Of a DNA stretch of 64,000 bases, positions 1 to 64,000 are shown in pieces. The notes under the pieces were generated by a model. The model had not been told where the DNA came from and did not search any database. It worked only from the letters and a program-made list of their open reading frames with translations. Within the stretch, counting starts at the first letter, position 1. Every line of letters starts with the position of its first letter. The stretch comes from Vicinamibacterales bacterium (GTDB lineage: Bacteria > Acidobacteriota > Vicinamibacteria > Vicinamibacterales > UBA8438). A program made the position numbers and the translations under genes. Location of the stretch: NCBI GenBank assembly GCA_965207675.1, contig CBDBMY010000008.1, forward strand, positions 344,291 to 408,290. The letters are read 5' to 3'.

Positions 1-413
1 CGGCGAACTCCGTCGAGTGGCTCCACCCGCGCGCGCCCTGGTAGAACACCACCGGCACGATGGGTCGCAATTCCGGCCTCCCCGGTTCGTCTCGGCGCTC
101 GGCTTCCCAGATGCGGCAGCAATAGCGCAGCAGCCGAAGCCGAAGCCACCGGTCCGGCGACGACTGGTGCTCAAGTAGAAGGTACATCGAAACCGCCTGT
201 CCGGTCGCGGTGTGCCGCACCCGATAGAGCAGGTCGGACTCGCTCCCGTGCAGCTCCTCGTCCACGAAGGTCCCTTCGACCGGAGTCAGCGTCGTCCACT
301 CGAAGCTCTCCCGGATGGTGTCGGGCAGCGCGGTCCGAAGCAGGCTCGCCGCTTCGTCGGCGTCGGAGAACACGGCCCGGAAGAGCCGGTCGTGGGGCTG
401 GTGGAGGTCGGTC
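1..413 (-). CDS. Rpn/YhgA-like PD-(D/E)XK recombination-promoting nuclease (Transposase_31 type), 5' part; continues past the left edge
   Basis: Own minus-strand translation from ATG 413-411: MTDLHQPHDRLFRAVFSDADEAASLLRTALPDTIRESFEWTTLTPVEGTFVDEELHGSESDLLYRVRHTATGQAVSMYLLLEHQSSPDRWLRLRLLRYCCRIW..IVPVVFYQGARGW. HDxxF, D-LL-Y, LLEHQS and VVFYxG are hallmarks of this family. It is absent from the ORF track because it has no stop inside the window. Confidence 0.6.
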
Positions 414-419
414 ATGAGC

Positions 420-716
420 GCGGGCGCCTTGTGGCGCTAGGACGAGCGCCTCCCGGGCGTCCATGACCGCCTCGGCGTCGATCGTCCGCGAGCGGTCCCG
501 GCCGGCCTTGTTCCTGAAGCAGGCCTTGTAGGCCAGCGCCTTGACCAGCCACGGCTGGCCCCAGGACCCCGGGACTGGTCCCGCACCACGGCGAGCGCGC
601 CCTCGGTGGACGCCTGTCCGGTCTCTTCGGTGTGCTGGCCGGAGCAGGGCGCGCATGTCGGCCTCGTCGAAGTCGCCCAGCCGTAGCGACTCCGCCTTGA
701 TGTTGTAGCGCATTCG
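420..716 (-). pseudogene. Frameshifted, truncated fragment resembling the C-terminal region of a large P-loop ATPase family
   Basis: Minus strand reads ..YNIKAESLRLGDFDEADMRALL.., then changes frame to ..QHTEETGQASTEGALAVVRDQSRG.., then to ..GQPWLVKALAYKACFRNKAGRDRSRTIDAEAVMDAREALVL. I recognise this only from memory as a conserved ATPase tail. No P-loop part is present, and the fragment runs into the Rpn start. Confidence 0.3.
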
Positions 717-907
717 GCCGAGAAGGCGGCGGGGCGCGCGGATCAGCGGCTACGCGGCGAGGACGACACGGCAAGACCAGCCCCACAGAGCGGGGGCGAA
801 GGACGCCCGCGGGCCAGCGACCCGCGGGACGACGCCGTCGGCGGGCGGCGCGACGAGGAACAGAATCCCGACCGTCGCGACGGCGGTACTGCTGGGCCGC
901 ACGCCGC

Positions 908-1702
908 TCAGGCGCGAACCGCGCCGCCGGCGGCGACCGCACGACCAGCGTGCGTCAACTGCTGCGCCGTCGTCCGCCCGGGTACGCGCTCGCCCCGGAC
1001 GATAGACGCCGCGAGGCGGCGAACCGCCGTCAGCGACCGCGGTCGATACCGCGTCTGCTCGACCACCACGTTGATGTGTCGAGTCCCGGACGGGGCCCAC
1101 CTGTGCAGATGCCCGTGCACGTTCACGCAACCTTCCGGAACATCGCGAAGAGGCACATGGGTCAACAGCAACTCCGGGCTGCCCGGCACGTAGACCGTGC
1201 TGTAGATCTCGTCGAAACCCTCGACATGTCCGGCGACCGTGCCGTCGAACTCGTGATTGCCGAGGACCAGCACCTTCCTGCCCGGCGCCGCCCGGAAGCG
1301 CTTCAGCCGACGGCCCGAGAGGCCGCCGATCGTGACATCGCCCAAGAACACGACCGTGTCGCCGGGGTCCACCACCCGCCGCCATGCGCCGAACAGGGCG
1401 TCGTCCATCTCCTCCGGCGTCCAGAAGGGCCTCCCGAAAACGCTGATCGTCATGGCGTGTCCGAGGTGGAGATCGCTCCACAACCAGACGCCGGGATGGT
1501 CCTGCTCGCGCAGTTCGCCCGGCGGCGTGCGCCTTGACGCGGAGAGCAGACACCACAGGCCCTGGCGCTCCTCTGACGCGACACCGAGGTTGCCGACTTC
1601 GTATCGAAGCTCCGTCTCGTACAGGGCTTTCAGACTCTCAGACGTCACGACGTCCACCTCTCCCGGAGAACATACACTCCCTTGGCGGTCGCGCATCCGC
1701 AC
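908..1702 (-). CDS. Calcineurin-like metallophosphoesterase, COG4186-like (MPE1)
   Basis: SDLHLGH, GDTVVFLGDV, VLVLGNHE, LLLTHVP and VNVHGHLH are the phosphoesterase motifs in canonical order. It is a paralog of 3054-3801 and 20533-20960. Alignment with the paralog suggests the true start lies near VTSESLKALYE (~1650). Confidence 0.85.
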   Translation of the reverse strand: MRMRDRQGSVCSPGEVDVVTSESLKALYETELRYEVGNLGVASEERQGLWCLLSASRRTPPGELREQDHPGVWLWSDLHLGHAMTISVFGRPFWTPEEMDDALFGAWRRVVDPGDTVVFLGDVTIGGLSGRRLKRFRAAPGRKVLVLGNHEFDGTVAGHVEGFDEIYSTVYVPGSPELLLTHVPLRDVPEGCVNVHGHLHRWAPSGTRHINVVVEQTRYRPRSLTAVRRLAASIVRGERVPGRTTAQQLTHAGRAVAAGGAVRA

Positions 1703-2121
1703 GATTCGCGGCGACCACTACCTTATCGACCGGGACACGGACGAGGTCGTGCGGCTGGACAAGCGCCCCACGGCGCGGGATCTCGGGCGACGGCAGGCCG
1801 AGGCGGCCGATGCGAAACGCCCGACGGCCCAACACCGCGGCGACCGAGGGGCCCCCGACCGTCCACTGAGGCGGAACCTCCGGGCCGAACGGGACACGCT
1901 CGACCGGATCCCTGTCCGAGCCGTTTCGACAGCTCCGCGCCGCGCCGCGGCCTCGCGGGCCATCAGGGAGAGGTGGCGCAGGTTCTCCTTCCGACCCCGG
2001 CCTTCACCATGCGGTCGAGCTGATGGCGTACGCGCCGTCGAGCTGAACCGGGGCCATCGACGATGCCGCTCCCGAGCCATGTTCGGCGTGGAGGCGCCCG
2101 CCGTTCCGCAGGCTCCCGCAC

Positions 2122-3057
2122 TCACGGCGCCGCCGCAGGCCCGGCGGCGTTCCCGGCCGTGCGGGCCTCGTCCGGCGGGTCGACGTCGATGCCGTCGGCC
2201 GCGATCGCGTCGCGGGCGAGCCCGCAGAAGTCCCGGGCCGTCCCGGCCCACCCGGCCGCGTCGTCGATCGTCGGCTCGGCGGCCCTGTCCGGGTTCCAGT
2301 CGACCTCCGCCTTCCAGGCCTCCCAGAGGGTTCGGATGCGATCTCGCCAACCGGGGTCCAGCACCCCGGGCTCGATCAGGTGCCGCTCGACGCTCGCCGG
2401 GAGGTCCCTGCGGCGCACCACGCTCACGCCCCTCGCGAGGCACCACGCCATGGCCGAGAAGAAGACCGCGTCGAAGGCGGGGCGGGCCGCGATGCTGGCC
2501 GCGATGCCGGGGGCGTCGAACGGCCCGTCCTTCAGCCACTCGATGTGGCGTTCAAGTACCTCGAGGTCGCCCCGGGCCTTCTTCAGCCAGACCGGCACGG
2601 CGTGCCGGATGCCCTTCCGGGTAACCGGCGGGCGCTCGCCCTGCGGTCTGCGCGCCGGCCGGCGGACCGGGTGAATCTGGACGCCCTCGGCCTCGACGTT
2701 CCTCGGGAACGGCAGCTCCCTGTCGATGTCCCGGCGCCAGTCGGCCCCGGTCCGGACCACGACGTTGTGGTCGACGCCGTCGGGGTCGTCGTCGCCGTAG
2801 ATCAGGTCCCGCGCGCGCCGGACGGCGTCCGGGGCTTCTCCGACGAGCACAAGGACATCGACGTCGCTCGCCGGCCCGGCGTCGCCCCGCGCCTTCGACC
2901 CGTAGACCACGAGCCGCTCGAGGAGCCCGCCGGGCGCCTGCTTCAGCCGTTCGAGGTAGCTTTCGAGCCACAGCCTCTCGTCCGTTTCGAGCGCCGGCAA
3001 GCCGCGGGGCTCCGCCGCCGCGCGTCCGCGCCCGGCGACGCCGGGTCGGCCGGTCAA
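2122..3057 (-). CDS. Minimal nucleotidyltransferase (Pol-beta type) fused to a HEPN/KNTase_C-like helical domain
   Basis: LERLVVYGSKARGDAGPASDVDVLVLV matches the GS-x(9-12)-D-x-D NTase motif. The C-terminal ~170 aa are all-helical (WLKKARGDLEVLERHIEW..AFDAVFFSAMAWCLARG..). There is no ATG; a TTG at 3057 overlaps the TGA of the upstream MPE gene (TTGA), so the start is tentative. This is the lower part of track ORF 2122..3933. Confidence 0.65.
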   Translation of the reverse strand: MTGRPGVAGRGRAAAEPRGLPALETDERLWLESYLERLKQAPGGLLERLVVYGSKARGDAGPASDVDVLVLVGEAPDAVRRARDLIYGDDDPDGVDHNVVVRTGADWRRDIDRELPFPRNVEAEGVQIHPVRRPARRPQGERPPVTRKGIRHAVPVWLKKARGDLEVLERHIEWLKDGPFDAPGIAASIAARPAFDAVFFSAMAWCLARGVSVVRRRDLPASVERHLIEPGVLDPGWRDRIRTLWEAWKAEVDWNPDRAAEPTIDDAAGWAGTARDFCGLARDAIAADGIDVDPPDEARTAGNAAGPAAAP

Positions 3058-3801
3058 GGCGCGTCCCCCTGTCCGGCGGCGGTTCCGGCGTCCGGCCAGC
3101 CCTTCGCCCAGGCGATGAAGAGGTCGGTCGTGGCGTTCCCGCCCAGGGGCGCCCGGTCCAGGCGGCGGGCCAGCCTGCGCACGTCCGCCACGGGGATCGG
3201 CCGGTAGCCGATCTGCTCGACGCACACGTTGATCCGGGTGTCGTCTACCGACGTCTTCCGGTGGACGTGCCCGTGGACGTTCACGTAGCCGGCGGGCAGG
3301 TCGTCCAGGGGCACATGGGTGAAGAGCAGGTGGGGCCTCGCCCGCCAGGTGGGCGCAGGCCACCACCGCGAACGCCCGCCGGAGGCGGCGGATGTGGGGG
3401 TGGTCGTGGTTCCCGGCCACGAGGATCTTGCGGCCGGGCCTGCGCCGGAGGCGGTCGATCAGGCCGTCGGTCGGGCGGCCCATCGCGACGTCGCCCAGAC
3501 AGATCACCGTCTCGCGGTCCAGCACGTCGCGCGTCCAGTGCTCCAGCAGGTAGCCGTCGCCGTGGTGGCAGCCCCGGAACGGGCGGCCGAAGACGGCGAC
3601 GCTCGCCCCGTGTTCGAAGTGCGGATCGGAGAACACCCACGTCCGGTGTTCGTCCCGCGGGCGCAACGTCACGCCCAGCAGCCGTCTGGATGCGGCCAGC
3701 ACGGCCGCGGCGGCGTGCCGGTCGTGGGCGGGGATGCGCCCGTCCGCGACCTGGGCGGTCAGTTGCGCCTCGTAGATCCGTTGAAGCTCGAACTCGTTCA
3801 T
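3054..3801 (-). pseudogene. Metallophosphoesterase paralog (MPE2) with one frameshift
   Basis: MNEFELQRIYEAQL..WVFSDPHFEHG..VICLGDV..ILVAGNHD is followed by a frame change near 3325-3335 to ..HLLFTHVPLDDLPAGYVNVHGHVHR..INVCVEQIGYRPIPVADVRRLARRL. The gene is collinear with MPE1. It is split between track ORFs 2122..3933 and 3054..3314. An assembly error cannot be excluded. Confidence 0.7.
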
Positions 3802-3888
3802 GCCCGTTTCATGACGGAACCGTCCGGCCGGCGATCCCAGCGCCTTCGCCGCGGACGGGCGCTGCCCGGACCGCCGCCGCTCGGCCCG

Positions 3889-3933
3889 GGTCCGCACCCA
3901 CGACAGCGCCGCGTGCGCCGACTCCCTCATCAC
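3889..3933 (-). pseudogene. lon: Short Lon protease fragment (segment preceding the Ser box)
   Basis: It encodes VMRESAHAALSWVRT. Nucleotides 3897-3935 are almost identical to 16498-16536 of the intact lon, which encodes VMKESAHAALSWVRA. Confidence 0.6.
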
Positions 3934-3935
3934 GC

Positions 3936-4133
3936 GGCATCAAGGAGAAGGTGCTGGCCGCCCGCCGCGCCGGACTGGCGCGGGTCGTCCTGCCGAAGCA
4001 GAACGAGAGCCGGGGCGAGGACGATCTCGGCGACGACCTGCGGCGCGAGATCGGCGTGCGGTACGTGTCGACGATCGACGAGGCGCTCGATCTGGCGCTG
4101 TCGCCGCCGGCGGCGGGGCAGGCCGAGGGGTAG
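3936..4133 (+). pseudogene. lon: Lon protease C-terminal fragment (Lys box to stop), inverted relative to the adjacent fragment
   Basis: GIKEKVLAARRAGLARVVLPKQNESRGEDDLGDDLRREIGVRYVSTIDEALDLAL aligns position for position with the last ~65 aa of the intact Lon (GVKEKVLAARRCGLAGVILPTANASEVDEKLGEDLLRGIDVRFVSTIDEMLARAL). The Ser box PKDGPSAG is missing. Confidence 0.7.
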
Positions 4134-4216
4134 ACGGGCTACGCGCCGGCCCGGCGCCGCCGCTCGCCGTCGACGACGGGCCATCCGCCACGCATGGGGT
4201 GGGTCCGGCGTCCCCG

Positions 4217-4600
4217 TCAACGCTTCCGTCCGCCGTCGGTGCGTTCCCGTTCGGCGGCGCCCCGTTCCACCGGCTTCCGTGCCCGTTCGAGGGGCGGCCG
4301 ATGCGTCTCCGGCGGGGGCGGGTCCGTCCGGTTCCTCGGCGGGTCGATGTCGGGGTATTGCGTCCTGCGGTCGTCCAATCGTCCGATGAACTCCGCGGGA
4401 TCGAACCCGATGGCCTTCGCCACCTCCATGAACTCGACGACGTCGAGCCGTCTCTCGCCTCCCTCGTACTTGGCGACGAACGACTGGGGCCGGTTCAGGT
4501 GGCCCGCGAGTCGGGCCTGGGTCAAGCCCGCGGCAATGCGCATCTTCTTCAACTGACGTCTGAAGTGAGCGGTTCTGGGCCCGAAGCTTGACCTCGGCAC
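4217..4600 (-). CDS. XRE-family helix-turn-helix transcriptional regulator
   Basis: LKKMRIAAGLTQARLAGHLNRPQSFVAKYEGGERRLDVVEFMEVAKAIG is a classic Cro/C1-type HTH followed by the ..E.G.R.. pattern. The C-terminal tail is Pro/Arg-rich. Confidence 0.85.
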   Translation of the reverse strand: MPRSSFGPRTAHFRRQLKKMRIAAGLTQARLAGHLNRPQSFVAKYEGGERRLDVVEFMEVAKAIGFDPAEFIGRLDDRRTQYPDIDPPRNRTDPPPPETHRPPLERARKPVERGAAERERTDGGRKR

Positions 4601-4870
4601 CCGTTCCGTTTACGCTGGTTCGCCCGATATCCCATATTGGGATGTCCGGGTCTGCAAGGCCTCGGGTCCGGGACCATGGGTTGAACGAGCGGCGCCCGTT
4701 CCATGTGGATTTCGTGTTCAAATATCCCATAGTAGGATATTTCGGCGATCCGTGGGGGGCCCCGCCGTCCGGTGTGTGCGTCAACGCATTACCGGAGGAG
4801 CAACGAGAGTGACAAGCCGCCCGCAGCTTCGGGATCGCGCCGTCCGGTGAGAGCCGGCTTTCGGTGCTGA

Positions 4871-5398
4871 ATGGCCGTGCAGCCGGCATTCGGAACCTCG
4901 GATCACGAAGGAGGACGAACCGTGTACGACATCCTGATCCGTTCACGTCGACACCAACAGCCGCAGCCGCTCCCGAAGGCACGTGTTCGGACTCGCCGCA
5001 ACGCTGTGACCTCGGTTCTCCTCGCCGCGTTCATGGTTCTGCCCGTCGTCGCCAGCGGCCAGAGCGGTCCGGCGGATCGAGCCCGCGAGGCCCCTCCGTC
5101 CGCCGCCGCCCCGACTTCCGCAGCTCTCGACATCGATCGCCTGGTCGCCGCGGCCGCGGATCGCGGCGTCCTGCTCCAACGCTCCCGGCCCGGCCAGGGC
5201 GGCAATTCGAACGCGAACACCATGAGGTGGGTCGGGATCGCCATGCTCGGTGCCGGGGGCCTGTTGGCCGTCAACGGGGCGCTCGCCACCTGCGGCACGA
5301 TCGACAGTGGCGTTTACCGCGAAACCGGCATGTGCGGGGGCCGCGTCATCGTCGGAGGCGGCGTCGCCGCTCTAGGGGCGTGGTTGATGACCCGATGA
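4871..5398 (+). CDS. Hypothetical membrane/secreted protein
   Basis: This is a track ORF. It has a hydrophobic N-terminal segment (VTSVLLAAFMVLPVVASGQ) and C-terminal Gly/Ala-rich hydrophobic helices (MRWVGIAMLGAGGLLAVNGALA, VIVGGGVAALGAWLM). The true start is probably internal. I recognise no family. Confidence 0.4.
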   Translation: MAVQPAFGTSDHEGGRTVYDILIRSRRHQQPQPLPKARVRTRRNAVTSVLLAAFMVLPVVASGQSGPADRAREAPPSAAAPTSAALDIDRLVAAAADRGVLLQRSRPGQGGNSNANTMRWVGIAMLGAGGLLAVNGALATCGTIDSGVYRETGMCGGRVIVGGGVAALGAWLMTR

Positions 5399-5551
5399 AC
5401 TGCGCTCCCTTCGCCGGGCGCTCGATCCCCGCATCGAGGTCGGCGGACCGCCGAATCGATGCGGCAGGACGGCTGGATGCGGTTGCCGCGGCGGCGTGAG
5501 CCGTCCGGAACGAGGGAATGCCGACCTCGCAGTTCCGATGGAGGTGCAGAT

Positions 5552-6460
5552 ATGAGGGCGATCTGGGGTGTACTCGCGGCGAGTGTTCTTGCGTCGGCGG
5601 TGCCCGACGCGGCCTGGGCGCAGGACAGGTTCATCCTCCTCGCGACGAATCGGACGGGCACGATGGAGGACGAACTCAACGCGGCCGGCGCCGACGGGTA
5701 CCGTTTCGTCGGTACCCAGGGCGGCGAGACGGCCTTCGGCGGCAGCGAGGTGGTCGTCATCATGGAGCGCGACCCGGAGGGTCGACGCTACCGCTACATG
5801 CTGTTGGCGACGAGCCGCACGGCGACGATGGAGCAGGAGCTCAACAGCGTCCCCCCGGAGTTCGAAGTCGTCGGCATGACGATCTTCGACTCCACGTTCG
5901 GGGGCGACGAGTCGGCGGTGATTCTGCAGGCCGAGGCGTCCGCGTTCACCACGTCATCGAACTCGTCCTCCGCCACCGCGTCCGGGGGGCGGCCCGACGC
6001 CCCGACGGCTCGGGAGTCGAACATCTACCTCGTTGCGGAGGACGGCTCCCGCCGACTGGTTGCGCCGAGCGCCGTCCGGCGCATCGAGGAGGAAGCCGGA
6101 GGGTTGTTCAGCCGGTCGAAGCTGTTCGCGATCCTCGCCGGGCTCGACGCCCCGACCAGAACCTCAGACCACTATCAGACCTTCGATTTCGAGACGGCGG
6201 ATCGGGGCGCCATCGACGAACTGGTGCTCGTCCGGTTCTACGAAGAGGCCGACTACGGCGAGCGCACGTTCGACGTCCTGCCCGGCGGCGTCAACCTGGA
6301 AGCGGTGATTCCACTCAGCACCGAGCTGCTCGACGACGGGATGTACCGCCTCCGGCCGGCCGAGCCCCTCGGTCTCGGCGAGTTCGGCTTCATCCGCCTC
6401 GAGACGGGTGAGGACATCACCCGGGGCTTGACGGTTCACGATTTCGGGGTTGAGCCCTGA
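5552..6460 (+). CDS. Secreted protein with internal duplication
   Basis: ATG 5552 follows GGAGGTG. The signal peptide is MRAIWGVLAASVLASAVPDAAWAQ. There is a duplicated module: RFILLATNRTGTMEDELNAAGADGYRFVG and YRYMLLATSRTATMEQELNSVPPEFEVVG. Confidence 0.7.
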   Translation: MRAIWGVLAASVLASAVPDAAWAQDRFILLATNRTGTMEDELNAAGADGYRFVGTQGGETAFGGSEVVVIMERDPEGRRYRYMLLATSRTATMEQELNSVPPEFEVVGMTIFDSTFGGDESAVILQAEASAFTTSSNSSSATASGGRPDAPTARESNIYLVAEDGSRRLVAPSAVRRIEEEAGGLFSRSKLFAILAGLDAPTRTSDHYQTFDFETADRGAIDELVLVRFYEEADYGERTFDVLPGGVNLEAVIPLSTELLDDGMYRLRPAEPLGLGEFGFIRLETGEDITRGLTVHDFGVEP

Positions 6461-6489
6461 AGCCCGCGCACTGATCTCCCAGCAGCGCC

Positions 6490-7275
6490 ATGGTGCGGGC
6501 CGACCAAAGGTCAAGGGAGATGACGAAAGAGCAAGGACAATCGGAAGCTCATTCGACCGGACTGAGGACACCGGCCACGACACCGGCCATGCCTTCCGGC
6601 GGCGCCGACACCGAGGCCGATGCGCCCGGCAGGGTCGTCGCGGCGGTGAACGCTAGCACTGACCGCATCCTCCGAGCCTTCGACGAGAAAATCAGGTACG
6701 ACACGACCAAACAGCAGGCAATCGACCGTCAGCACGCCGAACTCGTGGACCACCGCCGCGATCTGGTTGCTCAAGCCGCCGCCCCGTTCGTCTTCGGCAT
6801 GATTCACCACCACGCAGAGATCGAAAAGCTTATCGTGGCGGTGCGCGAGGAATCCGCACCGCCCTCGCCGCCCGGCCGGCCGCGCCCGCTGGCGCGGATT
6901 CTGCCGTGTCTGACCCGCGCGTGGAATCGGTGGACCATGCCCCGGCCCCGTGGCACGAACCCAAGCGGCGGCGATGTTCCGCCCGTCCGAGCCGAAATGC
7001 CCGCGGCCAAGGTCTGCGAGTTGTTGTCGAGTCTGCAGGAGGACATCGAGCACGTGCTGGGCGAGAACGGCGTCGCCGCGTACCGCCCCGAAGTCAGCCA
7101 ACCGTTCGATCCGGAACGTCACCGGGTCGTAGGCAAGACGCGGCCAACCGACGACGAAGCCCGTTCCGGCACCATCGCTGCCTGCCGGGGGCCCGGGTTC
7201 GAGCGTGGAGGACGGATTCTCGTAAAGGCACCCGTGTCGGCCTATCGGTACGAACGGACGTCGCCGGATTCCTAA
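6490..7275 (+). CDS. GrpE-like nucleotide exchange factor (divergent)
   Basis: The C-terminus (..VLGENGVAAYRPEVSQPFDPERHRVVGKTRPTDDEARSGTIAACRGPGFERGGRILVKAPVSAYRY) fits the GrpE beta-domain pattern (G-V..I..G..FDP..H.A....G.I....GY...R.LR.A.V.V). The N-terminal part is helical (FDEKIRYDTTKQQAIDRQHAELV). There is an unusual Pro-rich insert. The gene sits immediately upstream of an Hsp70 gene. An alternative start is at 6520. Confidence 0.65.
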   Translation: MVRADQRSREMTKEQGQSEAHSTGLRTPATTPAMPSGGADTEADAPGRVVAAVNASTDRILRAFDEKIRYDTTKQQAIDRQHAELVDHRRDLVAQAAAPFVFGMIHHHAEIEKLIVAVREESAPPSPPGRPRPLARILPCLTRAWNRWTMPRPRGTNPSGGDVPPVRAEMPAAKVCELLSSLQEDIEHVLGENGVAAYRPEVSQPFDPERHRVVGKTRPTDDEARSGTIAACRGPGFERGGRILVKAPVSAYRYERTSPDS

Positions 7276-7343
7276 AGGCTCCGATCCGACACCTGCGGCC
7301 AACACGGTCCACCGACCGGCAGTCATCGAAAGGACGTCACGAC

Positions 7344-9032
7344 ATGGCCACGGCCGACAAGAGCAACCCCGTCTTCGGCATCGACCTCGGGACCACGTAC
7401 TCGTGCATAGCGTACGTCAACGACGCTGGCAAGACCGAGGTCATCCCCAACTCAGACGGCGACCTCACCACGCCTTCCGTCGTCTACTTCGAGGATGCCC
7501 GGAACGTCGTCGTGGGCCAAACCGCCAAGGACGCGCTGCCGACGAATCCCGAGCGAGTGATCTCCCTGGTCAAGAGACGGATGGGAGACAAGGACGCGAA
7601 GTTCGAGGGCGTGACCGACGCGCCGCTGACGCCGCACGAGATATCGGCGCACGTTCTCCGGAGGCTCGTCCAAGACGCGCAGGACTACACACGTCGGGAG
7701 GACCCGATCACAGACGTTGTCATCACCTGCCCCGCCTACTTCGGATTCGCAGAGAAGGAGGCAACCCGCCAGGCTGGGGAAATCGCCGGCCTGAACGTGC
7801 GCCACGTCATCCCGGAACCGACCGCCGCGGCCATCTCCTACGGCATGATCGACGCGTCCCGCGACGAGACGGTGCTCGTGTATGACCTCGGAGGGGGCAC
7901 CTTCGACGTGACCGTTATCGACGTAAAGAAGGGCGACATCGAGGTCGTTTGTGTGGACGGAGACCACGATCTCGGCGGTGCCAACTGGGATGAGGACGTC
8001 GCAACGTGGTTTGCCGAGAAGTTCTCCAAGGAGCACCATACACCGACCACCAAGCTGATGAGCGACGCCGAAGCTTGGCAGGAATTGCTCGCATTGGCAG
8101 AAAAGGCCAAGAAATCCCTGACGGCCAGGAACAAATATACCGCGAGAATAACCCACGGCACCAAGCGATCGCAGGTCGAGCTCACCCGGGAAGAATTCGA
8201 CCACATCACCGGCGGCCAGCTTGAAACCACCATCATGGCGACGAAGAACGTCCTCAAGCATGCGCGGGAGAAGGGCCGCAGCAAGTTGGACAAAATACTA
8301 TTGGTCGGCGGGTCGACGTATATGCCTCAGGTCATGGAGCGCCTGAAGCGGGAGTTTCCCGAGGTTCCCGACATCGGCCTGCTCGACCCGAACCAAGCGG
8401 TGGCCAAGGGTGCCGCGGTGTTCGGCTACAAGTGCTATCTCGACGACGCGGTCGCGCGCAAGGTCTCGGAGCAGACGGGCGTTGAGGCTCCGGCGGTCGA
8501 GGATCTGTCCGATGCGGTGCGCGAACGCGCGGAGGCGAGCGTCGCGGCCGAAGAAGGGCTGCAACTTGCCCGAATGCAGAGCTTGACACGCAAGGAGATC
8601 CAAAACGTGACATCCAAGAGTTTCGGCACCAAGGTCTTCGACAGCGATACGGGCACAAGCTACGTCCACAACCTGATCGTGGCGGACGACAAGGTGCCGA
8701 CGGAGGTGACCGAGGGCTTCTTTACCGTGGAGGAAAACCAGACCGGGGTCGACGTGGTGTGTCTGGAGAACATTCTGCGTCAATCGGGGCGGGTCGATGT
8801 CGATGCATGTACCGAGATCGGGAAAGCGGAGCTGAAGTTCGCCAGACCTCTCCCCGCGCAGTCCCCGGTGCAGATTCGCTATGCGCTGTCCGCCGATGGG
8901 CTTCTCTCCGTGCACGGGAAGGACCCGACCACCGGAGGTGAAGTTCAGATGGAGATCGCAACCGCAGCGATCCTGAGCGCCGGCGAGGTTGAGGAAAAGA
9001 GACGCCGGAGCGGGGCGATGAAGGTGAGCTGA
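7344..9032 (+). CDS. Hsp70-family ATPase lacking the helical lid (non-canonical DnaK paralog)
   Basis: GIDLGTTYSCIAY, DLGGGTFDV, LLVGGSTYMPQV and DPNQAVAKGAA are the Hsp70 ATPase motifs. A beta-sandwich substrate-binding domain is present (..NLIVADDKVPTEVTEGFFTVEENQTGVDVVCLEN..PAQSPVQIRYALSADGLLSVHGKDPTTGGE). The protein ends ~25 aa after it, with no lid and no EEVD. GAAAGGA lies upstream of the ATG. Confidence 0.95.
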   Translation: MATADKSNPVFGIDLGTTYSCIAYVNDAGKTEVIPNSDGDLTTPSVVYFEDARNVVVGQTAKDALPTNPERVISLVKRRMGDKDAKFEGVTDAPLTPHEISAHVLRRLVQDAQDYTRREDPITDVVITCPAYFGFAEKEATRQAGEIAGLNVRHVIPEPTAAAISYGMIDASRDETVLVYDLGGGTFDVTVIDVKKGDIEVVCVDGDHDLGGANWDEDVATWFAEKFSKEHHTPTTKLMSDAEAWQELLALAEKAKKSLTARNKYTARITHGTKRSQVELTREEFDHITGGQLETTIMATKNVLKHAREKGRSKLDKILLVGGSTYMPQVMERLKREFPEVPDIGLLDPNQAVAKGAAVFGYKCYLDDAVARKVSEQTGVEAPAVEDLSDAVRERAEASVAAEEGLQLARMQSLTRKEIQNVTSKSFGTKVFDSDTGTSYVHNLIVADDKVPTEVTEGFFTVEENQTGVDVVCLENILRQSGRVDVDACTEIGKAELKFARPLPAQSPVQIRYALSADGLLSVHGKDPTTGGEVQMEIATAAILSAGEVEEKRRRSGAMKVS

Positions 9033-9093
9033 TGTTCGAAGGGGCGGCGCCAGTTGCGCCGGCCGTGGAGAACCGGCGCTGAAGGTGCAATTG

Positions 9094-10065
9094 ATGGTGG
9101 CGCAGAAGCTGCGGATGCTGCTTGAGACGCTGGAGTGCCCGGACGTCTACCTATTCCTCGGCGTAGATCGGAGCGCCCCGCTGGAAGAGCTGCAGGCGGC
9201 CGCTGAGAAGAAGTACGTCAGTACACATAACCAGAGCTCGCGAAACGCGGTGACCCGGGCCGCTGGCGAATTGGCGGGGCTGTGCAAGTCGGACATCTTC
9301 AGGAACGCGCGGACCAAGGCGGCGTACGACCGGGAGCTGGACCGGCAGGACCCGCAGCGGCAGGCCGCCGCGGCGCAGCAGCGGCAGCAAGCTTGGGCGC
9401 GAGTCACCGGTGCCGTCGCCGCCGCTGCGGACCGGGTGGTCAGGTACTCCGGGCGCGTCTCCGCCGGGGGAGCCGCGCTGATAGTCGCGGGGACGGTTCT
9501 GGGCACAGGTTTCGATGCGCCTTCGGGCGTATCGATACACAGGCTGGGAGTGCTGGCCTTTCCGTGCGGTTTCACGGCATTCCTCTACCGGGGACCCCGG
9601 CACCACACCGCCGTTGTCGCGGCCGGGGGATTCCTTGCGGTCGTGCTCGGAATCGTTGCGCGAGCCATTCATTCTTCCTTGACCGCGCAAGATGTGGCCG
9701 GCGGCGATGGGTCTCTGATGGAACTGCTCGGTCTGCTGAGACTGGTGGGCGGATTGGCTCTTCTGAGCGCGTTGGCGTCGTTCGTGTTCAGGGAGTCCTG
9801 GCACATCAGGGTCGGCGCCGCGGCGAAACCCTTTATGGAGTGGTGGCTTGCGACGATAGCCATTACCGGGAATCCGCTGATCATGGCCGGCGTCACGGGA
9901 ATGGCGTTTGCGCTGACCTTCGGTCTGACGGCCGGAGTCGTCATGACCTTTCTCTTCGGGGGCGGCGCGGACGAAAGGGTCCGAGCGGCGACCAGCGCGA
10001 CCGCATACGTTTCCGGCTTCCTCATCGTTGCAGGCGTTCTCCGGCGGCTCTTTTCGCGTCGCTGA
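9094..10065 (+). CDS. Polytopic membrane protein with N-terminal HPD-less J-like domain (paralog 1)
   Basis: DVYLFLGVDRSAPLEELQAAAEKKYVSTHNQSSRN..AGLCKSDIFRNARTKAAYDRELD follows the J-domain helix II / loop / helix III layout, with HNQ where HPD is expected. About six hydrophobic helices follow. Confidence 0.8.
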   Translation: MVAQKLRMLLETLECPDVYLFLGVDRSAPLEELQAAAEKKYVSTHNQSSRNAVTRAAGELAGLCKSDIFRNARTKAAYDRELDRQDPQRQAAAAQQRQQAWARVTGAVAAAADRVVRYSGRVSAGGAALIVAGTVLGTGFDAPSGVSIHRLGVLAFPCGFTAFLYRGPRHHTAVVAAGGFLAVVLGIVARAIHSSLTAQDVAGGDGSLMELLGLLRLVGGLALLSALASFVFRESWHIRVGAAAKPFMEWWLATIAITGNPLIMAGVTGMAFALTFGLTAGVVMTFLFGGGADERVRAATSATAYVSGFLIVAGVLRRLFSRR

Positions 10066-10216
10066 GGGGTCGGCTGGCGCATGAGGTCGCGGCGGACCCG
10101 AGGCCGGGACCGAGAGCGGTCCCGCTCGGCGTGAAGACCGAGATGACAACGAGGCAACCACCGGCGGGCGGAGCGTGGTCACGGGCGGAGTGCTGTCGGG
10201 ACGAGGAGTATGAGTG

Positions 10217-11383
10217 ATGGTGCCGCCAAAGGTATGGACACTGCTCGAGGCCGTGGGATGCGAAGACATCTACGGGTTCCTGGGCATGGAACGCGACGCT
10301 CCCTTGGAAGAGCTGCGGGCCGCAGCCGAGAGAAAATACGAAGCGATACACAACCAGAGTGCGAGAAGCGAAGGTGCGAGAGTCGGTGCGGCCCTGGCCG
10401 GATTGTGCAAGTCGACTATATTCAGGGATGCGGAGACGAGGAGCGGGTACGACGACGAGGCGGCGCTGCGGGGCGAAAGGCGTGCGGACCCTGCAGGTCA
10501 GCAGCTTGTCACGGCGGAGGAACGACAAAGGGCGGCAGCGGCGGCCGCGAGCGCGGCGGCTGCGGGCGTGGCGAGTGCGGTGGCCGAGGGGGCGAGAAGC
10601 GCGACCGCGAGCGCCGTGCGGTACGTCGAGGAGTACTGCAGAGGCATTTCGGCTACGGGGGCGGTTTTGGTCGCCGTGGGAGCGGCTCTGGCGGCGGGAG
10701 TCAGCGCACCGGCGGGCGCGATCGTCCTCGGCCTGGGAACGGCGATCTTTCCGTGCGGGTTCGCGGCGGTTATGTATAGGCGGTCCCGGGACTGGATAGT
10801 GCGCGTCGGCGGGGCCGGGCTTGTACTGGTCACGCTGGGCATCATGGGCGAGGGCTATTCAGCCGCAGCGATTGCGGAAGGTAGGGCGAATCCGGTGGTC
10901 TTGGCCCTGGTGGGCGGCTCGAGGCTGTTGGGCGGACTGGTCCTCGTCGCGGGCTTGGCGTCGTTCGGGCTGAAGGAAGCTTGGCACGTGAAGGCCGCCG
11001 ACACGACGGGCCCCGCCGTGGAGTGGTGGCAAGCGAGGATCGGCGCGGGGAACCCGGCGATCGTGCTGGGCGCCGCGGGGTTGGCGTTTGCGGCCGCGAT
11101 GGCGATCGCCGTCCGCCCCGTCGTGAGTATCGTTTTCGGCTCCGGGGGCGCGGGATTGGTGGAGTCCGTGGTGTCGGCGGCGGCCTCTTACTCTGCTTTA
11201 CTCCTTGGTGGAGGCGTCGCGTGGCGGTTGGCCAAGCGCTACGGGGGGGTAACGGAGCGTGGTGGGGACACTCTCCAATGCGGGAGGTGCGGAACGCGGT
11301 CGGCTCGCAGCAAGTGTCGGGATGGCGACGGCTTCAGAGTTACGTATCGCTGTGCCGTCTGTGGGGCCCGCATGGAGGGGTAG
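10217..11383 (+). CDS. Polytopic membrane protein with HPD-less J-like domain and C-terminal zinc ribbon (paralog 2)
   Basis: The J-like domain is DIYGFLGMERDAPLEELRAAAERKYEAIHNQSARS..AGLCKSTIFRDAETRSGYDDE. The membrane region is paralogous to that of the previous gene. The C-terminus reads CGRCG..CAVCG. A GGAG RBS is present. Confidence 0.8.
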   Translation: MVPPKVWTLLEAVGCEDIYGFLGMERDAPLEELRAAAERKYEAIHNQSARSEGARVGAALAGLCKSTIFRDAETRSGYDDEAALRGERRADPAGQQLVTAEERQRAAAAAASAAAAGVASAVAEGARSATASAVRYVEEYCRGISATGAVLVAVGAALAAGVSAPAGAIVLGLGTAIFPCGFAAVMYRRSRDWIVRVGGAGLVLVTLGIMGEGYSAAAIAEGRANPVVLALVGGSRLLGGLVLVAGLASFGLKEAWHVKAADTTGPAVEWWQARIGAGNPAIVLGAAGLAFAAAMAIAVRPVVSIVFGSGGAGLVESVVSAAASYSALLLGGGVAWRLAKRYGGVTERGGDTLQCGRCGTRSARSKCRDGDGFRVTYRCAVCGARMEG

Positions 11384-11609
11384 ACGACACGTGGGTGCCG
11401 TTAGATTCGGTCTGGGTGGGGCCCATTCGGGTAGAGAACTCAGTTATGGTGCTTCTGGCCGCGGTGGCTTATCGACCGGGGGCAATGACGACGCGGGGCC
11501 CGCTACTCGGCAGCGGTTTGGCGCGTCGGCCGGATGACGGGATGCAGGGGATCTGTGGAGATCACGGAGAAGGGACTCGGTCGGAGAAAGGCGCAAGAGG
11601 GTACTAACT

Positions 11610-13367
11610 ATGGTGCCGTCAAAGGTTTGCCAGCTGCTCGAAAAGGTTGGATGCGACGACGTATACGAGTTCTTGGCATGCGAGCGGAGCGCGCCGCTGG
11701 AAGAGCTGCGTGAGGCCGCGGACGCCAAGTATAGGCAGATACACAACCAGAGCTCGTCAACGGACGCGCAGAAGGCCGCGAGAGACCTGGCGGGGCTGTG
11801 CAAGGCCGCGATATTCATGGACGCGGCGAGCAAGAGGGCATATGACGAGGAAACCGACACGCGGCGGAAGCCCGAGGGAGGCGTGGTCTCCGCGGTCGTG
11901 GCAGCGGTGGTCGTGGTCGCGGTTGTGGTCGGCGCCGCGTGGATGGTTTGGCAGGGCGCCGTTTGGGTTGTCGACCGCGTAGAGGGCTGGGTGTCTCGGC
12001 CGGTGGAAGAGGGACCCGTGGAACCTCCAGCGCCTCTGCCCCATGATCCTCCCGACCCGGAACCGGAAGCGGAACCGGAAGATGGACCGCAGGCCGAGGA
12101 GCGACGGCTCGGTCTCGATAGGGCTGCCCGAACACGAGTGCAGGTCGCGTTGTCGGAGGGGGATTACGATCCCGGTGAGGCCGACGGGTTGTTGGGCGAG
12201 CGCAGCAGGAATGCCCTCCGGGCTTGGCAGCGGGACCGCGATCTTGAGGTAACGGGGTATCTGACCCGCGAGACCGCGGAGCGGTTGGGCGCCTTCGATC
12301 TGGACCCGGATATTGGGACGGCGGAAATTGATGCGGGTACGTTGACTATCCGAGGGGATCCGTTGAGTTCGATTTCAGTCGATGGGGCGTTCGTCGGCAG
12401 CGTGCCGGAGGAGTCAGGGGTCGTGGTCGTTCGGGAAGTCGAGCCAGGGAGTCATTTCGTCGTTGCGCGGCGTGAAGGGTACAGGACGGTGGAGAGGGTC
12501 GTGGATGTCGTCCACGGTCGGGCAGAGGTCGTGGACGCAACCCGCGGGGGGATGTCGGGGCTGCTGGCAGTGTCGGCGGACGTGGCCGGGGCGTTGCTTC
12601 GCATCAACGACGGTGAAGAGCGGGCCCTTCCAGTGACGGATCTCGAGATCGCGCCCGGCTCGCACGATCTGGCGGTAAGCCGCGAAGGGTACAGGCCGGT
12701 CAAGGACCGCATCGACGTTCGTCCGGGTCAGCTCGTCAGCCGGAACGTCATCCTCGAGGCGATCCCGCATGAGGAGCGCGTCATGGATGCTCTTGACCCC
12801 GCGCTGGCGCACTTCCGGGCGGGGGACTATCGGGCGGTCGTCGACGCGGTGCGGTCTGTCCTCGATGTCGTCGGGAATTCCGTGCTTGCGTACTGGTTGC
12901 TCGGGGTTGGTCTTTACGAGCTCGGGGAGTTCGTAGAGAGCGTGCAGCCGTTGACCATGGCCATCGGTCTCGGTGCCGAAGTGGTACTGCCCGCCAAGCA
13001 TCGCCACGGAGGGGGAGGCTTCCGGGAGGGATTCTGTACCGGCACACTCACGTTGAGCCTCGACGAGATTGCGTTCGTCTCGGTCGACGATCCGGGTCAC
13101 GGTTTTGCCGTGGCTCCGGACAAGATGACGGAGCCCACCGTCGCGCAGTCCGTCGGCGGCTTCCCGTACCGTTTGAACACCGGCGTGCGAGACCTTGAGC
13201 GCGGCATAGAGCGGAACAATTTCGACTTCGTCCACTGGAAAGCTGAGCCTCAGGCCGCGGACCCCGATTCTCTGCGGCTGGTCGTTCTCGGGTGTCCGGA
13301 CTGTGACGCGTCGATGTTCGTTCAGCATGCCCTCATGACCACCGTGATCCGCGGTGCGAGCCAGTGA
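11610..13367 (+). CDS. Single-pass protein: HPD-less J-like domain, TM, PG-binding, 2x PEGA, TPR-like, C-terminal beta domain (paralog 3)
   Basis: The J-like domain is DVYEFLACERSAPLEELREAADAKYRQIHNQSSST..AGLCKAAIFMDAASKRAYDEE and the TM segment is VVSAVVAAVVVVAVVVGAAWMVW. DGLLGERSRNALRAWQRDRDLEVTGYLTRET resembles PG_binding_1. GSHFVVARREGYRTVERVVDV and GSHDLAVSREGYRPVKDRIDV resemble PEGA domains. Confidence 0.85.
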   Translation: MVPSKVCQLLEKVGCDDVYEFLACERSAPLEELREAADAKYRQIHNQSSSTDAQKAARDLAGLCKAAIFMDAASKRAYDEETDTRRKPEGGVVSAVVAAVVVVAVVVGAAWMVWQGAVWVVDRVEGWVSRPVEEGPVEPPAPLPHDPPDPEPEAEPEDGPQAEERRLGLDRAARTRVQVALSEGDYDPGEADGLLGERSRNALRAWQRDRDLEVTGYLTRETAERLGAFDLDPDIGTAEIDAGTLTIRGDPLSSISVDGAFVGSVPEESGVVVVREVEPGSHFVVARREGYRTVERVVDVVHGRAEVVDATRGGMSGLLAVSADVAGALLRINDGEERALPVTDLEIAPGSHDLAVSREGYRPVKDRIDVRPGQLVSRNVILEAIPHEERVMDALDPALAHFRAGDYRAVVDAVRSVLDVVGNSVLAYWLLGVGLYELGEFVESVQPLTMAIGLGAEVVLPAKHRHGGGGFREGFCTGTLTLSLDEIAFVSVDDPGHGFAVAPDKMTEPTVAQSVGGFPYRLNTGVRDLERGIERNNFDFVHWKAEPQAADPDSLRLVVLGCPDCDASMFVQHALMTTVIRGASQ

Positions 13368-13430
13368 GTGCGCGTTCCGCGTTTCACCGAGGACGGTGGG
13401 GTTTGAAATGCAGAGGGCGAAAACGAAGGA

Positions 13431-14075
13431 ATGGGATTGCCAGGGTCGTTAGCGGCATTTGGGCACGAAACAGGGCATGGACCAATGCAGGAGGACGCCG
13501 TGGGTGATCTGGCTGCGTACAAGGCCAAGCTGAGGCAAATCGATTGGCTTCGTACACTCGTGTTTATCTGGTTTCGCGGTGGCCTATCGATGTTAATCTG
13601 GGTGAGTCCGCTCATGATTTTGGTTTTTCGCAGCTCGCCTCAGGAGGGTCAAGGTTCCGCGGAGGTAGCGGGGCTTGTAGGACTAACCCTGTTTTTTGTT
13701 GTTGTGGGCCCACCCTTGGCTCTATTTTTGGGTATTGGAAATCAGGTCGACGCGGCAGCGACTCGCCTGTACCGTCGCGCTATGGCGTTCTTGGGTCAGT
13801 TTTTCATACTGTTTACTTGGCCGGTGATTTTGATGGCGTTTGCGTTCTGGGGTATCTTGCTTGTCGGCGGGTTCTTGTTTCGGATTTTCTGCGTTCTGCT
13901 GGTCTGCGTAGGTGATCCTCTTCTGATCCTGGCGCGTCGGTTGTTGCCGGGAGCACTGCCGTTTGACGTTCGGCCGGTACTGTTTCAACGTTATGTCCTT
14001 GTTTGGTCGAGGAGTGAGGCCGACACGACTTGGCAATTCGTCAGACTGGCGGACTGGTGGCGGGGGGACGGGTAG
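13431..14075 (+). CDS. Multi-pass membrane protein, no family recognised
   Basis: This track ORF lies in a clearly less GC-rich stretch. It has long hydrophobic helices (LVFIWFRGGLSMLIWVSPLMILVF, GLVGLTLFFVVVGPPLALFLGI, FFILFTWPVILMAFAFWGILLVGGFLFRIFCVLLVCV). It begins 63 bp after the third J-like gene on the same strand. Confidence 0.5.
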   Translation: MGLPGSLAAFGHETGHGPMQEDAVGDLAAYKAKLRQIDWLRTLVFIWFRGGLSMLIWVSPLMILVFRSSPQEGQGSAEVAGLVGLTLFFVVVGPPLALFLGIGNQVDAAATRLYRRAMAFLGQFFILFTWPVILMAFAFWGILLVGGFLFRIFCVLLVCVGDPLLILARRLLPGALPFDVRPVLFQRYVLVWSRSEADTTWQFVRLADWWRGDG

Positions 14076-14364
14076 GCAAGGGGACCCTCGGCGACAGGTC
14101 TTCCCGCAGGTGCAGGTCGTGCGGACGGGCGGTACGTTGGGGCGGATGTTGGAGGGAATCGTGAATGCGCAACACGGGGATCGTCGTTTCTTGCTGTGAA
14201 ACGCTTCCGGAGTCCGGGCGCACGGATAGCGTGACCGCGGCTGACGGTCCTGCGGCGTGCCGGCGGGAGGTCCAGGATTAGGGGGTGACGGTGTGGGCAG
14301 CCCCGACTGTGGCCCGGCACGGCGTCGCGGATCCGGAGACACCGGGGTGAGGAACGTCCGGGGG

Positions 14365-14900
14365 TTTGCGCCTCCTCAAGGAAGCCGTACTGGCTGAGCA
14401 TGCGGAGCCACCGCGGCGCATTGCGCCCGACAACCAAGCGTTGGTAGTCGATGCCGGGGTCGGTGTAGGGCCGGTCGTCGCGGAGGACGGCGGGAAGCAC
14501 CCGCAACAGCTTGTGGGCGGTTGCGAGAATGGCGCGCTTGTAGCCGCGGCGGCCGGCGAGGGCCCGAAGGCTCCGGCCGCTACGTCGCCAACGGCGTGAC
14601 CGCGTCGGGCGTCGAGATGCGCCGGTTCGCGCCGTTCGGCGGCGCTATCGCAGACCGCGTGCAGATCGGTTCGGCGCCGGGGTCGCGAGCGTCGCCGGGC
14701 TGCGGATCGGGTGGATGCGGAAACGGGCAGGGTGGTCGACTCGGCCTCCGCCCGGACGGTCCTGGCCCTGCGGGGAATCGACAAGCTGGGCATCGATGGC
14801 CTCGTGCCGCTCGGCCGGTTGGAGTTCGCCGTCGCGGCGATACCGGTCTGGGGGCTGAAGGTGAAGGCGAAGGGCGGCTGAACTTCCGGGACCATGACGA
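14365..14900 (-). pseudogene. IS110-family transposase remnant
   Basis: ..RRGYKRAILATAHKLLRVLPAVLRDDRPYTDPGIDYQRLVVGRNAPRWLRMLSQYGF parallels the IS110-type C-terminus at 31447-31839. The upstream part is frameshifted and degraded. Confidence 0.45.
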
Positions 14901-15125
14901 ATTCGGCGACGTCATCGGTCCCGCGTGCTCGGCAGACTTGGACGACTACGTGTCGGCCCTCACGGGGCGGGCATCCTGATGTCGGCGGACGATGTCTCGT
15001 CGTTGGAGCGACCATCTGGCGTCATCCGTCCCACGCGCTCGGCCGTCCCTGGACGACTTCACGTCGGCCTTCGGCGCGACCCGCATCGTGATGACCGCCA
15101 GCGACACCCTGCCGCTGGAGCGACC

Positions 15126-15936
15126 ATGACCGACTCCCCGACATCCGCCGTCCCGCCCGTTTGGCGGATCGGCTTGTGCGTGGCCGCCGCGATGCTCGTC
15201 GGCGCCGTCGCCCACGGGTAGCCGGCCACTCCGGCGTTGGAGGTCCTGTCGCCGGACGGCGCCCGGTACCTGTCGGGCCGCGAACGGCTGGCGGTCCGGC
15301 TGACCCCCGCCGGCGCGACGGCGCGCGTCGAGTTCTTCATCGACGGCCAACGCGTCTGTCTGCGCGAACGGCTCCCGTGCGAGTGCGACTGGGACGCCGG
15401 CGCCGACGGCCAGGCGCGCGTCGTACGCATCCTGGCCACCCTCGCCGACGGGCGCCGGCTGGTCCGTCGCGTCCACACCCCGGCGCGCGCCGGCATGACG
15501 TTCAGGAGCGCCGTGAACGTCGTGCTGGTGCCGGCCGTCGTGACCGACCGGCGCGGGGCGGTACGTGACCGAGTTGCGCGAGGACGGCGAGCCGCGACGA
15601 GTCAGCTACTTCTCGCCGCCCTCGGCCAGGGGGCTGGACCTGGTCATCGCGCTGGACGTCAGGACGCTGGGTCGCCGCTCGGAAGTGCGCGAGGTGCGCG
15701 ACGTCGTGACGCGGCTGGCCGGCGTCAGCGGCGGCCAGGGGTTCCCGGTCGACCGGCTCGACCGGCAGGAGCGGGCGCTGGGGAGCTTCGCCGACGACCT
15801 GCGCCACCAGTACCTGCTCGGCTTCACGCCGCCGCTGGCCGAAGGCGCCGTCGGCGCCTTTCGATGGCTCGCGGTCGATGTGCGCGGCGGCAGTTTCCGG
15901 GTGCGCGCACGCGAGGGCTACCGGTCGTCCCCGTAA
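15126..15936 (+). pseudogene. Remnant of a VWFA-related Acidobacterial-domain (TIGR03436-like) protein
   Basis: MTDSPTSAVPPVWRIGLCVAAAMLVGAVAHG is followed by an in-frame TAG at 15219-15221, then ..LEVLSPDGARYLSG..FRSAVNVVLVPAVVTDRRG. After a frame change it reads ..LREDGEPRRVSYFS.., and the tail is ..DLRHQYLLGFTPP..VDVRGGSFRVRAREGYR. The central VWA part is largely missing. Confidence 0.5.
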
Positions 15937-16009
15937 CGCCGTCGGCCCCTGACTCCCGCCAACCGGGTTCGGGCATTGCGCGCGGCGCCGTCGGCGGGCG
16001 ACCGTGACG

Positions 16010-16040
16010 GTCGGCGCCCGGGCATCGCCCGGGCGCCGAC
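16010..16040. terminator. Perfect 14-bp-stem GC hairpin between convergent genes (putative bidirectional terminator)
   Basis: GTCGGCGCCCGGGC-ATC-GCCCGGGCGCCGAC lies 48 nt downstream of the lon stop (minus strand) and 74 nt downstream of the VWFA remnant (plus strand). There is no clear U-tract. Confidence 0.45.
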
Positions 16041-16088
16041 CCTTGCGCTCGTCGGTCGGCCATGACATTCCGTGGCCGTTGCCGCCGG

Positions 16089-19000
16089 TCAGGCCGGTTG
16101 CGCCGTCGGCGGCGCCAGCGCCCGCGCCAGCATTTCGTCGATCGTGGACACGAAGCGCACGTCGATCCCCCGCAGCAGGTCTTCGCCGAGCTTCTCGTCG
16201 ACCTCACTCGCGTTCGCGGTCGGCAGGATCACCCCGGCGAGTCCGCAGCGGCGGGCGGCCAGCACCTTCTCCTTGACGCCGCCGACCCCGAGCACGTCCC
16301 CCGAGAGGGTGATCTCGCCGGTCATGGCGAGGTCGCGGCGCACGGCACGCCCGGTGAGGGTGGAGACCAGCGCGGCGACCATCGCCACGCCCGCCGACGG
16401 TCCGTCCTTCGGGATGCTGCCGGCCGGCACGTGCAGGTGCACCTCGGCGGCCTCGTAGAACCCGGGGGCGACGCCGTAGCGGGTGGCGTTGGCGCGCACC
16501 CACGACAGCGCCGCGTGCGCCGACTCCTTCATCACGTCACCCAACTGTCCGGTGAGGGTCAGCGCACCGCCGCCGGGCATCCGGCTGGCTTCGACGAACA
16601 GCACGTCGCCGCCGGCGGGGGTCCACGACAGCCCCATCGCCACGCCGGGGCGCTTCATGCGCCCCGACGGCGCTTCGTCGGCGTGCGGTGGCCGGCCCAG
16701 CATGTCGGCGACCGCCGGCTCCGTGATCTCGACCGGCGACTCGTCTCCCCCGGCCCGCCGCAGCGCCACCTTGCGGCAGACCGCGCCGATGCGGCGGCCG
16801 AGTTCGCGCACGCCCGCCTCGCGCGTGTAGCCGCGAATCAGGGCGTGCAGCGCCCCGTCGGTGAAGCGGACCCCCTCGGCCGCGAGGCCGTTCTCGTCGA
16901 GCTGCCGGCCGACCAGATGCGCCCGGGCGATCTCGAGCTTCTCGTCCTCCGAGTAGCCCGGCAGCTCGATCTTCTCCAGGCGGTCGCGGAGCGGAGCCGC
17001 TATCCGGCTCCACTCGTTCGCGGTGGCGACGAAGAACGTCTCCGACAGGTCGAACGGCACCTCCACGTAGTTGTCGACGAACTTCTTGTTCTGTTCCGGG
17101 TCGAGCACCTCGAGCAGCGCCGACTCGGGGTCGCCCCCGCTGTTCGAGACCCGCGAGATCTTGTCGACCTCGTCCAGCAGCAGCACCGGGTTCTTCGAGC
17201 CGATTCTGACGAGCTCGCGCACGAGCCGGCCCGGCTGCGCGGCGCGCCACGTGCGGTTGTGTCCGCGCAGCTCCGTCCCGTCGCTCATTCCGGCGAAGGA
17301 CATCTTGGCGAACTTCCTGCCCATGGCGTCCGCGATGCCCTGCGCAAGCGACGTCTTGCCGACCCCGGGGGGGCCGACGAGGCAGAGAACCGTCCTCGGG
17401 CTGCCGCCGAGTTTCCGCACCGCCAGATCCTCCAGCAGCCGCGCCTTCGCCTTGGCGAGCCCCCAGTGCCCCTCGTCCAGCAGCTCGCGGGCGCGCCGCT
17501 GGTCGATGGGTTCCTCGCGGCGGGCGTTCCACGGCAGGCCGGTGAGGCACTGGAGATAGGTGAACCGGTCGCCGTAGTCGGCGTCGCCCGGCGACCTCGA
17601 CAGCATCAACTGCAGCTCGCGCTTGGCGTGCCGTCGCGCCGCGTCCGGCAGGCCGCCGCGGTCGATCGCCGCCCGGATCCCCTCGACGCCGGGCAGGACT
17701 TCGCCGCCGCCCTTCCCCGCGCCGAGCACCTCCCGGACCGTGTCCGCCGTCACCGCGGTCGTCTCCGCGGCGCCGCCGCTCGACGCCTCCAGTCGGAGCG
17801 CCGTCCGCCGGCAGATCGCCGAGACGCCGCGGTCGAGGTCCCGCACGCCCATTTCGTTCGCGTGGTCGCGGATCATCCCCCGCAGCGCCTCGTCTTCGAA
17901 CGCGATCAGCCCGCCCGTCAGTCCGTGGTCGCGGATGCGCGCCGGCACGAGGATCCGCTTGGCGATCTCGAACTTCTCCTCCACCGTGTAGCCGGCGATC
18001 TCGATCGCCTCCACGCGGTCCCGCAGCACCGCGGGAATATCGCCGAGCACGTTCGCGGTGGCGATGAAGAAGACCTCCGACAGGTCGAACGGCAGGTCCA
18101 CGTAGAGATCGTGGAATGCGGCGTTCCGGGTCGGATCGAGCGCGTCGAGCAGCGCCATGCCCGGCGCCCAGCCCACCTTGTCGATCTCGTCGAGGAGGAA
18201 CACGGGATTCCTCGCGCCGATTCTCTGCAACTGCCGGATGATCGCCCCGGGGTGCGACGCGGCATAGTCGCGTCGGGCGCCCCGGACGTCGGCGACCTCC
18301 GTCAAGCCGTTGCACGACATCTCGGCGAATCTGCGGCCGAGGGCCCGGGCGACGCCCGCCGCCAGCGAGGTCTTGCCCACGCCCGGCGGCCCGACGAAGC
18401 AGAGAATCTGTCCCCGCGCGTCACCCTTACGACGGCGCACGGCCAGGTGTTCGAGGATGCGATTTTTCGCGTCCCGGAGTCCGACATGCCGTTCGTTCAG
18501 GACGCTCCGGGCGCGCTCGACATCGATCGTCTCCGGCCCGCCGCCGCGCCACGGCAGGTCGGCCAGCACGAGGAAGTACTCCCTGACTTTCTCGGCTGTG
18601 TCCGCCGACAGCTTGTCGAGCTCGGGCCTCAACCGGTTCAGCACCTCCCGGGGCATGCCGCACGCCTCGATCCTGCCGCGGAGTCTCTTGGTCGGGTCCT
18701 CCAACTGCGCCTGGACGTCGTCAAGCCTGGTCTTCAGAAGCCGGCCGCCGAGGGAGTCGTCCCGTCGGCGTTCCGATGCCTGCCGCCAGTGCTCCTCCCT
18801 CGCCTTCAGGCCGCGTTCGTAGGTCTTCTCCGGGCCCGCCCCCTCGAGCGCGTCGACCATGAACGCGTTCAGCGCGCGCACGCGTTCGCCCGGATTGAGG
18901 ATGTCGAGCCACCGCTGCTGGAGCGGGACCGGAACGTCGAGGTCGGCGATGCGCCTGATCAGGCTGACCGCGATGAAGTCCGCGGCCACGTCGATGGGGA

Positions 19001-19595
19001 GGGCGGGCGCCTGCCACGACTTCGCGGACGCGCTGTCGCGCGACGGTGAAGCCGAGCCGTCGCGGTCGCGCCCCCGCCCGAGCTCGATCGCCTCGAGGAC
19101 ATCCAGCAGATCGGCCGCCGCAACGGCGTCGGTGCCCGGAGACCGTTCGAGCAGCTTCACGAAGTTGTCCCGGACCCCCTGGTAGTCGGCGCAGCGGCCG
19201 AAGACCGGGTACGCGGGGTTGGGGCCCGGCGAGGCGCCGCCCTGATCGCCGACCGCGCGCGCGAGGAGCCGCAGCGTCACGAGGGACGGCTCCGGGAAGC
19301 CGGCTGCTGTGCCGAGCGTGCAGACCCTGCCGGGGACGCCGGAGTCCCCGTGCGGCGGCGGGTCGAACCGGCAACGGAACTTGAAGACCCTCGACCCGGG
19401 CAGGTCAGGACTCGACCGGCCGCCTGCCTGCTCGACGAGCCGCGCGAGCGGGTCCGTCGGGGTCACGGCCAGCGTGACCGACTCGCCCGGGAACAGGACC
19501 ATGCCGGGAAGATCGAGCGTCGGGAGCCTCGACACGTCGGGCAGCCCGCGGAACGGTCGAGGGTCGAACGAAGAACGGCTAATCGTGATTGGCAT
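16089..19595 (-). CDS. lon: Lon protease with tandemly duplicated AAA+ module (N domain, AAA+ 1, AAA+ 2, S-K protease)
   Basis: The N domain begins LPTLDLPGMVLFPGESVTLAV. Walker A GPPGVGKTSLA occurs twice (encoded at ~18369-18395 and ~17354-17385). Walker B is LLDEIDK in one copy and LLDEVDK in the other. The Ser box PKDGPSAG and Lys box GGVKEKVLAA are present. I set the start at ATG 19595 (GGAGAG 8 nt upstream); the track ORF extends to 19742. Confidence 0.9.
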   Translation of the reverse strand: MPITISRSSFDPRPFRGLPDVSRLPTLDLPGMVLFPGESVTLAVTPTDPLARLVEQAGGRSSPDLPGSRVFKFRCRFDPPPHGDSGVPGRVCTLGTAAGFPEPSLVTLRLLARAVGDQGGASPGPNPAYPVFGRCADYQGVRDNFVKLLERSPGTDAVAAADLLDVLEAIELGRGRDRDGSASPSRDSASAKSWQAPALPIDVAADFIAVSLIRRIADLDVPVPLQQRWLDILNPGERVRALNAFMVDALEGAGPEKTYERGLKAREEHWRQASERRRDDSLGGRLLKTRLDDVQAQLEDPTKRLRGRIEACGMPREVLNRLRPELDKLSADTAEKVREYFLVLADLPWRGGGPETIDVERARSVLNERHVGLRDAKNRILEHLAVRRRKGDARGQILCFVGPPGVGKTSLAAGVARALGRRFAEMSCNGLTEVADVRGARRDYAASHPGAIIRQLQRIGARNPVFLLDEIDKVGWAPGMALLDALDPTRNAAFHDLYVDLPFDLSEVFFIATANVLGDIPAVLRDRVEAIEIAGYTVEEKFEIAKRILVPARIRDHGLTGGLIAFEDEALRGMIRDHANEMGVRDLDRGVSAICRRTALRLEASSGGAAETTAVTADTVREVLGAGKGGGEVLPGVEGIRAAIDRGGLPDAARRHAKRELQLMLSRSPGDADYGDRFTYLQCLTGLPWNARREEPIDQRRARELLDEGHWGLAKAKARLLEDLAVRKLGGSPRTVLCLVGPPGVGKTSLAQGIADAMGRKFAKMSFAGMSDGTELRGHNRTWRAAQPGRLVRELVRIGSKNPVLLLDEVDKISRVSNSGGDPESALLEVLDPEQNKKFVDNYVEVPFDLSETFFVATANEWSRIAAPLRDRLEKIELPGYSEDEKLEIARAHLVGRQLDENGLAAEGVRFTDGALHALIRGYTREAGVRELGRRIGAVCRKVALRRAGGDESPVEITEPAVADMLGRPPHADEAPSGRMKRPGVAMGLSWTPAGGDVLFVEASRMPGGGALTLTGQLGDVMKESAHAALSWVRANATRYGVAPGFYEAAEVHLHVPAGSIPKDGPSAGVAMVAALVSTLTGRAVRRDLAMTGEITLSGDVLGVGGVKEKVLAARRCGLAGVILPTANASEVDEKLGEDLLRGIDVRFVSTIDEMLARALAPPTAQPA

Positions 19596-19805
19596 TTCGA
19601 TAACTCTCCAGCGGTTCTCGAACCGCTCGGACATTCGATGAAAGGGCCAGCCGGCGCGCTCCGAGCCTCGCGGATGGACGCAGAGCGCACGGAACAACCG
19701 GGCTGCGCGCGAGCCGCCCTCCGCCACGTTGGGCGTTGGCAAAGATCGCCAGCAAGGGCAACCGAACGACTTCCCCGGATTCAGGAATTCGGACGTGTTC
19801 GTCCG

Positions 19806-20265
19806 TCAGGTGCGGCGCTCGCTTCTAGCGGCCCGCCGGGATGCGTGGCATCCCCAAGTCGCCGGTCGCCCTCTGGCGGGGCCGGCTTCGGACCTTGGGT
19901 CCGATCAGGTGCGGGCTCGCTCTTCTAGCGGCCCGCCGGGATGCGTGGCATCCCAAGTCGCCGGTCGCCCTCTGGCGGGGCCGGCTCGGACCTTGGGTCC
20001 GATCAGGTGCGGGGCTCGCTCTTCTAGCGGCCCGCCGGGATGCGTGGCATCCCAAGTCGCCGGTCGCCCTCTGGCGGGGCCGGCTCGGACCTTGGGTCCG
20101 ATCAGGTGCGGGGCTCGCTCTTCTAGCTAGCGGCCCGCCGGGATGCGTGGCATCCCAAGTCGCCGGTCGCCCTCTGGCGGGGCCGGCTTCGGACCTTCGG
20201 TCCGATCAGGTGCGGGGCTCGCTTCTAGCGGCCCGCCGGGATACGTGATATCCCCAAGTCGCCGG
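19806..20265. repeat. Tandem array, ~4.6 copies of a 99-104-bp hairpin-rich unit
   Basis: Unit starts are at 19806, 19905, 20004, 20103 and 20207. The unit is TCAGGTGCGGGGCTCGCTCTTCTAGCGGCCCGCCGGGATGCGTGGCATCCCAAGTCGCCGGTCGCCCTCTGGCGGGGCCGGCTCGGACCTTGGGTCCGA, with three hairpins (GGGATGC-GTG-GCATCCC; GCCGG..CCGGC; CGGACC-TTG-GGTCCG). Confidence 0.9.
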
Positions 20266-20532
20266 GTGCTTCCGAAGCGCTCGGGCGCGTCTTGAGCGTG
20301 GCACACGACGATGCTGCGACGCTACCATGCACATCCGCCCCCTGTCAAAAACGAATCGACCTCGACGAAGCCGGAGCCCGGATCCGTACGGCGAGGGTCG
20401 CCCGCTCAAGCGCCGGCAGCATCCGGTCAAGCCCTACGCGGGGAATCAAGTGGAAACCTGATGGCCCCATCCCCTTCGCAGTGCCACGGACAAACGGCCC
20501 GCGCAACGACGCGGCGCTGCCGAAAGTCGGCG

Positions 20533-20960
20533 TCAATCCGTAGAAGCCGCCCAAGCGATCCGGTCGATCGTCGTCGCACCAGCGCGCGTCCGCCCGCCGA
20601 CGAGCGCTCTGGCGAGCGGCAGGACCTGGGTGCGGATGTCGAGCGGCCGGTAGCCGGTCTGCTCGACGCTCATGTTGATCCACGGGCTGGCCCCGAACGG
20701 CCAGAGTCGTGGTGGTGGCCGTGCACGTTGACGCACCCGTCGGGCACGGAGACGAGCGGCACACTTGCGTGACGATGAGTGGAGGATCGGTGTGGAGGAC
20801 CAACGTCATCACCGAGGCGTCGGCGCCCATCCGACGCGCCTGCCAACGGTACCGAGTGAAGTTGTGGTTGCCGAGGATGACGATCTTCCTACCGGGGAGG
20901 TTCGCGGAGGGAGGCGTCCAGCGACCGAAGAATGCCGCAGCGGCCGCCGAGATCATGGAA
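20533..20960 (-). pseudogene. Decayed third metallophosphoesterase paralog (MPE3)
   Basis: GRKIVILGNHNF, PPLIVT / HASVPLVSVPDGCVNVHGHHH and WINMSVEQTGYRPLDIRTQVLPLARALV are found in three different minus-strand frames. The N-terminal motifs are not recoverable. Confidence 0.5.
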
Positions 20961-21064
20961 CGGGGTCCTTCCCGCCCCACCGTCGGGAAAGCCGAGGACG
21001 ATCGGCGCAGCGCCGCGGACCCGAGGACCCGAGCGCCCATTGGGCGCCGCTGGCAACATGGTGG

Positions 21065-21460
21065 CCGAGCCATCCGCCTCTATTACGACACGCGAAGCCT
21101 GCTCGCCACGATTCGGAGCACGTTCGACCGTGAGACCCGGGGCTCCCGGACGGGGCCCTCCGCCCGGTGCTCGACGCGGATCTGCTGGTGCTCGACGACC
21201 TCGGTGCGGAGCGCGCGACTGAGTGGGTGGACGAGACGATGAACTCCATTGTCAACACCCGCTACAACGACCGCCGCGCCACCATCTTCACGTCGAACTA
21301 CGAGGACGGGCCCGACCCCGACGCGCTTGACTCGCTCCTCGCGCGCGTCGGCTTCCGCATGCACTCGCGGCTCCGCCGATTGGTTTCAAGTACGCGAACG
21401 GTCCGGTCGGTCTCGAGCACATACCAACCGTCGCGGGGTTTTTCTTTGCAGCGTGCGTGA
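21065..21460 (+). pseudogene. DnaC/IstB-like AAA+ ATPase, C-terminal fragment with frameshift
   Basis: ..IRLYYDTRSLLATIRSTFDRET.. in one frame is followed by ..DADLLVLDDLGAERATEWVDETMNSIVNTRYNDRRATIFTSNYEDG..LLARVGFRMHSRL in another. These are the Walker B and sensor regions. No Walker A part is present. Confidence 0.5.
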
Positions 21461-22533
21461 GTATTGCTGTGTTTTGCGATGGTTGCTTTGTGCTGACGCC
21501 GTCGCACGGTGAGTCACGCAGTGGGCGTCCGAAAGTATGGGGCTGGCTTGGTGCTGCTATTGCCTTGGCGGTTGCCGGGGCGGGTGTGGCAACCGCCGAA
21601 TCAGCGTGGGACGACCAATGGCTTCATAGAGAGGCCATATCCGGTATGAGCGTCCTGGGCGCTGTATATTGCGTCGGGGCGTTGGCGGCGTTCGCGGGTC
21701 GGGGATGGTGGTATTGCGACCATACGGGGTTTCGCGCGGGATACTCGCTGGACTTGGCTCGCGGTATGGGACTTGTGGCGCTCGTTCCTGTGGTAGCACA
21801 CGCGGCGGTGTGGCTATTGGCGTTCTGGGGTGCTTTTGGAGTGTCGACGCTTGAGTTGACTTGGACCTACTGGGGAGCGCTAGCCAGTATAGCGGGGTTT
21901 GTGACAGTTGGTGTTATAGGGTGCGGCGCATGCATGCGTGGCGGTATGGTCGACAATGCAATGAAGGCCCTTGCGGCGAAGCACCCGGCGGGGGCCGTTA
22001 GCGTGAGTTGTTTGGGACGTATGGTTACGTTCTCGGTGGCGGGTTTCTTGTGGTGGAACATCGTTGTCGCGCCGGGAATGTACGGAAACGAGCAAGCGCG
22101 GCAGTACTTGGTGGAGAGGATGGTGGATTTCGGCGAAGGGGAAGGAATAGAATTGCGAACGACATTTGTAGCACCGGCGACCAAGGTATATCCGACACCG
22201 GCGGAAGAACGGTATTTTGTGTTTTGCGGCGGGGTTGCTGGGGGTGGGTGCGAGAGACAGGGCGCGATGCAGGAGGTGTGGCATTTTCCGTTGTTGCGGA
22301 ATTTGCCGCGTTTGGTTCCGTTCTTGTATGAACGTGCACAGGCCAGTGATGCGTTGAGAGAAGAGGGCCTTTTTGTTGCGAGGATAGTGCCATCGGTCGC
22401 CGTTGGATGGCCGAGGTTGTGGGAATTCTCCCGCCACAATGTTGAGCGTCTCCGACATTGGGGCAGGATGGATAGTCTGCGGCGGGTAGGTCGGGTGGAC
22501 GGATGGGGCGGCCGGAGTTTGGCGTTATGGTAG
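21457..22533 (+). CDS. Multi-pass membrane protein with soluble C-terminal domain, no family recognised
   Basis: This track ORF lies in a less GC-rich islet. It has several hydrophobic helices (WLGAAIALAVAGAGVATA, MSVLGAVYCVGALAAFAG, GLVALVPVVAHAAVWLLAFWGAF, ALASIAGFVTVGVIGCGAC), followed by a Cys/Trp-containing soluble part. Confidence 0.5.
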   Translation: MSIAVFCDGCFVLTPSHGESRSGRPKVWGWLGAAIALAVAGAGVATAESAWDDQWLHREAISGMSVLGAVYCVGALAAFAGRGWWYCDHTGFRAGYSLDLARGMGLVALVPVVAHAAVWLLAFWGAFGVSTLELTWTYWGALASIAGFVTVGVIGCGACMRGGMVDNAMKALAAKHPAGAVSVSCLGRMVTFSVAGFLWWNIVVAPGMYGNEQARQYLVERMVDFGEGEGIELRTTFVAPATKVYPTPAEERYFVFCGGVAGGGCERQGAMQEVWHFPLLRNLPRLVPFLYERAQASDALREEGLFVARIVPSVAVGWPRLWEFSRHNVERLRHWGRMDSLRRVGRVDGWGGRSLALW

Positions 22534-23074
22534 CGGGGTAGGAGGTGCGGCCTGTGAGGTTGGGAACGGAGTGGGAGCATTGGAATGATGTGCTCGTCCT
22601 TGTCGAAGGACTCGTCGGCGAGATGGAGAAGGGACCACGCGGGAAGGCGGCGGCAATAGGGACTTGAACCGAGGCCGACCGACGGACCAGAGGAGCTACG
22701 GGCACAATGGGCAATAGGGCCGTCGGCTGAAGCTCGGTGGCGGGGCTGGGCCATTGAACTGGCCACAAAACAACACGGCGCCATGGATAGCGGCATGGTG
22801 GACAGGCGGCCGTTTCGAAGGGGGGTTGGTCCGGGAGGGAACCCCGGGAACGCCGGTGGATGCGGGCAGTACCTGGCGGGCGGCGGCGGTGCTCTTCACG
22901 ACGAGTCCGGGATGGCCGGCGACACCCACTCGCGGGCAAAGTGGTCGACGACGAGCGTGTTGCCGTCGTCGCACCGGGGACAGGGCGGCAACGAACGGCC
23001 GGTCAGCGCCTCGTAGCGGTCCCGATAGTCGGTGATGGCCGGGCGGGCGCGCTCTGCCGATGGCAGCGGGGAGG

Positions 23075-23388
23075 CGTGCGATCAAATTGTGGCGCTCGGC
23101 GATCCACGCGCAGGTGCCCAGGGTCAGGATCTGCTGGCGGTTGAGCCGGCGGGGGTGGGTGAAATCGACGGCCTCGAGCGTCGCCGGATAGCGCAGCTTG
23201 GCGGCGTGGAGGCGCCGTTCGAGCTTGCGCTGCTCGCGGGTGGTCCACTCGGTGTCGACGAGCAGGCCGAGCCGCTCCTCGAAGCCGAGGGCGGCGGCCT
23301 CGTCAGTCTGGAGCTGCCGCTGGAGGGCGTCGGCCATACCGCCGAGCTTCATGGCGTTGAGCTTGTCGAGGGTCTGTTCGATCAGCAC
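23075..23388 (-). pseudogene. istB: IS21-family IstB helper ATPase, N-terminal remnant
   Basis: From GTG 23388: MLIEQTLDKLNAMKLGGMADALQRQLQTDEAAALGFEERLGLLVDTEWTTREQRKLERRLHAAKLRYPATLEAVDFTHPRRLNRQQILTLGTCAWIAERHNLI. Family similarity ends before the Walker A box. Confidence 0.6.
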
Positions 23389-23606
23389 GGGTCCTCCTGG
23401 GTGGTGGTGGCGGCGTAGTAGTCGGCGCCGCGGATGCTATGCCGATATCGGCATAGCATCCGTAATGCCGACATCCCGGTTATGCCGCGTGGGCCGCCGA
23501 CCGCCGTGACCCCGCGGCCTTCCTGCAAAGCGATGTCGGCATAATCGGGTTGCCCTTGGCTTGACCGTCATTCCATTCTTCCACCTTGAGAGGAGGGCAA
23601 CGGCCC

Positions 23607-24848
23607 ATGGAACTGCACGCCCACGATGTCGCCGCTCCCACGAACGCTCGTGACCCGCTCCAGCAATGCCGTGATGGATTTCTGGAAAGCCTTGCCGTAC
23701 AAGGCTACTCACCCGCAACAATCGACGTTTATGGCCGCCTCGTGCTGGCCCAGTGTTCCGAGCTGGCAGCCCGAGGTCTTGAGATTGGGAGCCAGGAAGC
23801 CGCCGCTGCCGCCACCTTGGGTGAATTGGCGCCAAAGGCTTCAGCTGCAAGGACGCGCGCACTGTGGGGCAGTGTCGCGAGACGATTCGTCAGATACCTC
23901 TGCGAGCTCGGGATTCTCGACCGGTCCGTACGTAAGGCTGTACCAGAATCGGACGACCTGAGACGTCTCCGTGTAGCGTACGAGAATTGGCTTCGCCATC
24001 AGCGCGGCCTGAGCAACGAAACGGTCAAGAATAACTTGCAGACATTCAACGCCTTCATGCGTTTCCGATTCACGGACGAGGCGATTCAACCCGACCGCAT
24101 AACGCCGGCGGACCTGGTTGCATTTCTTGTGCCCGAGCGCACCCATCGCCAGATCTTTCCCGACCGCACCAAGGCATCGAGGCTGCGCAATCTCCTGCGC
24201 TTTCTGCACTCAAGCGGCAGGGTTCCCAACGCTCTTGTCGAGACCGTATCGCGCACTGCGCGCCACCGCCTGACAACTCCACGCGTGCATCTGGAGCCCG
24301 CCCAGGTTCGGCGCGTGCTCGATGCTGTTCGAGGCGATTCGACTCTCGCTCGCCGCAACTACGCGATCCTGCTGCTGACCGCCCGACTCGGGCTTCGTGC
24401 GCAGGAGGTGGTCGCCATCCGCCTTGAAGATATTCGTTGGCGCGCCGGCGAGCTTCTGATTCGGGGCAAGGGCAATCGTCACGACCCGATGCCCCTCCCG
24501 GTTGACGTCGGTGAAGCGCTGGTCGACTACATCCGTTACGGTAGAAAGGGAACCTGTCGCCACTTGTTCGTCACGGCCCGCGCCCCGTGGCGCCCGTTCG
24601 AGTCTGGCGCTATTGTCGCTCGCGTGCTCGGCGATGCATTGACGGCGGCCGGGCTCAGAGGTCCGCGGCATCGTCGTGGCGTCCATCTGCTCCGTCATTC
24701 CTTGGCAACGACGATGCTACGCCAGGGAGCGTCCTTCGACGAGATCGGCGATGTACTGCGCCATCGGCGTCGTGCGACGACGCTCGTCTACGCCCGCTAT
24801 GACTTGGATGCACTGCGCTCGATTGCACCAGCGTGGCCCGTACCGTAA
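23607..24848 (+). CDS. Tyrosine recombinase, RIT subunit A-like
   Basis: ARLGLRAQEVVAIRLEDIRW..LIRGKGNRHDPMPLP, VHLLRHSLATTML and RATTLVYARY provide the R..HxxR..Y catalytic set. GAGGAGGG lies upstream of ATG 23607. Confidence 0.85.
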   Translation: MELHAHDVAAPTNARDPLQQCRDGFLESLAVQGYSPATIDVYGRLVLAQCSELAARGLEIGSQEAAAAATLGELAPKASAARTRALWGSVARRFVRYLCELGILDRSVRKAVPESDDLRRLRVAYENWLRHQRGLSNETVKNNLQTFNAFMRFRFTDEAIQPDRITPADLVAFLVPERTHRQIFPDRTKASRLRNLLRFLHSSGRVPNALVETVSRTARHRLTTPRVHLEPAQVRRVLDAVRGDSTLARRNYAILLLTARLGLRAQEVVAIRLEDIRWRAGELLIRGKGNRHDPMPLPVDVGEALVDYIRYGRKGTCRHLFVTARAPWRPFESGAIVARVLGDALTAAGLRGPRHRRGVHLLRHSLATTMLRQGASFDEIGDVLRHRRRATTLVYARYDLDALRSIAPAWPVP

Positions 24849-24859
24849 GGAGACCTGCC

Positions 24860-25810
24860 ATGACCACCTTGAGCGATCGACTCGTAGAGTACCTCGACCA
24901 CCGTCGCTGCTTCGGATACCGCGGCATGGGAACCACGGCGGCAATATTGCGCCGCTTTGTAGCCTTTGCTGGCGGCGTCGGTGCGGAGTCAATCAGCACA
25001 GAGTTGTTCCTGGAATGGCGGAAACAGTTCGAGGCGCCGAGCGATGTCACCTGGGGCTGCAACCTGAGTCACGTGCGTGGCTTCGCAAAATGGCTTCATT
25101 GCTTGGACCCACGTACCGAAATCCCATCGGCTGACCTGATCCGACGCGGCAATCGACGCCCGCGCCCCTACATCTACACGAAAGAAGAGCTCACTCGCAT
25201 CGTGGAGTATGCGGCGCAACTGCCCTCAGCACGCGGGTTGAACGCGTGGACCTTCTCGACCCTCTTCGGACTGATTGCCGTGACGGGGCTCCGGCTTGGG
25301 GAGGCACTGGGGCTCGATGAGACCGATGTGGACCTGGACGAGGGAATACTGACAATCACACGAACGAAGAATGGCGAGTTCCGGTTGCTCCCGATCGCGC
25401 TCTCCACCACAGAGCGCCTGGCCGCGTACCGCGCGGTGCGCGACCGGATACTTGGCAGCAGGGCCCAACCATTCTTCCGCACCGAGCAGGATGGGCGACC
25501 GAGCTCCAACTATGTCGAAGCGGTCTTCGCTCGGGTCGGAATGGCAGTCGGCGTTCGCGACGGATGTCCGTCCGGCAAACGGGGTCGTGGTCCGCGCATT
25601 CATGACCTCCGTCATACGATGGCGGTCCGCACCATCATTGGTTGGTACCGTGCCGGACTCGACCCCAACCGAGAAATGATCAAGCTCACGACGTATCTGG
25701 GCCACAAGCACCCATCTCACACCTACTGGTACATGGAAGCCGTGCCGGAACTAATGCGCCTTGCGTGCACACGCGCGGAACGAGTGGCGCACACGGGGGG
25801 TGCGTCATGA
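24860..25810 (+). CDS. Tyrosine recombinase, RIT subunit B-like
   Basis: Motifs are VTGLRLGEALGLDETDVDLDEGILTITRTKNGEFRLLPI, IHDLRHTMAVRTII and LGHKHPSHTYWYM. The gene starts 12 nt after the previous stop. Confidence 0.85.
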   Translation: MTTLSDRLVEYLDHRRCFGYRGMGTTAAILRRFVAFAGGVGAESISTELFLEWRKQFEAPSDVTWGCNLSHVRGFAKWLHCLDPRTEIPSADLIRRGNRRPRPYIYTKEELTRIVEYAAQLPSARGLNAWTFSTLFGLIAVTGLRLGEALGLDETDVDLDEGILTITRTKNGEFRLLPIALSTTERLAAYRAVRDRILGSRAQPFFRTEQDGRPSSNYVEAVFARVGMAVGVRDGCPSGKRGRGPRIHDLRHTMAVRTIIGWYRAGLDPNREMIKLTTYLGHKHPSHTYWYMEAVPELMRLACTRAERVAHTGGAS

Positions 25811-26802
25811 ACCGCAATTTGTTTGCCATCTGCCTTCAGCGGTTCTTCACGGACCACCTCACGACGTGCCTTCGGGCGAGCGCCCATACCATCGCGAGCT
25901 ACCGGGATACCTTCCGCCTGCTGCTGAACTACGCGTCCGATCGACTTGGTCGCACGCCGACGGATCTGTCGTTCGAGGACCTTGACGCAGACCTCGTCGG
26001 TCGTTTCCTGGGCTTCGTCGAGACTGTGCGCGGCAACAGTGTGCGCAGCCGCAACACACGGCTATCGGCCATCCGGTCGTTCTTTAAGTACGCCGCTACA
26101 CATGAGCCGCAGCTTGTTCATCACTGCCATCGGGTTCTTTCCATCCCTGCGAAGAAGTATGAGAGAACGACGGTCACTTACGTCAACCGGGCCGAGATGA
26201 CGGCACTGGTGGCGGCGCCCGATTCGAGCACGTGGTTCGGTCGGCGTGACAGGACCTTGCTGGTTGTCGCGCTGCAAACCGGTCTCAGAGTTTCCGAGTT
26301 GATTGGCCTGTGTCGCGGTGACATCGTGCTCGGCCCCGGAGCGCATGTCCGATGCATGGGCAAAGGACGAAAGGAGCGAGCGACCCCGCTGCGGAAGGAC
26401 AGCGTCGATGCACTACGCTCCTGGCTGACAGAGTGCCCCGGCAATGACGATGATCCGCTGTTCATTAGCGTTCGTGGCGGGCGTCTCAGCCGGGATGCGG
26501 TGGAACGAATCGTGCGGAAATACAGCGCGCTCGCGAGCGACGTGTGTCCGTCACTCAAGGACAAGCGCGTCACGCCGCATGTTCTCAGACATGCTGCCGC
26601 TATGACGTTGCTCCAATCGGGCGTCGATTGTGCGGTGATCGCACTGTGGCTCGGCCACGAGTCGCTCGAAACCACCCGGATCTACCTGCATGCGGATCTC
26701 CAACTGAAGGAGAAAGCAATGGACCAGACGAGACCAGTCGATGTGCCCTCCGGCCGATACCATCCACCTGACGAGGTAATGACGTTCCTCGAGGCGCTGT
26801 GA
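25807..26802 (+). CDS. Tyrosine recombinase, RIT subunit C-like
   Basis: An ATGA overlap links it to the previous gene. Motifs are QTGLRVSELIGLCRGDIVLGPGAHVRCMGKGRKERATPL, PHVLRHAAAMTLLQSG and LGHESLETTRIYLHAD. Confidence 0.9.
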   Translation: MNRNLFAICLQRFFTDHLTTCLRASAHTIASYRDTFRLLLNYASDRLGRTPTDLSFEDLDADLVGRFLGFVETVRGNSVRSRNTRLSAIRSFFKYAATHEPQLVHHCHRVLSIPAKKYERTTVTYVNRAEMTALVAAPDSSTWFGRRDRTLLVVALQTGLRVSELIGLCRGDIVLGPGAHVRCMGKGRKERATPLRKDSVDALRSWLTECPGNDDDPLFISVRGGRLSRDAVERIVRKYSALASDVCPSLKDKRVTPHVLRHAAAMTLLQSGVDCAVIALWLGHESLETTRIYLHADLQLKEKAMDQTRPVDVPSGRYHPPDEVMTFLEAL

Positions 26803-26891
26803 TTATGCCGATATCGGCTTGCGGGAGGACCGCTGTAGACAGGGCCGTCGGCGTTCCGCGCGGCATAACCGGGATGTCGGCATTACGGATG

Positions 26892-28396
26892 TTGGCGTGC
26901 GTCGGCGTCGGGGTCGTCTCGGCCGGCGGCTCCAGGGGCAGACGGTCCTGGCCGGCGGTGAGGATGTTCCTGACGGTGAGGAAGCGGCAGGCGCCGAGAG
27001 CCAGCGCGCGGGCGCAGGCCGCCTCGAGTCGGGTGTTGCCGTAACGCCGTCCCAACTGCATGATGCCGAGACAGGGCCGATATCCCTGCTCGGGGTGCGG
27101 GCGGCTCTCGAGGATGCGGGCGACGAGCTGACCGGTCGCCGGCCCGACCTTCTCGGCCCAGCGGATGAGGCGGGAGGGCGTCCACTCGGCGTGCGCGCGG
27201 TGGGCGCTGGGCATGTGCTCGGCCACCGTGGACCGCTGTCGGTCGTAGCGCCGGCGGTGCGACGCCACGCGCTTGTCGCGGTGCAAGACCTCGAGGGTGC
27301 TCGTCGTGTAGCGGACCTCGACCTGCTCGCGGACCAGTTGGTACGGCACGCTGTAGAGGTGGTGCTAGACCTCGACGTGGTAGTCGATGTTGACGCGGCA
27401 CAGCTTCCACCGCGCCAGGACGTATCGAGTGGTCGGCGGGGGCCGCAGCGCCGGGCGGTCGAGCTGCTCGTAGAGGACGCGGCGGCTGACGCCGAGCTTC
27501 TTCATCGGCCGGTCGTTGAGCTCGTCGAGGAGGACACGGATCGCCCGGTTCATCGGGCCGAGCTCGAAGAAGGTCTCGTTGCGGAGGCGGGCCAGAATCC
27601 ACCGCTGGGCCACGAGCACGCTGTTCTCGACCGCAGCCTTGTCCCGGGGCTTTCTCGGCCGCGCCGGGACGACGACGGCGCCGTAGTGAGCGGCGAGGTC
27701 CTCGTAGGTGCGGTTGACGTCGGGCTCGTAGCGGCAGGGGCGGGTGACGGCGCTTCGGAGCTGGTCGGGGATCCACAGCGCGGTGGCGCCGCCGAAGTAG
27801 TCCACCATGTGGACGTGCGCGTCGACCCAGTCCGGCAGTTGCTGGGTCTCGGTCGCCTCGGCGTAGGTCAACTTGCTGGCGCCGAGGACGGCGACGAACA
27901 GCTCGACGCGCCGCAGCTCGCCCGTGCGTCGGTCGACCAGGGGGGGCCGCTTCCCGGAGAAGTCGATGAAGGTCTTCTCGCCGGCGCGGTGCACTTGGCG
28001 CATCGACGGCCGGAGCCGCCGCGCCCACTGCCGGTAGATCTCACAGAACTGAGTGTAGCGGTAGCCGGTCGGATGGACCTGGAGGTACTCCTCCCAGAGG
28101 AGCTGCAGGGTGACGCCGTCGCGCCTGAGCTCGCGGTGGATGTGCGCGCAGTCGGGCCGGGCCCGGTCGTGCACCGGCGCGTCGCGGGGAAACAGTCGAG
28201 CCGCCAGCGCCGTGTCGTCGAGCTCCGGCGGCAACGGCCAGCCGAGGCCGCGGCGCTCCGCCCGCTCCAGGTAGCGGGAAACCGTGCCCGGACCGATGAC
28301 GCAGGCCTGAGCGATCTCCCGGTGGGACAGGCCCTGCTCGTACCTGAGTCGTAGGATCTTCCGAATCTTCCGCATCAGCAGCCTCCGAGCCGGCAT
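26892..28396 (-). pseudogene. istA: IS21-family IstA transposase, with an internal TAG and interrupted near its 3' end by the RIT insertion
   Basis: The HTH is IRKILRLRYEQGLSHREIAQACVIGPGTVSRYL. DDE core elements are ..FIDFSGKR..VAVLGASKLTYAEAT..PRKPRDKAAVENSV. There is an in-frame TAG at 27365-27367 (NIDYHVEV*HHLYSVPYQL). The frame reads ..PTPTHANIR up to the RIT element; the last 15 codons (GADYYAATTTQEDPC*) continue on the far side of RIT1, overlapping the istB start at 23388. Confidence 0.85.
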
Positions 28397-28475
28397 CGCC
28401 TCGCCCTCCTCGTCGCAAAGGGCGAAGCATGCCGCGGTCAGGCTACCGACGAGCTCTCACGATCCTCGGACCGGG

Positions 28476-28604
28476 GGTGATCCCCTTCCTCCGGAAGTGA
28501 TCCACTTCGGCCGAAAGCGATCCACTTCGGCCGAAATCGGTGATCCACTTCGACCGGAATCAGCGATCCACTTCCGCCGAAATGAGCGATCCACTTGGGC
28601 CGAA
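28476..28604. repeat. Six tandem 20-23-bp repeats (GATCCACTTCGGCCGAAA core), probably the multi-repeat left end of the IS21 element
   Basis: Copies are at 28476, 28496, 28516, 28536, 28559 and 28582. The array lies 80 bp upstream of the istA start and ends where the IS91 reading frame breaks. IS21-family ends are known to carry multiple direct repeats. Confidence 0.6.
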
Positions 28605-29208
28605 ATACGCAGAATGGGGTGGAAGCCGGGTGGCGGCACGTGGAGGAGCATGCGCCGGATGAACTCGGTCGCGGTCAGCGTCAGCGTCTTCCGGCGGCAC
28701 GCGCCGGCCCGGCGGTAGTCGGTGTAGCGGAGGCGCACGGAGCCGTCGTCGAGGCTGCACAGGCGCTGGTTGCCGATGGCGATGCGGTGGGTGTAGCGCG
28801 CGAGGTAGTCGAGGACCTGTGCGGGGGGCCGGCGAAGGGCCGCGTCGCGTAGACCACGTACTCGGCCTTTCGGGCCGGGCGGAGAAGCTCGGGGAATCGC
28901 CGGGGGTCGTTGGGGGGCTGCTGCCGGCCGGCGAAGCGCAGGCGCTCGGACTCGAGGGCGTCCTCCAGCGCCTGGACGAGCACCCGAGGGAATGTAGCGT
29001 GACAGGACCCGGACCGGGCCGGAAGAAGCCGGGACGGCAGGCAACCCACGCGCTGCCGTCGGCTGCGAGCCCCCCCACCCGGGATGACGCAGTGCAGATG
29101 CGGGTGATGGGACGAGCGCCTGGCCCTAGGTGTGGAGGACGGCGAAGAAGCCGATCTCAGCGCGGAGGTGGCGAGGGTCGGCGGCGATCGTGCGGAGCGT
29201 CTCGGCGA

Positions 29209-30702
29209 CGAGGTATAACCGAAAGTTGTGGATCGCGGCGTGAGGCAGGTGGCGTACCCTTCCGTGTGAACAACGCAAGACACCCTGGCAGGCAAGGCCG
29301 GGGGGAAGGAGACACCACCCATGCTGACGGTACCCGACAACAGGAACGAAGACAACCCCGCGGTCGTCGCCGACGCGCCCACGACGGCGTCGGCTGGTGA
29401 GGGGGTCGGCAGCGGCGGGGCTGACGGGCCGCGGAACGTGCCGCCGACGCTGGACACGTTGGCTCGCGAAGGGGCACGGCGGATGCTGATGACGGCCCTG
29501 GAGGCCGAGGTGACGGAGTACATCGAGCGGTTCGCGGAGGTGCGCGATGCGGACGGGCACCCGCTGGTGGTGCGGAACGGCCAGGCGCAGGAGCGCACGG
29601 TGACCTGCGGGGCGGGCACATGGCCGGTGCGGGCGCCGCGGGTGAACGACAAGCGGGTCGATGCCGATGGCTCGCGTGAACGGTTCACCAGCCGCATTCT
29701 GCCTCCCTATATGCGTCGCTCTCCGCAGGTTTCCGAGGTGCTGCCGCTGCTGTATCTGCGGGGTCTGTCGACGGGCGATTTCCGGGAGGCGCTGCCGGCG
29801 TTGCTGGGGGAGGACGCGGCGGGCCTGAGCCCGACGACGATCTCGCGGCTGACGACGGTCTGGGACGAGGAGTACCAGGCGTTCCGGCGCCACGACTTGT
29901 CGGGGAGCGACTACGTCTACGTCTGGGTTGACGGGATTCACTTCAACATCCGGCTTGAGGAGGACCGTCTGTGCACGCTGGTGGTGATCGGGGTGAAAGC
30001 GGACGGCACGAAGGAGCTGGTGGCGCTGGAGGACGGCTACCGGGAGAGCCAGGAGAACTGGGCGAGCGTGCTGCGGGACCTGCGGGGCCGCGGTCTGCGG
30101 GCGCCGGCGGTGGCGATTGGGGACGGGGCGCTGGGCTTCTGGTCGGCGTTGCGGGACGTGTGGCCGGAGACGACGGTGCAGCGGGACTGGTGCCACAAGC
30201 TGGCCAACGTGCTCGACAAGCTGCCGAAGCGTCTTCGGCCGCGTGCGAAGCGGGCGCTGCGGGACACCATGTATGCGTCGACGAAGGCCGACGCGGAGCG
30301 TGGCATCGACACCTTCGTCGCCGAGTTCGAGGCGAAGTACCCGAAGGCAGCGGCGTGCCTGGCGGAGGACCGGGAGGCGCTGCTGGCGTTCTTCGACTTC
30401 CCGGCGGAGCACTGGCTCCACCTGCGGACTTCGAATGTGATCGAATCGGTGTTCGCGACGGTGCGTCTTCGGCAGCGCGTGACCAAGGGCGCGGGTTCGC
30501 GGACCAAGGGGCTGCTGATGGCCTACAAGCTGGTGGCGATGGCGCAGCGGCGATGGCGCCGGCTGAACGGCGCACACCTGCTGCCCTTGGTCCGGGCTGG
30601 CGTCGTCTTCGTCGATGGCGTCATCCAGACGGAGAGAGAGGATCGGAAGGAAGCCGCCTGATCACGTCACGGGCCGATCCACAACATTTGACAATTCCTC
30701 CG
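29209..30702 (+). mobile_element. IS256-family insertion sequence
   Basis: Imperfect ~26-bp inverted repeats are GAGGTATAACCGAAAGTTGTGGATCG at the left end and CGATCCACAACATTTGACAATTCCTC at the right end. A 9-bp direct repeat CTCGGCGAC occurs at 29200-29208 and 30703-30711, with 2 nt ambiguous at the right junction. Confidence 0.8.
29321..30661 (+). CDS. IS256-family (Mutator-type) transposase
   Basis: This is a 446-aa track ORF with ..LLYLRGLSTGDF.., YVYVWVDGIHFNIRLEEDRLCTLVVIGVKADGTKELVAL and ..QRDWCHKLANVL..TSNVIESVFATVR, the typical IS256 layout. Confidence 0.9.
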   Translation: MLTVPDNRNEDNPAVVADAPTTASAGEGVGSGGADGPRNVPPTLDTLAREGARRMLMTALEAEVTEYIERFAEVRDADGHPLVVRNGQAQERTVTCGAGTWPVRAPRVNDKRVDADGSRERFTSRILPPYMRRSPQVSEVLPLLYLRGLSTGDFREALPALLGEDAAGLSPTTISRLTTVWDEEYQAFRRHDLSGSDYVYVWVDGIHFNIRLEEDRLCTLVVIGVKADGTKELVALEDGYRESQENWASVLRDLRGRGLRAPAVAIGDGALGFWSALRDVWPETTVQRDWCHKLANVLDKLPKRLRPRAKRALRDTMYASTKADAERGIDTFVAEFEAKYPKAAACLAEDREALLAFFDFPAEHWLHLRTSNVIESVFATVRLRQRVTKGAGSRTKGLLMAYKLVAMAQRRWRRLNGAHLLPLVRAGVVFVDGVIQTEREDRKEAA

Positions 30703-31446
30703 CTCGGCGACCGCCCGGAAGAGGAGACCGTAGACCACGGTCTTGTTCTGGATGGCGACCTCGGCGACCGCCGGCGGGACGGTGAAGACGAAGTGGAATA
30801 CTCGGTGGGCAGCAGGTCCGCCCGGCGCCGTTCGAGCCAAGCGGCGCGGGCCAGCGACTGACAGGTCGGGCAGTGGCGGTTGCGACAGGAGTTGTACCAG
30901 ACGTGGCGGTGGCCGCAACGGTCGCACTGCTCGACATGGCCGCCGAGGGCGGCGGTGCGGCACTGCTCGATGGCCGTCATCACCCGGCGTTGCGCCGTGG
31001 AGAGGACGGCCCCGGCCTGGGCCCGGAAGGTGTCGCCGTAGCGGCGGAAGACCTCCGCCTTGGTGAGCGCGCCGCGTGGCACGCCCGTCGCTCAGTTGAC
31101 GTCCGGGCCGCGTTGCGGTTCGGGCCTTGGCAGGAGGTCCAGCGGACTCGCGGTCGAGCAGACGGTGGAAGTCGGGGCCCGCAGGTAGTTGGCCGTGGTC
31201 TGCAGTGGTGGGACGATCTGGCTGGCCGCCCTCAGGGTCGGCTGGTCGATTCAGCGTCTACCGCGGAGCGGTTTGCTGCGAAATACTGGTGGCCGCCCAG
31301 GCAGACGGATCCCGCCTCGACCGGAAGTCGAAGAAGAAGACGGGCGGATGACGCGCTGCCCCTCTGCACCGTCTCGAACCATGGGCTGCCCCGAGTACCC
31401 GCTTGTCGAGCCTACGGCCCGAGGGTGCGCACGGCGATGGAGGACC

Positions 31447-32200
31447 TCAGCCTACCGGCACACCCTTCTCGGGCCGCCGCACCGAGACGGTGCCGTCGTC
31501 GTTGTCCACGAGGATGTCGAACCTGCGCAGCGTGCGCAGCCAGCGGGGCGCGTTGCGCTTGACGAGGAGTGCTTCGTAGTCCGCAGCCGGGTCGCGGTAG
31601 GGCCTTCCGTCACGCAGGACCGCGAAGACGCAGCGAGCGAGCTTGTGCGCGTTGGCGACGACAGCGCGCTTGTAGCCGCGGCGCACGGTGAGCGCCTTCT
31701 GGTACGACTGGAACTGGCAGCCCTTGGTGCGCGCGGCGGCATGGGCGCACTCGACGAGCACGGCGCGTAGCGTGCGGCTGCCGGGGGGCGGCTGCGCCCT
31801 GTGCAACGCTTGCCGGCACTCTCGTTGTTGCCGGGGCACAGCCCGGCCCAGGAGGCGAGGCGGCCTTGCGACCGCGCAGCTGCTTCACGTGCTGCGCGTG
31901 CAGCAACTGCGCCTCGATGCCGGCCGCGACGAGGGCTCGCCATGGCGCCTGCCAGTAGACGCCGGTCCCCTCCAGGGCCGCCGCCTCGACACCGTGCCCG
32001 GTCAGCCGCTGCGCTTGCAGGGCTCCGCGCTGGCCGCGGCGGAGCCGGACCTCTCGTCCAGCGGCCCGGCTGTGTTGCAGGCGTTGCGGGGCCGCAAGAG
32101 CGAGAAGAGGGAAAGCCCGCGCACCAGGGCGACGACGCCGCTCCGGCCCGACCGGTTGGCGATGCGGTGCGTGCACGGGCTAGCGATCTCCTCGGGGAGC
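31447..32200 (-). pseudogene. IS110-family transposase remnant (frameshifts and deletions)
   Basis: The DEDD N-terminal part is ..EGTGVYWQAPWRALVAAGIEAQLLHAQHVKQLRGRK. ..RLASWAGLCPGNNESAGKR.. appears in another frame. The C-terminus is RRGYKRAVVANAHKLARCVFAVLRDGRPY. Confidence 0.65.
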
Positions 32201-32346
32201 CGCACCGGGCAGGTCGAACGGTTACGAAGCCACCAGATGCAGCGCCGCGGATCGTGTCTGGACTGCCAGCCGGACTGCCAGCCGTTTGTGACGGAATGAG
32301 ATGGTTTCTGACGGATTCTGACGTGTTCAGTCCGCAGAAATTCTCA

Positions 32347-33207
32347 ATGAATCCGGCATCCATTGAGGTTTCTGCGGATCTCGATACAGACTCCCAGGGC
32401 CGGGGTGCGCCGTCTTCCGAGAGCGCGCAGGCGAAGGGTGCGCCGCCCGCCGGGAATGCGCAGGCCGAGCAGGGCTCTGGCGACTCGGGGCGGCCGGACC
32501 GGTGGGGGCGGATCTTGTCGGAGCAGGCGACGTCGGCGTCGGACGACTCGGGCGAGCTGATCGAGCCGCTGCGCGACTTGGAGTCCGGCGAGGGCGGACT
32601 CGGCCGGGACCGCGCGCTGCTGGCGGCGGAAGCGGTGGGCGCGCTCTTCTCGGCGCCGGGCGGGATGTCGGTCCGGGAGAACGCGGCGCTGGTCATCCGC
32701 GAGCTCGCCCGCGCCGGCGTCGACGTCGGCAAGATGCTCGCGGCGATCGCGGAGGTCTCGGCGCGGGACCGGGCGGAGGTGGCCGCGGGCGAGTTGCGCG
32801 ACGGACTGAAGGACGTGCTCGCCCTGGTGCACCGGATGGCGGCGGCGACCACGTCGCGGGTCGGCGGGCATCTGAGCGGCTTCGACGAGCGCGCCCAGGG
32901 CGTGATCACGTCGGCGCTGATGGCGCAGGCGGTACTCGACCGGGTGGAGGCCGGCAGCCGGAGGTTGATCGCGCGGGTCGACGAGGTCCAGCGGATGGCG
33001 GAGCAGATGGCGTCCGGGGTCGCGGCAACCAAAGACGAACCCGAGAATATAGCGCCTCACGTCCGCCAGGACAGATTCAGACCGGGAAGGGGTGCTGCGG
33101 GGAGGCTGGCAACAAGTTGGCATACTTATCTGCGGAGACGAATCGGAGGAAGTGGATGTTCCAGGATGACAAGTTCTATTGCACGGACGACCCCGCGCTG
33201 CTGGTGA
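32347..33207 (+). CDS. Hypothetical acidic, Ala-rich helical protein
   Basis: I trimmed track ORF 31801..33207 to the first ATG beyond the IS110 remnant (MNPASIEVSADLD..). It contains ..ALVIRELARAGVDVGKMLAAIAEVSARDRAEVAAGELRDGLKDVLALVHRM... I recognise no family. Confidence 0.45.
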   Translation: MNPASIEVSADLDTDSQGRGAPSSESAQAKGAPPAGNAQAEQGSGDSGRPDRWGRILSEQATSASDDSGELIEPLRDLESGEGGLGRDRALLAAEAVGALFSAPGGMSVRENAALVIRELARAGVDVGKMLAAIAEVSARDRAEVAAGELRDGLKDVLALVHRMAAATTSRVGGHLSGFDERAQGVITSALMAQAVLDRVEAGSRRLIARVDEVQRMAEQMASGVAATKDEPENIAPHVRQDRFRPGRGAAGRLATSWHTYLRRRIGGSGCSRMTSSIARTTPRCW

Positions 33208-33377
33208 TCGGCAGCCGCCAGACTCTGGCCCACTGGAGATGCCAAGGCCGCGGCCCAGCTTACAGTAAGGCCGGCCGACGCGTACTCTACGCCGGCTCCG
33301 AGCTGAATCTGTGGATAGCAGCTCAGACCGTCAGGCCGGTGAAGCGCCCCCCACCGGCGAACGAGCCGTCAACATAG
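33156..33377 (+). CDS. AlpA/excisionase-like small HTH protein
   Basis: ATG 33156 follows GGAGGA. MFQDDKFYCTDDPALLVIGSRQTLAHWRCQGRGPAYSKAGRRVLYAGSELNLWI fits the ..T...W...G.GP...K.G..V.Y....L..W. pattern. Confidence 0.6.
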   Translation: MFQDDKFYCTDDPALLVIGSRQTLAHWRCQGRGPAYSKAGRRVLYAGSELNLWIAAQTVRPVKRPPPANEPST

Positions 33378-33404
33378 TTGGCATGCACCTGGCCATACGT
33401 CGAA

Positions 33405-33750
33405 GGCGGCCGCCGCGGCCGTCGCCGGGGCGTCGAGCGCTCGCGGGCATGGTCGGCAGCCAGCGCCGGCGGCCCCGTCGCGGGCGGCGCTCGTCGAGGG
33501 TGGCCGCCGCGGCCGTCGCCGGGGCGTCGAGCGCTCGCGGGCATGGTCGGCAGCCATCGCCGGCGGCCCCGTCGCGGGCGGGGCCCATCGAGGGTGGCCG
33601 CCGCGGCCGTCGCCGGGGCGTCGAGCGCTCGCGGGCGTGGTCGGCAGCCAGCGCCGGCGGCGGGCGTCGAGGGTGGTCGTCGCGGCCGTCGCCGGGGCGT
33701 CGAGCGCTCGCGGACGTGGGTCGGCAGCCAGCGCTGGCGGCGGACGTGTG
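33405..33750. repeat. Tandem repeat, ~4 copies of a 79-96-bp GC-rich unit
   Basis: Units start at about 33405, 33501, 33595 and 33674. The core is GGCCGCCGCGGCCGTCGCCGGGGCGTCGAGCGCTCGCGGGCATGGTCGGCAGCCAGCGCCGGCGG, which contains the small palindromes GGCCGC/GCGGCC and CGAGCGCTCG. Confidence 0.85.
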
Positions 33751-34374
33751 GCTAGAAGGGTCGACCATCAGGCCGGGGCAGACGCCTGGAGCTCGCTGGC
33801 GTCGAGCACACGGTGTCAATGGCAACTGAAAAACTGCACACCTCTGACAACTGAAAACTGCACACTTCAGGGGGACGTCTGACGCCCTGGCGACAGCGAA
33901 AACTGACCCCCGAAGAAACGGCGTATACGGATCGACTTCCGGCGGTCCACCGCGTCCCGTGAGCGTCGTGGACGGCCGGGACGCCCCGTCCAGGCCGGGC
34001 CGCAAGGCCCATAACTGCCATCCGAGCCGCGGGGCGGACGGGGTGTCACCCGCAGGGCCGTAGCGGAGTATCCATGTGTTCAGCGTCAACTATTTCTGCC
34101 GCTCGTGTTGCCTCATTTGAGGATGTTACCCGCTACCCTCAGAATGATCGTACCCGCGGTTTCGGGCGAATCGCGAGCCGGCGGCGCCCCTGGCCGGGAA
34201 CTGGCTGCCCGGTGGTTCACCCTGGACCGAAGGAGCCACGGGGTGGGCGGCGTGTCAGCGGTGGATGCAGCGGTGGATGCGCTGCTCCCGCCGGTCGGTC
34301 ACCTCGAGCTGCACCCGTTCACCCGCACGCCACCTGCCGTCCTCGGCAGACCGTTCGGGGTGTTCCTGGGTCCG

Positions 34375-36159
34375 TTACGTAACGGTGTTGCAATTGCCTG
34401 GTGGTATTCTTCGGTCGAGCGGCACGACCGCCCCCCGGTCCCCTGGGTGGGCGGCCATCGCCTTCCCGAACTCTCCCGCGCACGCGACACCAGCCCACCG
34501 TCTCGTCGCCGACGTTGACGCCGACTCCCACCGGCTCCCGTCCGGCGCGTCATCGGGAATACCGGCGGTCTGCCGCGTCCCGTGGCGAGTCAGGACCGAT
34601 GGCGCCGAGTCGGAAGCCAAGTCGTTGGAATCGGCGTCTGGACTCGGTGACGCAGCAGCGCCTCGGGGCGCTCCGATCGGATCGGCAAACACGAGACGGC
34701 GGGCGGCGAGACGCCGCCAGTCCTTGACGCGGCGCTGCAGAGTCCGGAGCTGGCCCGGGAGGAACATCCCCGGGTGCTCTTGCCGCAGACGGCCGAAGAG
34801 CTCCTTCGCCGTCCGATGCGGTTCCGCCTCGAGCCACTCGATCACACGGCGCCACGTCGTCTCGAACGGATCCTTCCGAGTACGCCAGTGTCGCGGCGGT
34901 CTCTTGCGAGGCCGGTGCGTCGGCCGCACCTCACCAGCCCGCCATGCCAGCGCCAAGCTCCGCAGAAAGCCGTCGAGGTCGGCATTGCGTTGCGGCATCG
35001 GATGAACCGTCGAGCCCGCAGCCAGTCCGGCCAGATGATGTTGAACCGCACGGATCTCGTCCAGCAACCCGAGCGGATCCAGGGTCCCGGCCAGCGCCCG
35101 CAGACGGTCCTTCATCACGGCGGGAACCGTGTCCGAGGCGAGCAACCGCGCGCACGGCGTCGCCGGCGCGTGGTAGCGCTTGTGGACGCGGGCGCCGACC
35201 CGGGTCTTCTCGGCGAGCTTGAACGACGGCTGGAACACGTTCACGAACAGGCGCGCCGCCGAGTACAGGCGGGCCAGCGCTTCGGCGCCGGCCATGCCTT
35301 CCAGACGGCCATACCCCACCAGTCGGCGCACGACCGCGCCGTTCTTCTGCTCGACCCAGGCCTGGTCGTTCTTCCGATACGGCCTGGACCGCGTCAGCTC
35401 GATGCCGTGCTCCTTGCAGAAGCCGATCAACACCTCGTTGAGGAACTCGCTGCCGTTGTCGGTGTCGATCCCGCGCAGCGGAAACGGGAGGGCGCCGCGG
35501 AGCCGATCCACCGCGTCGACCACGACGCCTGCTTCACGCACGAGCAGCGGAACGCACTCGGTCCAGCCGCTGGCGATATCGGTCAGCACCAGCGTCCAGA
35601 CGAAGCTGCCGGCCATCGACGATCCACAGTGCGCGACGAGGTCGGCCTCGACGAAGCCCGGCGCCGGATCCTGCCAATCGCCGAACGTGCGCACCGGAAC
35701 CCTGCCCCGTACGCGCTCGCCCCCGGAACGACGGCGCCGGCGCTGACCGGCCGTCACCGTCCTGGCAGGCGCCAAGCGGCGGTCGATCGTGGCCGCGCTC
35801 ACCGCCATCAGCTGCTCGCGCACCCGCGGGTCCAGGGTCAGGTGCCCGTGCCGCTCGAGTGCCGGCACGAGGGTCGGCAGCAACGCCTTCAGGCGCTTCC
35901 CGCACACGCGGTCCGATGCCTCCCACAGCACCACCAAGCCCTCGGTCACGGCCTCGTCGTACAAAGACCGGCGTCCTCGCGGTCTCGCCGCCGTTGCCGA
36001 GTTTCCGTTCAGGACTCGGATGGCGTGCTTGCGGTGGTACCCGGTGAGCGCGACGAACTCGTCCAGGATCCGCCCCCTCTCGGCTGGCGTGCTCCGCTGA
36101 TATCGCTCGATCACGGTCGCCACCAGCTCGCGCCTCCCCTCCGGACTCATCGTCGGCAT
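34375..36159 (-). CDS. DDE transposase with rve (integrase core) domain, ISNCY/IS481-like
   Basis: MPTMSPEGRRELVATVIERYQRS..GYHRKHAIRVL forms the HTH part. GFVEADLVAHCG..LTDIASGWTE..GIDTDNGSEFLN..NDQAWVEQKNGAVVRR forms the DDE core. The C-terminal region is long. Confidence 0.85.
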   Translation of the reverse strand: MPTMSPEGRRELVATVIERYQRSTPAERGRILDEFVALTGYHRKHAIRVLNGNSATAARPRGRRSLYDEAVTEGLVVLWEASDRVCGKRLKALLPTLVPALERHGHLTLDPRVREQLMAVSAATIDRRLAPARTVTAGQRRRRRSGGERVRGRVPVRTFGDWQDPAPGFVEADLVAHCGSSMAGSFVWTLVLTDIASGWTECVPLLVREAGVVVDAVDRLRGALPFPLRGIDTDNGSEFLNEVLIGFCKEHGIELTRSRPYRKNDQAWVEQKNGAVVRRLVGYGRLEGMAGAEALARLYSAARLFVNVFQPSFKLAEKTRVGARVHKRYHAPATPCARLLASDTVPAVMKDRLRALAGTLDPLGLLDEIRAVQHHLAGLAAGSTVHPMPQRNADLDGFLRSLALAWRAGEVRPTHRPRKRPPRHWRTRKDPFETTWRRVIEWLEAEPHRTAKELFGRLRQEHPGMFLPGQLRTLQRRVKDWRRLAARRLVFADPIGAPRGAAASPSPDADSNDLASDSAPSVLTRHGTRQTAGIPDDAPDGSRWESASTSATRRWAGVACAGEFGKAMAAHPGDRGAVVPLDRRIPPGNCNTVT

Positions 36160-36565
36160 CGTGCCTCCCTTCGGTAGCAGGAATTCTGAGGCAATGATGC
36201 TCGCCCGGTAGCAGATCAGGCGAGGCAATGCATGGGAAATCTACAGTTGTCGCCAACACCGACACCCCGGCGCCGTACGAACGCTCCGGCGAGTCGTCGC
36301 CCGGGCCGCGAGCCGGGCGGCTCGCCTGATCAGCAACCAGTCCAACTGGACGACCGGACGGGCTTGGGGCAGCCCCGACGATAGGGACCTGATCTGCACC
36401 AGCGACATCATCGAGGAGCTCGAGGCCGCAGCCGCCACCCCCGCCGGGAGACGTGCGGCCCCGCGGTTCGAGCAGGGGTGCTTCTGCCTCGAAGCGGTCC
36501 TCGCGTACGCCCACGCCGTCGAGGCTCAGAAGGTACGCGGGGCCGCGGGGGCCGCCGACGCCGAG

Positions 36566-36958
36566 ATGCAGGCGGCCACGCTCCGCCTGCCCCCGCCGCT
36601 CTACACCCACGGGGACGACCGCGCCGACGTCTTCGACTGGAACAGCGAGACAACGCCGGCAGCCGTCCTCGCGTGGCGGGACGTCTGGAACACGCCCGAG
36701 GTCCTGCGCGTGAGGGCCCTCCACCCCGAGACCCTGATGACGAAACACACCGACAGCATGTCGGGAGCCATCGTGAACTGGAACGACGAGCGCAAGTACG
36801 ACGCCGACACCGGCACGACCCGGCGCGCCCGCGACCACGCCGAGATCACCGGTATGGCAACCGCCCTGGAAACCGCCGCCGCGCGGCTCGAACGCGAACT
36901 CCCGCCCCTCGGATCGGTCCAGAACCAAGGCACGACGCCCGCGGCGCCGACGATCTAG
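36566..36958 (+). CDS. Hypothetical protein, possibly 5'-truncated by the adjacent transposase element
   Basis: This is a track ORF. I checked that the same frame stays open back to ~36214 with no ATG, GTG or TTG (..DLICTSDIIEELEAAAATPAGRRAAPRFEQGCFCLEAVLAYAHAVEAQK..). I recognise no family. Confidence 0.4.
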   Translation: MQAATLRLPPPLYTHGDDRADVFDWNSETTPAAVLAWRDVWNTPEVLRVRALHPETLMTKHTDSMSGAIVNWNDERKYDADTGTTRRARDHAEITGMATALETAAARLERELPPLGSVQNQGTTPAAPTI

Positions 36959-37074
36959 CCAATCACGAAAGACGGCGGACGTCAGGTTGACCAGGTCCTG
37001 GCACCGCTCGACCAGGGCAGGAAAACACCCGGAACTGAACGGCCGGGCACCCAGGCCCATGACAACCGAGAGCC

Positions 37075-37305
37075 ATGGAACAGACGATACGGCCGTTCCC
37101 GGCCCACCCCTGTGACGAAGACCCGGCCTGCGGCCGGCCCGGGGGCCACACCCCACCCTGCTCGACGATCACCCGGTGCCAGGCGTGCGGAGAGCAGCCC
37201 GTGATGAGCTGCCCCGCATGCAGAGGCACAGGCCACGTCTACCACGCGATCGACGGCCACCCGGCCCGACACCGCGCCGGCATTACCGATCGCTCTACAC
37301 GGTAG
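37075..37305 (+). CDS. Small Cys-rich zinc-ribbon-like protein
   Basis: CDEDPAC..C..CQACGEQPVMSCPACRGTGHV includes a CxxCxGxG motif, as in the DnaJ zinc-finger repeat. The ORF is short, so coding status is uncertain. Confidence 0.4.
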   Translation: MEQTIRPFPAHPCDEDPACGRPGGHTPPCSTITRCQACGEQPVMSCPACRGTGHVYHAIDGHPARHRAGITDRSTR

Positions 37306-38112
37306 GCGAGACACCCCGCGTCCCCACCTGGCGGATCCGGTCGGCGACGCGGTAGACCATCCCCTCAACCGAGGTCCCGGCCGCGGGTCTCCCGAGGCGG
37401 CCACGGGAGTGCTCGTTGGCCACCATCCCCACGACCCGGTCGGACCAGCTTGGGGGCGCGCGGACTCCGTAACGCGGATTCAGAACGCTCCGCGTCGGGA
37501 CTGTCAGAGAAACAGGATCGCAATCGCGATGAGCGCACCGGCACCGACCAGTAGCGCGGCCCCGAGTCCGTAGCCGCCCTGAAGGGTTTCGTGAGCGGCG
37601 CGGTACCCGACGACGACCAACGCCAACAGCTTGCAGAGAGGCGGGATCATGATCGGCATGTTCCGCATTCTACCCCGCGTTCGTTCTGGGTATTGGCGCT
37701 CATTCCCCGGCCGCGGGCGCCGACGGGCGGGCCCGCACCACCGCCAAGCCCGAGGCGGTGTACGGCCTTCTGGTACGGCTCCGGCGACCAGTCGCAGCCC
37801 GAACCTGAGCAGCTCCTCGAGCCTTGCGGCGTGCTCCGGCGCGTTCAAGACGAAGCATCTTCGTCAGGAAATCGAAAAAACAGCGCCATCAAGTCGGCGA
37901 AAACAGGCACACAGGCCGAGGACTCGCGGCACCACACCCGCAGGCTACAACCTGAGCATGTCAGAAACCGGTTTACTGAGTCCCTTGCACTTAGGATCCT
38001 GGCCGCTCCGGCGCCTCGACGGACTCGAACGCACCCGCAGAGAGCGCGAAACGCCCAAAAATCAATGGAAACAGAGGTCTACAGAACCGCGCACGACCAA
38101 CCCCACGCACTT

Positions 38113-38193
38113 CGGTAGCCCCGGGCCGTTCTCGGCACCTCGAAGGGGTCCGCGGACCCCTTCGAGGTGCGTAAGTTCTACCCGGGGCTGCCG
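38113..38193. repeat. Long palindrome copy A (36-bp perfect palindrome nested in a 13-bp outer stem)
   Basis: GCACCTCGAAGGGGTCCG|CGGACCCCTTCGAGGTGC lies at 38135-38170. It is flanked by CGGTAGCCCCGGG (38113-38125) and CCCGGGGCTGCCG (38181-38193). Confidence 0.9.
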
Positions 38194-38383
38194 TTAGTCC
38201 CGCTTTCACGGGTCCGCGCCGTTATCCACGAACACATCCAGCGTCGTGCTCTCCAGACTCAGAGGACCCCCCGGTCAATACGGGGCTGCCGTTCCACGGG
38301 ACCCGCCACTGCGGAATGAAAAACGGGTCCACCGCACAGACGTCCTCGCCCAAGCCCCTGTTTCGACCAGATCCCAATGAAAT

Positions 38384-38447
38384 CGGTAGCCCCGGGCCGT
38401 TCTCAGCACCTCGAAGGGGTCCGCGGACCCCTTCGAGGTGCTGAGAA
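38384..38447. repeat. Long palindrome copy B (48-bp perfect palindrome), direct repeat of copy A
   Basis: CGGTAGCCCCGGGCCG is followed by TTCTCAGCACCTCGAAGGGGTCCG|CGGACCCCTTCGAGGTGCTGAGAA at 38400-38447. It shares ~55 nt with copy A, 271 bp away. Confidence 0.9.
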
Positions 38448-38661
38448 TGTCTCGGGGCGACCAGCCAACAGCGTTTACACCAATGACCTCCGCTAGCGGC
38501 GCAGAGGCACAAGTTCACGCAGAACCGGCCCGATCGGCCGACAAAGCCACCCTGACCACGGGATCCGCCACTCAGCGGACCGAGGCAAGGCGTAAACTTC
38601 GAGAGGGGCCGCCGGCGGCACCGCCGCCCGTGGCGACGGGCCAACACCAGCCCTGCAGGGG

Positions 38662-39444
38662 TCAGTCCCGCCCGTCAGGACGGTCGAAAAGGGAGGATTC
38701 AACGCCACCGCCGACGCGGATACCGTCGGGGGCGGCCCGAAGCTCAAGGAACATCACGCGGTCGACGACGAGCGTGCGAACACCGGGCCAGAGGACGCCG
38801 CCGACGCGCCGCCAATCGGAGAACGAGACCGCCGCCGCGACGTCTCCAACCCCCTCGACCACCTCACGGTACCGAACCTCGGAGACCAGGCCGCTGGCGC
38901 GGCCGACGAGAACCGTGAACGGCGACGCGCCGACGTCGACACGAACCGCGATATGCGGAACCCCGTCGACCAGATAGGCCCGGTCGACCACCCGCATCGC
39001 GGGAGACTCCACGCCGCTCCCAGGGAAGAGCGGATGCACGAAGGTCAGGAACCGGGCGACGGCGCCGCCCGGCTCACCGGGACCGAAATCGGAGACCATG
39101 GGCCCGGTCCCGAGGTCAACGGCCGCCCAGGCGGCGGAGCCCGTCCACGCGGTGTCGACGGCGGAGCCGTCGGCGCCACGGAACAGCTGCCGGGCCCGGC
39201 GGCCCGGCTCGATCACCAGCTCGAAGACGCCCTCGACCGGTCCGAGCCCGTAATCGAGCTCGGCAGAGCCAGACACGCGGAGGTCGGCCACGCTGGCCAG
39301 CGCAGCCCGCCCGCCGACCGCCTCGAGCGCCAGGTCAACGACGTCGCCGACGGACTGCCCGCCGGCATCCACCACCGCGGGGGACCCGAGCGCCGCGGCG
39401 GCGGCCACAACCACGAAGACACGGTTCACCCAAACCAGCACCAC
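38662..39444 (-). CDS. Secreted hypothetical protein
   Basis: The N-terminal signal-like segment is MVLVWVNRVFVVVAAAAALGSPAVVDA. Coding character is good throughout, and the protein is beta-rich (..LRVSGSAELDYGLGPVEGVFELVIEPG..). Confidence 0.65.
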   Translation of the reverse strand: MVLVWVNRVFVVVAAAAALGSPAVVDAGGQSVGDVVDLALEAVGGRAALASVADLRVSGSAELDYGLGPVEGVFELVIEPGRRARQLFRGADGSAVDTAWTGSAAWAAVDLGTGPMVSDFGPGEPGGAVARFLTFVHPLFPGSGVESPAMRVVDRAYLVDGVPHIAVRVDVGASPFTVLVGRASGLVSEVRYREVVEGVGDVAAAVSFSDWRRVGGVLWPGVRTLVVDRVMFLELRAAPDGIRVGGGVESSLFDRPDGRD

Positions 39445-39481
39445 CAGGACACCCCCCTGTCTGACGGAACGACGCGCTGGA

Positions 39482-40507
39482 TCAGCAGGACACGCCCGTC
39501 GACCCGATCTCGACCCTGCAACGGGTCATCTCACCGGTCCAGCGATCGACGCGGTAGAACACGCTGCGCCCGGGAGCGATCGCGACCTCGCGGAACTCGT
39601 ACCGCCCAGCGACCACCGCGGACCCCAGCTGCAGGAAGCCAAGCACCACCGCGGCCGACAGGAACAAGGCCAGCGCGACGCGCACGAACCTCGACTTCAA
39701 GGCCGCGCCCGAACCAGGCATCCGGGCCGACAGGCCGGCCGCCTGGGCCGCCGGCATACGCACCGGCCCCATGCCCGGGATCAACACCGTCACCCAGCCG
39801 TCGCCGGCGAACGCGTCGGCCGCGACCACCATGGCCGACGACGTCGCCTCGCCGGGCGACGACGGAGACCCGCCGTCCGACGACGGCACGCCCGCCTCGT
39901 CACGCTCCTCCGACGACTCCGACGGAGAGGATCCGCGGTCATGCTCCGACCCTGCACCCGGAGCACCCGGGGCTTCCTCGACCGGGAACACCACGTGGCG
40001 ACCGACACCCGGCGGGAGGTCGTCGGGGTACGCAGGAGCCGGCGAGTCGCCGGCGTAGGCCGACATGTCGACAGACCCGCGCACGCTCCGCGGGAGCCGC
40101 CCGCCGCGCCGCGTGTCGGCATCGTCGACGACGACGCCGTCGGCGTCCTCAACCACCGGCGTCAACGGCGGCGCCGGCCGACCGTCCACATCGTGCACGC
40201 CACCGTTGCCGCCGTGCGGACCCTCGAAGCCGTCCGGCGCCATGCCGCCGACCATCGTGATCGGCAGGGTCGACCCGGGCGACTCCCCGCGCGGAGACGA
40301 CACACCAGGCCCGGCTGGCACCGGACCGCTAGTCAAGCCACGGTGCAGGAGCTCGCGCACGACCTCCGCCTTGGACACACCGCGGAGAGACGCCTGCTCG
40401 TCGATCCACGCCTTCTGCCTGGTCGACATCGACACGCCAAACCGCGGCAAGGCCGCCGACACCGACGTCGACCTGCCAACCCTCTTCATCCTTCGACCCC
40501 TTGACAT
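39482..40507 (-). CDS. Ribbon-helix-helix N-terminal domain protein with disordered acidic linker and C-terminal TM anchor
   Basis: From ATG 40507: MSRGRRMKRVGRSTSVSAALPRFGVSMSTRQKAWIDEQASLRGVSKAEVVRELLHRGL, which is CopG/Arc-like. A TM segment (FVRVALALFLSAAVVLGFLQLGSAVVAG) lies near the C-terminus. This is the lower part of track ORF 39482..41218. Confidence 0.6.
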   Translation of the reverse strand: MSRGRRMKRVGRSTSVSAALPRFGVSMSTRQKAWIDEQASLRGVSKAEVVRELLHRGLTSGPVPAGPGVSSPRGESPGSTLPITMVGGMAPDGFEGPHGGNGGVHDVDGRPAPPLTPVVEDADGVVVDDADTRRGGRLPRSVRGSVDMSAYAGDSPAPAYPDDLPPGVGRHVVFPVEEAPGAPGAGSEHDRGSSPSESSEERDEAGVPSSDGGSPSSPGEATSSAMVVAADAFAGDGWVTVLIPGMGPVRMPAAQAAGLSARMPGSGAALKSRFVRVALALFLSAAVVLGFLQLGSAVVAGRYEFREVAIAPGRSVFYRVDRWTGEMTRCRVEIGSTGVSC

Positions 40508-40541
40508 CCGATACCTCCCTTCCACGCAGTACCCGCGGACC

Positions 40542-41240
40542 TCAACGACGAAACTCGACAACCTGCACAGGCCTCGAGCCAGGCACCTCTTCGTCAGCAA
40601 CGAGATCACGCTCGGCGTCGAACCACCCGACGCAACGCGCCGACCCAAACGAATCGCCAACCGCGGCGGCGGGCGCGACGTCCGGCGCCGGCCGGCGCGA
40701 ACCACCGGGCTTGCCCGCGGGCGCCCCGCCCAACCCCAGGTCAGACGACACCGGGCCGGACAACCCGACCGAGGCGAACGCGCGGAGCGACGGAACCGAC
40801 CCGCCGGCGACAAGCTCCGACACCAGCGGGAACGCCGACGGGAGAAGCCACGCGAAGACGACCGTCGCGCCGGCGAGGCCGCGGAGCCCGATGACCTCGT
40901 GTAAGAAGCGGACGCGGTCCAGTCCCTCGGCAGCCTGCCGCGAGCGCCCGACCAGCTCAGCCGACGCCTCGACGCCGACGCCGCGACAGCCCGAGCACCG
41001 CGCAACGTCGAGCACCAGAGAGCCATCACCCGATCCGAGGTCGACGAACACGTCGCCACGACCGACCGACAGCTCGTCGACGAGAAGCGCGGACAACACC
41101 GCCGGCGCGCGGCGCCACGGCGCGAGAGACACGGCCGACACCGACGGGCGCTCCACGCCGGACGACCACGACGGCACCACCGCGCCGGCGAACGCAGCCT
41201 CATCCGAGTACCCATCAACGCGCACCACAGCGACCTCCGT
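40542..41240 (-). CDS. Class I SAM-dependent methyltransferase (small)
   Basis: DVFVDLGSGDGSLVLDVA is motif I, GVGVEASAELV is motif II and ATVVFAWLLP is motif IV-like. The start is uncertain; the track ORF begins at 41324, and a GTG near VTEVAVVRVDGY is more likely. Confidence 0.6.
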   Translation of the reverse strand, partial: TEVAVVRVDGYSDEAAFAGAVVPSWSSGVERPSVSAVSLAPWRRAPAVLSALLVDELSVGRGDVFVDLGSGDGSLVLDVARCSGCRGVGVEASAELVGRSRQAAEGLDRVRFLHEVIGLRGLAGATVVFAWLLPSAFPLVSELVAGGSVPSLRAFASVGLSGPVSSDLGLGGAPAGKPGGSRRPAPDVAPAAAVGDSFGSARCVGWFDAERDLVADEEVPGSRPVQVVEFRR

Positions 41241-41254
41241 CACAACGCCGCACC

Positions 41255-41611
41255 CTAGTCGCGGTCGACCTCGGGTTCGGGCAACGGGGGCTCCTCCGGC
41301 GAACCGCCGGGAAGCTTCGTCCACCGCGCGGACACGACACCCTCGCCCGAAGGGGAGCGGGGCAAACCCTCACCCAAGCGCCGCGCGATGGCCGCAGGCG
41401 AGACGAAGCCGCGGCCGCGAAGAATCTCGATGTCGTTCACGAGCGCCGGGAGCCCACGTCGCACGGCCTCGCGCAAGAGAACCGAGACCGCGACACGATG
41501 CCGAGCGGCGGCGCGCTCCACGGCCAACGCGAACGAGGCCGTCGCCTTGAACGACATCGACCTGTCGAGGGCCTCCCACGTAGGGTCAACGGATCCAGGC
41601 ACGCGCCTCAC
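41255..41611 (-). CDS. Ribbon-helix-helix (CopG-like) protein
   Basis: MSFKATASFALAVERAAARHRVAVSVLLREAVRRGL shows the beta-alpha-alpha RHH pattern. The likely start is the internal ATG at 41557. Confidence 0.6.
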   Translation of the reverse strand: MRRVPGSVDPTWEALDRSMSFKATASFALAVERAAARHRVAVSVLLREAVRRGLPALVNDIEILRGRGFVSPAAIARRLGEGLPRSPSGEGVVSARWTKLPGGSPEEPPLPEPEVDRD

Positions 41612-41667
41612 CCCCGAGCGACGCCGCTCGCCGATAACCTATGTCTCGACATAACCGGCCACCGCCA

Positions 41668-42345
41668 TCAGTCGATATCGACGTCATCCCCGTCAACCGG
41701 AACCTCAACCGGCTCCTCCCCAGAGTCGACCACCGTCGACGCACCACCTGTGGCGACCGCATCATCGAGAAGGGACGCTGACCCGCGACGCGCCGGCGCT
41801 GTAGTCGCGCGCGACCCGGTCCGACCAGAGCCAGCTCTCTGCCCGCGGGCGGGCCGAGCCGATGAAGCTCGAGCCGCACGCGAAGCGGTGGAGCCGCCCG
41901 GGGGCGAACCGCCGAACCTCGAAGTGGCAAGCTGGTCGACGACCGGGCGCAGCACCTCGAGGTCCAATCCGAGAACGCGCCCTTGGGCCGTCACCATGGA
42001 CTCGAACACCGGCCGCTCGATCTCCGGCTGCATGTGGACGAGCGCCTCGGCAAACTTCCCGAGATCGAGAACAGGCGACGCACCGGCCGACGGCGCCTTC
42101 GACGGCAGCGACGGGCGGGGGGTCCTGGGAGCCGCGACGACAGCCGGCGCCGTCGCCGCGACGGGAGAAAGCGCCGCCTCGCACCACTCGGACGTGGACT
42201 TGAAGCCGCGCTCGAGGGTTTTTCTGTAGAGCTCGCTCTTCGTGATCCCGAACGTCTCGGACAGCGCGGAGTATTGTTCAACGAGCCTGGGGGACAGAAA
42301 GCAGACCACCTTCACCTTCTTGCGAAGCACCATCAACCACCTCAA
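41668..42345 (-). CDS. Ribbon-helix-helix protein with long low-complexity C-terminal tail
   Basis: KVKVVCFLSPRLVEQYSALSETFGITKSELYRKTLERGF shows the RHH pattern. The acidic C-terminus is ..EEPVEVPVDGDDVDID. Confidence 0.6.
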   Translation of the reverse strand: MRWLMVLRKKVKVVCFLSPRLVEQYSALSETFGITKSELYRKTLERGFKSTSEWCEAALSPVAATAPAVVAAPRTPRPSLPSKAPSAGASPVLDLGKFAEALVHMQPEIERPVFESMVTAQGRVLGLDLEVLRPVVDQLATSRFGGSPPGGSTASRAARASSARPARGQRAGSGRTGSRATTAPARRGSASLLDDAVATGGASTVVDSGEEPVEVPVDGDDVDID

Positions 42346-42388
42346 CGAGGAAAGCCGGCCAGCTCAACGAGGACAGGCGACTCCAGCA

Positions 42389-42500
42389 AACTGAACCGCG
42401 TGAACACTGAACCGCGAACCGCAGCACGGGTACAATCGACTGAGCCCAACTCCCGGTGCAGACCCGGTTGGGCTCAACTGAACCGACCTTCTTGCGAAGC
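42389..42500. promoter_or_regulatory. Iteron-like ACTGAACCG repeats, a hairpin and a CCTTCTTGCGAAGC box in an intergenic region
   Basis: ACTGAACCG occurs at about 42390, 42406 and 42477, and again near 43287 and 43358. The hairpin GAGCCCAAC..GTTGGGCTC lies at 42442-42475. CCTTCTTGCGAAGC occurs at 42487-42500 and also at 42315-42328. Confidence 0.5.
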
Positions 42501-42561
42501 GCCCCGCGACAAGGCCGCGAACTCAACCTCTGCGCGGCGCCACACGCCGTTCGGGGATCCA

Positions 42562-43281
42562 TCAAGGGCACTCGGCCAGAGCCAGCCGTGCGGGCTCAGC
42601 AAGATGGGGTTGAGCAACGAAGACGAGCTCAAGCTCTGTGCGATCGCCGGACACGCGGATGCGCGTCCCAGCTCGGGAGACCACCACGCCGAGAAGCGCG
42701 CGGCCAAGCCGCGTCAGATCGATGGTCAAGTCAGGTCTGGCGATCGAGTAGTCGATGCGCTTGCGCACGAGCTCGCTATCAACGCTGGCCACCCCGGCAA
42801 CCTCGACGCGGACAGGCGTCCGCTGGAACTCGTTCCGCGTAAAACCGAGCCACCAAAACCAGAGGTCCAGGAAGTTGTAGACGTCGGGCGCGTCGGGGTG
42901 CATCGGCAAGACGAGCGTGGCGTGGACCGGCGTCGACCCCGCCAGTCCCTCCGCTCTGCCGTCGGCGCGGCAGCCAAGGACGATGCCGAGCGCGCCATCA
43001 CCGAGACTTTCCGTTCGCCCGAACGGTCCGCGGCCATCCGGATACTCGAGGGTCCACGCCGCGGGATACCACCTGAACGTAATCCCGTACTCGTCGTTCG
43101 ACGTGCTCACGTCGGGGAGCTGATGCAACCCTTCGAACGGGGAGTGCTCCGAGTAGGGAACCCTGCCGGGTTGAACCTGGCCCGCGCTGCCTTGAGCGGG
43201 CACGAAGCACGCGACCACCAGCAGCGTGCCGACAACTCCACGAGTCCACGAATCCCTCGGCATCAGCATCGCCCACTGCAT
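42562..43281 (-). CDS. Secreted hypothetical protein
   Basis: I trimmed the track ORF to MQWAMLMPRDSWTRGVVGTLLVVACFVPAQG (signal or lipoprotein-like). The mature part shows good coding character (..YGITFRWYPAAWTLEYPDGRGPFGR..). Confidence 0.55.
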   Translation of the reverse strand: MQWAMLMPRDSWTRGVVGTLLVVACFVPAQGSAGQVQPGRVPYSEHSPFEGLHQLPDVSTSNDEYGITFRWYPAAWTLEYPDGRGPFGRTESLGDGALGIVLGCRADGRAEGLAGSTPVHATLVLPMHPDAPDVYNFLDLWFWWLGFTRNEFQRTPVRVEVAGVASVDSELVRKRIDYSIARPDLTIDLTRLGRALLGVVVSRAGTRIRVSGDRTELELVFVAQPHLAEPARLALAECP

Positions 43282-43373
43282 CGCGCAACTGAACCGACCG
43301 ACGTCGGAGGCCCCCACGTCAGCCCGTCCGATCGCTTGACCGAGCCACATGGCTCGACTGAACCGAACGCGAC

Positions 43374-43403
43374 GGAACATAGCCCTGATCAGGGCTATGT
43401 TCC
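43374..43403. promoter_or_regulatory. 30-bp perfect palindrome (operator candidate) upstream of 42562-43281
   Basis: I checked base by base that GGAACATAGCCCTGA|TCAGGGCTATGTTCC is a perfect palindrome. It lies ~95 bp upstream of the probable start codon. Confidence 0.6.
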
Positions 43404-43729
43404 CTACAGCGAATCCGGGACACTGCCCCATCCCCTCCAAAACCACGTCCAGAACGGCGAAGTGTACCCTCTTGCTGCCCTCTGGAGCCTGGACATGGTA
43501 CCGGGGCGGAAGCTATTCCGGACGGCACATTACCCCGGGGCAGCAGAACCGTACCCTGTTCACATGACCCCCATGGTGCCCTATCCCCGCCTGTTTTTGG
43601 CCCAGTTTCATTGGCCATTTTCACACCCACCCCTAAACAGGACCATGTCCTTACACCACGACCCCCAGCCCCAGCACCCTTGCTAACACGAGCGACCCCC
43701 CGAGGGGTCGCTCGATCGCCAGAACTTGC

Positions 43730-44623
43730 CTATCGGCAGTAGCTCCGCTTTAGGTCCCCGTACGGGCATATTGCCCTCATGAGGGCAAGTGTACCGACTA
43801 CGGGTCGCCCCAGGCTGATTTCGACACCGAATCGAGGGCCTTTCCGGCCGTCCCAAGTCCCGAGCAGGCGCGCCCGCGCACTCAAGTCCCGGTCGCCAGC
43901 CCGCGCCGCGGGCCCCAGCTCGCACGCAGTGGGCACCGTCGACGGCGCCCCAACGTCCAGAACGCCGTCGCGTTCCGCGGACAATGCGAGACCCGACCGA
44001 GCCCACGCGCATGCCGGGATGCTCCGAACCGCGACAGCGACCAGCGCCGGCCGACCGCGCCAAGCGCACAGAGCACGATCCACCGGCCGCGCTCGACGCG
44101 CAGTCCGAGGGCCGTCCACCCTGATCGGCACGCGCCCGTGCTCGAGCCGCGCCGCGCCGGCCAGCGCCGAAACGAATGCGCCGACGCCGAGCGCCGGCGA
44201 TCCACAGCCGATCGACCCGAGCTCGTCCGCGCACTTGCGAAACGGTACGGCGACGCCCGAGCGTCGCAGCAGCGTCACGAGAGCGCGCGACACCCGCGCA
44301 CCACCGACCTTCAGACGACCAACAGCAAGCACCCGCCACCGAGGCAGCCGATCGGAGCGACGCGCGGACAGCGGGCGTGTCACCTCGAGGACAACGCCGA
44401 CAGACTCCGCCGCGGCCAACCTCCCGCGGCCAGCGCGAAGGCCACGGGCGACAACGACACCCTGCCCACGGGCAGGGCCGCACGGCAACGACCAACGGCG
44501 CGACCTTCGGCCGCGATCGAGCGGACCTCGCCGCGACAAGGACGCGAGGTAGCATGGAACCGCGACCGGCCGCTGGTACGCACACTTACGGAACCGCAAG
44601 ACCCGAGAGACAGAAGAGTTCAA
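43730..44623 (-). CDS. Possible CDS, function unknown (weak)
   Basis: This is the least Arg-biased of three overlapping track ORFs (..VVLEVTRPLSARR..VAVPFRKCADELGSIGCGSPALGVGAFVSAL..). It is divergent from ssb. The hairpin GAGCGACCCC-CCGA-GGGGTCGCTC (43690-43713) lies just downstream. Confidence 0.25.
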   Translation of the reverse strand: MNSSVSRVLRFRKCAYQRPVAVPCYLASLSRRGPLDRGRRSRRWSLPCGPARGQGVVVARGLRAGRGRLAAAESVGVVLEVTRPLSARRSDRLPRWRVLAVGRLKVGGARVSRALVTLLRRSGVAVPFRKCADELGSIGCGSPALGVGAFVSALAGAARLEHGRVPIRVDGPRTARRARPVDRALCAWRGRPALVAVAVRSIPACAWARSGLALSAERDGVLDVGAPSTVPTACELGPAARAGDRDLSARARLLGTWDGRKGPRFGVEISLGRPVVGTLALMRAICPYGDLKRSYCR

Positions 44624-45067
44624 TGGGCTCGTTGAATCAAGTGAACCTCATCGGCCACCTCGGCAACGACTGCGAGGTACGCGCGGGCCAGGACGGCCGA
44701 GAGCGAGCCACGTTCCGGATGGCGACCAACCGTTGCTGGGTCGACGGCTCGGGAAGCGTCCACGAAGCAACCGAGTGGCACAACATCGTGTACTAGGGCC
44801 GCCAAGACGGCGGAAAGGTCGGCGGCGTCACGAACCTCCTCCGGCGCGGCACGCAAGTCGCCATCGTGGGCGAGCTCCGCACCCGCGACTGGGAGAAGGA
44901 CGGGCAGCGCCACTTCCGGACCGAAGTGCACGTCGCGCATCATCGTGCTCGGCAACCGCGGCGACGCGGAGCGCAACGCGACTGGCGACGCGCACACCGG
45001 CGGCCGCCGGCCGACCAGCCCGCCGCCGCCCGTCGGAGAGATCGACGAAGACCAGATCCCGTTCTAG
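44623..45067 (+). pseudogene. ssb: Single-stranded DNA-binding protein with in-frame TAG and +1 frameshift
   Basis: MGSLNQVNLIGHLGNDCEVRAGQDGRERATFRMATNRCW..ATEWHNIVY is followed by TAG (44794-44796), then GRQ..LLRRGTQVAIVGELRTRDWEKDGQRHFRTEVHV. After a frame shift it reads RIIVLGNRGD..GEIDEDQIPF*, the canonical acidic SSB tail. Confidence 0.75.
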
Positions 45068-45094
45068 GGCATACCACGAGACTCCGACGGGACG

Positions 45095-45958
45095 ATGACC
45101 ACAACCACACCGGCACCGGCGCAGCCACGCGACCTCCACGGAACGTGCCGAGGGCGGCGGGTGCGCGACCCGCGAACTGTCGAACGTGAAGGGCACCCGA
45201 CAATGACGAGCGCCCGGATCGCCGTCAACCTCGCGGTGCCCGGCACCGCGCGCGAGGACCGCGACAAGCTGACCGAGTGGGTGAACGTCGCCGCATTCAC
45301 CAAACGCTCCCGCGACCGCCTGGAGCAAGCGTCCAAGGGCGACACGATCGCGGTGCTGGGGACAGTGTCCAAGCACTTCTACCAGCACCGCGACGGCGAA
45401 CGGCGGATCGAGCGGGCCATCTTCGCCGACGACGTGATGATCGCGGACACCGCGATCGCGTCAAAGGGTCCGGGCCAGTCCGGACCAGCCCCCGCCAACG
45501 CGTACCCCCGAGGACTCCACGGCACCTACCGGGGCCGCCTCGTGCGCGACCCCCGAACCATCGAGCGCGACGGAAAGCCGTCGATGACGACGGCGCGGAT
45601 CGCGGTCAACCTCTGCGCGCCGACAACACCCCGCGAGGAACGAGAGGATCTGACCGAGTGGGTCGACGTCATCGCGTTCTCCGAACGCGGACGCCACCTG
45701 CTTGAGCAGACCCGGAAGGGCGACCTCGTGGAAGTGACCGGCGGCGTGTCGAAGCAGTTCTACGCCGGCCGCGACGGCCGCCGCGGCGAAGACCGCACGA
45801 TGATCGCCGAAGACGTCGTGTCGGTGCGCGGCAGCCTGCAGGCCGGCGGGACGCACCCCGCCGACATCGACACGAACATCAAGGACGCCATCGGCACGAT
45901 GGTTCCCGACGACGAAACGAAGCCGACGCGCGTCGAGCCCGACACCGACCTCGACTGA
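45095..45958 (+). CDS. Tandem double-OB-fold SSB-like protein
   Basis: There are two collinear repeats. Repeat 1 is LHGTCRGRRVRDPRTVEREGHPTMTSARIAVNLAVPGTAREDRDKLTEWVNVAAFTKRSRDRLEQASKGDTIAVLGTVSKHFYQHRDGERR. Repeat 2 is LHGTYRGRLVRDPRTIERDGKPSMTTARIAVNLCAPTTPREEREDLTEWVDVIAFSERGRHLLEQTRKGDLVEVTGGVSKQFYAGRDGRR. The C-terminal tail is acidic. Confidence 0.75.
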   Translation: MTTTTPAPAQPRDLHGTCRGRRVRDPRTVEREGHPTMTSARIAVNLAVPGTAREDRDKLTEWVNVAAFTKRSRDRLEQASKGDTIAVLGTVSKHFYQHRDGERRIERAIFADDVMIADTAIASKGPGQSGPAPANAYPRGLHGTYRGRLVRDPRTIERDGKPSMTTARIAVNLCAPTTPREEREDLTEWVDVIAFSERGRHLLEQTRKGDLVEVTGGVSKQFYAGRDGRRGEDRTMIAEDVVSVRGSLQAGGTHPADIDTNIKDAIGTMVPDDETKPTRVEPDTDLD

Positions 45959-46086
45959 GCTCCGAATCTCGAAACGCGCGCAGGCGTCCCGACGATACCC
46001 GAGCGCACGCACCGAGACCAACGCGACGAGCAAGTGAGCGTCGAAGCCGCGCTCCCCGCGCGGTCTGCATCGAAGACGACGACCTG

Positions 46087-46488
46087 ATGACAACCACTGA
46101 CGAATCGACGAGGGCGGAGCACGCCACGCTGCTGTCCGCGGTCCACGAATCGGTCCGACACCACGGCCGCCTCGAACGCATCCAAGACCGGACCCACCAC
46201 TGCAGCGCCGTCATCTGCGCCATCGGCGGATCGGCGACCATCATGCTCATCGTGGCGGAGCTTCCGAACGACTGGGCGTGGCTTCCCTTCGCGACCGCGC
46301 TCCTCGCCGCCGCCGCGAGCTCGACGGCGCTCATCCTCGACCCGACACGCAAGGCCCGGACCCATGCGACACTCGCACGTCGCTACCTCGCACTCGAGTA
46401 CGACATCGCACGAACCGGATCGGACATCACCGCCCAAGAACTCGCCGTGTTCCGATCACGGCGAGTCCACATCCAGAATGACAACTGA
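46087..46488 (+). CDS. Small two-TM protein (SLATT-like layout, unverified)
   Basis: An N-terminal helix (LLSAVHESVRHHGRLERIQDRTHH) is followed by two adjacent TM helices (CSAVICAIGGSATIMLIVAEL, WAWLPFATALLAAAASSTALIL) and then a C-terminal helix (ATLARRYLALEYDIARTG). Confidence 0.5.
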   Translation: MTTTDESTRAEHATLLSAVHESVRHHGRLERIQDRTHHCSAVICAIGGSATIMLIVAELPNDWAWLPFATALLAAAASSTALILDPTRKARTHATLARRYLALEYDIARTGSDITAQELAVFRSRRVHIQNDN

Positions 46489-47069
46489 ACCGGGCCGCAG
46501 TTCCCAGCAACGAAACAAGACCTCCCCCCCATCCTGCCGGACGGTCACCCAGGACCGACGTCTCCCACTCACAGCCTGAAACGACTAGAACATGGCGACC
46601 GAGCACGGGTCCGAACACGACCCTGCAAGCCCGCGGCCACGACCGCTGCCCCGCGGCCGCGGACAGGGCGACCACACGAGCTGAAAGCCGCGCCGCCAGG
46701 TACAACCCAACGGGCCCAAGCGCCAGCCGACGATCCCGTCGACAGCGAACCAGAACGACGTGACCAGCGGCCCGCCGCTGATCACACCGATGGAGCCCTC
46801 TCCGCCAGACCCCTACGGGGTAAGTACGGACCGGGACGCTCACGCACCCCACCCCGCCCGAAGCCCGCGTCGCCGGGCCAGGAGCACGAGGACGCAAGCC
46901 AGAGCCGCTAGAGGTGTTCAGGGAAGAACCGCGAGGACGAAACCGCGAAGACAGCCGAGCAGGAACGACCGAGTACCAGCGAGCAGACACGACCAGCAAT
47001 CAATCCGGGCCGAGCTGGGAGGACACGGCGGTGACTGAGCCCAAGCCCCGAGGCCGACGACGCCAGCGA

Positions 47070-47473
47070 TCAGTCCGTGTCGACGTCGGACGTCGGTACG
47101 ACGGGATCGAGTGGGACCTCTATGGTGCGAATGACCAGGTCGCTGCCTTCGTAACGCGCGGGGAGGACGACGGGCTCCCCGGTCGCCCGCAGATCCTCGA
47201 TTAGCTGGACCGCTCTCTCGCGGTCGAAGGTCAGGGCCCGAGATCCGAACTCTGCGGGAAGAAGGTGATACGCCGCGCCCTGCCGACGGCCTTGGCCACG
47301 TCCTCGAGGCCGGCCGCGGTGTAATCCGCGGGCAGGAGCGGGTCGGGAACCTCCTCGAGGAGGTCGCTGTTGCGAGCCAGTATCCGGTCGCCCTCGGTCT
47401 GTCCGCGGGCAGCCACTGACGCCCGGCGCCCACGGACGGGTCCGGACGGACCGCCGCTCGCCGCAGTCACCAT
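47070..47473 (-). pseudogene. Hypothetical gene split by a frameshift
   Basis: ..ILARNSDLLEEVPDPLLPADYTAAGLEDVAKAVGRAR (ORF 47231..47473) continues in another frame as AYHLLPAEFGSRALTFDRERAVQLIEDLRATGEPVVLPARYEGSDLVIRTIEVPLDPVV (ORF 47070..47513). Confidence 0.35.
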
Positions 47474-47526
47474 GAGAACTCCCCAAGGGCGGGGCGGCCG
47501 AACCCCGCGTCAAGACGCGGCCTACT

Positions 47527-48756
47527 CTATCGACCGTCCAGAGAACGCTCGGAGGGATCGACGTACCGCCGCTGGCGCCAGTGTTTCTCGAGCAACTCGA
47601 GGCCCCGCACGACCGCCTCCCGGGCCAGCACGCCCCTCGACGCTCCCGTGGCGAGCTCGAGTTGGTCGAGCTCAGCCGACTGTTCCTCGCTGACGTTGAG
47701 CGAGATGCGGACGGGGAAGTTCCCCGCCCGCGACATCGCCCTAACAGGTCTGCTCAGTGCCATGATGTTTGTCTCCCGCCCCCCCCCGGCGACCGCAACA
47801 CCGCGAGCCCCGCTCACTAGCGGCTGGGGGCCGCAGGGGCCGGCGCGTCCCTCGACTGTCTCTTTCCTAAGTATACGCTGGTGACTCGGACGCTGGACGC
47901 CGGCCGGCCTCTCGTCCGAAGACGCGCCCCCGCCCGGCTTCGCGAAACCGGAAACGCGCGCGGCCGCCCGAGACCCCGCGCTTGAGCCCGGGCCCGCTGC
48001 CCGGCGCTGGTAGCCCTTCTTCAGCTCGGCCGCGGTCTCCTCGATGCTCGCCCTTCGGGCAGGATTCGCAAGCTCCTTCTTGTAGCGGTCGAGAACCTTC
48101 TGCAAGCCCGCGCGCTGCACGCCGCCGCGCCCAGACTTGTTCGCTGCCACGATGTCGACCGCCGCGAGCGAAGCCGCGATCTCCCCGTCGCGCTTGCGCT
48201 CGGCGGGCGTCGGGTTCCACGCCGCCGGCTTGCCGGCACGCGCCGAAGCCTTGCCCGCAGCCGCAGCCCCCTCACCGGCCGCCGGTTGAGCCGCCGACCG
48301 CGGCCCCGGCGGCTCAGCCGCCTTCGCAGCCCGCCCAAGCGCCTCGACGCCATCCTCGGGACCCGACTTCACCGGGACCGCCGGGTCCGCCGCCTTCACC
48401 CCCGGCACAGCCTCGGTCGGCTTCGCGTGCAACACCGGCGGACTGTAGGAGATCGGCTTGTACCAAGGGTTCCGAACCCGGGCGGCAGTGAGCCGTCCAT
48501 CCTCTACGAGCTTCGAGTTGTCGACGCCCGAACCGCGCCGATCGTACGCCTTCCTGACATCGGCGGCCCGCGACGAGAACTCCTCGAACCCGAGCGCCCG
48601 CGACGCCAGGTCATCTCGCAGCGAGAGGTGTCGCCGGTCCTTCTGCGACGGCGGACGCGAGCCGCTGCCCCGCTCGGCCTCCGCCTTCTGCACCGAGGCG
48701 CCGAGCTTCCGGAGATCCCGTGCCTCGCGCGGCTCGGGACCGCCCCCGACGCGCAC
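47527..48756 (-). CDS. Long ORF: Lys/Ala-rich hypothetical protein ending in a ribbon-helix-helix module (may be two genes)
   Basis: The C-terminal 78 aa from internal ATG 47763 (MALSRPVRAMSRAGNFPVRISLNVSEEQSAELDQLELATGASRGVLAREAVVRGLELL) form an RHH module. The upstream part looks coding (..NPWYKPISYSPPVLHAKP..LQKVLDRYKKELANPARRASIEETAAELKKGYQ). No stop separates the two parts. Confidence 0.45.
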   Translation of the reverse strand: MRVGGGPEPREARDLRKLGASVQKAEAERGSGSRPPSQKDRRHLSLRDDLASRALGFEEFSSRAADVRKAYDRRGSGVDNSKLVEDGRLTAARVRNPWYKPISYSPPVLHAKPTEAVPGVKAADPAVPVKSGPEDGVEALGRAAKAAEPPGPRSAAQPAAGEGAAAAGKASARAGKPAAWNPTPAERKRDGEIAASLAAVDIVAANKSGRGGVQRAGLQKVLDRYKKELANPARRASIEETAAELKKGYQRRAAGPGSSAGSRAAARVSGFAKPGGGASSDERPAGVQRPSHQRILRKETVEGRAGPCGPQPLVSGARGVAVAGGGRETNIMALSRPVRAMSRAGNFPVRISLNVSEEQSAELDQLELATGASRGVLAREAVVRGLELLEKHWRQRRYVDPSERSLDGR

Positions 48757-49578
48757 CGGCTCGTCGAACGCGCCCTTGCCGGGATGAGTGACAGAAGCCT
48801 CTCGACCGACCGGCCCCCGAGGACCGACGCCACCGTCAACGAGTCGACGCCGGCACTGACGGTGACCGCACGGCCCTTCGCCGTCGACGCCTGGCGGGCG
48901 AGCATGTCGCGGGCCACGTGCGGGCCCGAATGCATCGCCCGCTTGAAGTCCCGCGCGAAGCGTCGGACCTCCAACTTGCGGCGCTGAGGCGGATCGCCGT
49001 ACGCAACCACCTTGGCGCGACGGCCCGCGGCCGTATAGACACGCTGCCCACGGGCATGCGCCGAGCGCTGCGCCAAGTCGACCCCCTCATCCGGCAAGCC
49101 CTTCTCGTGGAGCCTCACAACCAGCCCCGGCTCCCCTGCCCGAAGTAGTCCTGCCGATGCATCCCCAGCCCCCGCGCTCACCCGCGCGAAGCTGTAGAGC
49201 ATGACCGAGAGTAGGCGCCCGGTGCCCGGCCAGCGCGCCCGTGTCGATCGACCCGAGGAGCTTCCTCGCCTCAGCTGGCGAGAGGACCGGCGGCGCGCCC
49301 TTGGTGACGACGTGCTTCGGCCCGCGCACCGCGGCGGCAGGGTTCGACGGGAGGATCTGGCTGACGACGAGCCAGCCGCCGAGCATGCGGATCGCGGCCA
49401 AGTGCTGCTTCACCGTCGGGGCCGACCTGGGATGGGTTCGGATATAGGTGGCCACGTGGAGCGGGGAGACGTCGCCCAGCCCGAGACCTCGCGCCTTACA
49501 CCACCCCGCCCCAACCGCCTGGGGCTCCGCGTCGACGATCACCTGCGGCAGGACGATCGGCAGCCTCATCGACACCAA
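48700..49578 (-). pseudogene. Tyrosine integrase, frameshifted
   Basis: The SAM-like N-terminal domain is ..SPLHVATYIRTHPRSAPTVKQHLAAIRMLGGWLVVSQILPSNPAAAVRGPKHVVTKGAPPVLSPAEARKLL. After a frame change it reads ..MLYSFARVSAGAG..LVVRLHEKG... The catalytic HxxR..Y part is not recoverable in one frame. Confidence 0.6.
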
Positions 49579-49589
49579 ACCGCAACATC

Positions 49590-50069
49590 GCCATCCACGC
49601 CGAGCTGACCATCGCCACCACCATCGACGACCACAGCGTCGCCCTCCACGCGGAGACCGGCGAGGTGTTGTGGGATCCCGAGATTCTCGACTACCGGGTG
49701 AACCTCGCCAACCAGACCTCGGGGCCGATCACGGCCGGCGGCAAGGCGTCTCGGGGCGGAGCTGCGACCCGGGGCGGGCCGCACAGCTGCGCCATCACCG
49801 CCCACGACGCCGCCACCGGCGAGGAGCTGTGGCGGCGCCGGCTCATCCCCGAGCCCGGCGAGCCCGGGAAACGAGACGTGGGGCGCGGTGCCGTTCGAAC
49901 GCGCCGAGCCCGCTAGGGTCTAGGGTGCGGTGTTTATGCGAACGCCGGTGGCACGTCGGTCACCTCACCCGCGCCGAAGTTCATGCTGGGGGGCGCCGAC
50001 CTCGCGCACCTCGACCACAACTCGACCCTCGCCCTCGACGCCGACACCGGCGAGATCGCCTGGTAGTAG
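49590..50069 (+). pseudogene. PQQ-dependent dehydrogenase fragment (frameshift and stops)
   Basis: ..LHAETGEVLWDPEILDY..NQTSGPITAGGK..CAITAHDAATGEELWRRRLIPEPGEPG is followed by a 1-nt shift to ETWGAVPFERR, and later by ..LDHNSTLALDADTGEIAW and then TAG TAG. These are beta-propeller W-motif repeats typical of quinoproteins. Confidence 0.5.
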
Positions 50070-50511
50070 CTGAAGATCGAGAATACCGCAACAGAAACGG
50101 GCCTTCTTGGGGCTTCGTGATCACCGATAAACCACCTTTAGGACCACGCGCTGATTCCCGTCCACAGCGGTCCATGACAGTTCTCTCGGGGGCTCTCGGG
50201 CTCTCGGGCTGGCGGGTGTGTCGGGGTTGGGCTGTCGGGGTGGGGGGCTGTCGGCTTCTCGGGGGTCTGTCGGGGTCCGGTGTCGGGGCGTCGGGTGTTG
50301 GGGGGTCGGGGGGCAACCCGTTCGGTCGGGCCGGTATGCCGCAACGCCGCAGCCCGGCCATCCTGGTCGGACAGCGACAGGAAGCAGTTCCTCTCGTCGA
50401 CCGCCTGCTGATCGAAACCTTCGTGGAGGCCGCACCGCCTCGGCCGTGCGATGCAGCCGGAGCTGCTGGACGAGACTTCGGGCCTTACCACCGCGCGACC
50501 CGAGCGGTTCT

Positions 50512-50536
50512 GTCGAAGGCGTTGCGGGGCCGCAAG
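50512..50536. repeat. Left arm of the inverted repeat flanking the HEPN islet
   Basis: GTCGAAGGCGTTGCGGGGCCGCAAG is found here, and its exact reverse complement is at 51840-51864. A third partial copy (AGGCGTTGCGGGGCCGCAAGAGCGAGAAG) lies at 32079-32107 inside the IS110 remnant. Confidence 0.85.
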
Positions 50537-50659
50537 GGCGAGATGCGGGCGACGCCGCGCACCACCGTGGACCGTGCTCGCCGACCCCAGCCATGGGTCT
50601 CAACTCCGTGTTGACTGTCAGCATCGTTGTCGTCCGCCTTTCGGCCGCGCCTCTCGTAA

Positions 50660-51499
50660 TCACAGCAAGTCCTTTTTCATCCAACCAGGCATTGGTTCCG
50701 AACATCCGATCCGTAGCGATCCGTCTTTCGCCCGCTCCGAACAGAAATGCCCGATACCAGTAATAATCTCACTAGTGACAGCAAGGCAATGGTCGATGAA
50801 TACCGAAGACATGTAATATATCCACGGTTCATTATTAGACGTTGAGTTTGAAAACCACTCAACCGGCCAGCCTGAAGCACACAGCCTCTTCTCGAAATCC
50901 CTACGCTCCTCAACCGGCCACTCAAATCCGAAATGGAACATTTTGTTCCGATATGCAACCAGCGCCGACAACGTGGGCTCAAATTCCGGTGGCAGGTTCC
51001 GCACTAGACCAGTTGCATCTGCAAGTTGCACCACACCACCAACGACATTTTTGCGCCACTTGTTTTTCTCGCCCGCCACCCAGCGGCAGTTCCACTTTTT
51101 CTCATCTGCGTTCGACACCCCTAGCCTGTGATGCTCAGACAGTGGCGGACAGTTCTCTGTCAAACGTCCAATTTCCCGAAAAGTGTGGTCAAATATGGAC
51201 TCGACGAGTGGTGCAATCATCCCTATGGCAGCCATGCTATGGGCTGCCGCCTGATAGCTGCTCTGATACAAGTGCTCGATCCACAAATCCGTCGCGTGTT
51301 CACTGCGCGCACGCCTCGCGAATCCCTCGGCCCTCTTGATCTTGGCGTCTATCTCTTCTTCCGCCCGTCGGTGACTGCTAAGAAGCTCGACGATCGCTAT
51401 CAACTGCGACTCATAGTCCAGGTGCGGCATCACGAAGACCGCAGCATCCCTCTGCTCATCGTCTATATTGAGCCAGCTTAACGATTCCATCTCTGTCAT
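50660..51499 (-). CDS. HEPN-like (RNxxxH) Abi-type orphan protein
   Basis: This 279-aa ORF lies in a markedly AT-richer islet. ..LSALVAYRNKMFHFGFEWP.. carries the R-N-x3-H HEPN signature in a helical context. The N-terminal half is helical. I recognise no other family. Confidence 0.65.
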   Translation of the reverse strand: MTEMESLSWLNIDDEQRDAAVFVMPHLDYESQLIAIVELLSSHRRAEEEIDAKIKRAEGFARRARSEHATDLWIEHLYQSSYQAAAHSMAAIGMIAPLVESIFDHTFREIGRLTENCPPLSEHHRLGVSNADEKKWNCRWVAGEKNKWRKNVVGGVVQLADATGLVRNLPPEFEPTLSALVAYRNKMFHFGFEWPVEERRDFEKRLCASGWPVEWFSNSTSNNEPWIYYMSSVFIDHCLAVTSEIITGIGHFCSERAKDGSLRIGCSEPMPGWMKKDLL

Positions 51500-51839
51500 C
51501 GCAACTGTCGTCCTCTCTGTCGCATTGACCTCTATCCATACGGTCTTATTCGCAAATATTCACAGCAACGAGCGTCCCCCGCCCCTCCCCTATAACGATG
51601 AGGAACTATATCCGATAGTGGCCAAGGAGTAGGGGGCGGGCCTGCCGACCCGCTCGGGTGGGCGTCACCCCAACCGCCGCGTAGGGCTTCCCGCAACTCG
51701 AACATCCGCGCGCAGCGGCCGGCGGATGGCGCTCCTCGATGCGTTCCTCGAGTCCGGGTCGCGGCGTGCGCCCCTGGCCGGGAGCGCCGCAACGCTGGCC
51801 GCGAGGGCGGCCGGTGCCCGCCCTCTCCCGCTTCTCGCT

Positions 51840-51864
51840 CTTGCGGCCCCGCAACGCCTTCGAC
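51840..51864. repeat. Right arm of the inverted repeat flanking the HEPN islet
   Basis: CTTGCGGCCCCGCAACGCCTTCGAC is the reverse complement of 50512-50536. Weaker similarity extends ~15 bp on both sides. Confidence 0.85.
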
Positions 51865-52010
51865 AGCTCCCGCAGCGGTCGAGCGGTCTGAGCTGACGAG
51901 CTGTCGGAGCTGTCAAAGCTGTCAGGCCGTCTCAAGCTGTCAAGCTGTCGATTCCTCCAACGGCCGGGTGTCAAGTCCGTCGAGCCGCCGCCCGCCAGAG
52001 CGCTTGGGAG

Positions 52011-52307
52011 CTACTTCTTGGCGGCCTGCTTCCTCCGTGCGGCCCAGTAGGCGGTCATCCGTTCCGACACCGCCTTCTTCTCCGCCGCCGTCATGGGCCG
52101 GCGCTTCCTCTCGGGCTTGACCTCGGGCTTGCTCTTCGTGGCGGCGGTCGCCTTGCTGGCCGAGGAAGAGCGGCGCGACCTGGACGGAGACGATGGCGCG
52201 ACGGACCCTCCAAGGATGCGCTCGACGTCGGTCAGCGCCTTGATCTCCGTCTGGAGGCGGTCGATCTCGCTTTGGCGGTCGGCAATGGCCTGTGCTATGA
52301 CACTCAT
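52011..52307 (-). CDS. Small coiled-coil protein with basic C-terminal tail
   Basis: MSVIAQAIADRQSEIDRLQTEIKALTDVERIL is coiled coil. It is followed by a Ser/Lys-rich linker and ..RRPMTAAEKKAVSERMTAYWAARRK. The gene starts 51 bp downstream of the helicase gene on the same strand. Confidence 0.6.
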   Translation of the reverse strand: MSVIAQAIADRQSEIDRLQTEIKALTDVERILGGSVAPSSPSRSRRSSSASKATAATKSKPEVKPERKRRPMTAAEKKAVSERMTAYWAARRKQAAKK

Positions 52308-52358
52308 GGCGATGGAGGGTAGTGGTCCTGCGGTAAGAATGTCAACGTCGGCGCGGGT

Positions 52359-55300
52359 TCAGGTCGCGGTTGCGGCGGACTTCCGGGGCGGTCTCTTCTG
52401 GATCTCGTCGAGGAGTTTCTCGAGCCGGTCGCGCTCGCCGTTCCGGAGTCGGCGGTTCTGCCTGGGAGGTCTCTCCGCGACCAGGGCCTTCAGCTTGAGC
52501 AGCCATTCGAGGTCGGCCCGGATCTCTCCTTCCGCGAGTTCGACCGCCCGCTCCCACGCGCCGGCGTTCCGGAGCACCCGCAGCACGTCCCTGGGCCTGT
52601 TGGCCCGTTCGTAGGCCTCGGCCGCCTCCCACGGGCGTTCCTGGGCCTCGCGGAGACGGCCGAGCCGTACGGGGTCGGGCCGGATCTTGTCCAGCAGGGA
52701 CTCGGCGTCTCTCAGTCGAGACCGCCGCTCGGCGGCGGGTTCGTCGTGGCCGCCGCTCGAGAGAACGGTGTCGAACGCCTTGGCGGTCAGGGCCTTGGCC
52801 CGCGCCTGAACGTCTCCGGCGTAGCCGGTGATCCGGAGCCACGTCTCGACGAGGCCGGGATCGGGTTTGGCGAACAGCAGCGCGGTGTCGGGGTCGGCGG
52901 TGCCAGCCGTCAGCCCGTCCCTGAGGGTCTGAGCGGCTGAGAGCAGCGCCGGCCGCAGCCAGCTCTCGCCGTCGGTCTGGAGCGTCCTCAGTCGCCGGAC
53001 CGCTTCGAGCAGTGCGAACGGCGGGATTTCGTCCCGGTTCGCGGTCCAGTAATCGAGTTCGTCGAGTGCCCGGGCGTGCTGCTTCTGGAACATGTGGGTG
53101 AGCGCCCGCGGCTGCGGCTGTTCCTCTCCAGGCGGTTCAGGTTCTTCTCCGGGCTCCAGTCCGCTCAGCGTCGGTTGGTTCGGGCGTTCGTGCTGGTTCT
53201 CGGCGGTTCGGCTTGGGGTGAGCGGCCCCGGTTCGAGCCCCGTAATGGCCTGGTAGCCCATCTGCGTGATCTGGTTCCGTGGGACGCCTTCCGGTACTCC
53301 GTCCACCATGAGGCGTGCCGCCGTCTCGAGCAGCGTGCGACGGGCGTCGTCTCGAACCGCCTGATCCGCCACCCCGTTCGGCAGTTCCCTGTCGCCGAGC
53401 AGGCGTACCGCCTGGCAGGCTCTCTGCCATGCCCGGTGCGGCGCGGCGTCAATCAGTCCCCGCGCATCGCTCGTCCGGGCGAGCACGCGCTCTTCGGGGG
53501 ACGCGTCGGCGTGCGACAGGTGGTCGAGCAGGTCGTCGGGGCTGTACGGCGCCGGGTCTCCGAGCAGAGCGCCGCTCAGGCGCAGGTCGGCCTCGCTTCC
53601 CATGACGTCGATGAATACCAGCGTCTCCGTCGCGCGGCTCAGCGTGACCCGCAGGTGGTCGATGGCCGTACGGGTGGCGGGCTGATCGAGCTCGGCGTCG
53701 CTCCCGTACGCCCGGTTCCCGGGCGAGAGACTCGAGAGCACCGGGCCCGGGTCGAGCACGCACACCGACTGGTACTCCAGGCCCTTGGCCTCCGCCGGCG
53801 TGAGCACCATCGGCCGGAGTTCCATGGGCACCCACGGGGGAGCGTCGTCCCTCGGGGAGAGGACCGCGACGTCGCCGGTGTCGTCGAGCCCCTCGAGGAG
53901 CCGTACCGCCTCGGCCGCTTCGGGCACATGGACGTGGATCAGCTGCGCGTCGACATGCTCGGCGCTCCTCTGTCGGTGCTGCCTGGTCGGGCGGGCCTCC
54001 TTGTCGACGACGGTGTAGTGTTCGGACGCCCGGTCCACCACCTCGGCGATGCGGCTCGGGCAACGGAGGTGTTCCTCAAGGCGGAACTCGGCCGGCCGCC
54101 GCACGCGCCTGCTCAGCAGGTCGTTCAACGGCGCCCATTCGAAGCTCGTGGGTCTCACCGTCTGTCCGGCATCGCCCGCCATCAACAGCCACGGAGAGTA
54201 ACCGCGGGCTCGTCCGATTGCCCGGCACAGTTCCACGACGACTGCGGTCTCGAGAAGTGTGAGGTCCTGGACCTCGTCGACCACGATGCGGTCGAAGCTC
54301 TCGAATCCCTCCGGGATCTGGTCCTGGCGCAGCTGATCGACGGCCTCGGTGGCGGCGGCGAGCTCCGGGAAGATGTCCGTCAGCCGGTCCCGGTCCCGCA
54401 AGAGTGGTTGGGTCACTCTCAGGAGGGCCTTGGCGGCCTTCTCGCCCACGCCCTCGTAATCGCCCCGCAGCTCGGCGTACGCGTCGTCGTGGAGGCGGGC
54501 GATGGCGCCGTTGCCTGCGTCTCGTGTGTTGCCGGGCGCGGCCCGGCCGAAGAAGAAGCCGCGCAACTCGGCGTGGAGCGCGTGCGGTCGTCTCGCCCAC
54601 GGGCCGGCGTCCCGGCCGAGTCTCGTCAGCGCGTCCCGGAACTTCTTCCGGCTCTCGCCGAGCGTCTGCCTCGGCACGTCAGCCCGGCGGAGCTCGCCTA
54701 GAAAAGTGGCGAAGTCCCGGGCAACGATGTCGACCCCGACGGGAGCGAAGGACCTGAACCGTTCCTCGGCGTGACGCGTGAGAGCGCTCGACCACGTGAG
54801 GTACAGCACCCGCTGGTCGATCCGGGCCTCGACCGCCTTCCAGAGGACCGTGGTTTTCCCGGACCCCGGGCGTCCGATGATCACGCGGACCGGAGTCTGG
54901 TCGTCGACGAAGTCGATCTGCTCCCTCGTCCAGGGGGAACCGGCGATGTCCTCGATCAATTCGTCCGATGTCGCCAGGTGCAGATAGTCGCCGAGGGGGC
55001 CGGTCGCGAGCGGGGAGTGGTCGTCGTGATGTCTCACGTCCCGGACGACAATGGCGTTCTCCGGCAGCTGGAGGCCCTGAGCGCGCGGGCTCGAGGCCGG
55101 CGTCCACCACAGGTAGTACTGCATGCCGTTGTTGCCGCCCAGCGGGGACCGGCGCCACCCCTTGTTCTCGTTCGCGCAGCCCTTGACGACGGTCGACCGG
55201 CCATGGGCGGCCAGGTGCTGGAGCACGATGCCCAGCCGCCTGTAGAGGTGGGTCCAGCCCATCAGTCGTTCCGAGATGTCCGGGTGCACGTGGAGCGGGT

Positions 55301-55694
55301 GGCGCATCTCGGGGTACTTCAGGTCGGCTCGGTTGGCGGGGGAGTCCTTCCGGAAGACCATCCGCCCGTCGTGGTTGGGCGGTTTGGCTCGGGGTTTCCG
55401 GTCGGACGCCGGCCGCGCCGGTCCGTCGGGCGTCATGCCGACGGCCTCTGTCGCCGCCCGCAATATCGTGCCGGTCAACTGCTCGCACTGCTCGATGGAG
55501 AGCATGAGCTTCCGGTCCCGCGCCCTCTTGCGGTCGATCTTCAGTACGCCTTCGGCCAGCTTGGAGACTTCGCCTATGTCGAGGTTCAGGATGCGCGCCA
55601 GCTGCTGGAGCGTCTTCGGCGTGCGGATGTCGATCCTTGGAATCCTGTCGTTCCTCATGTCGGGTCGAGTTCTCTCCGTGATGCCGGCTTCCAC
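52359..55694 (-). CDS. Large SF1 (UvrD/Rep-like) helicase with extra N-terminal domains and a ~400-aa helical C-terminal extension
   Basis: Walker A is IIGRPGSGKTT and Walker B/motif II is IVVDEVQDLT. Further motifs are LLMAGDAGQTV, EEHLRCPSRI, KGLEYQSVCVLD and VTLSRATETLVFID. The N-terminus has an HTH-like segment (TLQQLARILNLDIGEVSKLAEG) and GWRRSPLGGNNGMQYYLWW..AIVVRDVRHHDD. Confidence 0.85.
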   Translation of the reverse strand: MEAGITERTRPDMRNDRIPRIDIRTPKTLQQLARILNLDIGEVSKLAEGVLKIDRKRARDRKLMLSIEQCEQLTGTILRAATEAVGMTPDGPARPASDRKPRAKPPNHDGRMVFRKDSPANRADLKYPEMRHPLHVHPDISERLMGWTHLYRRLGIVLQHLAAHGRSTVVKGCANENKGWRRSPLGGNNGMQYYLWWTPASSPRAQGLQLPENAIVVRDVRHHDDHSPLATGPLGDYLHLATSDELIEDIAGSPWTREQIDFVDDQTPVRVIIGRPGSGKTTVLWKAVEARIDQRVLYLTWSSALTRHAEERFRSFAPVGVDIVARDFATFLGELRRADVPRQTLGESRKKFRDALTRLGRDAGPWARRPHALHAELRGFFFGRAAPGNTRDAGNGAIARLHDDAYAELRGDYEGVGEKAAKALLRVTQPLLRDRDRLTDIFPELAAATEAVDQLRQDQIPEGFESFDRIVVDEVQDLTLLETAVVVELCRAIGRARGYSPWLLMAGDAGQTVRPTSFEWAPLNDLLSRRVRRPAEFRLEEHLRCPSRIAEVVDRASEHYTVVDKEARPTRQHRQRSAEHVDAQLIHVHVPEAAEAVRLLEGLDDTGDVAVLSPRDDAPPWVPMELRPMVLTPAEAKGLEYQSVCVLDPGPVLSSLSPGNRAYGSDAELDQPATRTAIDHLRVTLSRATETLVFIDVMGSEADLRLSGALLGDPAPYSPDDLLDHLSHADASPEERVLARTSDARGLIDAAPHRAWQRACQAVRLLGDRELPNGVADQAVRDDARRTLLETAARLMVDGVPEGVPRNQITQMGYQAITGLEPGPLTPSRTAENQHERPNQPTLSGLEPGEEPEPPGEEQPQPRALTHMFQKQHARALDELDYWTANRDEIPPFALLEAVRRLRTLQTDGESWLRPALLSAAQTLRDGLTAGTADPDTALLFAKPDPGLVETWLRITGYAGDVQARAKALTAKAFDTVLSSGGHDEPAAERRSRLRDAESLLDKIRPDPVRLGRLREAQERPWEAAEAYERANRPRDVLRVLRNAGAWERAVELAEGEIRADLEWLLKLKALVAERPPRQNRRLRNGERDRLEKLLDEIQKRPPRKSAATAT

Positions 55695-55877
55695 GTTCCC
55701 CGAGGTGTGGACGTGGCTTATGCCCGTCGGGTACCTGTTCAGGCTGGGGCGACGAGCCGTCAGAGTACCACGCCTAAGTCAAAGAACGCCTCCCCGATGC
55801 AGGTGCCCTCGGCTCGAGCGATCTGTTCGCCTTGTCGCAGCTAGTGAACGGCGCCGCCGACGCTTCGCTGATGCCGG

Positions 55878-56297
55878 TCACGTCCCAGCCGGCAGCTCCC
55901 CGGCGTACCCCTCCGCCTGCAACTTCGTCAGGGCCTCCACTGCCTTGGCGGCCTGCCGTTCGGTCGGAGCGCTGCCGGCAGGATTGGCCGCGACCCCCAG
56001 TACTCCGACCTCCCTGGGAGTGAGCAGCTCCCGTTCCCTGCCCCACGCCAGCGCCTCCGCCCAGAAGGCAGGCCCAGCCCTGACGACCACGATTTGCGCC
56101 TCCACGCTCTTCAGCTCCCGCTGCTCGCGGCGGGCGTTTCGAGCTTCATCGCGACGGTCGGCGGTCGAGATCAGGCCGTCGAGGAACGGCTGAGGCCATG
56201 CGACCTCACGTTCGCTGACACGGTTCCAGCACGCCTGCTTCTTCGCCCACTCCGTGACGTTGCTGATCTGCGCATTCCGGTGAAACCGATCACCCAT
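55878..56297 (-). pseudogene. 3' part of an unknown gene whose 5' end is replaced by a 23-bp repeat array
   Basis: ..ISNVTEWAKKQACWNRVSEREVAWPQPFLDGLIS..WAEALAWGRERELLTPREVGVLGVAANPAGSAPTERQAAKAVEALTKLQAEGY. The first codons (MGDRFHRN) are encoded by the repeat itself. The tail is vaguely reminiscent of AIPR-type abortive-infection protein C-termini, but this is unverified. Confidence 0.4.
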
Positions 56298-56395
56298 TCC
56301 GGCCGAAACCGATCACCCGTTCCGGCCGAAACCGATCACCCGTTCCGGCCGAAACCGATCACCCGTTCCGGCCGAAACCGATCACCCGTTCGGAG
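56285..56395. repeat. Tandem 23-bp repeat, ~4.8 copies (ACCGATCACCCGTTCCGGCCGAA)
   Basis: Copies are at 56285, 56308, 56331, 56354 and 56377 (the last is partial). The core GATCACCCGTTCCGGCCGAAA resembles the GATCCACTTCGGCCGAAA repeats at 28476-28604. Confidence 0.9.
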
Positions 56396-56546
56396 CGAGG
56401 CGACGCGGGACCTGAATCATCAGTCGCGGTTCTCTCGGTTCGTCTCGCCGCCGGTCAGTGGGGTTATCGCATGGGCGACGATGTTGGCGCGATACCCGCC
56501 TGGGGCGCCCCCAGTTTTCTTGGACACGGATTAGGGGGAGAATCCG

Positions 56547-56984
56547 ATGTCACCAGGAGGTGGGGGTATGGTTCGGTCAAGGCGGGTGAAGGGAGCTGGG
56601 TCGGTGCCGACGGAGGGAGCCCGGAGGGCGACCGGAGTCGGCACCGACGCGGCGGCGATCGGGTCGGGGGGCTTGGCTCCCGGCCAGCGGTGGAGCGCGA
56701 GCCGGAAACGGGACGTGGTGTTGCGGCTGCTTTGTGGCGAGCCGCTCGACGCGGTTTCGCGTGAAGTCGGGGTCGAGGTCTATCGGCTGGAGCGGTGGAA
56801 GGCGCGGGCGCTGGCCGGTCTCGAGCTGGGTCTGAAGGAGCAGGCCGGTGAGCCGCTGGCCGCCGAGCTGGATGCGGCCAAGCGACACATCGGGGAGCTG
56901 TCGATGGAGAACGAGCTGTTGCGGTCGCGTGCCCGCGCAGCGGAGCGCCGCGTCCCTTTGGCGACGCGGAGGTCGCGACGATGA
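56547..56984 (+). CDS. IS3-family transposase OrfA (HTH and leucine zipper)
   Basis: Key segments are ..RKRDVVLRLLCGEPLDAVSREVGVEVYRLERWK.. and ..AAELDAAKRHIGELSMENELLR... An ATGA overlap links it to orfB. Confidence 0.8.
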   Translation: MSPGGGGMVRSRRVKGAGSVPTEGARRATGVGTDAAAIGSGGLAPGQRWSASRKRDVVLRLLCGEPLDAVSREVGVEVYRLERWKARALAGLELGLKEQAGEPLAAELDAAKRHIGELSMENELLRSRARAAERRVPLATRRSRR

Positions 56985-57880
56985 GCCAAACGACCTCCGC
57001 GACGACGGGACGGCGCTACGGGCTCGAGCGAGTGTGCCGAACGTGGGAGCGGTCACGCTCGGCGTTCTACGCGCGGCGGGCTCGCGTGCAGTGTTCAGCG
57101 TCGGCTGACAGTCCGCGCCGCCGCGGGCCGACGCCCGCGCTGTCGGATGCGCAGCTGCTGGCGGCCATTCACAGCGACTTGGCCCGCTCTCCGTTCCAGG
57201 GCGAGGGCCATCGCAAGGTCCACGCGCGGCTGCGGATCCTCGACGGGATCCGGGTCTCGCGGACACGGGTGTTGCGCGTGATGCGCGCGCAGGGCCTGCT
57301 CTCGCCGCATCGCGGGCGGCAGGGTGAGCCGCAGCGGCACGACGGCACGATTGTCACCTCGGCGCCCGACGTCATGTGGGGTACCGACGGCGTGCGGGTG
57401 TTGACCGTCGACGACGGCTGGGTCTGGACCTTCGCGGCCGTCGACCACTGGAACGCCGAGTGCGTGGGCTGGCACGTGTGCAAGGTGGGCAGCCGTTTCG
57501 CGGCCCTCGAGCCGGTCGCGCAAGGGCTCCGGCGACGCTGCGGCTCGGTCGAGGCCGACGTGGCCCGCGGGCTGGCGCTGCGGATGGACCACGGCAGCCA
57601 GTATCTGTCGGACCACTTCCTCAACCAGGTCCGCTACTGGGGCATCCGCCCCAGCTTCGGCTTCGTCGAAGAGCCGGAGACCAACGGGGTCGTCGAGCGC
57701 TGGAACCGCACGCTCAAGGAGCAAGCCGTCTACGGCCGGGTCTTTCGAAATCTCGCCGACGTGCACGCCGCCGTCGCCGAGTTCGTCGAGCGCTACAACC
57801 GGTGCTGGCGCCTCGAGAAGCTGGCTTATCGCACGCCCCTCGAGGCACGAGAGGAGTACGAGCTACGCCAAGCCGCATAG
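56981..57880 (+). CDS. IS3-family transposase OrfB (DDE integrase core)
   Basis: Key segments are ..PDVMWGTDGVRV..WVWTFAAVDHWNAECVGWHV.., RMDHGSQYLSDHF and PETNGVVERWNRTLKEQ. Confidence 0.9.
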   Translation: MSQTTSATTGRRYGLERVCRTWERSRSAFYARRARVQCSASADSPRRRGPTPALSDAQLLAAIHSDLARSPFQGEGHRKVHARLRILDGIRVSRTRVLRVMRAQGLLSPHRGRQGEPQRHDGTIVTSAPDVMWGTDGVRVLTVDDGWVWTFAAVDHWNAECVGWHVCKVGSRFAALEPVAQGLRRRCGSVEADVARGLALRMDHGSQYLSDHFLNQVRYWGIRPSFGFVEEPETNGVVERWNRTLKEQAVYGRVFRNLADVHAAVAEFVERYNRCWRLEKLAYRTPLEAREEYELRQAA

Positions 57881-58130
57881 CCCAAACTTGTGTCCAAGAA
57901 ACCGGGTGCGGTACACTCGTTCGAGAACCGCACAGTTTTCCCGGTCTGCACCTTGTGTACTTTATTCGATATCGGAATAAAGTACATTATCCCGATGTCC
58001 GGATTATGCCGATATCGGTTCTGACGCCCTCGTTGGAGTCAGATTCTGCGCTTGGATGATCGGCATAATCCTCGCGACTTGACGGGCGGAGAGCCTTCTC
58101 TTCAGTACCCCTGGAGGAGAGGAGGCCTTC

Positions 58131-59342
58131 ATGACCGATCCGTCACGCGTTCACGTTTCCGGCGCTCTCCAGCCGTTCGCCATCGGCTTCGCGTCCGAGC
58201 TCGCACGTCAGGGCTACCGGTCGGGCTCTCAGGCTCAGCAGTTGCGTCTGATGGCGCATGTGAGCCGCTGGCTTGGCTCGAACGACCTGGATGTCGCCGA
58301 TTTCCCCCGCCATGCGGAGCGGTTCCTCCAGGTCCGACGGGCTGCTGGCTACAGGTGCCTATGGACAAGCCGCGCGTTGCGTCCGTTGCTGATGCACCTG
58401 CAACGTCGCGGCGCGACGCCTCCAGGGCCGCCGCGGATCCCTTCCGGACCTGTGGACGAGGGCCTGGCACGGTACTCGCGGTACCTCATCGTCGAACGCG
58501 GCCTGAGCGGGCGCACCGTCGATGGTTACGTCCATGCGGTCCGTCCCTTTCTGCACCGCTGCATCTCCGCCGACGGCTTGGCGCTCGACATCGACCAGCT
58601 CACCGAAGCTGACGTGACCGCGTTCATGGTTGCCCGCTGCCGGGAGCAATCTCGCGGCGCCGCGCAACTGACCGCGACCGCCTTGCGCTCGCTGCTGCGG
58701 TTTCTCCATGTCACCGGGGCGACTACGGATTCACTGGCCGGGGCTGTCCCGTCGGTGGACAGCCGACGACTGGCAGGGTTGCCGTCACGTCTCGAGCCCG
58801 AGCACGTCCGACGACTGTTGGCCGCGTGCGATCGCCGCACGCTCGGCGGCAGCCGTGACTTCGCGGTCATCACCACGCTGGCCCGTCTCGGCCTGCGCGC
58901 AGCCGAAGTGGCGACCCTGCGCCTCGACGACGTGCACTGGCGAGTCGGTGAGCTCGTCGTGCACGGCAAGGGACGCCGGGCTGAGCGCGTGCCCCTTCCA
59001 TCCGACGTGGGCGCCGCGCTCGTTGCCTACCTCCATCGGCGCCCGGCCACTGCACAGGGCCGCACGCTCTTCGTACGTCTCGCCGCACCACATGTGCCGT
59101 TCAGTCCCACCGCGGTAGCGCATATCGTCGCCGGCACCGCCCAGCGGGCGGGACTCGATCACGTCAGCGCCCACCAATTGCGCCATTTCGCAGCGACGCA
59201 GTTGCTTCGCGCGGGCGCCCCGCTGTCCGAGATCCAAGACTTTCTGCGCCACGCCCGCATGCAGACCACCGCGATCTACGCGAAGGTCGACCGCGACGCC
59301 CTGCGCGCCATCGCCCGTCCGTGGCCGGGAGGTGTCGCATGA
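58131..59342 (+). CDS. Tyrosine recombinase, RIT subunit A-like
   Basis: Motifs are ARLGLRAAEVATLRLDDVHWRVGELVVHGKGRRAERVPLP, AHQLRHFAATQLL and MQTTAIYAKV. GGAGAGGAGG RBS is present. Confidence 0.9.
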   Translation: MTDPSRVHVSGALQPFAIGFASELARQGYRSGSQAQQLRLMAHVSRWLGSNDLDVADFPRHAERFLQVRRAAGYRCLWTSRALRPLLMHLQRRGATPPGPPRIPSGPVDEGLARYSRYLIVERGLSGRTVDGYVHAVRPFLHRCISADGLALDIDQLTEADVTAFMVARCREQSRGAAQLTATALRSLLRFLHVTGATTDSLAGAVPSVDSRRLAGLPSRLEPEHVRRLLAACDRRTLGGSRDFAVITTLARLGLRAAEVATLRLDDVHWRVGELVVHGKGRRAERVPLPSDVGAALVAYLHRRPATAQGRTLFVRLAAPHVPFSPTAVAHIVAGTAQRAGLDHVSAHQLRHFAATQLLRAGAPLSEIQDFLRHARMQTTAIYAKVDRDALRAIARPWPGGVA

Positions 59343-60265
59343 CCGCCCTGCGCCGCGCCCTGACCGACTACCTGGCAATGCGCCGGGCGATGGGCTCTCG
59401 CCTGGTGCGGGCGGAGAAGCTCCTCGCGCAGTTCCTGACCCATCTCGAAGAGCGGGGGCAGACCCGCCTGCGCATCGCGAACGCCGTCGCCTGGGCGACG
59501 GAACCGACCGGCGCGGACCCGAGCTGGTGGGGGCACCGCCTGGGCGTAGTCCGCGGCTTCGCGACCTATCTGCACACGATCGACCCGGCGACACAGATCC
59601 CGCCTCCGGATCTGCTGCCGACGCGATCCTTGCGCGCCACGCCCTACCCCTACACGGACGACGAGGTGGCGGCCGTGCTCGCCGCTGCCGCAGGCTTGCG
59701 CACGGCGCATCGGGTGGCGACGTATCGGACCCTGATCGGGCTGCTCGTCGTGACCGGGATGCGGGTCGGCGAAGCCATCGCGTTGGACCAGCAGGACTTC
59801 GACGCCGGGCAAGGCCTAGTCACCGTCCGCCGTGGCAAGTTCGGCAAATCCCGCGAGCTCCCCTTGCACCCGAACGCCACCGCCGCGGTCAGGCGATACC
59901 TCCAGCGCGGCGATCGGCCGACGACCCAGCAGCACACTGCCGCGCTGTTCGTATCCACCGCGGGCACCCGGCTGCTGTACTGCAATGTCCAGCGCACCTT
60001 CCGCTCGCTGGTGCGGCGGGCCGGCCTCGCGCCGCGCTCCGCGTCCTGTCGACCACGGCTGCACGACATCCGACATCGCTTCGCAGTATGCACCTTGCTC
60101 GACGCCTATCGGCAGGGCCACGATGCGGAAGCGCGGCTCGCGCTGCTCGCGACCTATCTCGGCCATGTCGACCCCAAGCACACCTACTGGTATCTGTCCG
60201 CGGCGCCGGAGCTGATGCAACTGGCCGCTGACCGCCTCGAACGTCATCAGGGAGGCAAGCGATGA
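59339..60265 (+). CDS. Tyrosine recombinase, RIT subunit B-like
   Basis: An ATGA overlap links it to the previous gene. Motifs are VTGMRVGEAIALDQQDFDAGQGLVTVRRGKFGKSRELPL, LHDIRHRFAVCTLL and LGHVDPKHTYWYL. Confidence 0.9.
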   Translation: MTALRRALTDYLAMRRAMGSRLVRAEKLLAQFLTHLEERGQTRLRIANAVAWATEPTGADPSWWGHRLGVVRGFATYLHTIDPATQIPPPDLLPTRSLRATPYPYTDDEVAAVLAAAAGLRTAHRVATYRTLIGLLVVTGMRVGEAIALDQQDFDAGQGLVTVRRGKFGKSRELPLHPNATAAVRRYLQRGDRPTTQQHTAALFVSTAGTRLLYCNVQRTFRSLVRRAGLAPRSASCRPRLHDIRHRFAVCTLLDAYRQGHDAEARLALLATYLGHVDPKHTYWYLSAAPELMQLAADRLERHQGGKR

Positions 60266-61251
60266 GCGCCCTCGCTCCCATCCTCGAGGCGTTCTTCACG
60301 GACCGACTGGTCCAGCAACGCCACGCCAGTCCCCACACCATCGCCGCCTACCGCGACGCGTGGCGGCTGCTGCTCCGCTTCGCCGCGGCCAACCTCACCA
60401 CAGCCCCCTCGAAGCTGAAGCTCTGCGATCTCGATGCGCCCCTCATCGGGCGGTTCCTGGAACACCTCGAGGGCGGCCGCGCAAACACCGTGCGTACTCG
60501 CAACGCGCGGCTATCGGCCATTCATGCCCTGTTCCGCTACGCCGCGTTGGAGCATCCCGATCACGCCGCCGTCATTGCTCGCGTCCTCGCGATTCCGCCG
60601 AAGCGCGGCCCGCGGGGGCTGGTGACTTTCCTGTCCGACGTGGAAATCGACGCCCTGCTCGCCGCCCCCGACCGCACCACGTGGACCGGCCGCCGCGACC
60701 ACACCCTCCTCGCGCTCGCGATCCAGACCGGGCTCCGCGCTTCCGAGCTCACCGGTCTGCGGCGTGCGGACCTTGACCTCGCGGGCGGTGCGCACGTCAA
60801 CTGCCTGGGGAAAGGCCGCAAGCAGCGAATCACGCCGCTCACCAGGGCGATGGTCGTCGCCCTGCGGACGTGGCTGGTCGAGCGTGCCGGCACACCGGAC
60901 GCACCGGTCTTTCCAACGCGGACCGGCCGCCCGCTCAGTCGAGACGCGCTGGCACAACGGCTCGCGACACACGTCGCCACCGCCACGGCCGCCTGTCCCT
61001 CCCTCCGAGAGAAGAACATCACCCCGCACACGCTACGCCACACCGCCGCCATGCGACTGCTGCACGCCGGGGTCGACACCACCGTCATCGCGCTCTGGCT
61101 CGGACACGAACACGTCGACACGACCAACATCTACATCCATGCCGACCTCGCCTTGAAGGAACGCGCACTGGCGAGGACCTCCCCCGCCGGCGTCCGGGCC
61201 GGCCGCTATCGCCCCCCGGACAGGCTCCTGGCCTTCCTGGAGGGTCTGTGA
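60262..61251 (+). CDS. Tyrosine recombinase, RIT subunit C-like
   Basis: An ATGA overlap links it to the previous gene. Motifs are QTGLRASELTGLRRADLDLAGGAHVNCLGKGRKQRITPL, PHTLRHTAAMRLLHAG and LGHEHVDTTNIYIHAD. Confidence 0.9.
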   Translation: MSALAPILEAFFTDRLVQQRHASPHTIAAYRDAWRLLLRFAAANLTTAPSKLKLCDLDAPLIGRFLEHLEGGRANTVRTRNARLSAIHALFRYAALEHPDHAAVIARVLAIPPKRGPRGLVTFLSDVEIDALLAAPDRTTWTGRRDHTLLALAIQTGLRASELTGLRRADLDLAGGAHVNCLGKGRKQRITPLTRAMVVALRTWLVERAGTPDAPVFPTRTGRPLSRDALAQRLATHVATATAACPSLREKNITPHTLRHTAAMRLLHAGVDTTVIALWLGHEHVDTTNIYIHADLALKERALARTSPAGVRAGRYRPPDRLLAFLEGL

Positions 61252-61334
61252 TTATGCCGATAGTCTCGGCGCGGGCGTCCGGTCTCGCAGGGACGCCCGC
61301 GCCGACATCGGCATAATCCGGACATCGGGATAAT

Positions 61335-62613
61335 GCTTTCGGCAAAGCCACTGGCGCAGCCGCCGCGTGGCGTGCTCGTCAATCGACGCGTAGGCCGGGC
61401 TGACCTGCCCCAGGGTGAAGTTAGTTCGCCCAGCCCGTCATCACACGGTTCAGGCGCGCCACCACAACCCCAGGCGGTAGCAGCAGGTCACGCGCCGTCG
61501 TCAGCTCGCTCAAACGACGGCAGATACTCCGGACGCTGTCCCGGCTCGGACGCGTGCCGATGTAGGCGGCACCCGTAGCCGGCCGGTAGTTGCGCCCAAT
61601 CCGGTAGCCGAGGAACGTCATCGGCTCCTCCGGCACCCGGCAGCATCGGGTCTTCTCGGCGTTCATCGGCAGCTTCAGACGCCGCATCAGGCTCTCGACC
61701 GGCGTCAGCATCTCTGCCGCCGGCGCTCGGCCGAGTACTGCGAAGTCGTCCGCGTAGTTGACGAACTCCGCCTCGAAGCGCCGGGCGTAGCCCAGCACCT
61801 TCCAGCCCAGGATGAAGCGACGCATGTAGATGTTGCTGAACAGCGGCGAAATCGGCGCCCCTGCGGGGTCCCCTTCCGCTCGCGACGCGCCCGGTTCGTA
61901 CGGCGGCGGCCGCCACGCCCGTCGTCCTCCTCCACCGCCATCTCCAGCCACGCCTTGACCCAGCCCAGCAGCCGCCCGTCGCTCACGCGGCGGGCGATGG
62001 ACCGGAGCAGGTCGGCGTGCGGGATTTGACCGAAGTAGTCCGACAAGTCGCCGTCTACCACCTCCCGGTGGCCCGTCGTCAGCAGCCGGTGCACGCGCCT
62101 GACCGCGTCATGCGCGTCCCGGCCCGGCCGGTAGGCGTATTGCTCCGGTTGCAGGTCGGCCTCGAAGATCGGCGACAACACCAGCATCGCCGCCGTCTGC
62201 GCCACCCGATCCCGGAGACACGGAATGCCCAACGGCCGGAACTTCCCGCGCTGCTTCTTCGGGATGAGGACCTGCCGAACCGCGCTCGGCCGGTAGGTCC
62301 CCGCCTTCAGGTCCCGCGCCAGCGCCCCCAGCCACCGGTCTACCCCGACCGACTCGATGTCCGCGACGGTCTCGCCATCCACCCCGGCCGCGCCGCCGTT
62401 GCGGCGGACGGCCTGCCAGGCGACCGCGAGCACGTCGTCGCGCCACACCTTGTCGCTCAACGAGTAGAACCGGAAGCCCGGAGCTCCCTTCGCTTTCGCA
62501 TGTGGCGCCGTCTGGAGTCGCTGAACCCGTTCTGAGGCGGTTAGGCTCTCGCCAGTCCCCACGTCCCTTCCTCCGTCATGCGCTGCTCTCGAACTGAGGC
62601 CCCTTCCCTCCAC
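61335..62613 (-). pseudogene. Group II intron reverse transcriptase/maturase with a 1-nt frameshift and a C-terminus interrupted by RIT2
   Basis: ..FRFYSLSDKVWRDDVLAVAWQAVRRNGGAAGVDGETV..RQVLIPKKQRGKFRPLGIPCLRDRVAQ..GDLSDYFGQIPH..KGTPQG is followed by a shift in a G-run near 61868 to APISPLFSNIYM..VNYADDFAVLG..LNRVMTGWANYF.. Confidence 0.85.
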
Positions 62614-63197
62614 CGGCGTTACCCGGCTTCCCCGGTACTACGGGCCTCTCCGCCACCCTGCTCGGCCCGACCTGACCCTCGCGGGCTGTCGGTTGGCGCG
62701 TGCCACGCCACCGCCAGGGCTTCCCGTGTTGCGTCCGTCCCCCTTTTCCGCACGTGCCGCCGCCATTACCCCGGCGGAACCGGTCGGTGCTCGCGTCGCT
62801 CGCTTCCCGACCGCTGGCAGCCTTCCCCGTCATATGGTCGGGTCGGCTTCCGCATCACTCGTTTCGAGGCCTGCTCAGCGTTCACTCGCGTTGCAGCCCG
62901 TGTGGTCGCTGAACCGCCCAAGGCGGCCCTTTGTCGTCGGAGTGCTTCAGCCGAGTCGTTGCCTCCATCGTCCGCTCCGACTGCTACCGGCTGGAGCGAC
63001 AGTTGCCGGGCGGGATTCGCACCCGCTGAGGAATGGCGCCTTTCACGGCGCACCATACGCCGCGTTATCCGACCCACCGCCACCCGCTGACGCCGCCTCA
63101 TCGATTGACTGCGGCCGGACACTCGTGTCCCGGGGGGGACGGTCGCGTAGAATTGGCCGATGCTGACCCCTGCGACCGAGGATGAACGGGAGCGCAC
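61335..63197 (-). mobile_element. Group II intron, 5' portion (ribozyme domains I-III and most of the IEP ORF)
   Basis: The minus strand starts GTGCGCTCCCGTTCATCC.. at 63197, the GUGCG 5' consensus. About 585 nt of structured, non-coding sequence lie upstream of a reverse transcriptase ORF. I did not identify the 3' end. Confidence 0.75.
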
Positions 63198-63237
63198 GGG
63201 GACGTTTTGTGATGTTGGCGTGTGGCAGTCGGACACG

Positions 63238-64000
63238 ATGATCGAGATGGAAGCGGGAATGCGAGATGTAGTCGTTGCGGTGGCCGTCGGCGTCGTCTTT
63301 CCGGGAGTGGCGCTCGCTCAGCTGGCGCCAGCGAGTCAAGCGGAGTTCGAGCAACGGTTTACGGGCTGGACGCTGCTGTCGGACGCGCCGGACTGCAACG
63401 AAGGCAATGGGATCGACCCCGTCACCTTCATCGGCCCGGGCCGGTTCGAGACGAACGGACTCGAGGGCGACTACCAGTACCGGGGAACCGGCGCGGACAC
63501 GGGGACCCTCACGTTGACGGTCGACATCATTCCGATTCCCCAGGTGTCCGATCTGACGTTCGACTCGCGGACGACGGGCACGTTCGCAGCGGGGGCGGGC
63601 GGCGTGGTGCTCTGTGAAGGCGGCTTCGAGCTCGTCGACTCGACGATCCCCGACACGACGCCGCCTTCGCTGGTCGGCGCCGAGGTGGTGGTCTCCGGCG
63701 ACGAGATGGCTCTCGCCTTCGACGAGGAACTCGCCGGGGTCGACTCCCTTCTCGGCCTGCTCGCATCGGCGCTCTCCGTCACCGCGGACGGGGAACCCGT
63801 CCTCGTCGACGGGTACGCCTACGGGGGCTTCGGGCGCATCGGCCGTCGCCTGCAGCTCTTCTTGTCCGGCGTCATCACCCGGGGTCAGACGGTCGTAGTC
63901 TCCTACGCCGATCCCACCCCCGGCGACGACGACGTCGCACTCCAAGACCTGGCCGGTAACGACCTGGCTTCCTTCACCGCGACGGCGACCAACAACTCCG
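63238..64000 (+). CDS. Secreted protein with Ig-like (adhesin-type) repeat, 5' part; continues past the right edge
   Basis: Own translation of a frame open to the window end: MIEMEAGMRDVVVAVAVGVVFPGVALAQ (signal) ..DTTPPSLVGAEVVVSGDEMALAFDEELAG..LSVTADGEPVLVDGYAYGG..GQTVVVSYADPTPGDDDVALQDLAGNDLASFTATATNNS. This is the typical P..LV.A.V.G..L.L.F.E.L....F.V..DG....V....V..G..V.VSY......A..D.AGN repeat. It is not in the ORF track because it has no stop. Confidence 0.7.
   Translation, partial: MIEMEAGMRDVVVAVAVGVVFPGVALAQLAPASQAEFEQRFTGWTLLSDAPDCNEGNGIDPVTFIGPGRFETNGLEGDYQYRGTGADTGTLTLTVDIIPIPQVSDLTFDSRTTGTFAAGAGGVVLCEGGFELVDSTIPDTTPPSLVGAEVVVSGDEMALAFDEELAGVDSLLGLLASALSVTADGEPVLVDGYAYGGFGRIGRRLQLFLSGVITRGQTVVVSYADPTPGDDDVALQDLAGNDLASFTATATNNS

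Follow-up and report, generated by a model that had tools for sequence, protein, structure and literature searches.

The described systems closest to the locus analysed here combine a nucleotidyltransferase (NTase) of the MNT type with a HEPN domain. Type VII HepT/MntA systems share with it an MNT NTase bearing the motif GSx10DxD, a HEPN homologue, and carriage on mobile elements, but their MNT gene lies upstream of a separate HEPN gene, whereas our locus fuses both domains in one 311-aa open reading frame whose HEPN domain lacks the RX4HXY motif and its acceptor tyrosine. [quoted passage not shown] Our locus also departs from both systems in adding an obligatory upstream metallophosphoesterase (MPE), a partner present in neither of them as described (PMC7641770, PMC11586414, PMC13000451).

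Two other groups of proteins invite comparison. KNTase/ANT(4'), AadA/ANT(3'')(9), LinB and HalB likewise join a pol-beta-type NTase lobe to a helical HEPN-like lobe devoid of the RNase motif, but our protein is not a member of these families by sequence and matches their structures with low TM-scores, and those enzymes have no phosphoesterase partner. The MPE falls in the same subfamily as COG4186/aq_1665/phrog_547, with all five motifs present, although the MPEs of Vicinamibacterales add an N-terminal helical hairpin of ~50 aa and a C-terminal tail of ~45 aa that are absent from phage homologues. The MPE and NTase-HEPN genes form a conserved two-gene cassette, previously undescribed and confined to uncultured soil Acidobacteria (Vicinamibacterales), of which one copy lies in the window, our term for the whole 64-kb stretch of DNA that was analysed.

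Organization of the locus

Open reading frames and the raw sequence reveal three genes on the minus strand, running in the order MPE2 (3801..3054), NTase-HEPN fusion (3057..2122) and MPE3 (1648..908). Relatives used for comparison are designated by L numbers.

3054..3801, minus strand: MPE2, with ATG at 3801 and stop codon TGA at 3056..3054; 248 aa after removal of an extra base
3336..3337, minus strand: single extra G that frameshifts MPE2 (comparison with L001, L064, L065 and L066)
3054..3057, minus strand: TTGA overlap of the MPE2 stop and the NTase-HEPN start (raw sequence)
2122..3057, minus strand: fused MNT-type NTase-HEPN protein, 311 aa (open reading frame, Pfam, alignment, fold search, hhalign)
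908..1648, minus strand: MPE3, an intact metallophosphoesterase of a second subfamily, 246 aa, GTG start (open reading frame, Pfam)

The TTG start codon of the fusion gene (3057..3055) overlaps the MPE2 stop in the context cc-TTGA-cc, and a Shine-Dalgarno-like run, GGGGGA, resides within the tail codons of MPE2, 7-12 nt 5' of that start. A public gene caller chose the same TTG (protein P0001), and the 246-aa MPE3 product is also called by public gene callers in L064-L066. The overlap, which an earlier note on this DNA had pointed out, is kept at four nucleotides in relatives with 42-85% NTase identity, reading GTGA in most of them and ATGA in L007; the window and L001 have TTGA. The described gene arrangement is confirmed as real, and it is far beyond chance because this overlapping pair was found in ~20 independent loci.

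The metallophosphoesterases

Pfam Metallophos matches both MPE2 and MPE3 (E 2.5e-7 and 9e-7), as does phrog_547 (E 2e-33 and 2e-34, respectively). The best relative of MPE2, by structure and by sequence, is 1xm7 (aq_1665; family profile E 4.9e-12, Foldseek E 5e-7), which is also its sole relative of solved structure. All five MPE motifs (DxH, GD, GNH[DE], H and GHxH) are found in MPE2, the metal-binding motifs of the MPEs are intact, and the invariant positions of the family alignment are D59/H61, G103/D104, N131/H132, H162 and G177/H178/H180. Judged by these matches, the MPEs are assigned to the COG4186/aq_1665-type (phrog_547) metallophosphoesterases, in agreement with the earlier description of the partner phosphoesterase as COG4186-like. 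MPE3 is ~39% identical to MPE2, and two degenerate copies of a third subfamily (L008-downstream / L003 type) accompany the intact genes:

1961..2057, minus strand: MPE relic in the "420-bp spacer" between the fusion gene and MPE3; first ~33 codons, frameshifted (blastn, tblastn)
20551..20932, minus strand: third-subfamily MPE relic, C-terminal half (aa ~111-237) (tblastn)

The spacer relic is matched by blastn to L008 6916-7127 and L003 7280-7388 and by tblastn in two pieces (2057-2019 and 2005-1961), and the distal relic has at least two frameshifts and a Gln in place of the motif-IV His. A further MPE paralogue downstream of the fusion gene had been noted before, and is borne out by the intact MPE3; the spacer once thought to separate them is itself the remains of another MPE. 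The earlier count of three MPEs in the window, two of them decaying, stands for the third copy (20932..20551), which is a relic, but not for MPE2, which is intact in four public assemblies.

The N- and C-terminal extensions are shared by MPE paralogues whether or not an NTase partner is present, and therefore no feature of the MPE marks it as NTase-specific. The MPE core, by comparison over aa 53-202 only, has relatives in ~988 phage genomes, where its neighbour is often DNA polymerase I or a 5'-3' exonuclease, and no member of the MPE/NTase-HEPN family occurs among IMG/VR viral contigs or PLSDB plasmids. Identification with PdeM (TIGR04123) was rejected on scores of 32.4 and 17.4 bits against a curated cut-off of 150, and neither a ligase nor Lhr, as in a PdeM-like setting, was found nearby. 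Also rejected was the Cluster A mycobacteriophage MPE (Bxb1 gp47 / A10ZJ24 Gp48, phrog_221): Bxb1 gp47 falls in phrog_221 (E 4.5e-116), and hhalign gives a probability of 1.4% against the window MPE family.

The NTase-HEPN fusion protein

The fusion protein is divided as follows:

2668..2985, minus strand: NTase (MNT) domain, aa 25-130 (Pfam NTP_transf_2, alignment, MNT structures)
2620..2667, minus strand: Pro/Arg-rich interdomain linker, aa 131-146, RPARRPPGDRPPVT (alignment)
2188..2619, minus strand: HEPN-homologous five-helix domain, aa 147-290 (hhalign, fold search)
2482..2505, minus strand: 12-nt tandem duplication, atcgcggccagc followed by atcgcggcccgc, adding four residues (IAAS followed by IAAR) (sequence, alignment)

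Pfam NTP_transf_2 matches aa 33-103 (E 7e-8), and the GSx10DxD motif (G53 S54 x10 D65 x D67) is invariant across 18 aligned family members. The linker keeps G140 and P143 in all aligned sequences and T146 in almost all, and at aa 132-136 its structure is predicted with low confidence. The nearest outgroups of the NTase are classical MNT genes that overlap PF05168 HEPN genes by 4 nt. The Pfam HMM for HEPN alone gives no match to the window protein, but profile-profile comparison of the C-terminal domain with the HEPN partners of these nearest minimal NTases, which themselves match PF05168 at E 1e-15 to 1e-16, yields an hhalign probability of 96% (E 3.5e-9, 124 columns). Foldseek matches the domain to 2hsb (AF_0298; TM 0.81 on the target) and to the sacsin HEPN domain 3o10 (TM 0.66). 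The C-terminal domain is a true HEPN homologue, with no sequence relatives beyond its own family among 1.84 billion representatives. The earlier reading of the protein as an MNT-type NTase and a HEPN domain in one polypeptide is upheld, and the profile searches proposed at that time recover Metallophos and NTP_transf_2 with Pfam, while HEPN emerges from profile-profile comparison and fold search.

An effector role for HEPN, suggested in the same note, is not sustained. No conserved R-x4-6-H or RX4HXY motif occurs anywhere in the C-terminal domain of the family alignment, and H58, R90 and Y95, invariant in related HEPN partners, align to R, K/N/T/D and W, respectively. Because the signature residues of the partners are lost and RX4HXY is absent, the domain is unlikely to act as an RNase effector. 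The analogy of KNTase/ANT, GlnE and HalB suggests that the degenerate domain now most plausibly serves to bind the acceptor or to regulate the enzyme.

Over the whole chain, the best folds are those of ANT(4')/KNTase, AadA, ANT(9), LinB and HalB (E 6.5e-5 to 1e-3), with 6un8, 6p01, 1kny and 6fzb at the top (E 6.5e-5 to 6.5e-4, TM 0.36-0.51); for the two-domain enzymes as a group the TM-scores are low, at 0.3-0.46. The NCBIfam models ANT_4p_I and ANT_3pp_II, whose cut-offs are 350 and 400 bits, give 14.8 and 17.9 bits, and the protein has no match to Pfam KNTase_C or DUF4111. The possibility, raised previously, that the C-terminal domain is the KNTase_C of an aminoglycoside NTase is not borne out by sequence, although the whole-protein fold, and the fold only, resembles ANT(4')/AadA/HalB most. 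Hailong HalB was rejected as an identity (20.6 bits, cut-off 190), and its channel partner HalA is not conserved among the neighbours. The 12-nt duplication, which places IAAS and IAAR in the loop that joins HEPN helices one and two, is unique to P0001 in the alignment and specific to the window lineage.

Conservation of the gene pair and its surroundings

An MPE gene followed by an NTase gene recurs in the ~20 independent loci, all from Vicinamibacterales and with several per genome, so that the pair whose conservation the earlier note had put in question is indeed conserved elsewhere. The NTase and MPE identities co-vary (83/87.5, 79/81, 59/59 and 50/34%), and dN/dS is 0.3-0.5 for both genes, indicating purifying yet fairly relaxed selection. 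Wherever the NTase gene is full-length, the paired MPE, or some part of it, lies directly upstream (truncated in L019). MPE paralogues occur around the pair as arrays or relics and also alone; one lone MPE lies right behind a CI-like repressor, in the company of an integrase, a type IIG restriction enzyme and a PIN toxin-antitoxin pair. Either the MPE or the NTase gene is frameshifted or truncated in ~40% of related loci, and an MPE2-type gene is disrupted beside an apparently intact NTase gene in several (the window, L014, L015, L019 and L024).

Neighbours in the 22 loci surveyed are mostly transposases and integrases, with few known defence genes and no third conserved partner gene. The window is itself rich in mobile elements, a setting that fits the conflict or selfish module envisaged earlier. 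Neither the MPE nor the NTase-HEPN protein scores above the cut-off of any named defence or toxin-antitoxin model. Two features lie upstream of the pair:

3951..4133, plus strand: C-terminal stump, 60 aa, of a Lon-like protease (comparison with relatives)
4217..4543, minus strand: Xre-type HTH gene, syntenic with L002

Since L002-like relatives carry the full 1240-aa Lon-like gene, the stump marks a deletion junction just upstream of MPE2. A Lon-like neighbour is present in three loci only (the window lineage, L002 and L017). The Xre-type HTH gene is a possible regulator of the pair, but is not conserved together with it.

Possible functions of the gene pair

Pairs in which one enzyme adds a group and another removes it are familiar from DarT/DarG, toxSAS and small alarmone hydrolase, Legionella DrrA (SidM)/SidD, and the AT and AR activities of GlnE. 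To our knowledge, the hydrolases of these pairs have other folds (macrodomain, HD, PPM), and none is a calcineurin-like MPE. By analogy, our gene pair may follow the same logic, with a transferase that would add a nucleotide-derived group and a hydrolase that would remove it; DrrA and GlnE also join an NTase with a HEPN-like domain (PMC3710099). We tentatively propose that the pair is a mobile cassette derived from a MntA/HepT toxin-antitoxin pair: the NTase would nucleotidylylate a target, and the MPE, being co-translated, would undo that modification or process its product. The NTase would place an NMP on a hydroxyl of a cellular target, perhaps at the 3' end of an RNA, on the side chain of a protein or on the NTase itself, with harmful or regulatory consequences. 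The MPE, translated first, could then act as a phosphodiesterase that removes or destroys the nucleotidyl product, making it an enzymatic antidote or "eraser", and the additional MPE copies and remnants near the pair may be spare or orphan antidotes.

In favour of this proposal are the conservation of the pair and its overlap, the purifying selection on both genes, the neighbourhoods rich in transposases and integrases, the invariant catalytic residues in the alignments of both enzymes, the asymmetry by which the NTase always has an upstream MPE while the MPE also occurs alone, and the joint inheritance and divergence of the two genes. Toxin-antitoxin ancestry is supported by the MNT and HEPN gene-pair outgroups and the 96% HEPN alignment, and with the putative antidote encoded first, on the 5' side, the gene order fits that discussed for toxin-antitoxin dyads (PMC3710099). 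Against it stand the scarcity of defence neighbours, the lack of any named-model match, and MPE extensions that are not NTase-specific. The loci with a disrupted MPE2-type gene beside an apparently intact NTase argue specifically against toxin and antidote: a strict pair should not tolerate a disrupted MPE, unless paralogues nearby make good the loss or the frameshifts are artefacts of long-read assembly. It is unlikely that the MPE is a dedicated de-nucleotidylylase; such a role would give the MNT/HEPN (type VII toxin-antitoxin) lineage its first genetically hard-wired pair of writer and eraser. The MPE would then supply the AMP-removing phosphodiesterase that is missing from, and speculated about in, the HepT/MntA and FhepTA literature, where the reversal of MNT nucleotidylylation is raised explicitly as a question (PMC13000451, PMC11586414), and would provide a first biochemical role for the widespread phage and prokaryotic aq_1665/phrog_547 phosphoesterases. 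An MNT-HEPN protein always found behind a coupled, motif-intact MPE is a natural place to seek a nucleotidylylation-reversing enzyme, and likewise the role of these phosphoesterases, whose catalytic core is related to proteins of ~1000 phage genomes.

Coupling of a phosphoesterase to a nucleotidyltransferase is also a recurrent design in end repair, in which the activities work in sequence, as in Pnkp (phosphoesterase and ligase), bacterial PolX-PHP, and CCA-adding enzymes with an HD domain. A somewhat unlikely alternative is accordingly a nucleic-acid end-healing and tailing module for repair or against toxins, in which the MPE would clear 2',3'-cyclic or 3'-phosphates or trim damaged 3' ends before the NTase adds nucleotides to the same RNA or DNA end, with HEPN binding RNA. 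PdeM is the closest named bacterial MPE model (albeit at 32 bits against 150), the phage relatives often lie near replication or exonuclease genes, and for a counter-measure against RNase toxins the mobile-element setting would be apt; HEPN domains are, moreover, RNA-binding folds (PMC3710099). Yet the pair has no conserved ligase, kinase or helicase nearby, the family is absent from the viral and plasmid collections searched, and a sequential pathway does not predict that the MPE is often alone and the NTase never. The MNT-type NTases characterised to date act on proteins or small molecules and not in RNA repair (PMC7641770, PMC11586414).

It is unlikely that the fusion protein is an ANT/Lnu-like nucleotidylyltransferase of antibiotics or metabolites, with a substrate-binding HEPN-like lobe and an accessory phosphoesterase, the alternative previously called mundane. 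The whole-chain fold matches and the several IS-flanked copies in a soil bacterium, as befits a resistance determinant, speak for such an enzyme, and motif-less HEPN domains at aminoglycoside NTase C-termini are a documented class (PMC3710099, Table 1). However, the ANT models score 15-18 bits against 350-400 and the TM-scores are low (0.37-0.46), both domains are closest by sequence to MNT/HEPN toxin-antitoxin pairs rather than to ANTs, and a coupled, obligatory MPE with MPE arrays has no counterpart in known ANT loci. Were it to encode a resistance enzyme of the ANT type aided by a phosphatase, or a module for end repair, the cassette would still be new.

An FhepTA-like toxin-antitoxin system, in which MNT would keep HEPN off by self-(oligo)AMPylation and the MPE would activate the toxin as a de-AMPylase, seems improbable. 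Fused MNT-HEPN proteins on mobile elements have been defined experimentally (PMC13000451), AMP-removing phosphodiesterases have been postulated, and Lon-like proteases, another proposed regulator, adjoin the pair, but in three loci only. The RX4HXY motif and acceptor Tyr are absent, with Trp at the aligned position and the R/H equivalents not conserved; in place of a short hydrophobic linker there is a conserved Pro/Arg segment of 16 residues; and a toxin activator that is constitutively co-translated is hard to rationalise.

The MPE2 frameshift

The frame change at 3336/3337 cuts MPE2 into an N-terminal portion of 155 aa and a C-terminal portion of 93 aa. The extra base is found in the window only, which reads GAGGCCCCAC where L001, L064, L065 and L066, public assemblies from one and the same population as the window, read GAGCCCCAC. 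Apart from this base, L066 equals the window base for base over 654-3432, and public data contain an intact 248-aa protein, P0106, identical to base-corrected MPE2. The frameshift is an error or a private mutation and not lineage decay, and because four public assemblies carry MPE2 intact, the earlier suggestion of a simply decaying locus does not explain it. That the window cassette is a non-functional relic amid IS debris, as the MPE2 frameshift, the two MPE relics, the truncated Lon-like gene and IS fragments in the window, and the lesions in ~40% of related loci might suggest, is very unlikely given those assemblies, the intact NTase and MPE3 genes, and the retained catalytic residues and dN/dS values that signal selection on both genes.

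The extra base also yields an accidental 603-aa open reading frame (3933..2122) that runs on into the NTase frame; for annotation, the lesson is that a single extra base both creates the "603-aa fusion ORF" and makes MPE2 look like a pseudogene. Similar frameshift-made fusion open reading frames, at different positions, are seen in other assemblies.

Organization of the MPE and NTase-HEPN genes

The window has a G+C content of about 70%. Examination of ORFs and raw sequence revealed three minus-strand genes extending from 3801 down to 908, and the genes and arrangement described in the earlier note, which encode metallophosphoesterases (MPEs) and a nucleotidyltransferase (NTase) fused to a HEPN domain, are present. 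The genes and associated remnants are as follows.

3801..3054, minus: MPE2, with an ATG at 3801, a TGA stop at 3056..3054 and a change of frame at 3336/3337
3057..2122, minus: NTase-HEPN, a 311-aa ORF with a TTG start at 3057..3055
2057..1961: MPE relic (first ~33 codons) in the 420-bp spacer between the NTase gene and MPE3
1648..908, minus: MPE3, intact
20932..20551: third MPE-like stretch, a frameshifted C-terminal half

The MPE2 stop and the NTase-HEPN start overlap in the sequence TTGA, and MPE2 is recovered by tblastn in two frames, as aa 1-155 and aa 156-248. Both MPE2 and MPE3 match Pfam Metallophos, and residues 33-103 of the NTase-HEPN protein match NTP_transf_2; its C-terminal half has no Pfam match. 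The MPE remnants previously noted in the window are indeed there and prove more extensive than described, given the relic in the spacer, which matches the gene located 3′ of the NTase in L008, one of the related loci from public assemblies (L001-L066). Scans of positions 1-6000 for promoters and terminators and against Rfam yielded no matches. A 12-nt tandem duplication within the NTase-HEPN gene (2482-2505, minus) adds the residues IAAS ahead of IAAR to the loop that joins the first two HEPN helices; this insertion occurs in this lineage only, producing a protein of 311 aa versus 307 aa in its relatives.

Public copies of the locus and the MPE2 frameshift

No public contig is exactly identical to the window. 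Relative to the L001 locus (ENA contig ERZ26051807:ctg103170), the window carries 16 substitutions and one extra base in 10.7 kb, the latter being a minus-strand G (window GAGGCCCCAC versus GAGCCCCAC elsewhere). This base is likewise absent from L064, L065 and L066, all three of which encode exactly the NTase protein of the window, and L066 is the same as the window over 654-3432 apart from the extra base. Moreover, a public intact MPE2 of 248 aa (P0106) is identical to the repaired window sequence. Because the extra base is missing from these four loci and an intact protein exists, the MPE2 lesion is an assembly error or a private mutation and not a property of the lineage, which speaks against the earlier concern that the locus is simply decaying. 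One of the substitutions, at 2465, gives Val in the window NTase versus Ala in L001; Val is the family consensus, and the window allele is carried by short-read assemblies (ROBB21-1 scaffolds and Logan SRR10996927).

The extra base also gives rise to a spurious 603-aa ORF (3933..2122), since the NTase frame is open upstream in this G+C-rich DNA. Four database proteins (P0082, P0103, P0104 and P0094) were considered as candidate Rosetta-stone fusions of MPE and NTase and were rejected, as each carries out-of-frame junk between the two domains. Judged by that junk, they are frameshift read-throughs like the 603-aa ORF; they come from other assemblies, and the position differs in each. Any +1 slip within the MPE opens into the NTase frame in this G+C-rich family, and such apparent fusions represent an annotation trap in long-read MAGs.

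Conservation and co-inheritance of the pair

About 100 database proteins, each of about 307 aa, are related to the window NTase-HEPN protein. In a distribution scan using one genome per species, full-length relatives were found only in Vicinamibacterales/Vicinamibacteria MAGs (Acidobacteriota), often with several per genome. No member of the family was found in IMG/VR viral contigs or PLSDB plasmids, and distant matches in other phyla (31-37% identity, N-terminal domain only) occur without an MPE.

At essentially every locus with a full-length NTase, the end of the MPE gene is the start of the NTase gene, with the junction GTGA in most loci, ATGA in L007 and TTGA in the window, preceded by a GGGAGA/GGGGGA run. 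In a divergent subgroup, a short spacer of roughly 60-80 nt lies between the two genes (as in L006 and L060). Identities of NTase and MPE to the window copies co-vary (83/87.5, 79/81, 59/59 and 50/34%), and dN/dS is 0.3-0.5 in both genes alike. The exceptions comprise truncated copies (L019, L020, L026 and L027) and loci with a frameshift in one gene (L014, L015, L021, L024 and L025). The association is asymmetric, in that MPEs occur solo and in arrays, but a paired MPE, complete or partial, directly precedes every full-length NTase. The pair is a mobile, multi-copy and frequently eroded two-gene unit that is inherited together.

In L019, an NTase-HEPN gene that appears intact comes after an MPE2-type gene cut to its last 82 codons (5750-6921); downstream, three or four more MPE paralogues or fragments are found on the other strand (7849-12087). 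This arrangement is relevant to the question of whether paralogues can stand in for the paired MPE.

An MNT-type nucleotidyltransferase fused to a degenerate HEPN domain

The family alignment contains an invariant GSx10DxD motif (G53 S54 ... D65 x D67) and the C-terminal "NVEAEG" element of minimal NTases (MNTs), followed by a conserved Pro/Arg-rich linker and then a helical domain. An AlphaFold model (pLDDT 76.6) comprises an alpha/beta NTase lobe and a five-helix lobe. In Foldseek searches the whole chain is nearest to ANT(4')/KNTase, AadA, ANT(9), LinB and HalB (E 6.5e-5 to 1e-3, TM 0.3-0.5), and the helical lobe alone is nearest to HEPN proteins (AF_0298 2hsb, TM 0.81 on target; sacsin HEPN 3o10, TM 0.66). 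When the C-terminal domain was searched alone against 1.84 billion representative proteins, only family members were retrieved.

The nearest NTase outgroups are MNTs of ~110 aa, each followed with a 4-nt overlap by a ~140-aa gene whose product matches Pfam HEPN PF05168 (E 1e-15 to 1e-16). A profile of these outgroup HEPNs aligns to family residues 160-293 with 96% probability (E 3.5e-9, profile-profile). The NTase-HEPN protein is therefore best explained, on the basis of these alignments, as a fusion of an MNT/HEPN gene pair. Direct comparison with a canonical fused MNT-HEPN (L003 10145-10999) aligned the NTase motif alone.

The earlier note had cast the HEPN domain as the effector and had pointed to an Rx4-6H motif in homologs of the C-terminal domain as a check. 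Neither Rx4-6H nor RX4HXY, the RNase signature plus acceptor Tyr of HEPN toxins, is conserved anywhere in the family alignment, and the invariant outgroup residues H58, R90, D94 and Y95 correspond to R, a variable K/N/T/D, D/N and W, respectively, which speaks against that role. Thus, an MNT-type NTase with an intact active site is joined to a degenerate HEPN domain. Motif-less HEPN domains fused to NTases are a recognised class that includes KNTase, GlnE and DrrA, in which the HEPN has been assigned a likely part in substrate binding or regulation (PMC3710099). Membership in the MntA, ANT, HalB and PdeM families was rejected, all NCBIfam models scoring far below cut-off. With PADLOC, the NTase core gave only weak matches to PDC-S09 and PDC-M05A, and the MPEs gave none.

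Identity of the metallophosphoesterase

MPE2 and MPE3 match phrog_547 ("phosphoesterase", E ~1e-33). Among solved structures, the sole match to the family profile is Aquifex aq_1665 (1xm7, E 4.9e-12), which is also the best match to the MPE model (pLDDT 86); LpxH and PptH come next, at a distance. Each of the five metallophosphoesterase motifs is invariant throughout the three MPE subfamilies. The partner of the NTase is thus a COG4186-type phosphoesterase that is catalytically complete to judge from its motifs, encoded first and joined to the NTase gene by a conserved 4-nt overlap.

Relatives of the catalytic core (aa 53-202), at 31-35% identity, occur in about 988 phage genomes and often lie in replication modules. 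An N-terminal helical hairpin of ~50 aa and a C-terminal tail are specific to the Acidobacteria family and are kept with or without an NTase downstream. An experimentally studied mycobacteriophage MPE, A10ZJ24 Gp48 (PMC12287305), was considered together with Bxb1 gp47 as a source of function and rejected, because these proteins belong to a different family (phrog_221, hhalign probability 1.4% versus the window MPE family).

Possible functions of the cassette

The NTase active site, the coupled MPE, their co-inheritance and the asymmetry of the association tentatively suggest a toxin-antitoxin-like writer/eraser unit, a reading that we favor with considerable doubt. In this reading, the NTase would attach a nucleotidyl group to a hydroxyl of RNA, of protein or of the enzyme itself, the MPE would cleave the resulting phosphodiester by hydrolysis, and further MPE paralogues would act as spare antidotes. 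The main evidence against it comes from several loci, the window among them, in which the paired MPE is disrupted beside an intact NTase, a state that long-read homopolymer errors and neighbouring paralogues could explain.

An unlikely alternative is that the two enzymes act in sequence on nucleic acids, in end healing followed by tailing. Less probable is a small-molecule transferase resembling aminoglycoside nucleotidyltransferases (ANTs); ANT/KNTase-type enzymes are closest to the cassette in fold, but the cassette fails their sequence models. Type VII HepT/MntA systems and the fused FhepTA family described in 2026 (PMC13000451) are closest in ancestry, and a self-AMPylating toxin of the FhepTA kind with the MPE as activator might be envisaged; the cassette fails the defining HEPN motif of these systems, and the missing RX4HXY makes this improbable. 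That the cassette is a dead relic is more improbable still in view of the intact copies in the population.

No literature was found on MPE plus NTase/HEPN operons, COG4186 or DUF1489, nor any account in which a calcineurin-like phosphoesterase is the obligatory coupled partner of an MNT-HEPN fusion. The nearest remark is that some MNT-linked HEPNs are associated in operons with a HAD phosphoesterase (PMC3710099), and removal of AMP from HEPN toxins by hypothetical phosphodiesterases has been speculated upon (PMC13000451, PMC11586414). The cassette is restricted to one uncultured lineage; its conserved architecture is suggestive and brings one open question within experimental reach.

Genomic context

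Related loci carry integrases, transposases, AbiEii, GmrSD, a type IIG restriction-modification enzyme, TrbI and HNH genes. Among 148 neighbouring ORFs from 22 loci, the commonest families are transposases, further MPEs also occur, and no third conserved partner was found; since only about 8 of the 148 match PADLOC models, we make no claim of a defence island. An Xre-type HTH was rejected as a dedicated regulator because it is not conserved.

In the divergent subgroup (L003-L006 and L060; e.g. L003 6869-9627), the pair belongs to a translationally coupled four-gene DUF1489-MPE-NTase-HEPN-ankyrin operon. These operons form part of long same-strand gene arrays that also include HNH nucleases and DNA methyltransferases, and in L003-L005 a canonical fused MNT-HEPN (PF01909 plus PF05168) lies 1.2 kb downstream of the pair. 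A standalone MPE paralogue (P0193, L061/L062 5232-6777) begins 10 nt beyond the gene of an HTH-peptidase S24 (CI/LexA-like) repressor and adjoins a tyrosine integrase. Behind it come a PIN toxin-antitoxin pair, an Eco57I-type enzyme and AbiEii, and the paralogue resembles the cargo of an integrative element.

The window is densely populated with mobile-element genes, among them a Mutator-family transposase, three rve integrases, an IstB fragment and a Transposase_31 gene, and it also contains an SSB gene. The mobile-element genes and a protease remnant are located as follows.

1-415, minus: 5′ part of Transposase_31 (YhgA-like), running off the window start
3951..4133, plus: Lon-like stump of 60 aa; the full protease flanks the pair in L002
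29321-30661 (plus), 27365-28396 (minus), 34375-36228 (minus), 56981-57880 (plus) and 22696-23388 (minus): other mobile-element genes (Mutator, rve, IstB)
58131-61251, plus: three adjacent tyrosine-recombinase-region ORFs, with Phage_integrase in the first (58131-59342) and third (60262-61251)

The Lon-like stump marks a deletion just upstream of MPE2. The corresponding tandem-AAA protease was rejected as a third component, as the only loci where it adjoins the pair are those of the window lineage, of L002/L009 and of L017. Proteins of this family (1217-1393 aa) contain two AAA+ modules, two Lon lids and a Lon_C domain. Besides the stump, the window has a full copy (16089-19742, minus), and a third copy, 37-46% identical, lies just beyond the window start; members of the family are located at L001 14010-18191 and L002 2442-6164. 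These proteases are paralogous expansions beside HTH genes.

A 1111-aa protein whose sole match is AAA_19 (helicase/relaxase-type P-loop; 52359-55694, minus) and a 287-aa protein with SSB and OB-fold matches (45095-45958, plus) are possible remnants of a conjugative or replicative element. Finally, a six-gene run (4922-10843, plus) encodes proteins of 158 aa and 302 aa, a GrpE-like protein (weak match), an Hsp70-like protein of 562 aa, and proteins of 323 aa and 208 aa, four of the six having no Pfam match. The genes for the 158-aa and 302-aa proteins share synteny with L002 and in part with L015, and the run looks like a non-canonical Hsp70 module.

Follow-up and report, generated by a model that had tools for sequence, protein, structure and literature searches.

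A five-gene Hsp70 operon with membrane-anchored, HPD-less J-like adaptors in Vicinamibacterales, related to the predicted GAP1-N2 conflict systems

Organization and setting of the locus

Five co-directional genes, here called g1 to g5, are found on the forward strand of the window, the 64-kb stretch of DNA that was analysed as a whole, with open reading frames at positions 6490/6520-7275, 7344-9032, 9085/9094-10065, 10214/10217-11383 and 11610-13367 and intergenic gaps of ~52-226 bp. They form a genuine operon that encodes a self-contained Hsp70 cycle, composed of a cytoplasmic GrpE-like protein (g1) and a cytoplasmic lidless, catalytically intact Hsp70 (g2) together with three paralogous adaptors (g3, g4 and g5) that display a J-fold domain lacking HPD on the cytoplasmic side of the membrane. 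An earlier note on this DNA had described a system of six closely spaced, co-directional genes; spacing, orientation and membership stand for g1 to g5, whereas the sixth open reading frame, g6 (13431..14075, +), which encodes a hydrophobic protein of 214 aa and had been counted as a multi-transmembrane member, is doubtful. Searches for a family match of g6 in Pfam, PADLOC and NCBIfam were negative, its GC3 is 0.60, and it is found in near-identical strains only, carrying an indel in strain L005, and is absent from every other related locus. Equally, its exact sequence is absent from the public protein collection in which four neighbours on the same contig are present. Probably, g6 is not part of the chaperone unit.

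As had been claimed, the chaperone block is less GC-rich (62-68%) than its flanks (72-75%), and GC3 is likewise lower in the block genes (0.76-0.81) than in the neighbouring genes (0.83-0.93). The surroundings are indeed mobile DNA, with Transposase_31, IstB_IS21, two rve integrases, a Mutator transposase and a phage integrase around the block. Comparison of g1-g5 between strains gave 0 frameshifts; in the sister strain L001, g4 is broken by an ISL3-type insertion at window position 10750.

The GrpE-like protein and the lidless Hsp70

The first gene, g1 (6520..7275, +), was assigned to a GrpE-like nucleotide-exchange factor by Pfam GrpE, the alignment of homologs and its position upstream of the Hsp70 gene. 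The Pfam match (E 5.8e-7, 29.8 bits, above the gathering cut-off of 25.8), which covers the C-terminal half with the beta domain only, sustains the exchange factor proposed before, and PF01025 is recognized in nearly all of the 46 homologs. The open reading frame opens at 6490, but the start, judged from the homologs, is probably M11 at 6520; a Pro/Arg-rich insert of 44 aa is lineage-specific. A GrpE-like gene lies directly 5' of the Hsp70 gene in all genome loci and in 39/39 metagenome loci with enough sequence. Judged by its family match, g1 would count as the GrpE of a canonical DnaK/DnaJ/GrpE system, and it is predicted to be the exchange factor.

The Hsp70 of 562 aa encoded by g2 (7344..9032, +) was delineated by Pfam HSP70 (E 1e-99 over the nucleotide-binding domain, NBD), by PDB alignment and by an alignment of the 106 members of its clade in E. 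coli DnaK numbering. The NBD (aa 1-361) is followed by a clade-specific helical insert (aa 362-416), an altered linker L-x-I-x-N and the beta part of the substrate-binding domain (SBD), and the protein ends ~20 aa into lid helix A, so that a full helical lid (SBD-alpha) is missing. D8, K70, E171, D194, T199 and D201 do not vary across g2 and the 106 clade members, from which g2 is predicted to be an active ATPase, and the SBD pocket is hydrophobic throughout the clade; the Hsp70 with intact ATPase motifs and a beta-sandwich SBD but without helical lid that had been read from the sequence is thereby confirmed.

On the other hand, the residues that couple canonical Hsp70s to their partners have been replaced. 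The His-Val-Ile-Pro codons in GLNVRHVIPEPT (7803..7814, +) correspond to DnaK Arg167 (His in g2) to Asn170 (Pro in g2), and Asn takes the place of Asp393. Position 167 is Tyr in 88, Ser in 12, His in 5 and Phe in 1 of the 106 clade members and Arg in 0, while Pro at 170 and Asn at 393 occur in 106/106. The linker of the clade, L-x-I-x, replaces the hydrophobic VLLL of DnaK, and the acidic loop is shortened. With 36% identity to DnaK and 341 bits against the NCBIfam DnaK model, below the cut-off of 648, g2 would by coupling hub, linker, lid and equivalog score not be taken for a canonical DnaK.

The J-like domain and its three membrane-anchored carriers

The N termini of g3, g4 and g5 share a common domain of 87 aa with 53-54% identity, which was not matched by Pfam DnaJ at E<=1. 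The model calculated with AF2 (pLDDT 87.8) has helices at 18-22, 30-45, 52-68 and 72-86 and a further helix at the N terminus, and the domain is predicted to adopt the four-helix J fold with its helix II - loop - helix III hairpin. Among the top 50 Foldseek matches in the PDB almost all are J domains, most with probability 0.7-1.0 and the best with 0.96-1.00, the best alignments having an rmsd of 2.2-2.8 A over ~64 columns, and nine of the 12 best PDB profile matches are J domains. Taken singly, the E-values of these Foldseek and profile matches are weak (0.16-1.5) owing to the shortness of the domain. The profile of the J-like family extends, at E 1e-10, to a bona fide HPD J-protein. The modelling thus agrees with the J-type bundle that was to be checked.

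In the profile alignment to DNAJA3, H-N-Q falls on H-P-D. The HNQ codons begin at 9226 in g3 and 10349 in g4, and profile and family alignments place those of g5 at 11742..11750 (+); the degenerate J domains without HPD that had been postulated are thus present in all three paralogs. Among the 93 clusters of the J-like family, HPD occurs only in P0196, which is a marginal bona fide HPD J-protein. Elsewhere, the J-like domain has TIR, double zinc ribbons, fn3, TonB_C and Lcl_C as fusion partners.

Three membrane-anchored architectures had been distinguished, and TM prediction and Pfam bear out each of them. The polytopic g3 (323 aa; 9094..10065, +) continues from the J-like domain (aa 1-87, HNQ at 45-47) through an Ala/Gln-rich linker into about six TM helices. 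Its paralog g4 (388 aa; 10217..11383, +; g3-g4 E 3e-59) combines the J-like domain and about six TM helices with a C-terminal zinc ribbon CxxC-x20-CxxC (CGRC...CAVC, nt 11279-11362), an architecture also seen in P0170, P0171 and P0176. In g5 (585 aa; 11610..13367, +), the J-like domain (aa 1-87) is followed by a single TM helix (aa 92-110 by TM prediction) and a periplasmic part in which Pfam identifies PG_binding_1 (173-226), two PEGA domains (~254-383) and TPR. The C-terminal region of g5 (386-585) is a PH-like domain with invariant HRH, C, H and CxxC, for which an AF2 model (pLDDT 86.7) leads Foldseek to PH domains with probability 1.0. This domain had been missed by the earlier note.

Coupling of the Hsp70 to the J-like domain

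The contact between HPD and Arg167 is treated as the universal switch of Hsp70 machines. DnaK R167 pairs with the HPD aspartate, and DnaK R167H suppresses DnaJ D35N (PMC7289447). Across about six independent loci, the loop type of the J-like domain tracks residue 167 of the Hsp70, with His or Ser occurring together with IHNQS and Tyr together with IQNKG, IHSKG or IQNMG. As the HPD has been lost on one side and Arg167 and other contact residues on the other, the pair looks like a private circuit, and these replacements, together with the covariation, suggest a co-evolved Hsp70/J-like interface that is insulated from the housekeeping DnaK/DnaJ. By analogy to Pam16-type J-like proteins, such HPD-less J domains may be unable to stimulate the ATPase at all.

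Relation to the GAP1-N2 conflict systems

A purely computational description of GTPase-centric conflict systems of the GAP1-N2 type has been given by Kaur, Burroughs, Iyer and Aravind (eLife 2020; PMC7159879), who propose a membrane or cell-wall orientation for these systems and recognize as a 'second theme' HSP70/GrpE with a J-like fusion protein. This Hsp70 clade, accompanied by GrpE and a J-like protein, had therewith already been reported, and the view of an undescribed system does not hold in full. Like the window, the HSP70 theme has a lidless Hsp70 of ~558 aa with the VIPEPTAA signature and a non-Arg residue at position 167, a GrpE-like gene directly upstream and a next protein with a homologous HPD-less J-like domain; PEGA and PG-binding domains equally occur in GAP1-N2 systems. 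The identity of g2 to the Hsp70s inside bona fide GAP1-N2 loci is 50-55% (~52%), the J-like profile of the window matches FN3/J proteins of these loci at E 1e-4 to 1e-10, sister-clade loci contain GAP1-N2, DO-GTPase and Hsp70-vWA, and a GAP1-N2 setting is the dominant context of the Hsp70 clade in metagenomes.

In contrast to GAP1-N2 systems, the window and nine related loci have no GAP1, ZnR/DO-GTPase or Hsp70-vWA paralog. With the GAP1 and GTPase proteins of loci L004 and L014 as queries, phmmer gave no match in the 64-kb window, L001-L003 or L005-L011, and the Pfam tables of L012, L013, L140 and L141 list no GAP1 or GTPase; a second Hsp70, often present in the GAP1-N2 theme as a form lacking the SBD, was not found in the 64-kb window. 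Furthermore, the J-like domain of the window sits on polytopic, zinc-ribbon or PG_binding/PEGA/TPR/PH-like modules and occurs in up to three paralogs, unlike the soluble ZnR/TPR/FNIII protein of the GAP1-N2 theme, and the host belongs to the Acidobacteriota (Vicinamibacterales), outside the phyla given in PMC7159879. By these comparisons, the cluster is derived from the known Hsp70 theme and hence not fully undescribed, and the window represents a GTPase-less offshoot, so far seen in Vicinamibacterales-type genomes.

The question of synteny, raised before, received a clear answer, as the order GrpE-like, Hsp70, J-like is repeated in every related or independent locus examined. Neighbours of the related loci include integrases, IS elements, Fic, PIN and a Cas gene. 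No catalogued system was matched in PADLOC-DB v2 by g2-g6, and the only match of g1, ZorA at E 0.039, is noise; the viral contigs searched contained no true homolog.

Comparison with other chaperone and defence systems

E. coli HscC with DjlB/DjlC had been named as a nearest analogy and, like the window, consists of a specialised Hsp70 paralog with its own membrane-anchored J proteins encoded adjacent. In the alignment of the three sequences from NC_000913.3, HscC and g2 lack the same NBD segment (DnaK ~82-103). However, HscC, 32% identical to g2, retains Arg167, Asn170 and Asp393 as well as a short lid, an HP(E) motif is still present in DjlB and DjlC, which have a C-terminal TM anchor, and a GrpE gene is not linked to HscC. 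An assignment of the g2 cluster to an HscC-DjlB/DjlC subfamily was ruled out by the lost Arg167/Asn170/Asp393, the HPD-less J-like domain and the linked GrpE. The other analogy named, Myxococcus grpS-sglK, has a GrpE-like gene followed by an Hsp70 paralog and a non-heat-shock, envelope-related phenotype; it falls short too, as a dnaK mutant of E. coli is rescued by SglK, a canonical DnaK of the PRK00290 type (PMC8265645), whereas g2 stays far below the DnaK model cut-offs.

CnuD of the CoCoNuT systems is, like g2, an Hsp70-family protein recruited into a predicted defence system, with an Hsp70-like NBD/SBD, degenerate ATPase motifs, proposed RNA binding and linkage to McrBC-type GTPases (PMC11090510). 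In contrast, none of the catalytic residues is lost in g2, which is accompanied by GrpE and J-like partners. The window also resembles, by analogy only and with no translocon linked, the mitochondrial motor (mtHsp70, Pam18, Pam16 and Mge1) and Sec63/BiP, where tethered J and HPD-less J-like proteins recruit an Hsp70 and a GrpE-type factor. mtHsp70 and BiP are canonical, with Arg167 and lid, and an HPD-bearing J protein always stands beside the J-like one.

Proposed function and alternatives

The most likely role is one in envelope-linked conflict or surveillance with the Hsp70 gating membrane proteins, and we would give about even chances to the operon being a self-contained Hsp70 cycle built on membrane adaptors that serves envelope surveillance or conflict (defence). 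The J-like domain would dock the Hsp70 through the co-evolved interface; with no HPD on the J side, and with Arg167, Asn170 and Asp393 exchanged and a shorter acidic loop on the Hsp70 side, the module is expected neither to use nor to serve the housekeeping DnaJ/DnaK. Driven by ATP hydrolysis and GrpE-dependent exchange, the Hsp70, for which fast kinetics are expected as it has no lid, would capture and let go segments of the adaptors in the membrane or of their partners and so set the conformation or oligomeric state of membrane proteins. A recognisable enzymatic effector is missing among the cluster proteins. In this scheme g5 might report the state of the cell wall, and g3 and g4 would be the best candidates for a membrane-perturbing output, solely because they are polytopic; most related loci have one J-like protein only, so that a split into sensor and effector would not be general. 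Such a role would fit the thresholding logic that has been put forward for the parent GAP1-N2 systems.

The adaptors might, however, recruit the Hsp70 to insert, assemble or extract envelope proteins or a cell-wall-associated machine, as a dedicated envelope-biogenesis or quality-control chaperone with no conflict role, comparable to DjlA, Sec63/BiP or the Pam18/Pam16/mtHsp70/Mge1 motor. J proteins anchored in a membrane are a classical hallmark of translocation or assembly sites, the periplasmic modules PG_binding_1, PEGA and TonB_C bind cell wall or outer membrane, an M48 peptidase is encoded downstream in three loci, a Lon-type protease flanks two, and the related locus L141 is surrounded by housekeeping genes, all of which would suit such a chaperone. 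It is nevertheless a rather unlikely explanation in view of the patchy distribution, the lower GC and the mobile-element flanks, the insertion in g4 of the sister strain with no sign of compensation, the GTPase/GAP1 conflict-type loci of the sister clade and the TIR fusions in the J-like family; equally, no translocon or assembly genes are linked. More speculative and improbable is that HPD-less J-like protein and Arg167-less lidless Hsp70 are a naturally orthogonal pair driving an ATP-powered transmembrane device coupled to periplasmic PG-binding/PH-like/TonB_C modules, which might deliver mechanical or conformational energy to the envelope as an analogue of TonB or the Pam motor, or gate pore-forming paralogs in chaperone-triggered abortive infection.

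The absence of GTPase, GAP1 and Hsp70-vWA genes, the nearby IS elements, the broken g4 in L001 and the M48 gene interrupted by an IS in L141 could also be read as signs of a decaying GAP1-N2 remnant, deprived of its GTPases and no longer working as a unit. This is very unlikely, as the GTPase-less triad is intact in at least nine independent loci with Hsp70 identities of 64-93%, the catalytic residues are all invariant, new conserved architectures and paralogs have arisen among the J-like partners, and g1-g5 are free of frameshifts between strains. DnaK paralogs are present in many bacteria, but that the Hsp70 and GrpE family matches reflect an ordinary stress operon, a second dnaK-grpE-dnaJ copy for general folding, is hardly credible given the DnaK score, the missing lid, the replaced R167, N170 and D393 and partners that are membrane proteins without Pfam DnaJ match, HPD or Zn-finger/CTD client-binding domains, which agrees with the dedicated, aberrant, non-housekeeping Hsp70 kit seen earlier.

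The operon extends a computationally predicted conflict module by an envelope-spanning form that occurs in Acidobacteria and is free of GTPases. Its five genes span only ~7 kb and are therefore transferable, which makes the function of Hsp70-based systems experimentally approachable. Throughout a natural clade, the HPD-Arg167 contact has been exchanged on either side, with the ATPase and a dedicated exchange factor retained. If the two proteins are a functional pair, they would show how an insulated chaperone circuit evolves and provide an orthogonal J/Hsp70 pair for engineering.

Gene block and its conservation

Five open reading frames in one direction, separated by short gaps and displaying a coding-type GC pattern, make up the block at 6490-13367, the G+C content of which is 62-68% versus 72-75% in the background. 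The first product, g1, reaches the Pfam gathering score for GrpE with its C-terminal half only (E 5.8e-7); alignment with homologs places its start at M11 (6520) and delineates a 44-residue Pro/Arg-rich insert peculiar to its lineage. The second product, g2, belongs to the Hsp70 family (Pfam E 1e-99); its best NCBIfam match is the DnaK model with 341 bits versus a cut-off of 648. Three J-like paralogs, g3, g4 and g5, follow. The earlier note had described an Hsp70 block extending over 6490-14075, which is largely right with respect to g1-g5, the J fold and synteny, while the sixth frame, g6 (13431-14075), is doubtful because it has no family match, because its GC3 is 0.60 versus 0.76-0.81 in g1-g5, because it is confined to near-identical strains with an indel in one of those (a comparison with little divergence and involving a low-coverage assembly), and because it is missing from the public protein collection in which four of its neighbours on the same contig are present.

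The gene order GrpE-like, Hsp70, J-like is kept in every independent locus examined in Vicinamibacterales and other MAGs (L002/3, L006/12, L007, L008/13, L009, L010, L011, L140 and L141), as the proposal of a syntenic unit had anticipated. The window possesses three J-like genes, L006 and L140 two and the other loci one. A contig scan with the GrpE-like alignment recovered 6 loci only, since the peptide patterns were narrow. PADLOC gave no match for the genes of the block, in agreement with the expectation that the cluster is not catalogued there.

The usual J-like partner resembles g5, with a J-like domain, a transmembrane helix, PG_binding_1/PEGA/TPR modules and a C-terminal domain which has been modelled (pLDDT 86.7) as a TPR plus PH-like fold in which HRH, Cys, His and CxxC are invariant. 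In L002/3, the TPR and PH-like (HRH...C) module is found as a secreted 467-aa protein of its own, encoded upstream of the GrpE-like gene (L002:7717-9120; L003:4929-6332), and TonB_C ends the J-like protein.

A divergent J-like domain on membrane proteins

The first 90 residues of g3, g4 and g5 share 53-54% mutual identity and have no match in Pfam. Subsequent to this domain, g3 and g4 possess approximately six hydrophobic helices, with CGRC-x20-CAVC as the C-terminal end of g4, and g5 has a single transmembrane helix ahead of PG_binding_1, two PEGA domains and TPR. An AF2 model of the domain based on the three sequences (pLDDT 87.8) displays the J-domain helix pattern with an additional N-terminal helix, and nearly all of the top 50 Foldseek matches in the PDB are J domains, mostly at probability 0.7-1.0, which upholds the suggestion that these domains model as J-type helical bundles. 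The best alignments have an rmsd of 2.2-2.8 A over approximately 64 columns; their E-values are weak, as expected at 65 residues. Compared to the PDB, a three-domain profile retrieves J domains as nine of the 12 best matches and aligns H45-N46-Q47 on the His-Pro-Asp (HPD) motif.

A word-index search with the 90-aa domain retrieved no homologs and was replaced by an exhaustive profile search, which identified 93 clusters only among 1.84 billion representatives. One of these is a bona fide HPD J-protein (E 1e-10), and the loops in the remaining clusters have sequences such as IHNQS, IQNKG and E[IL]RRxGxKD, with HPD in none. Model, profile matches and loops thus assign the domain to a divergent offshoot of the predicted J-domain fold, small in membership and devoid of HPD. 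The domains attached throughout the family, as judged from sequence, are a sensor/effector-like repertoire of double zinc ribbons (15/79), Lcl_C (8), PG_binding_1 (7), PEGA (6), TPR, TIR (2), ankyrin (2), fn3 (2) and TonB_C (1). Fusions of the J-like domain to zinc ribbons, TIR and an Lcl_C-type domain occur in the protein cluster P0199 and one more cluster.

An Hsp70 clade with altered J-domain contact residues

Alignment of 106 full-length relatives of g2 (50-100% identity) with E. coli DnaK, the reference sequence of which was checked against a length of 638 aa and nine landmark residues, indicates which features of the chaperone have been preserved; an independent PDB alignment concurs for the NBD segment holding positions 167-173 (E. 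coli DnaK numbering). The catalytic residues D8, K70, E171, D194, T199 and D201 are invariant in the 106 members and the hydrophobic SBD pocket is retained, with the chain ending approximately 20 residues into lid helix A. A helical insert (aa 362-416 in g2; a 43-column gap opposite DnaK) precedes the linker, in which VLLL is replaced by L-x-I-x. Position 167 is occupied by Tyr in 88, Ser in 12, His in five (among these the window) and Phe in one of the members, never by Arg, and Asn170 is changed to Pro and Asp393 to Asn throughout the clade.

Arg167 of DnaK contacts Asp393, Asp481 and the Asp of HPD, and the DnaJ D35N mutation is suppressed by DnaK R167H (PMC7289447). With Arg167 and Asp393 lost in the Hsp70 and HPD lost in the J-like domain, both sides of the canonical J/Hsp70 switch have, on the alignments, been replaced together. 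An interpretation in which His154 of g2 mirrors the R167H suppressor directly, as its natural counterpart, was dropped; as His is a minority residue in the clade (5/106, with Tyr the usual residue), the claim has been broadened to the loss of Arg167. In the few loci with both partners readable, His or Ser at position 167 occurs with IHNQS and Tyr with IQNKG-type loops, a pairing of residue and loop type that is suggestive in this small sample. The acidic loop of g2, the usual binding site of J helix II, is shortened by four residues and reduced in acidity, and the J-like domain has an approximately neutral helix II; a charge reversal between the two was not adopted, the signal being modest only.

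Relationship to described systems

Relatives of g2 at approximately 52% identity are encoded in two loci (L004, and L014 from Thiomargarita) together with GAP1-N2/GAP1-M, a DO-GTPase, an Hsp70-vWA paralog and a large ZnR/TPR/FNIII protein with two J-like domains. Loci of this type correspond to the second theme of the GAP1-N2-type GTPase-centric conflict systems (Kaur et al., 2020; PMC7159879). In metagenome contigs, a scan by DNA pattern for V-I-P-E-P-T-A-A, the signature of the clade, identified 51 clade loci, with a GrpE-like gene upstream of Hsp70 in all 39 with enough sequence, a downstream Hsp70-vWA and/or FN3/J-like protein in 22 of 23, and GTPase and GAP1 in 6/6 having at least 7 kb downstream. 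The GAP1/GTPase setting is the main context of this Hsp70 clade. Homology searches and Pfam tables revealed no GTPase, GAP1 or vWA components in the window or its close relatives. The designation as an undescribed system consequently needs to be narrowed, as the parent kind has been described computationally (Kaur et al., 2020), while no description of the GTPase-less, membrane-anchored form was found in the literature, which equally yielded no experiments on either this or the GAP1-N2 form. E. coli HscC, Myxococcus SglK and CnuD of CoCoNuT belong to different families and were ruled out as the family of g2.

Genomic setting

The remainder of the window reads as a mosaic of mobile elements, with a Transposase_31 gene and open reading frames matching IstB_IS21 (22696-23388), two rve integrases (27365-28396 and 29321-30661), a Mutator-family transposase (34375-36228), a 1111-aa UvrD/AAA_19-like helicase (52359-55694) and a phage integrase of the tyrosine type (58131-59342). 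Metallophos and NTP_transf_2 genes (908-3933, minus strand) adjoin the Transposase_31 gene at the left end; in L140, homologous Metallophos-like genes are located on the opposite side of the Hsp70 block. A sister strain with 99.8% identity parts from the window at 10750, within g4, where an ISL3-type element cuts the protein to 208 aa (L001:12874-13500), a strain-level disruption of one J-like paralog. The neighbours of related loci include integrases, IS elements, Fic, PIN and HTH genes and one Cas gene, and one related locus is placed among housekeeping genes. Among 2.9 million viral contigs, the clade-specific DNA pattern gave four chance matches, no Hsp70 and no copy of the module.

Upstream of the block, a divergent XRE-type HTH_31 gene (4217-4600, minus strand) is a possible regulator, as HTH_31 or HTH_3 genes occupy the equivalent position in L013 and L140. 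A small membrane protein (4871-5398, plus strand) and, just upstream of g1, a 302-aa secreted protein with the internal duplication 'LLAT(N/S)RT.TME.ELN' and no Pfam match (5552-6460, plus strand) are found in near-identical strains only.

Convergent to the block, an unusual double-AAA Lon-like protease of 1217 aa with Lon_C is encoded at 16089-19742 (minus strand), and a 99-bp tandem repeat (19801-20265; 4.7 copies, 93% matches) is located directly upstream of its start. A Lon_C fragment (3934-4133, plus strand), inverted relative to the Lon gene, flanks the block at its opposite end; the two Lon_C copies share 79% nucleotide identity (3934-4115 versus 16101-16282). L001 possesses a second double-AAA Lon (1393 aa) just upstream of the window-equivalent region, and the 65%-identical L140 locus is framed as in the window, with a Lon fragment and an HTH gene, Metallophos genes and a double-AAA Lon around the Hsp70 block. 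Three related loci, L140 (14354-16018), L141 (13353-14063 and 15915-16904, split by an IS66 element) and L142 (15356-16369, of a different, HtpX-like type), have a Peptidase_M48 gene after the J-like gene, with no homolog in the window or the remaining loci. Neither the M48 peptidase nor the double-AAA Lon was retained as a system component, since most loci lack them.

Interpretation

Sequence comparison and structural modelling show a conserved module of three predicted parts, an exchange factor, a catalytically intact lidless Hsp70 and an HPD-less J-fold adaptor, with the predicted contact residues of the J/Hsp70 pair altered on both sides and, in the window, the adaptor carried on putative envelope-spanning proteins. 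The J/Hsp70 interface would be private, insulating the module from DnaK/DnaJ, and ATP-driven cycles of Hsp70 binding and release would set the state of the membrane adaptors, with g5 a putative cell-wall reader and with g3 and g4 as candidates for a membrane-perturbing output. The likeliest overall role is in envelope surveillance or conflict, which would have been inherited from the GAP1-N2 parent. The main rival to this role is a chaperone for envelope biogenesis; decay of the module is unlikely, as is an ordinary stress operon.

The coordinated loss of HPD and Arg167 is unexpected for the chaperone field, and the TIR fusion connects the family of J-like domains with a classical immune effector.

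Follow-up and report, generated by a model that had tools for sequence, protein, structure and literature searches.

Analysis of a 64-kb window, the whole stretch of DNA considered here, from a Vicinamibacterales bacterium (Acidobacteriota) led us to J3, the third J-like membrane paralog of an operon that also encodes a GrpE-like protein and an atypical Hsp70. J3 is a real, conserved gene, and its product is predicted to link a degenerate cytosolic J-like domain, via one transmembrane helix, to a large extracytoplasmic module with peptidoglycan-binding, PEGA, TPR-like and PH/GRAM-like domains (Table 1). In the inner membrane of its diderm host, J3 may act as a 'receptor J-like protein', a role on which the evidence leaves us evenly divided. 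Hsp70 systems are normally seen as proteostasis machines, for which J-proteins choose clients or locations. The ectodomain of J3 is of a sensor type by which Ser/Thr kinases are driven elsewhere; here it appears connected to a J-like domain and to an Hsp70/GrpE pair of its own, and the operon context suggests a coupling of envelope state to the chaperone machine, a largely unexplored mode.

Table 1 Features of the J3 locus (positions within the 64-kb window; domain limits are predicted).
Feature	Position	Strand	Remarks
Variable cassette	6461..14552	.	replaced in L010 by a tubulin / actin-fold cassette
GrpE-like nucleotide-exchange factor, heads the operon	6490..7275	+	GrpE 29.8 bits, cut-off 25.8
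Atypical Hsp70	7344..9032	+	
J1: J-like domain (HNQ), then multi-pass membrane region	9094..10065	+	
J2: J-like domain (HNQ), multi-pass membrane region, C-terminal CxxC...CxxC zinc ribbon	10217..11383	+	
J3: bitopic J-like / PG_binding_1 / PEGA x2 / TPR-like / PH-GRAM-like membrane protein, 585 aa	11610..13367	+	
J3, cytosolic J-like domain (aa 1-86): extra N-terminal helix and J helices I-IV	11610..11867	+	HNQ (aa 45-47) replaces HPD
J3, single transmembrane helix (aa ~92-126)	11883..11987	+	N-in/C-out
J3, disordered Pro/Glu-rich periplasmic linker (aa 127-159)	11988..12086	+	pLDDT <50
J3, PG_binding_1 domain (aa 160-226)	12087..12287	+	Pfam and SltB3 structural match
J3, two PEGA / CarboxypepD_reg-like beta-sandwich domains (aa 243-311, 317-383)	12336..12758	+	
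J3, four TPR-like helices (aa 387-453), two hairpins	12768..12968	+	AF2; sub-threshold HMM
J3, unclassified PH/GRAM-like C-terminal domain (aa 458-584)	12981..13361	+	

The J3 open reading frame spans exactly 11610-13367 on the forward strand and starts with ATG, and a protein identical to its 585-aa product is already on record. Database searches yielded 15 strong homologs (40-77% identity) and one weak homolog, with 17 matches in total among 5.8 billion clusters; word-indexed homolog searches with two short alignments of single domains gave only a few short fragments, from which architectures cannot be counted. The original prediction had assigned a J-like domain of about 90 aa to the cytosolic side of the membrane, and residues 1-86 bear this out. 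All 26 PDB matches to a profile of eight family members were J-domains (best E 0.026), with the HNQ of J3 falling opposite the HPD, and the Pfam DnaJ model (PF00226) aligned end to end (1-63/63) at 13 bits, below its cut-off of 27.8. The AF2 model of the domain (pLDDT 82.7) has helices at residues 18-22, 30-45, 52-68 and 72-86, and its Foldseek matches were nearly all J-domains (prob ~1.0, TMq 0.55-0.63); helices I-IV and the II-III loop of the four-helix J fold are thus recognisable in the model. That loop holds no HPD tripeptide, the motif needed for canonical Hsp70 ATPase stimulation, and across the family the equivalent position is highly variable (HNQ, QNQ, QNR, QNK, QRL and others). Judged by these models, the N-domain of J3 is a degenerate J-like domain with a strongly retained J fold. 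Such HPD-less proteins are probably under-counted as a class, since they score below the Pfam DnaJ cut-off and were excluded from a large J-protein census, which discarded every sequence without the full HPD motif.

J3 contains one strong hydrophobic segment (KD peak 2.94, about residues 92-121; AF2 helix 94-126), which is flanked by five K/R on its N side and two on its C side. As sequence inspection found no N-terminal signal peptide either, the protein is predicted to be oriented N-in/C-out. Independent support for an extracytoplasmic module comes from locus L008, which encodes the module without a TM anchor, behind a signal peptide of the lipoprotein type (LLLLAAAGC). Hydropathy, Pfam scores and the AF2 model hence agree with the architecture, topology and HMM assignments first proposed: a cytosolic N-domain, one TM segment and an external part of ~460 aa, with the large domain predicted to lie outside the cytosol. 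Within this part, PG_binding_1 (PF01471) scored 39.5 bits over residues 173-226, above its cut-off of 23, and the PG-binding domain of SltB3 matched with 36% identity and an rmsd of 1.0 over 56 columns; lying C-terminal to an N-in TM helix, the domain would be extracytoplasmic. A PG_binding_1-like repeat had been expected, of which the family assignment holds and the repetition does not, as the domain is single. The two PEGA-like domains were recovered as predicted, PEGA (PF08308) reaching 51 bits (cut-off 20.8) in two stretches that form two beta-sandwiches in AF2. The TPR-like helices are found in the AF2 model (four helices, 387-453) and not by the HMM in J3 itself, where TPR_16 (PF13432) gave only 15.7 bits and fell below the cut-off of 32.7; homologs pass this cut-off, among them that of L012 with 38.2 bits.

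The C-terminal domain, previously described as beta-rich, does consist of strands, and could be refined: together with a C-terminal helix, their pattern in AF2 fits a PH/GRAM-like fold, and the residues H464-R465-H466, C476, H497, F538-D539-F540-x-H542 and C562-x-x-C565-D566 are invariant. Whole-chain Foldseek searches matched the PH domains of Sin1, Slm1 and SCAB1 at E 2e-3 to 2e-2, with generic beta-sandwich matches dominating, and weak Pfam GRAM / PH_TFIIH matches occurred in four of nine members (best E 0.003-0.011). A profile of the domain found nothing meaningful and no sequence relative among PDB sequences; a JGI metagenome scan with the domain returned a single locus, and a scan of viral contigs no relatives. 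The conserved His/Cys pocket is likely to form a ligand or metal/redox site.

A J-like protein with this ecto-module is encoded in eight loci, and in seven of them (the window, L001, L002, L004, L011, L015 and L017) its gene is immediately preceded, on the same strand, by genes for a GrpE-like protein and an Hsp70; as all loci were drawn from a single bacterial class and a handful of metagenomes, this count is not phylogenetically independent. The proposed check of whether the architecture always accompanies an Hsp70 is therefore answered positively for these seven and negatively for 'always', the exception being L016 (protein P0014), whose upstream 8 kb contain neither an Hsp70 nor a GrpE. 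In four further loci (L006, L007, L009 and L012), the extracytoplasmic side of Hanks-type Ser/Thr kinases is made up of the PEGA-PEGA-TPR-C-terminal module; Pkinase scored 157-166 bits on the fusions in the three loci scanned with Pfam (L006, L007, L012), and in L009 the module is joined to a kinase N-terminal sequence. L003, L005 and L010 encode the module fused to an 'MPEYKK' N-domain with or without ankyrin, next to Tubulin_2 and a 1200-aa actin-fold protein. Because it is fused to kinases and to this other N-domain, the module behaves as a portable input with the J-like domain in output position, and on sequence grounds we regard it as a portable extracytoplasmic cassette. Its use as the external part of Hanks-type kinases also strengthens the earlier 'sensor-like' reading. 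L010 is a metagenome-assembled genome whose flanks are ~95% identical to those of the window and which carries the tubulin / actin-fold cassette at the same site, so that near-identical genomes exchange the whole cytosolic machinery; only the ecto-module DNA (12099-13375) is common to both cassettes, at 72% nucleotide identity. The Hsp70/GrpE/J-like operon belongs to an island that is prone to swaps and rich in mobile-element genes. A promoter/terminator scan of 6000-14600 gave nothing above shuffled expectation, and no tRNA genes were found within the 64-kb window.

That receptor kinases share the ecto-module is hard to reconcile with the idea that J3 is a mere anchor, which only tethers Hsp70 at peptidoglycan-fixed inner-membrane sites, where Hsp70 would chaperone or assemble membrane and envelope proteins in housekeeping or stress proteostasis, as in DjlA-DnaK or DjlB/DjlC-HscC. 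It is established that J-proteins anchored in the membrane can localise an Hsp70, and DjlA needs its membrane localisation (PMC11709261). PG_binding_1 and PEGA are often plain anchoring domains, and the PADLOC-DB 2.0 HMMs gave no defence-family match at E<=1 for J3, the Hsp70, J1, J2 or the downstream ORF. We nevertheless consider this explanation unlikely, though one to be taken seriously: besides the shared module of the receptor kinases, the invariant His/Cys residues of the terminal domain are typical of a (predicted) binding site, the cassette is accessory and exchanged between near-identical genomes, and the J3 family is very rare by the above cluster count, which argues against a housekeeping role.

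If J3 is indeed a receptor, how might its J-like domain address the Hsp70? The Hsp70 of the window has an intact NBD and an SBD-beta without the alpha-helical lid, and a ~50-80 aa insert takes the place of the VLLL linker. It carries His at the DnaK R167 position and Pro at the N170 position; since the catalytic residues K70, E171, D194, T199 and D201 are conserved, its ATPase is probably active. J-domains act through the hydrophobic VLLL linker of Hsp70, and with HPD missing from the J-like domain and this linker missing from the Hsp70, canonical co-chaperone action by J3 is unlikely. At the canonical D35-R167 contact, Hsp70s with H/S pair with J-like HNQ and those with Y pair with QNQ/QNR, a covariation counted over the same non-independent loci. 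The classical suppressor of DnaJ D35N is DnaK R167H (PMC5519331). A strict compensation of the R167H/D35N type was rejected: His occurs at the R167 position only in the window Hsp70 and most relatives have Tyr, for which reason we report the covariation only as a hint at a maintained J-like-Hsp70 contact. Along with the strongly kept J fold, nearly always beside Hsp70 and GrpE, the hint speaks against the improbable alternative that the HPD-less domain has decayed, no longer addresses the NBD and is either a homo- or heterotypic module among the three paralogs (cf. Pam16-Pam18) or itself a client, with the Hsp70 as effector or scaffold. Such decay would fit the absent HPD and its variable position, the replaced Hsp70 linker and the three paralogous J-like domains of one operon, as well as the view of Kaur, Burroughs, Iyer & Aravind (eLife 2020; PMC7159879) that HSP70 and tubulin are assembly-forming components of conflict systems; heterotypic pairing is not required, however, because L002, L004, L015 and L017 each encode a single J-like protein. 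Less credible still is an inside-out energy transduction, in which the Hsp70 ATP cycle pulls or remodels J3 and changes its periplasmic part (cf. TonB, TolA), possibly to remodel or probe the cell wall: a TonB_C domain on one member of the J-like TM family, the annotation of the weak ecto-module relative P0017 as TonB family protein and the TonB-like, long disordered Pro/Glu-rich periplasmic linker of J3 would suit it, but Hsp70-driven transmembrane force is without precedent, the fusion of module and kinase points to outside-in signalling and the operon comes without an outer-membrane partner.

We thus prefer outside-in signalling by J3, in which the ecto-module, anchored on the cell wall, would serve as input and the J-like domain as output, docking the Hsp70 of the operon at the membrane via a J-NBD interface that is re-tuned. 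The original prediction had suggested that envelope damage, phage lysis for instance, could be the stimulus, which is speculative. Driven by ATP, the Hsp70/GrpE cycle would then hold or release clients near the membrane, most plausibly the multi-pass J-like paralogs J1 and J2. Such a chain would amount to a response to conflict or stress that is tied to the envelope and has its threshold gated by the chaperone, and not to housekeeping folding; a role of this kind appears most likely since the Hsp70/GrpE/J-like trio is homologous to that of the DO-GTPase/GAP1-N2 systems and lies in the swap-prone mobile-element island. Taken as a whole, from envelope-linked input over J-like output and its own Hsp70/GrpE to the conflict/stress response, this is our best explanation, and we judge the balance between right and wrong to be even. 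A more far-reaching version is doubtful: as a 'receptor J-protein', the kinase-interchangeable sensor would control Hsp70/GrpE via the HPD-less J-like domain and gate J1/J2 as an envelope-triggered immune or abortive response, making the system a minimal relative of the DO-GTPase systems, free of the GTPase. If true, the 'receptor J-protein' would be a new mode of transmembrane signalling. Should the coupling as such be real, the five genes would provide a tractable minimal model for those conflict systems with HSP70 that were predicted in 2020 and are uncharacterised, and chaperone-based output would join the repertoire of bacterial transmembrane receptors.

The HSP70-GrpE-'DnaJ' theme belongs to the GAP1-N2 type DO-GTPase conflict systems (PMC7159879), and the window likewise combines HSP70 and GrpE with a J-domain-bearing variable component. 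Our J-like profile, which gave 495 hits, matches J-ZnR-Fn3 proteins at E about 1e-12, and in L014 such a protein is encoded within GrpE-HSP70-HSP70/VWA-J/Fn3-DO-GTPase2-GAP1-N2. The Hsp70 of L014 is 49.5% identical to that of the window over the full length, including the linker insert and the lid-less SBD. A GrpE-like gene heads the cluster in both, both are located close to the membrane and have ectodomains, such as PEGA, that associate with peptidoglycan, and both show the alternative of tubulin versus HSP70. J3 differs in that its N-terminal J-like domain is followed by TM segments instead of zinc ribbons and FNIII repeats; a PG_binding_1-PEGA-TPR-PH-like ecto-module on a J-like protein is absent from the 2020 description, and the host is an acidobacterium, whereas those systems were described in Actinobacteria/Firmicutes (PMC7159879). 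Searching the whole window by tblastn with the DO-GTPase2 and GAP1-N2/M proteins of L014 gave no match, and Pfam detected no DO-GTPase or GAP1 in the flanking ORFs; with the core pair absent, the operon is not a member of the DO-GTPase systems. The Hsp70-like domains of CoCoNuT restriction systems were also rejected as a counterpart: they are part of fusions with McrB/McrC, their ATPase motifs are degenerate, and neither DnaJ nor GrpE is mentioned.

Among characterised J-proteins, HscC-DjlB/DjlC of E. coli resembles the operon in that a specialised Hsp70 is encoded beside paralogous membrane-anchored J-proteins, and the plasma membrane is the presumed site of action of HscC, with membrane proteins as its clients (PMC8215388). 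That type is defined by a tail-anchored JDP with HPD/HPE and a lid-modified Hsp70, and was rejected for J3, which has no HPD/HPE and whose TM helix is not terminal: it follows the N-terminal J-like domain and leads into a 460-aa periplasmic module. In addition, the window operon has a dedicated GrpE-like gene. DjlA of E. coli, like J3, spans the inner membrane once and has its J domain in the cytosol; anchored in the membrane, it serves DnaK as a co-chaperone and switches on the Rcs envelope-stress phosphorelay, in an Hsp70- and GrpE-dependent manner for which membrane localisation is essential (PMC11709261). In DjlA, only a few residues reach the periplasm, a TerB-like domain is present and a canonical HPD J domain forms the C-terminus, with the housekeeping DnaK as partner. 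J3 has the opposite order, beginning with the J-like domain and continuing into a large ectodomain that is sensor-like, and it has an Hsp70 of its own. Receptor Ser/Thr kinases of the PknB-PASTA type likewise combine a cytosolic output, a TM helix and an extracytoplasmic wall-binding sensor. The Vicinamibacteria kinases with the PEGA-PEGA-TPR-PH-like module are laid out identically to J3 and carry homologous modules (36-37% identity); they differ in having no PG_binding_1, and in J3 the output is J-like instead of a kinase.

The ORF of J3 spans exactly 11610-13367 on the + strand (585 codons). J3 is a real gene: database searches returned one identical protein, 15 strong homologs (40-77% identity) and one weak match, all derived from metagenomes or MAGs. 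It stands last in an operon with the order GrpE-like, Hsp70, J1, J2, J3, in which its paralogs J1 and J2 combine a J-like domain with a multi-pass membrane region. The C-terminus of J2 (window 11270-11383) forms a CxxC...CxxC zinc ribbon, and a C-terminal CxxC is likewise common in the consensus of multi-pass J-like relatives. The GC content of the window is ~68%. Since eight of the nine genome-collection loci with relatives lie in Vicinamibacteria/Vicinamibacterales MAGs (Acidobacteriota), the window most likely stems from a diderm acidobacterium, for which 'periplasmic' is the right term; the ninth locus is a weak match in a Verrucomicrobia MAG (31% identity, E 2e-9).

Features of J3, its operon and its surroundings (window coordinates unless marked otherwise)
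Feature	Position	Strand	Basis
GrpE-like	6490-7275	+	Pfam GrpE 29.8 bits, cut-off 25.8
Hsp70	7344-9032	+	
J1	9094-10065	+	
J2	10217-11383	+	
J3	11610-13367	+	
J3 helical N-domain	aa 1-86		AlphaFold2 model
J3 long TM helix (one)	aa 94-126		AlphaFold2 model
J3 disordered Pro/Glu-rich linker	after TM helix		AlphaFold2 model
J3 three-helix PG-binding domain	aa 160-225		AlphaFold2 model
J3 two beta-sandwiches	aa 243-310, 317-380		AlphaFold2 model
J3 four TPR-like helices	aa 387-453		AlphaFold2 model
J3 C-terminal domain, about eight strands + helix cap	aa 458-584		AlphaFold2 model
Alternative tubulin cassette	L003 2805-12133; L010 1980-11299; L005 1294-11263		
Three consecutive tyrosine-recombinase genes	23586-26802	+	Phage_integrase
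rve	27365-28396		
Mutator transposase	29321-30661		
rve	34375-36228		
Integrase	58131-59342		
Metallophos protein	908-1717	-	
Metallophos + NTP_transf_2 fusion, 605 aa	2122-3939	-	
HTH_31 regulator	4217-4609	-	

The originally predicted architecture, a J-like domain joined through one TM segment to a PG-binding/PEGA/TPR module, was borne out by Pfam, AlphaFold2 and Foldseek. PG_binding_1 (residues 173-226; 39.5 bits, Pfam cut-off 23) and two copies of PEGA (51 bits, cut-off 20.8) were recognised by HMMs. The TPR-like helices are seen in the AlphaFold2 model, which was built on 16 homologs (mean pLDDT 83), but TPR_16 reached 15.7 bits, below its cut-off of 32.7. A single strong TM segment in the hydropathy profile (peak 2.94), five K/R residues in its N flank against two in its C flank and the absence of a signal peptide from J3 give an N-in/C-out topology, with the large domain outside the cytosol as proposed. 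Neither of the two results that would have refuted the original model was obtained, as the large domain is not cytosolic and PG_binding_1 and PEGA have HMM support. Independent evidence for this location of the ecto-module comes from a relative in the related locus L008, in which a lipoprotein-type signal peptide precedes the module.

The J-like nature of the N-domain of J3 is backed by three concordant results. All of the PDB matches to a profile built from eight family members were J-domains (26/26, best E 0.026), with the HNQ tripeptide aligned to the canonical HPD; Pfam DnaJ aligned over its full length, though below its cut-off (13 bits, cut-off 27.8); and the domain modelled alone (pLDDT 82.7) matched almost exclusively J-domains in Foldseek (probability ~1.0, TMq 0.55-0.63, rmsd 2-4 A). 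Thus, the domain is a J-fold that by sequence falls outside the family on two counts, the missing HPD motif and a score below the gathering threshold. The J-like domain was found by exhaustive HMMER searching in 495 cluster representatives, among which the HPD-equivalent position is highly variable. It is N-terminal in about 50 of them, nearly all membrane proteins, with C-terminal parts ranging from multi-pass bundles to PG_binding_1/PEGA/TPR (7 of 34), TonB_C and LRR. In P0021 (L017 2873-4909), two tandem J-like domains with the loops KHK and QNQ precede the TM segment and the PG_binding_1/PEGA module.

The NBD of the partner Hsp70 aligns to DnaK (residues 9-361) with the equivalents of the catalytic K70, E171, D194, T199 and D201 intact; SBD-beta is present in diverged form (443-551), there is no helical lid, and an insert of about 50-80 residues replaces the hydrophobic VLLL linker. 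In the Hsp70s of the system, the position of DnaK R167 is held by His (window), Ser (L001) or Tyr (elsewhere), never by Arg, and that of N170 always by Pro. The R167-position residue and the residue that opens the J-like loop covary (H/S with HNQ, Y with QNQ/QNR) across the window, L001, L002, L004, L015 and L017. As the classical suppressor mutation for DnaJ D35N is R167H in DnaK (PMC5519331), this covariation hints that the interface was re-tuned, not abandoned, although the six loci are phylogenetically non-independent. Co-occurrence with Hsp70 largely held: the window, L001, L002, L004, L015, L017 and the distant L011 all have co-oriented GrpE-like and Hsp70 genes directly upstream. P0014, from L016 (region 375-9722), is the only J-like-ecto protein without adjoining Hsp70/GrpE, with no chaperone gene within 8 kb upstream. 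Its loop reads HGE, and PG_binding_1 is missing from it; the genes upstream of P0014 encode a ClpB-like AAA_2 protein, Fer4_12, FHA and PP2C.

Besides J-like proteins, the PEGA-PEGA-TPR-C-terminal module occurs in three further settings in Vicinamibacteria: on Hanks-type Ser/Thr kinases (L006, L007 and L012, Pkinase 157-166 bits; L009, assigned by sequence), on proteins whose N-domain, labelled 'MPEYKK', is unrelated and may or may not be accompanied by ankyrin repeats and which are encoded after Tubulin_2 and a 1200-aa protein of actin/Hsp70 fold (L003, L005, L010), and in the lipoprotein-like form of L008. The module is portable and probably serves as an input. Its extracytoplasmic position on receptor kinases makes a sensor the simplest reading, and given this reading the J-like domain would by its position be the output. 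The terminal domain has invariant residues in 13 sequences (HRH, C, H, FDFxH, CxxCD; down to 36% identity). It has neither a Pfam family nor a sequence relative in the PDB; weak GRAM/PH_TFIIH matches and, by fold, PH-domain matches were obtained.

The MAG locus L010 matches window 4965-6460 and 15650-17547 at 95-96% DNA identity. Between these flanks it has a tubulin/actin-fold cassette in place of GrpE-Hsp70-J1-J2-J3, and the two cassettes have nothing in common but the ecto-module segment (window 12099-13375; 72% identity). The alternative cassette encodes 477-aa and 179-aa proteins (both without Pfam matches), a Tubulin_2 protein, the 1200-aa protein, which contains a segment resembling actin/MreB, and the 'MPEYKK' TM protein, and appears to be a tubulin-based membrane system that has not yet been described. 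LemA follows directly in L010 and about 2 kb further downstream in L003. Together with the recombinases, transposases and further integrase in the window, which is rich in mobile-element genes, and the IS elements littering related loci, this swap marks the J3 cluster as accessory and, in evolutionary terms, mobile.

Several neighbours deserve mention. Near the cluster lies the gene of a Lon-like protease of 1217 aa that contains a pair of AAA+ modules (16089-19742, - strand; Lon_C 250.8 bits). Its homologs (36-95% identity) occur near the Hsp70/J cluster in L002 (1-3900) and L015 (1-2927) and beside the tubulin cassette in L010 (19865-21295); the protease may be a component linked to the cluster or simply a conserved flank of the variable island. 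The 333-aa ORF directly upstream of the GrpE-like gene (5459-6460, +), for which Pfam gave no match, has homologs next to the respective cassettes of L010 (96.5% identity), L015 (77-91%) and L002 (58%) and may belong to the system. Starting 63 nt past J3, a 214-aa ORF (13431-14075, +) with 2-3 hydrophobic segments has a GC of 0.555 and GC3 of 0.60, much below its neighbours, and lacks matches in Pfam, NCBIfam, PADLOC and, by tblastn, the related loci; it is a doubtful gene or a recent acquisition. The Metallophos, Metallophos + NTP_transf_2 and HTH_31 ORFs upstream on the opposite strand may form another accessory or conflict-type module.

How does the J3 operon relate to known systems? PADLOC models gave no match. 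Kaur et al. predicted GAP1-N2 DO-GTPase conflict systems with an 'HSP70 and GrpE' theme; they also describe a tubulin theme, the two being mutually exclusive, and ectodomains of the PEGA type (PMC7159879). The gene order of L014 (GrpE, HSP70, HSP70/VWA, J-ZnR-Fn3, DO-GTPase2, GAP1-N2/M) corresponds to the 'HSP70 and GrpE' theme, and its Hsp70 shares 49.5% identity with that of the window over the full length. In the relatives of ~1000 aa, the J-like domain occupies residues ~150-240; these proteins also have double zinc ribbons as well as Fn3 domains, and one is fused to DO-GTPase2; double zinc ribbons are a feature of the J-Fn3 proteins of DO-GTPase systems (compare the zinc ribbon of J2). 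Membership of the J3 operon in these systems was rejected as neither of the core components, DO-GTPase and GAP1, was detectable in the window, and the operon is instead a GTPase-free relative. Of the proposed signalling link, the transmembrane join of a wall-binding sensor-type module to a J-fold domain that is associated with its own Hsp70/GrpE pair stands. J3 might act as a co-chaperone despite the loss of both HPD and the Hsp70 linker, might signal in the suggested direction, towards the cytosolic chaperone, and might respond to envelope damage or phage. The closest studied functional analogues are HscC with the tail-anchored DjlB/DjlC (PMC8215388) and the membrane-anchored DjlA, which links the activity of DnaK/GrpE to envelope signalling through Rcs (PMC11709261). 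DjlB/DjlC and DjlA have kept HPD/HPE and have no sensor ectodomain, whereas J3 combines a sensor-type ectodomain with HNQ.
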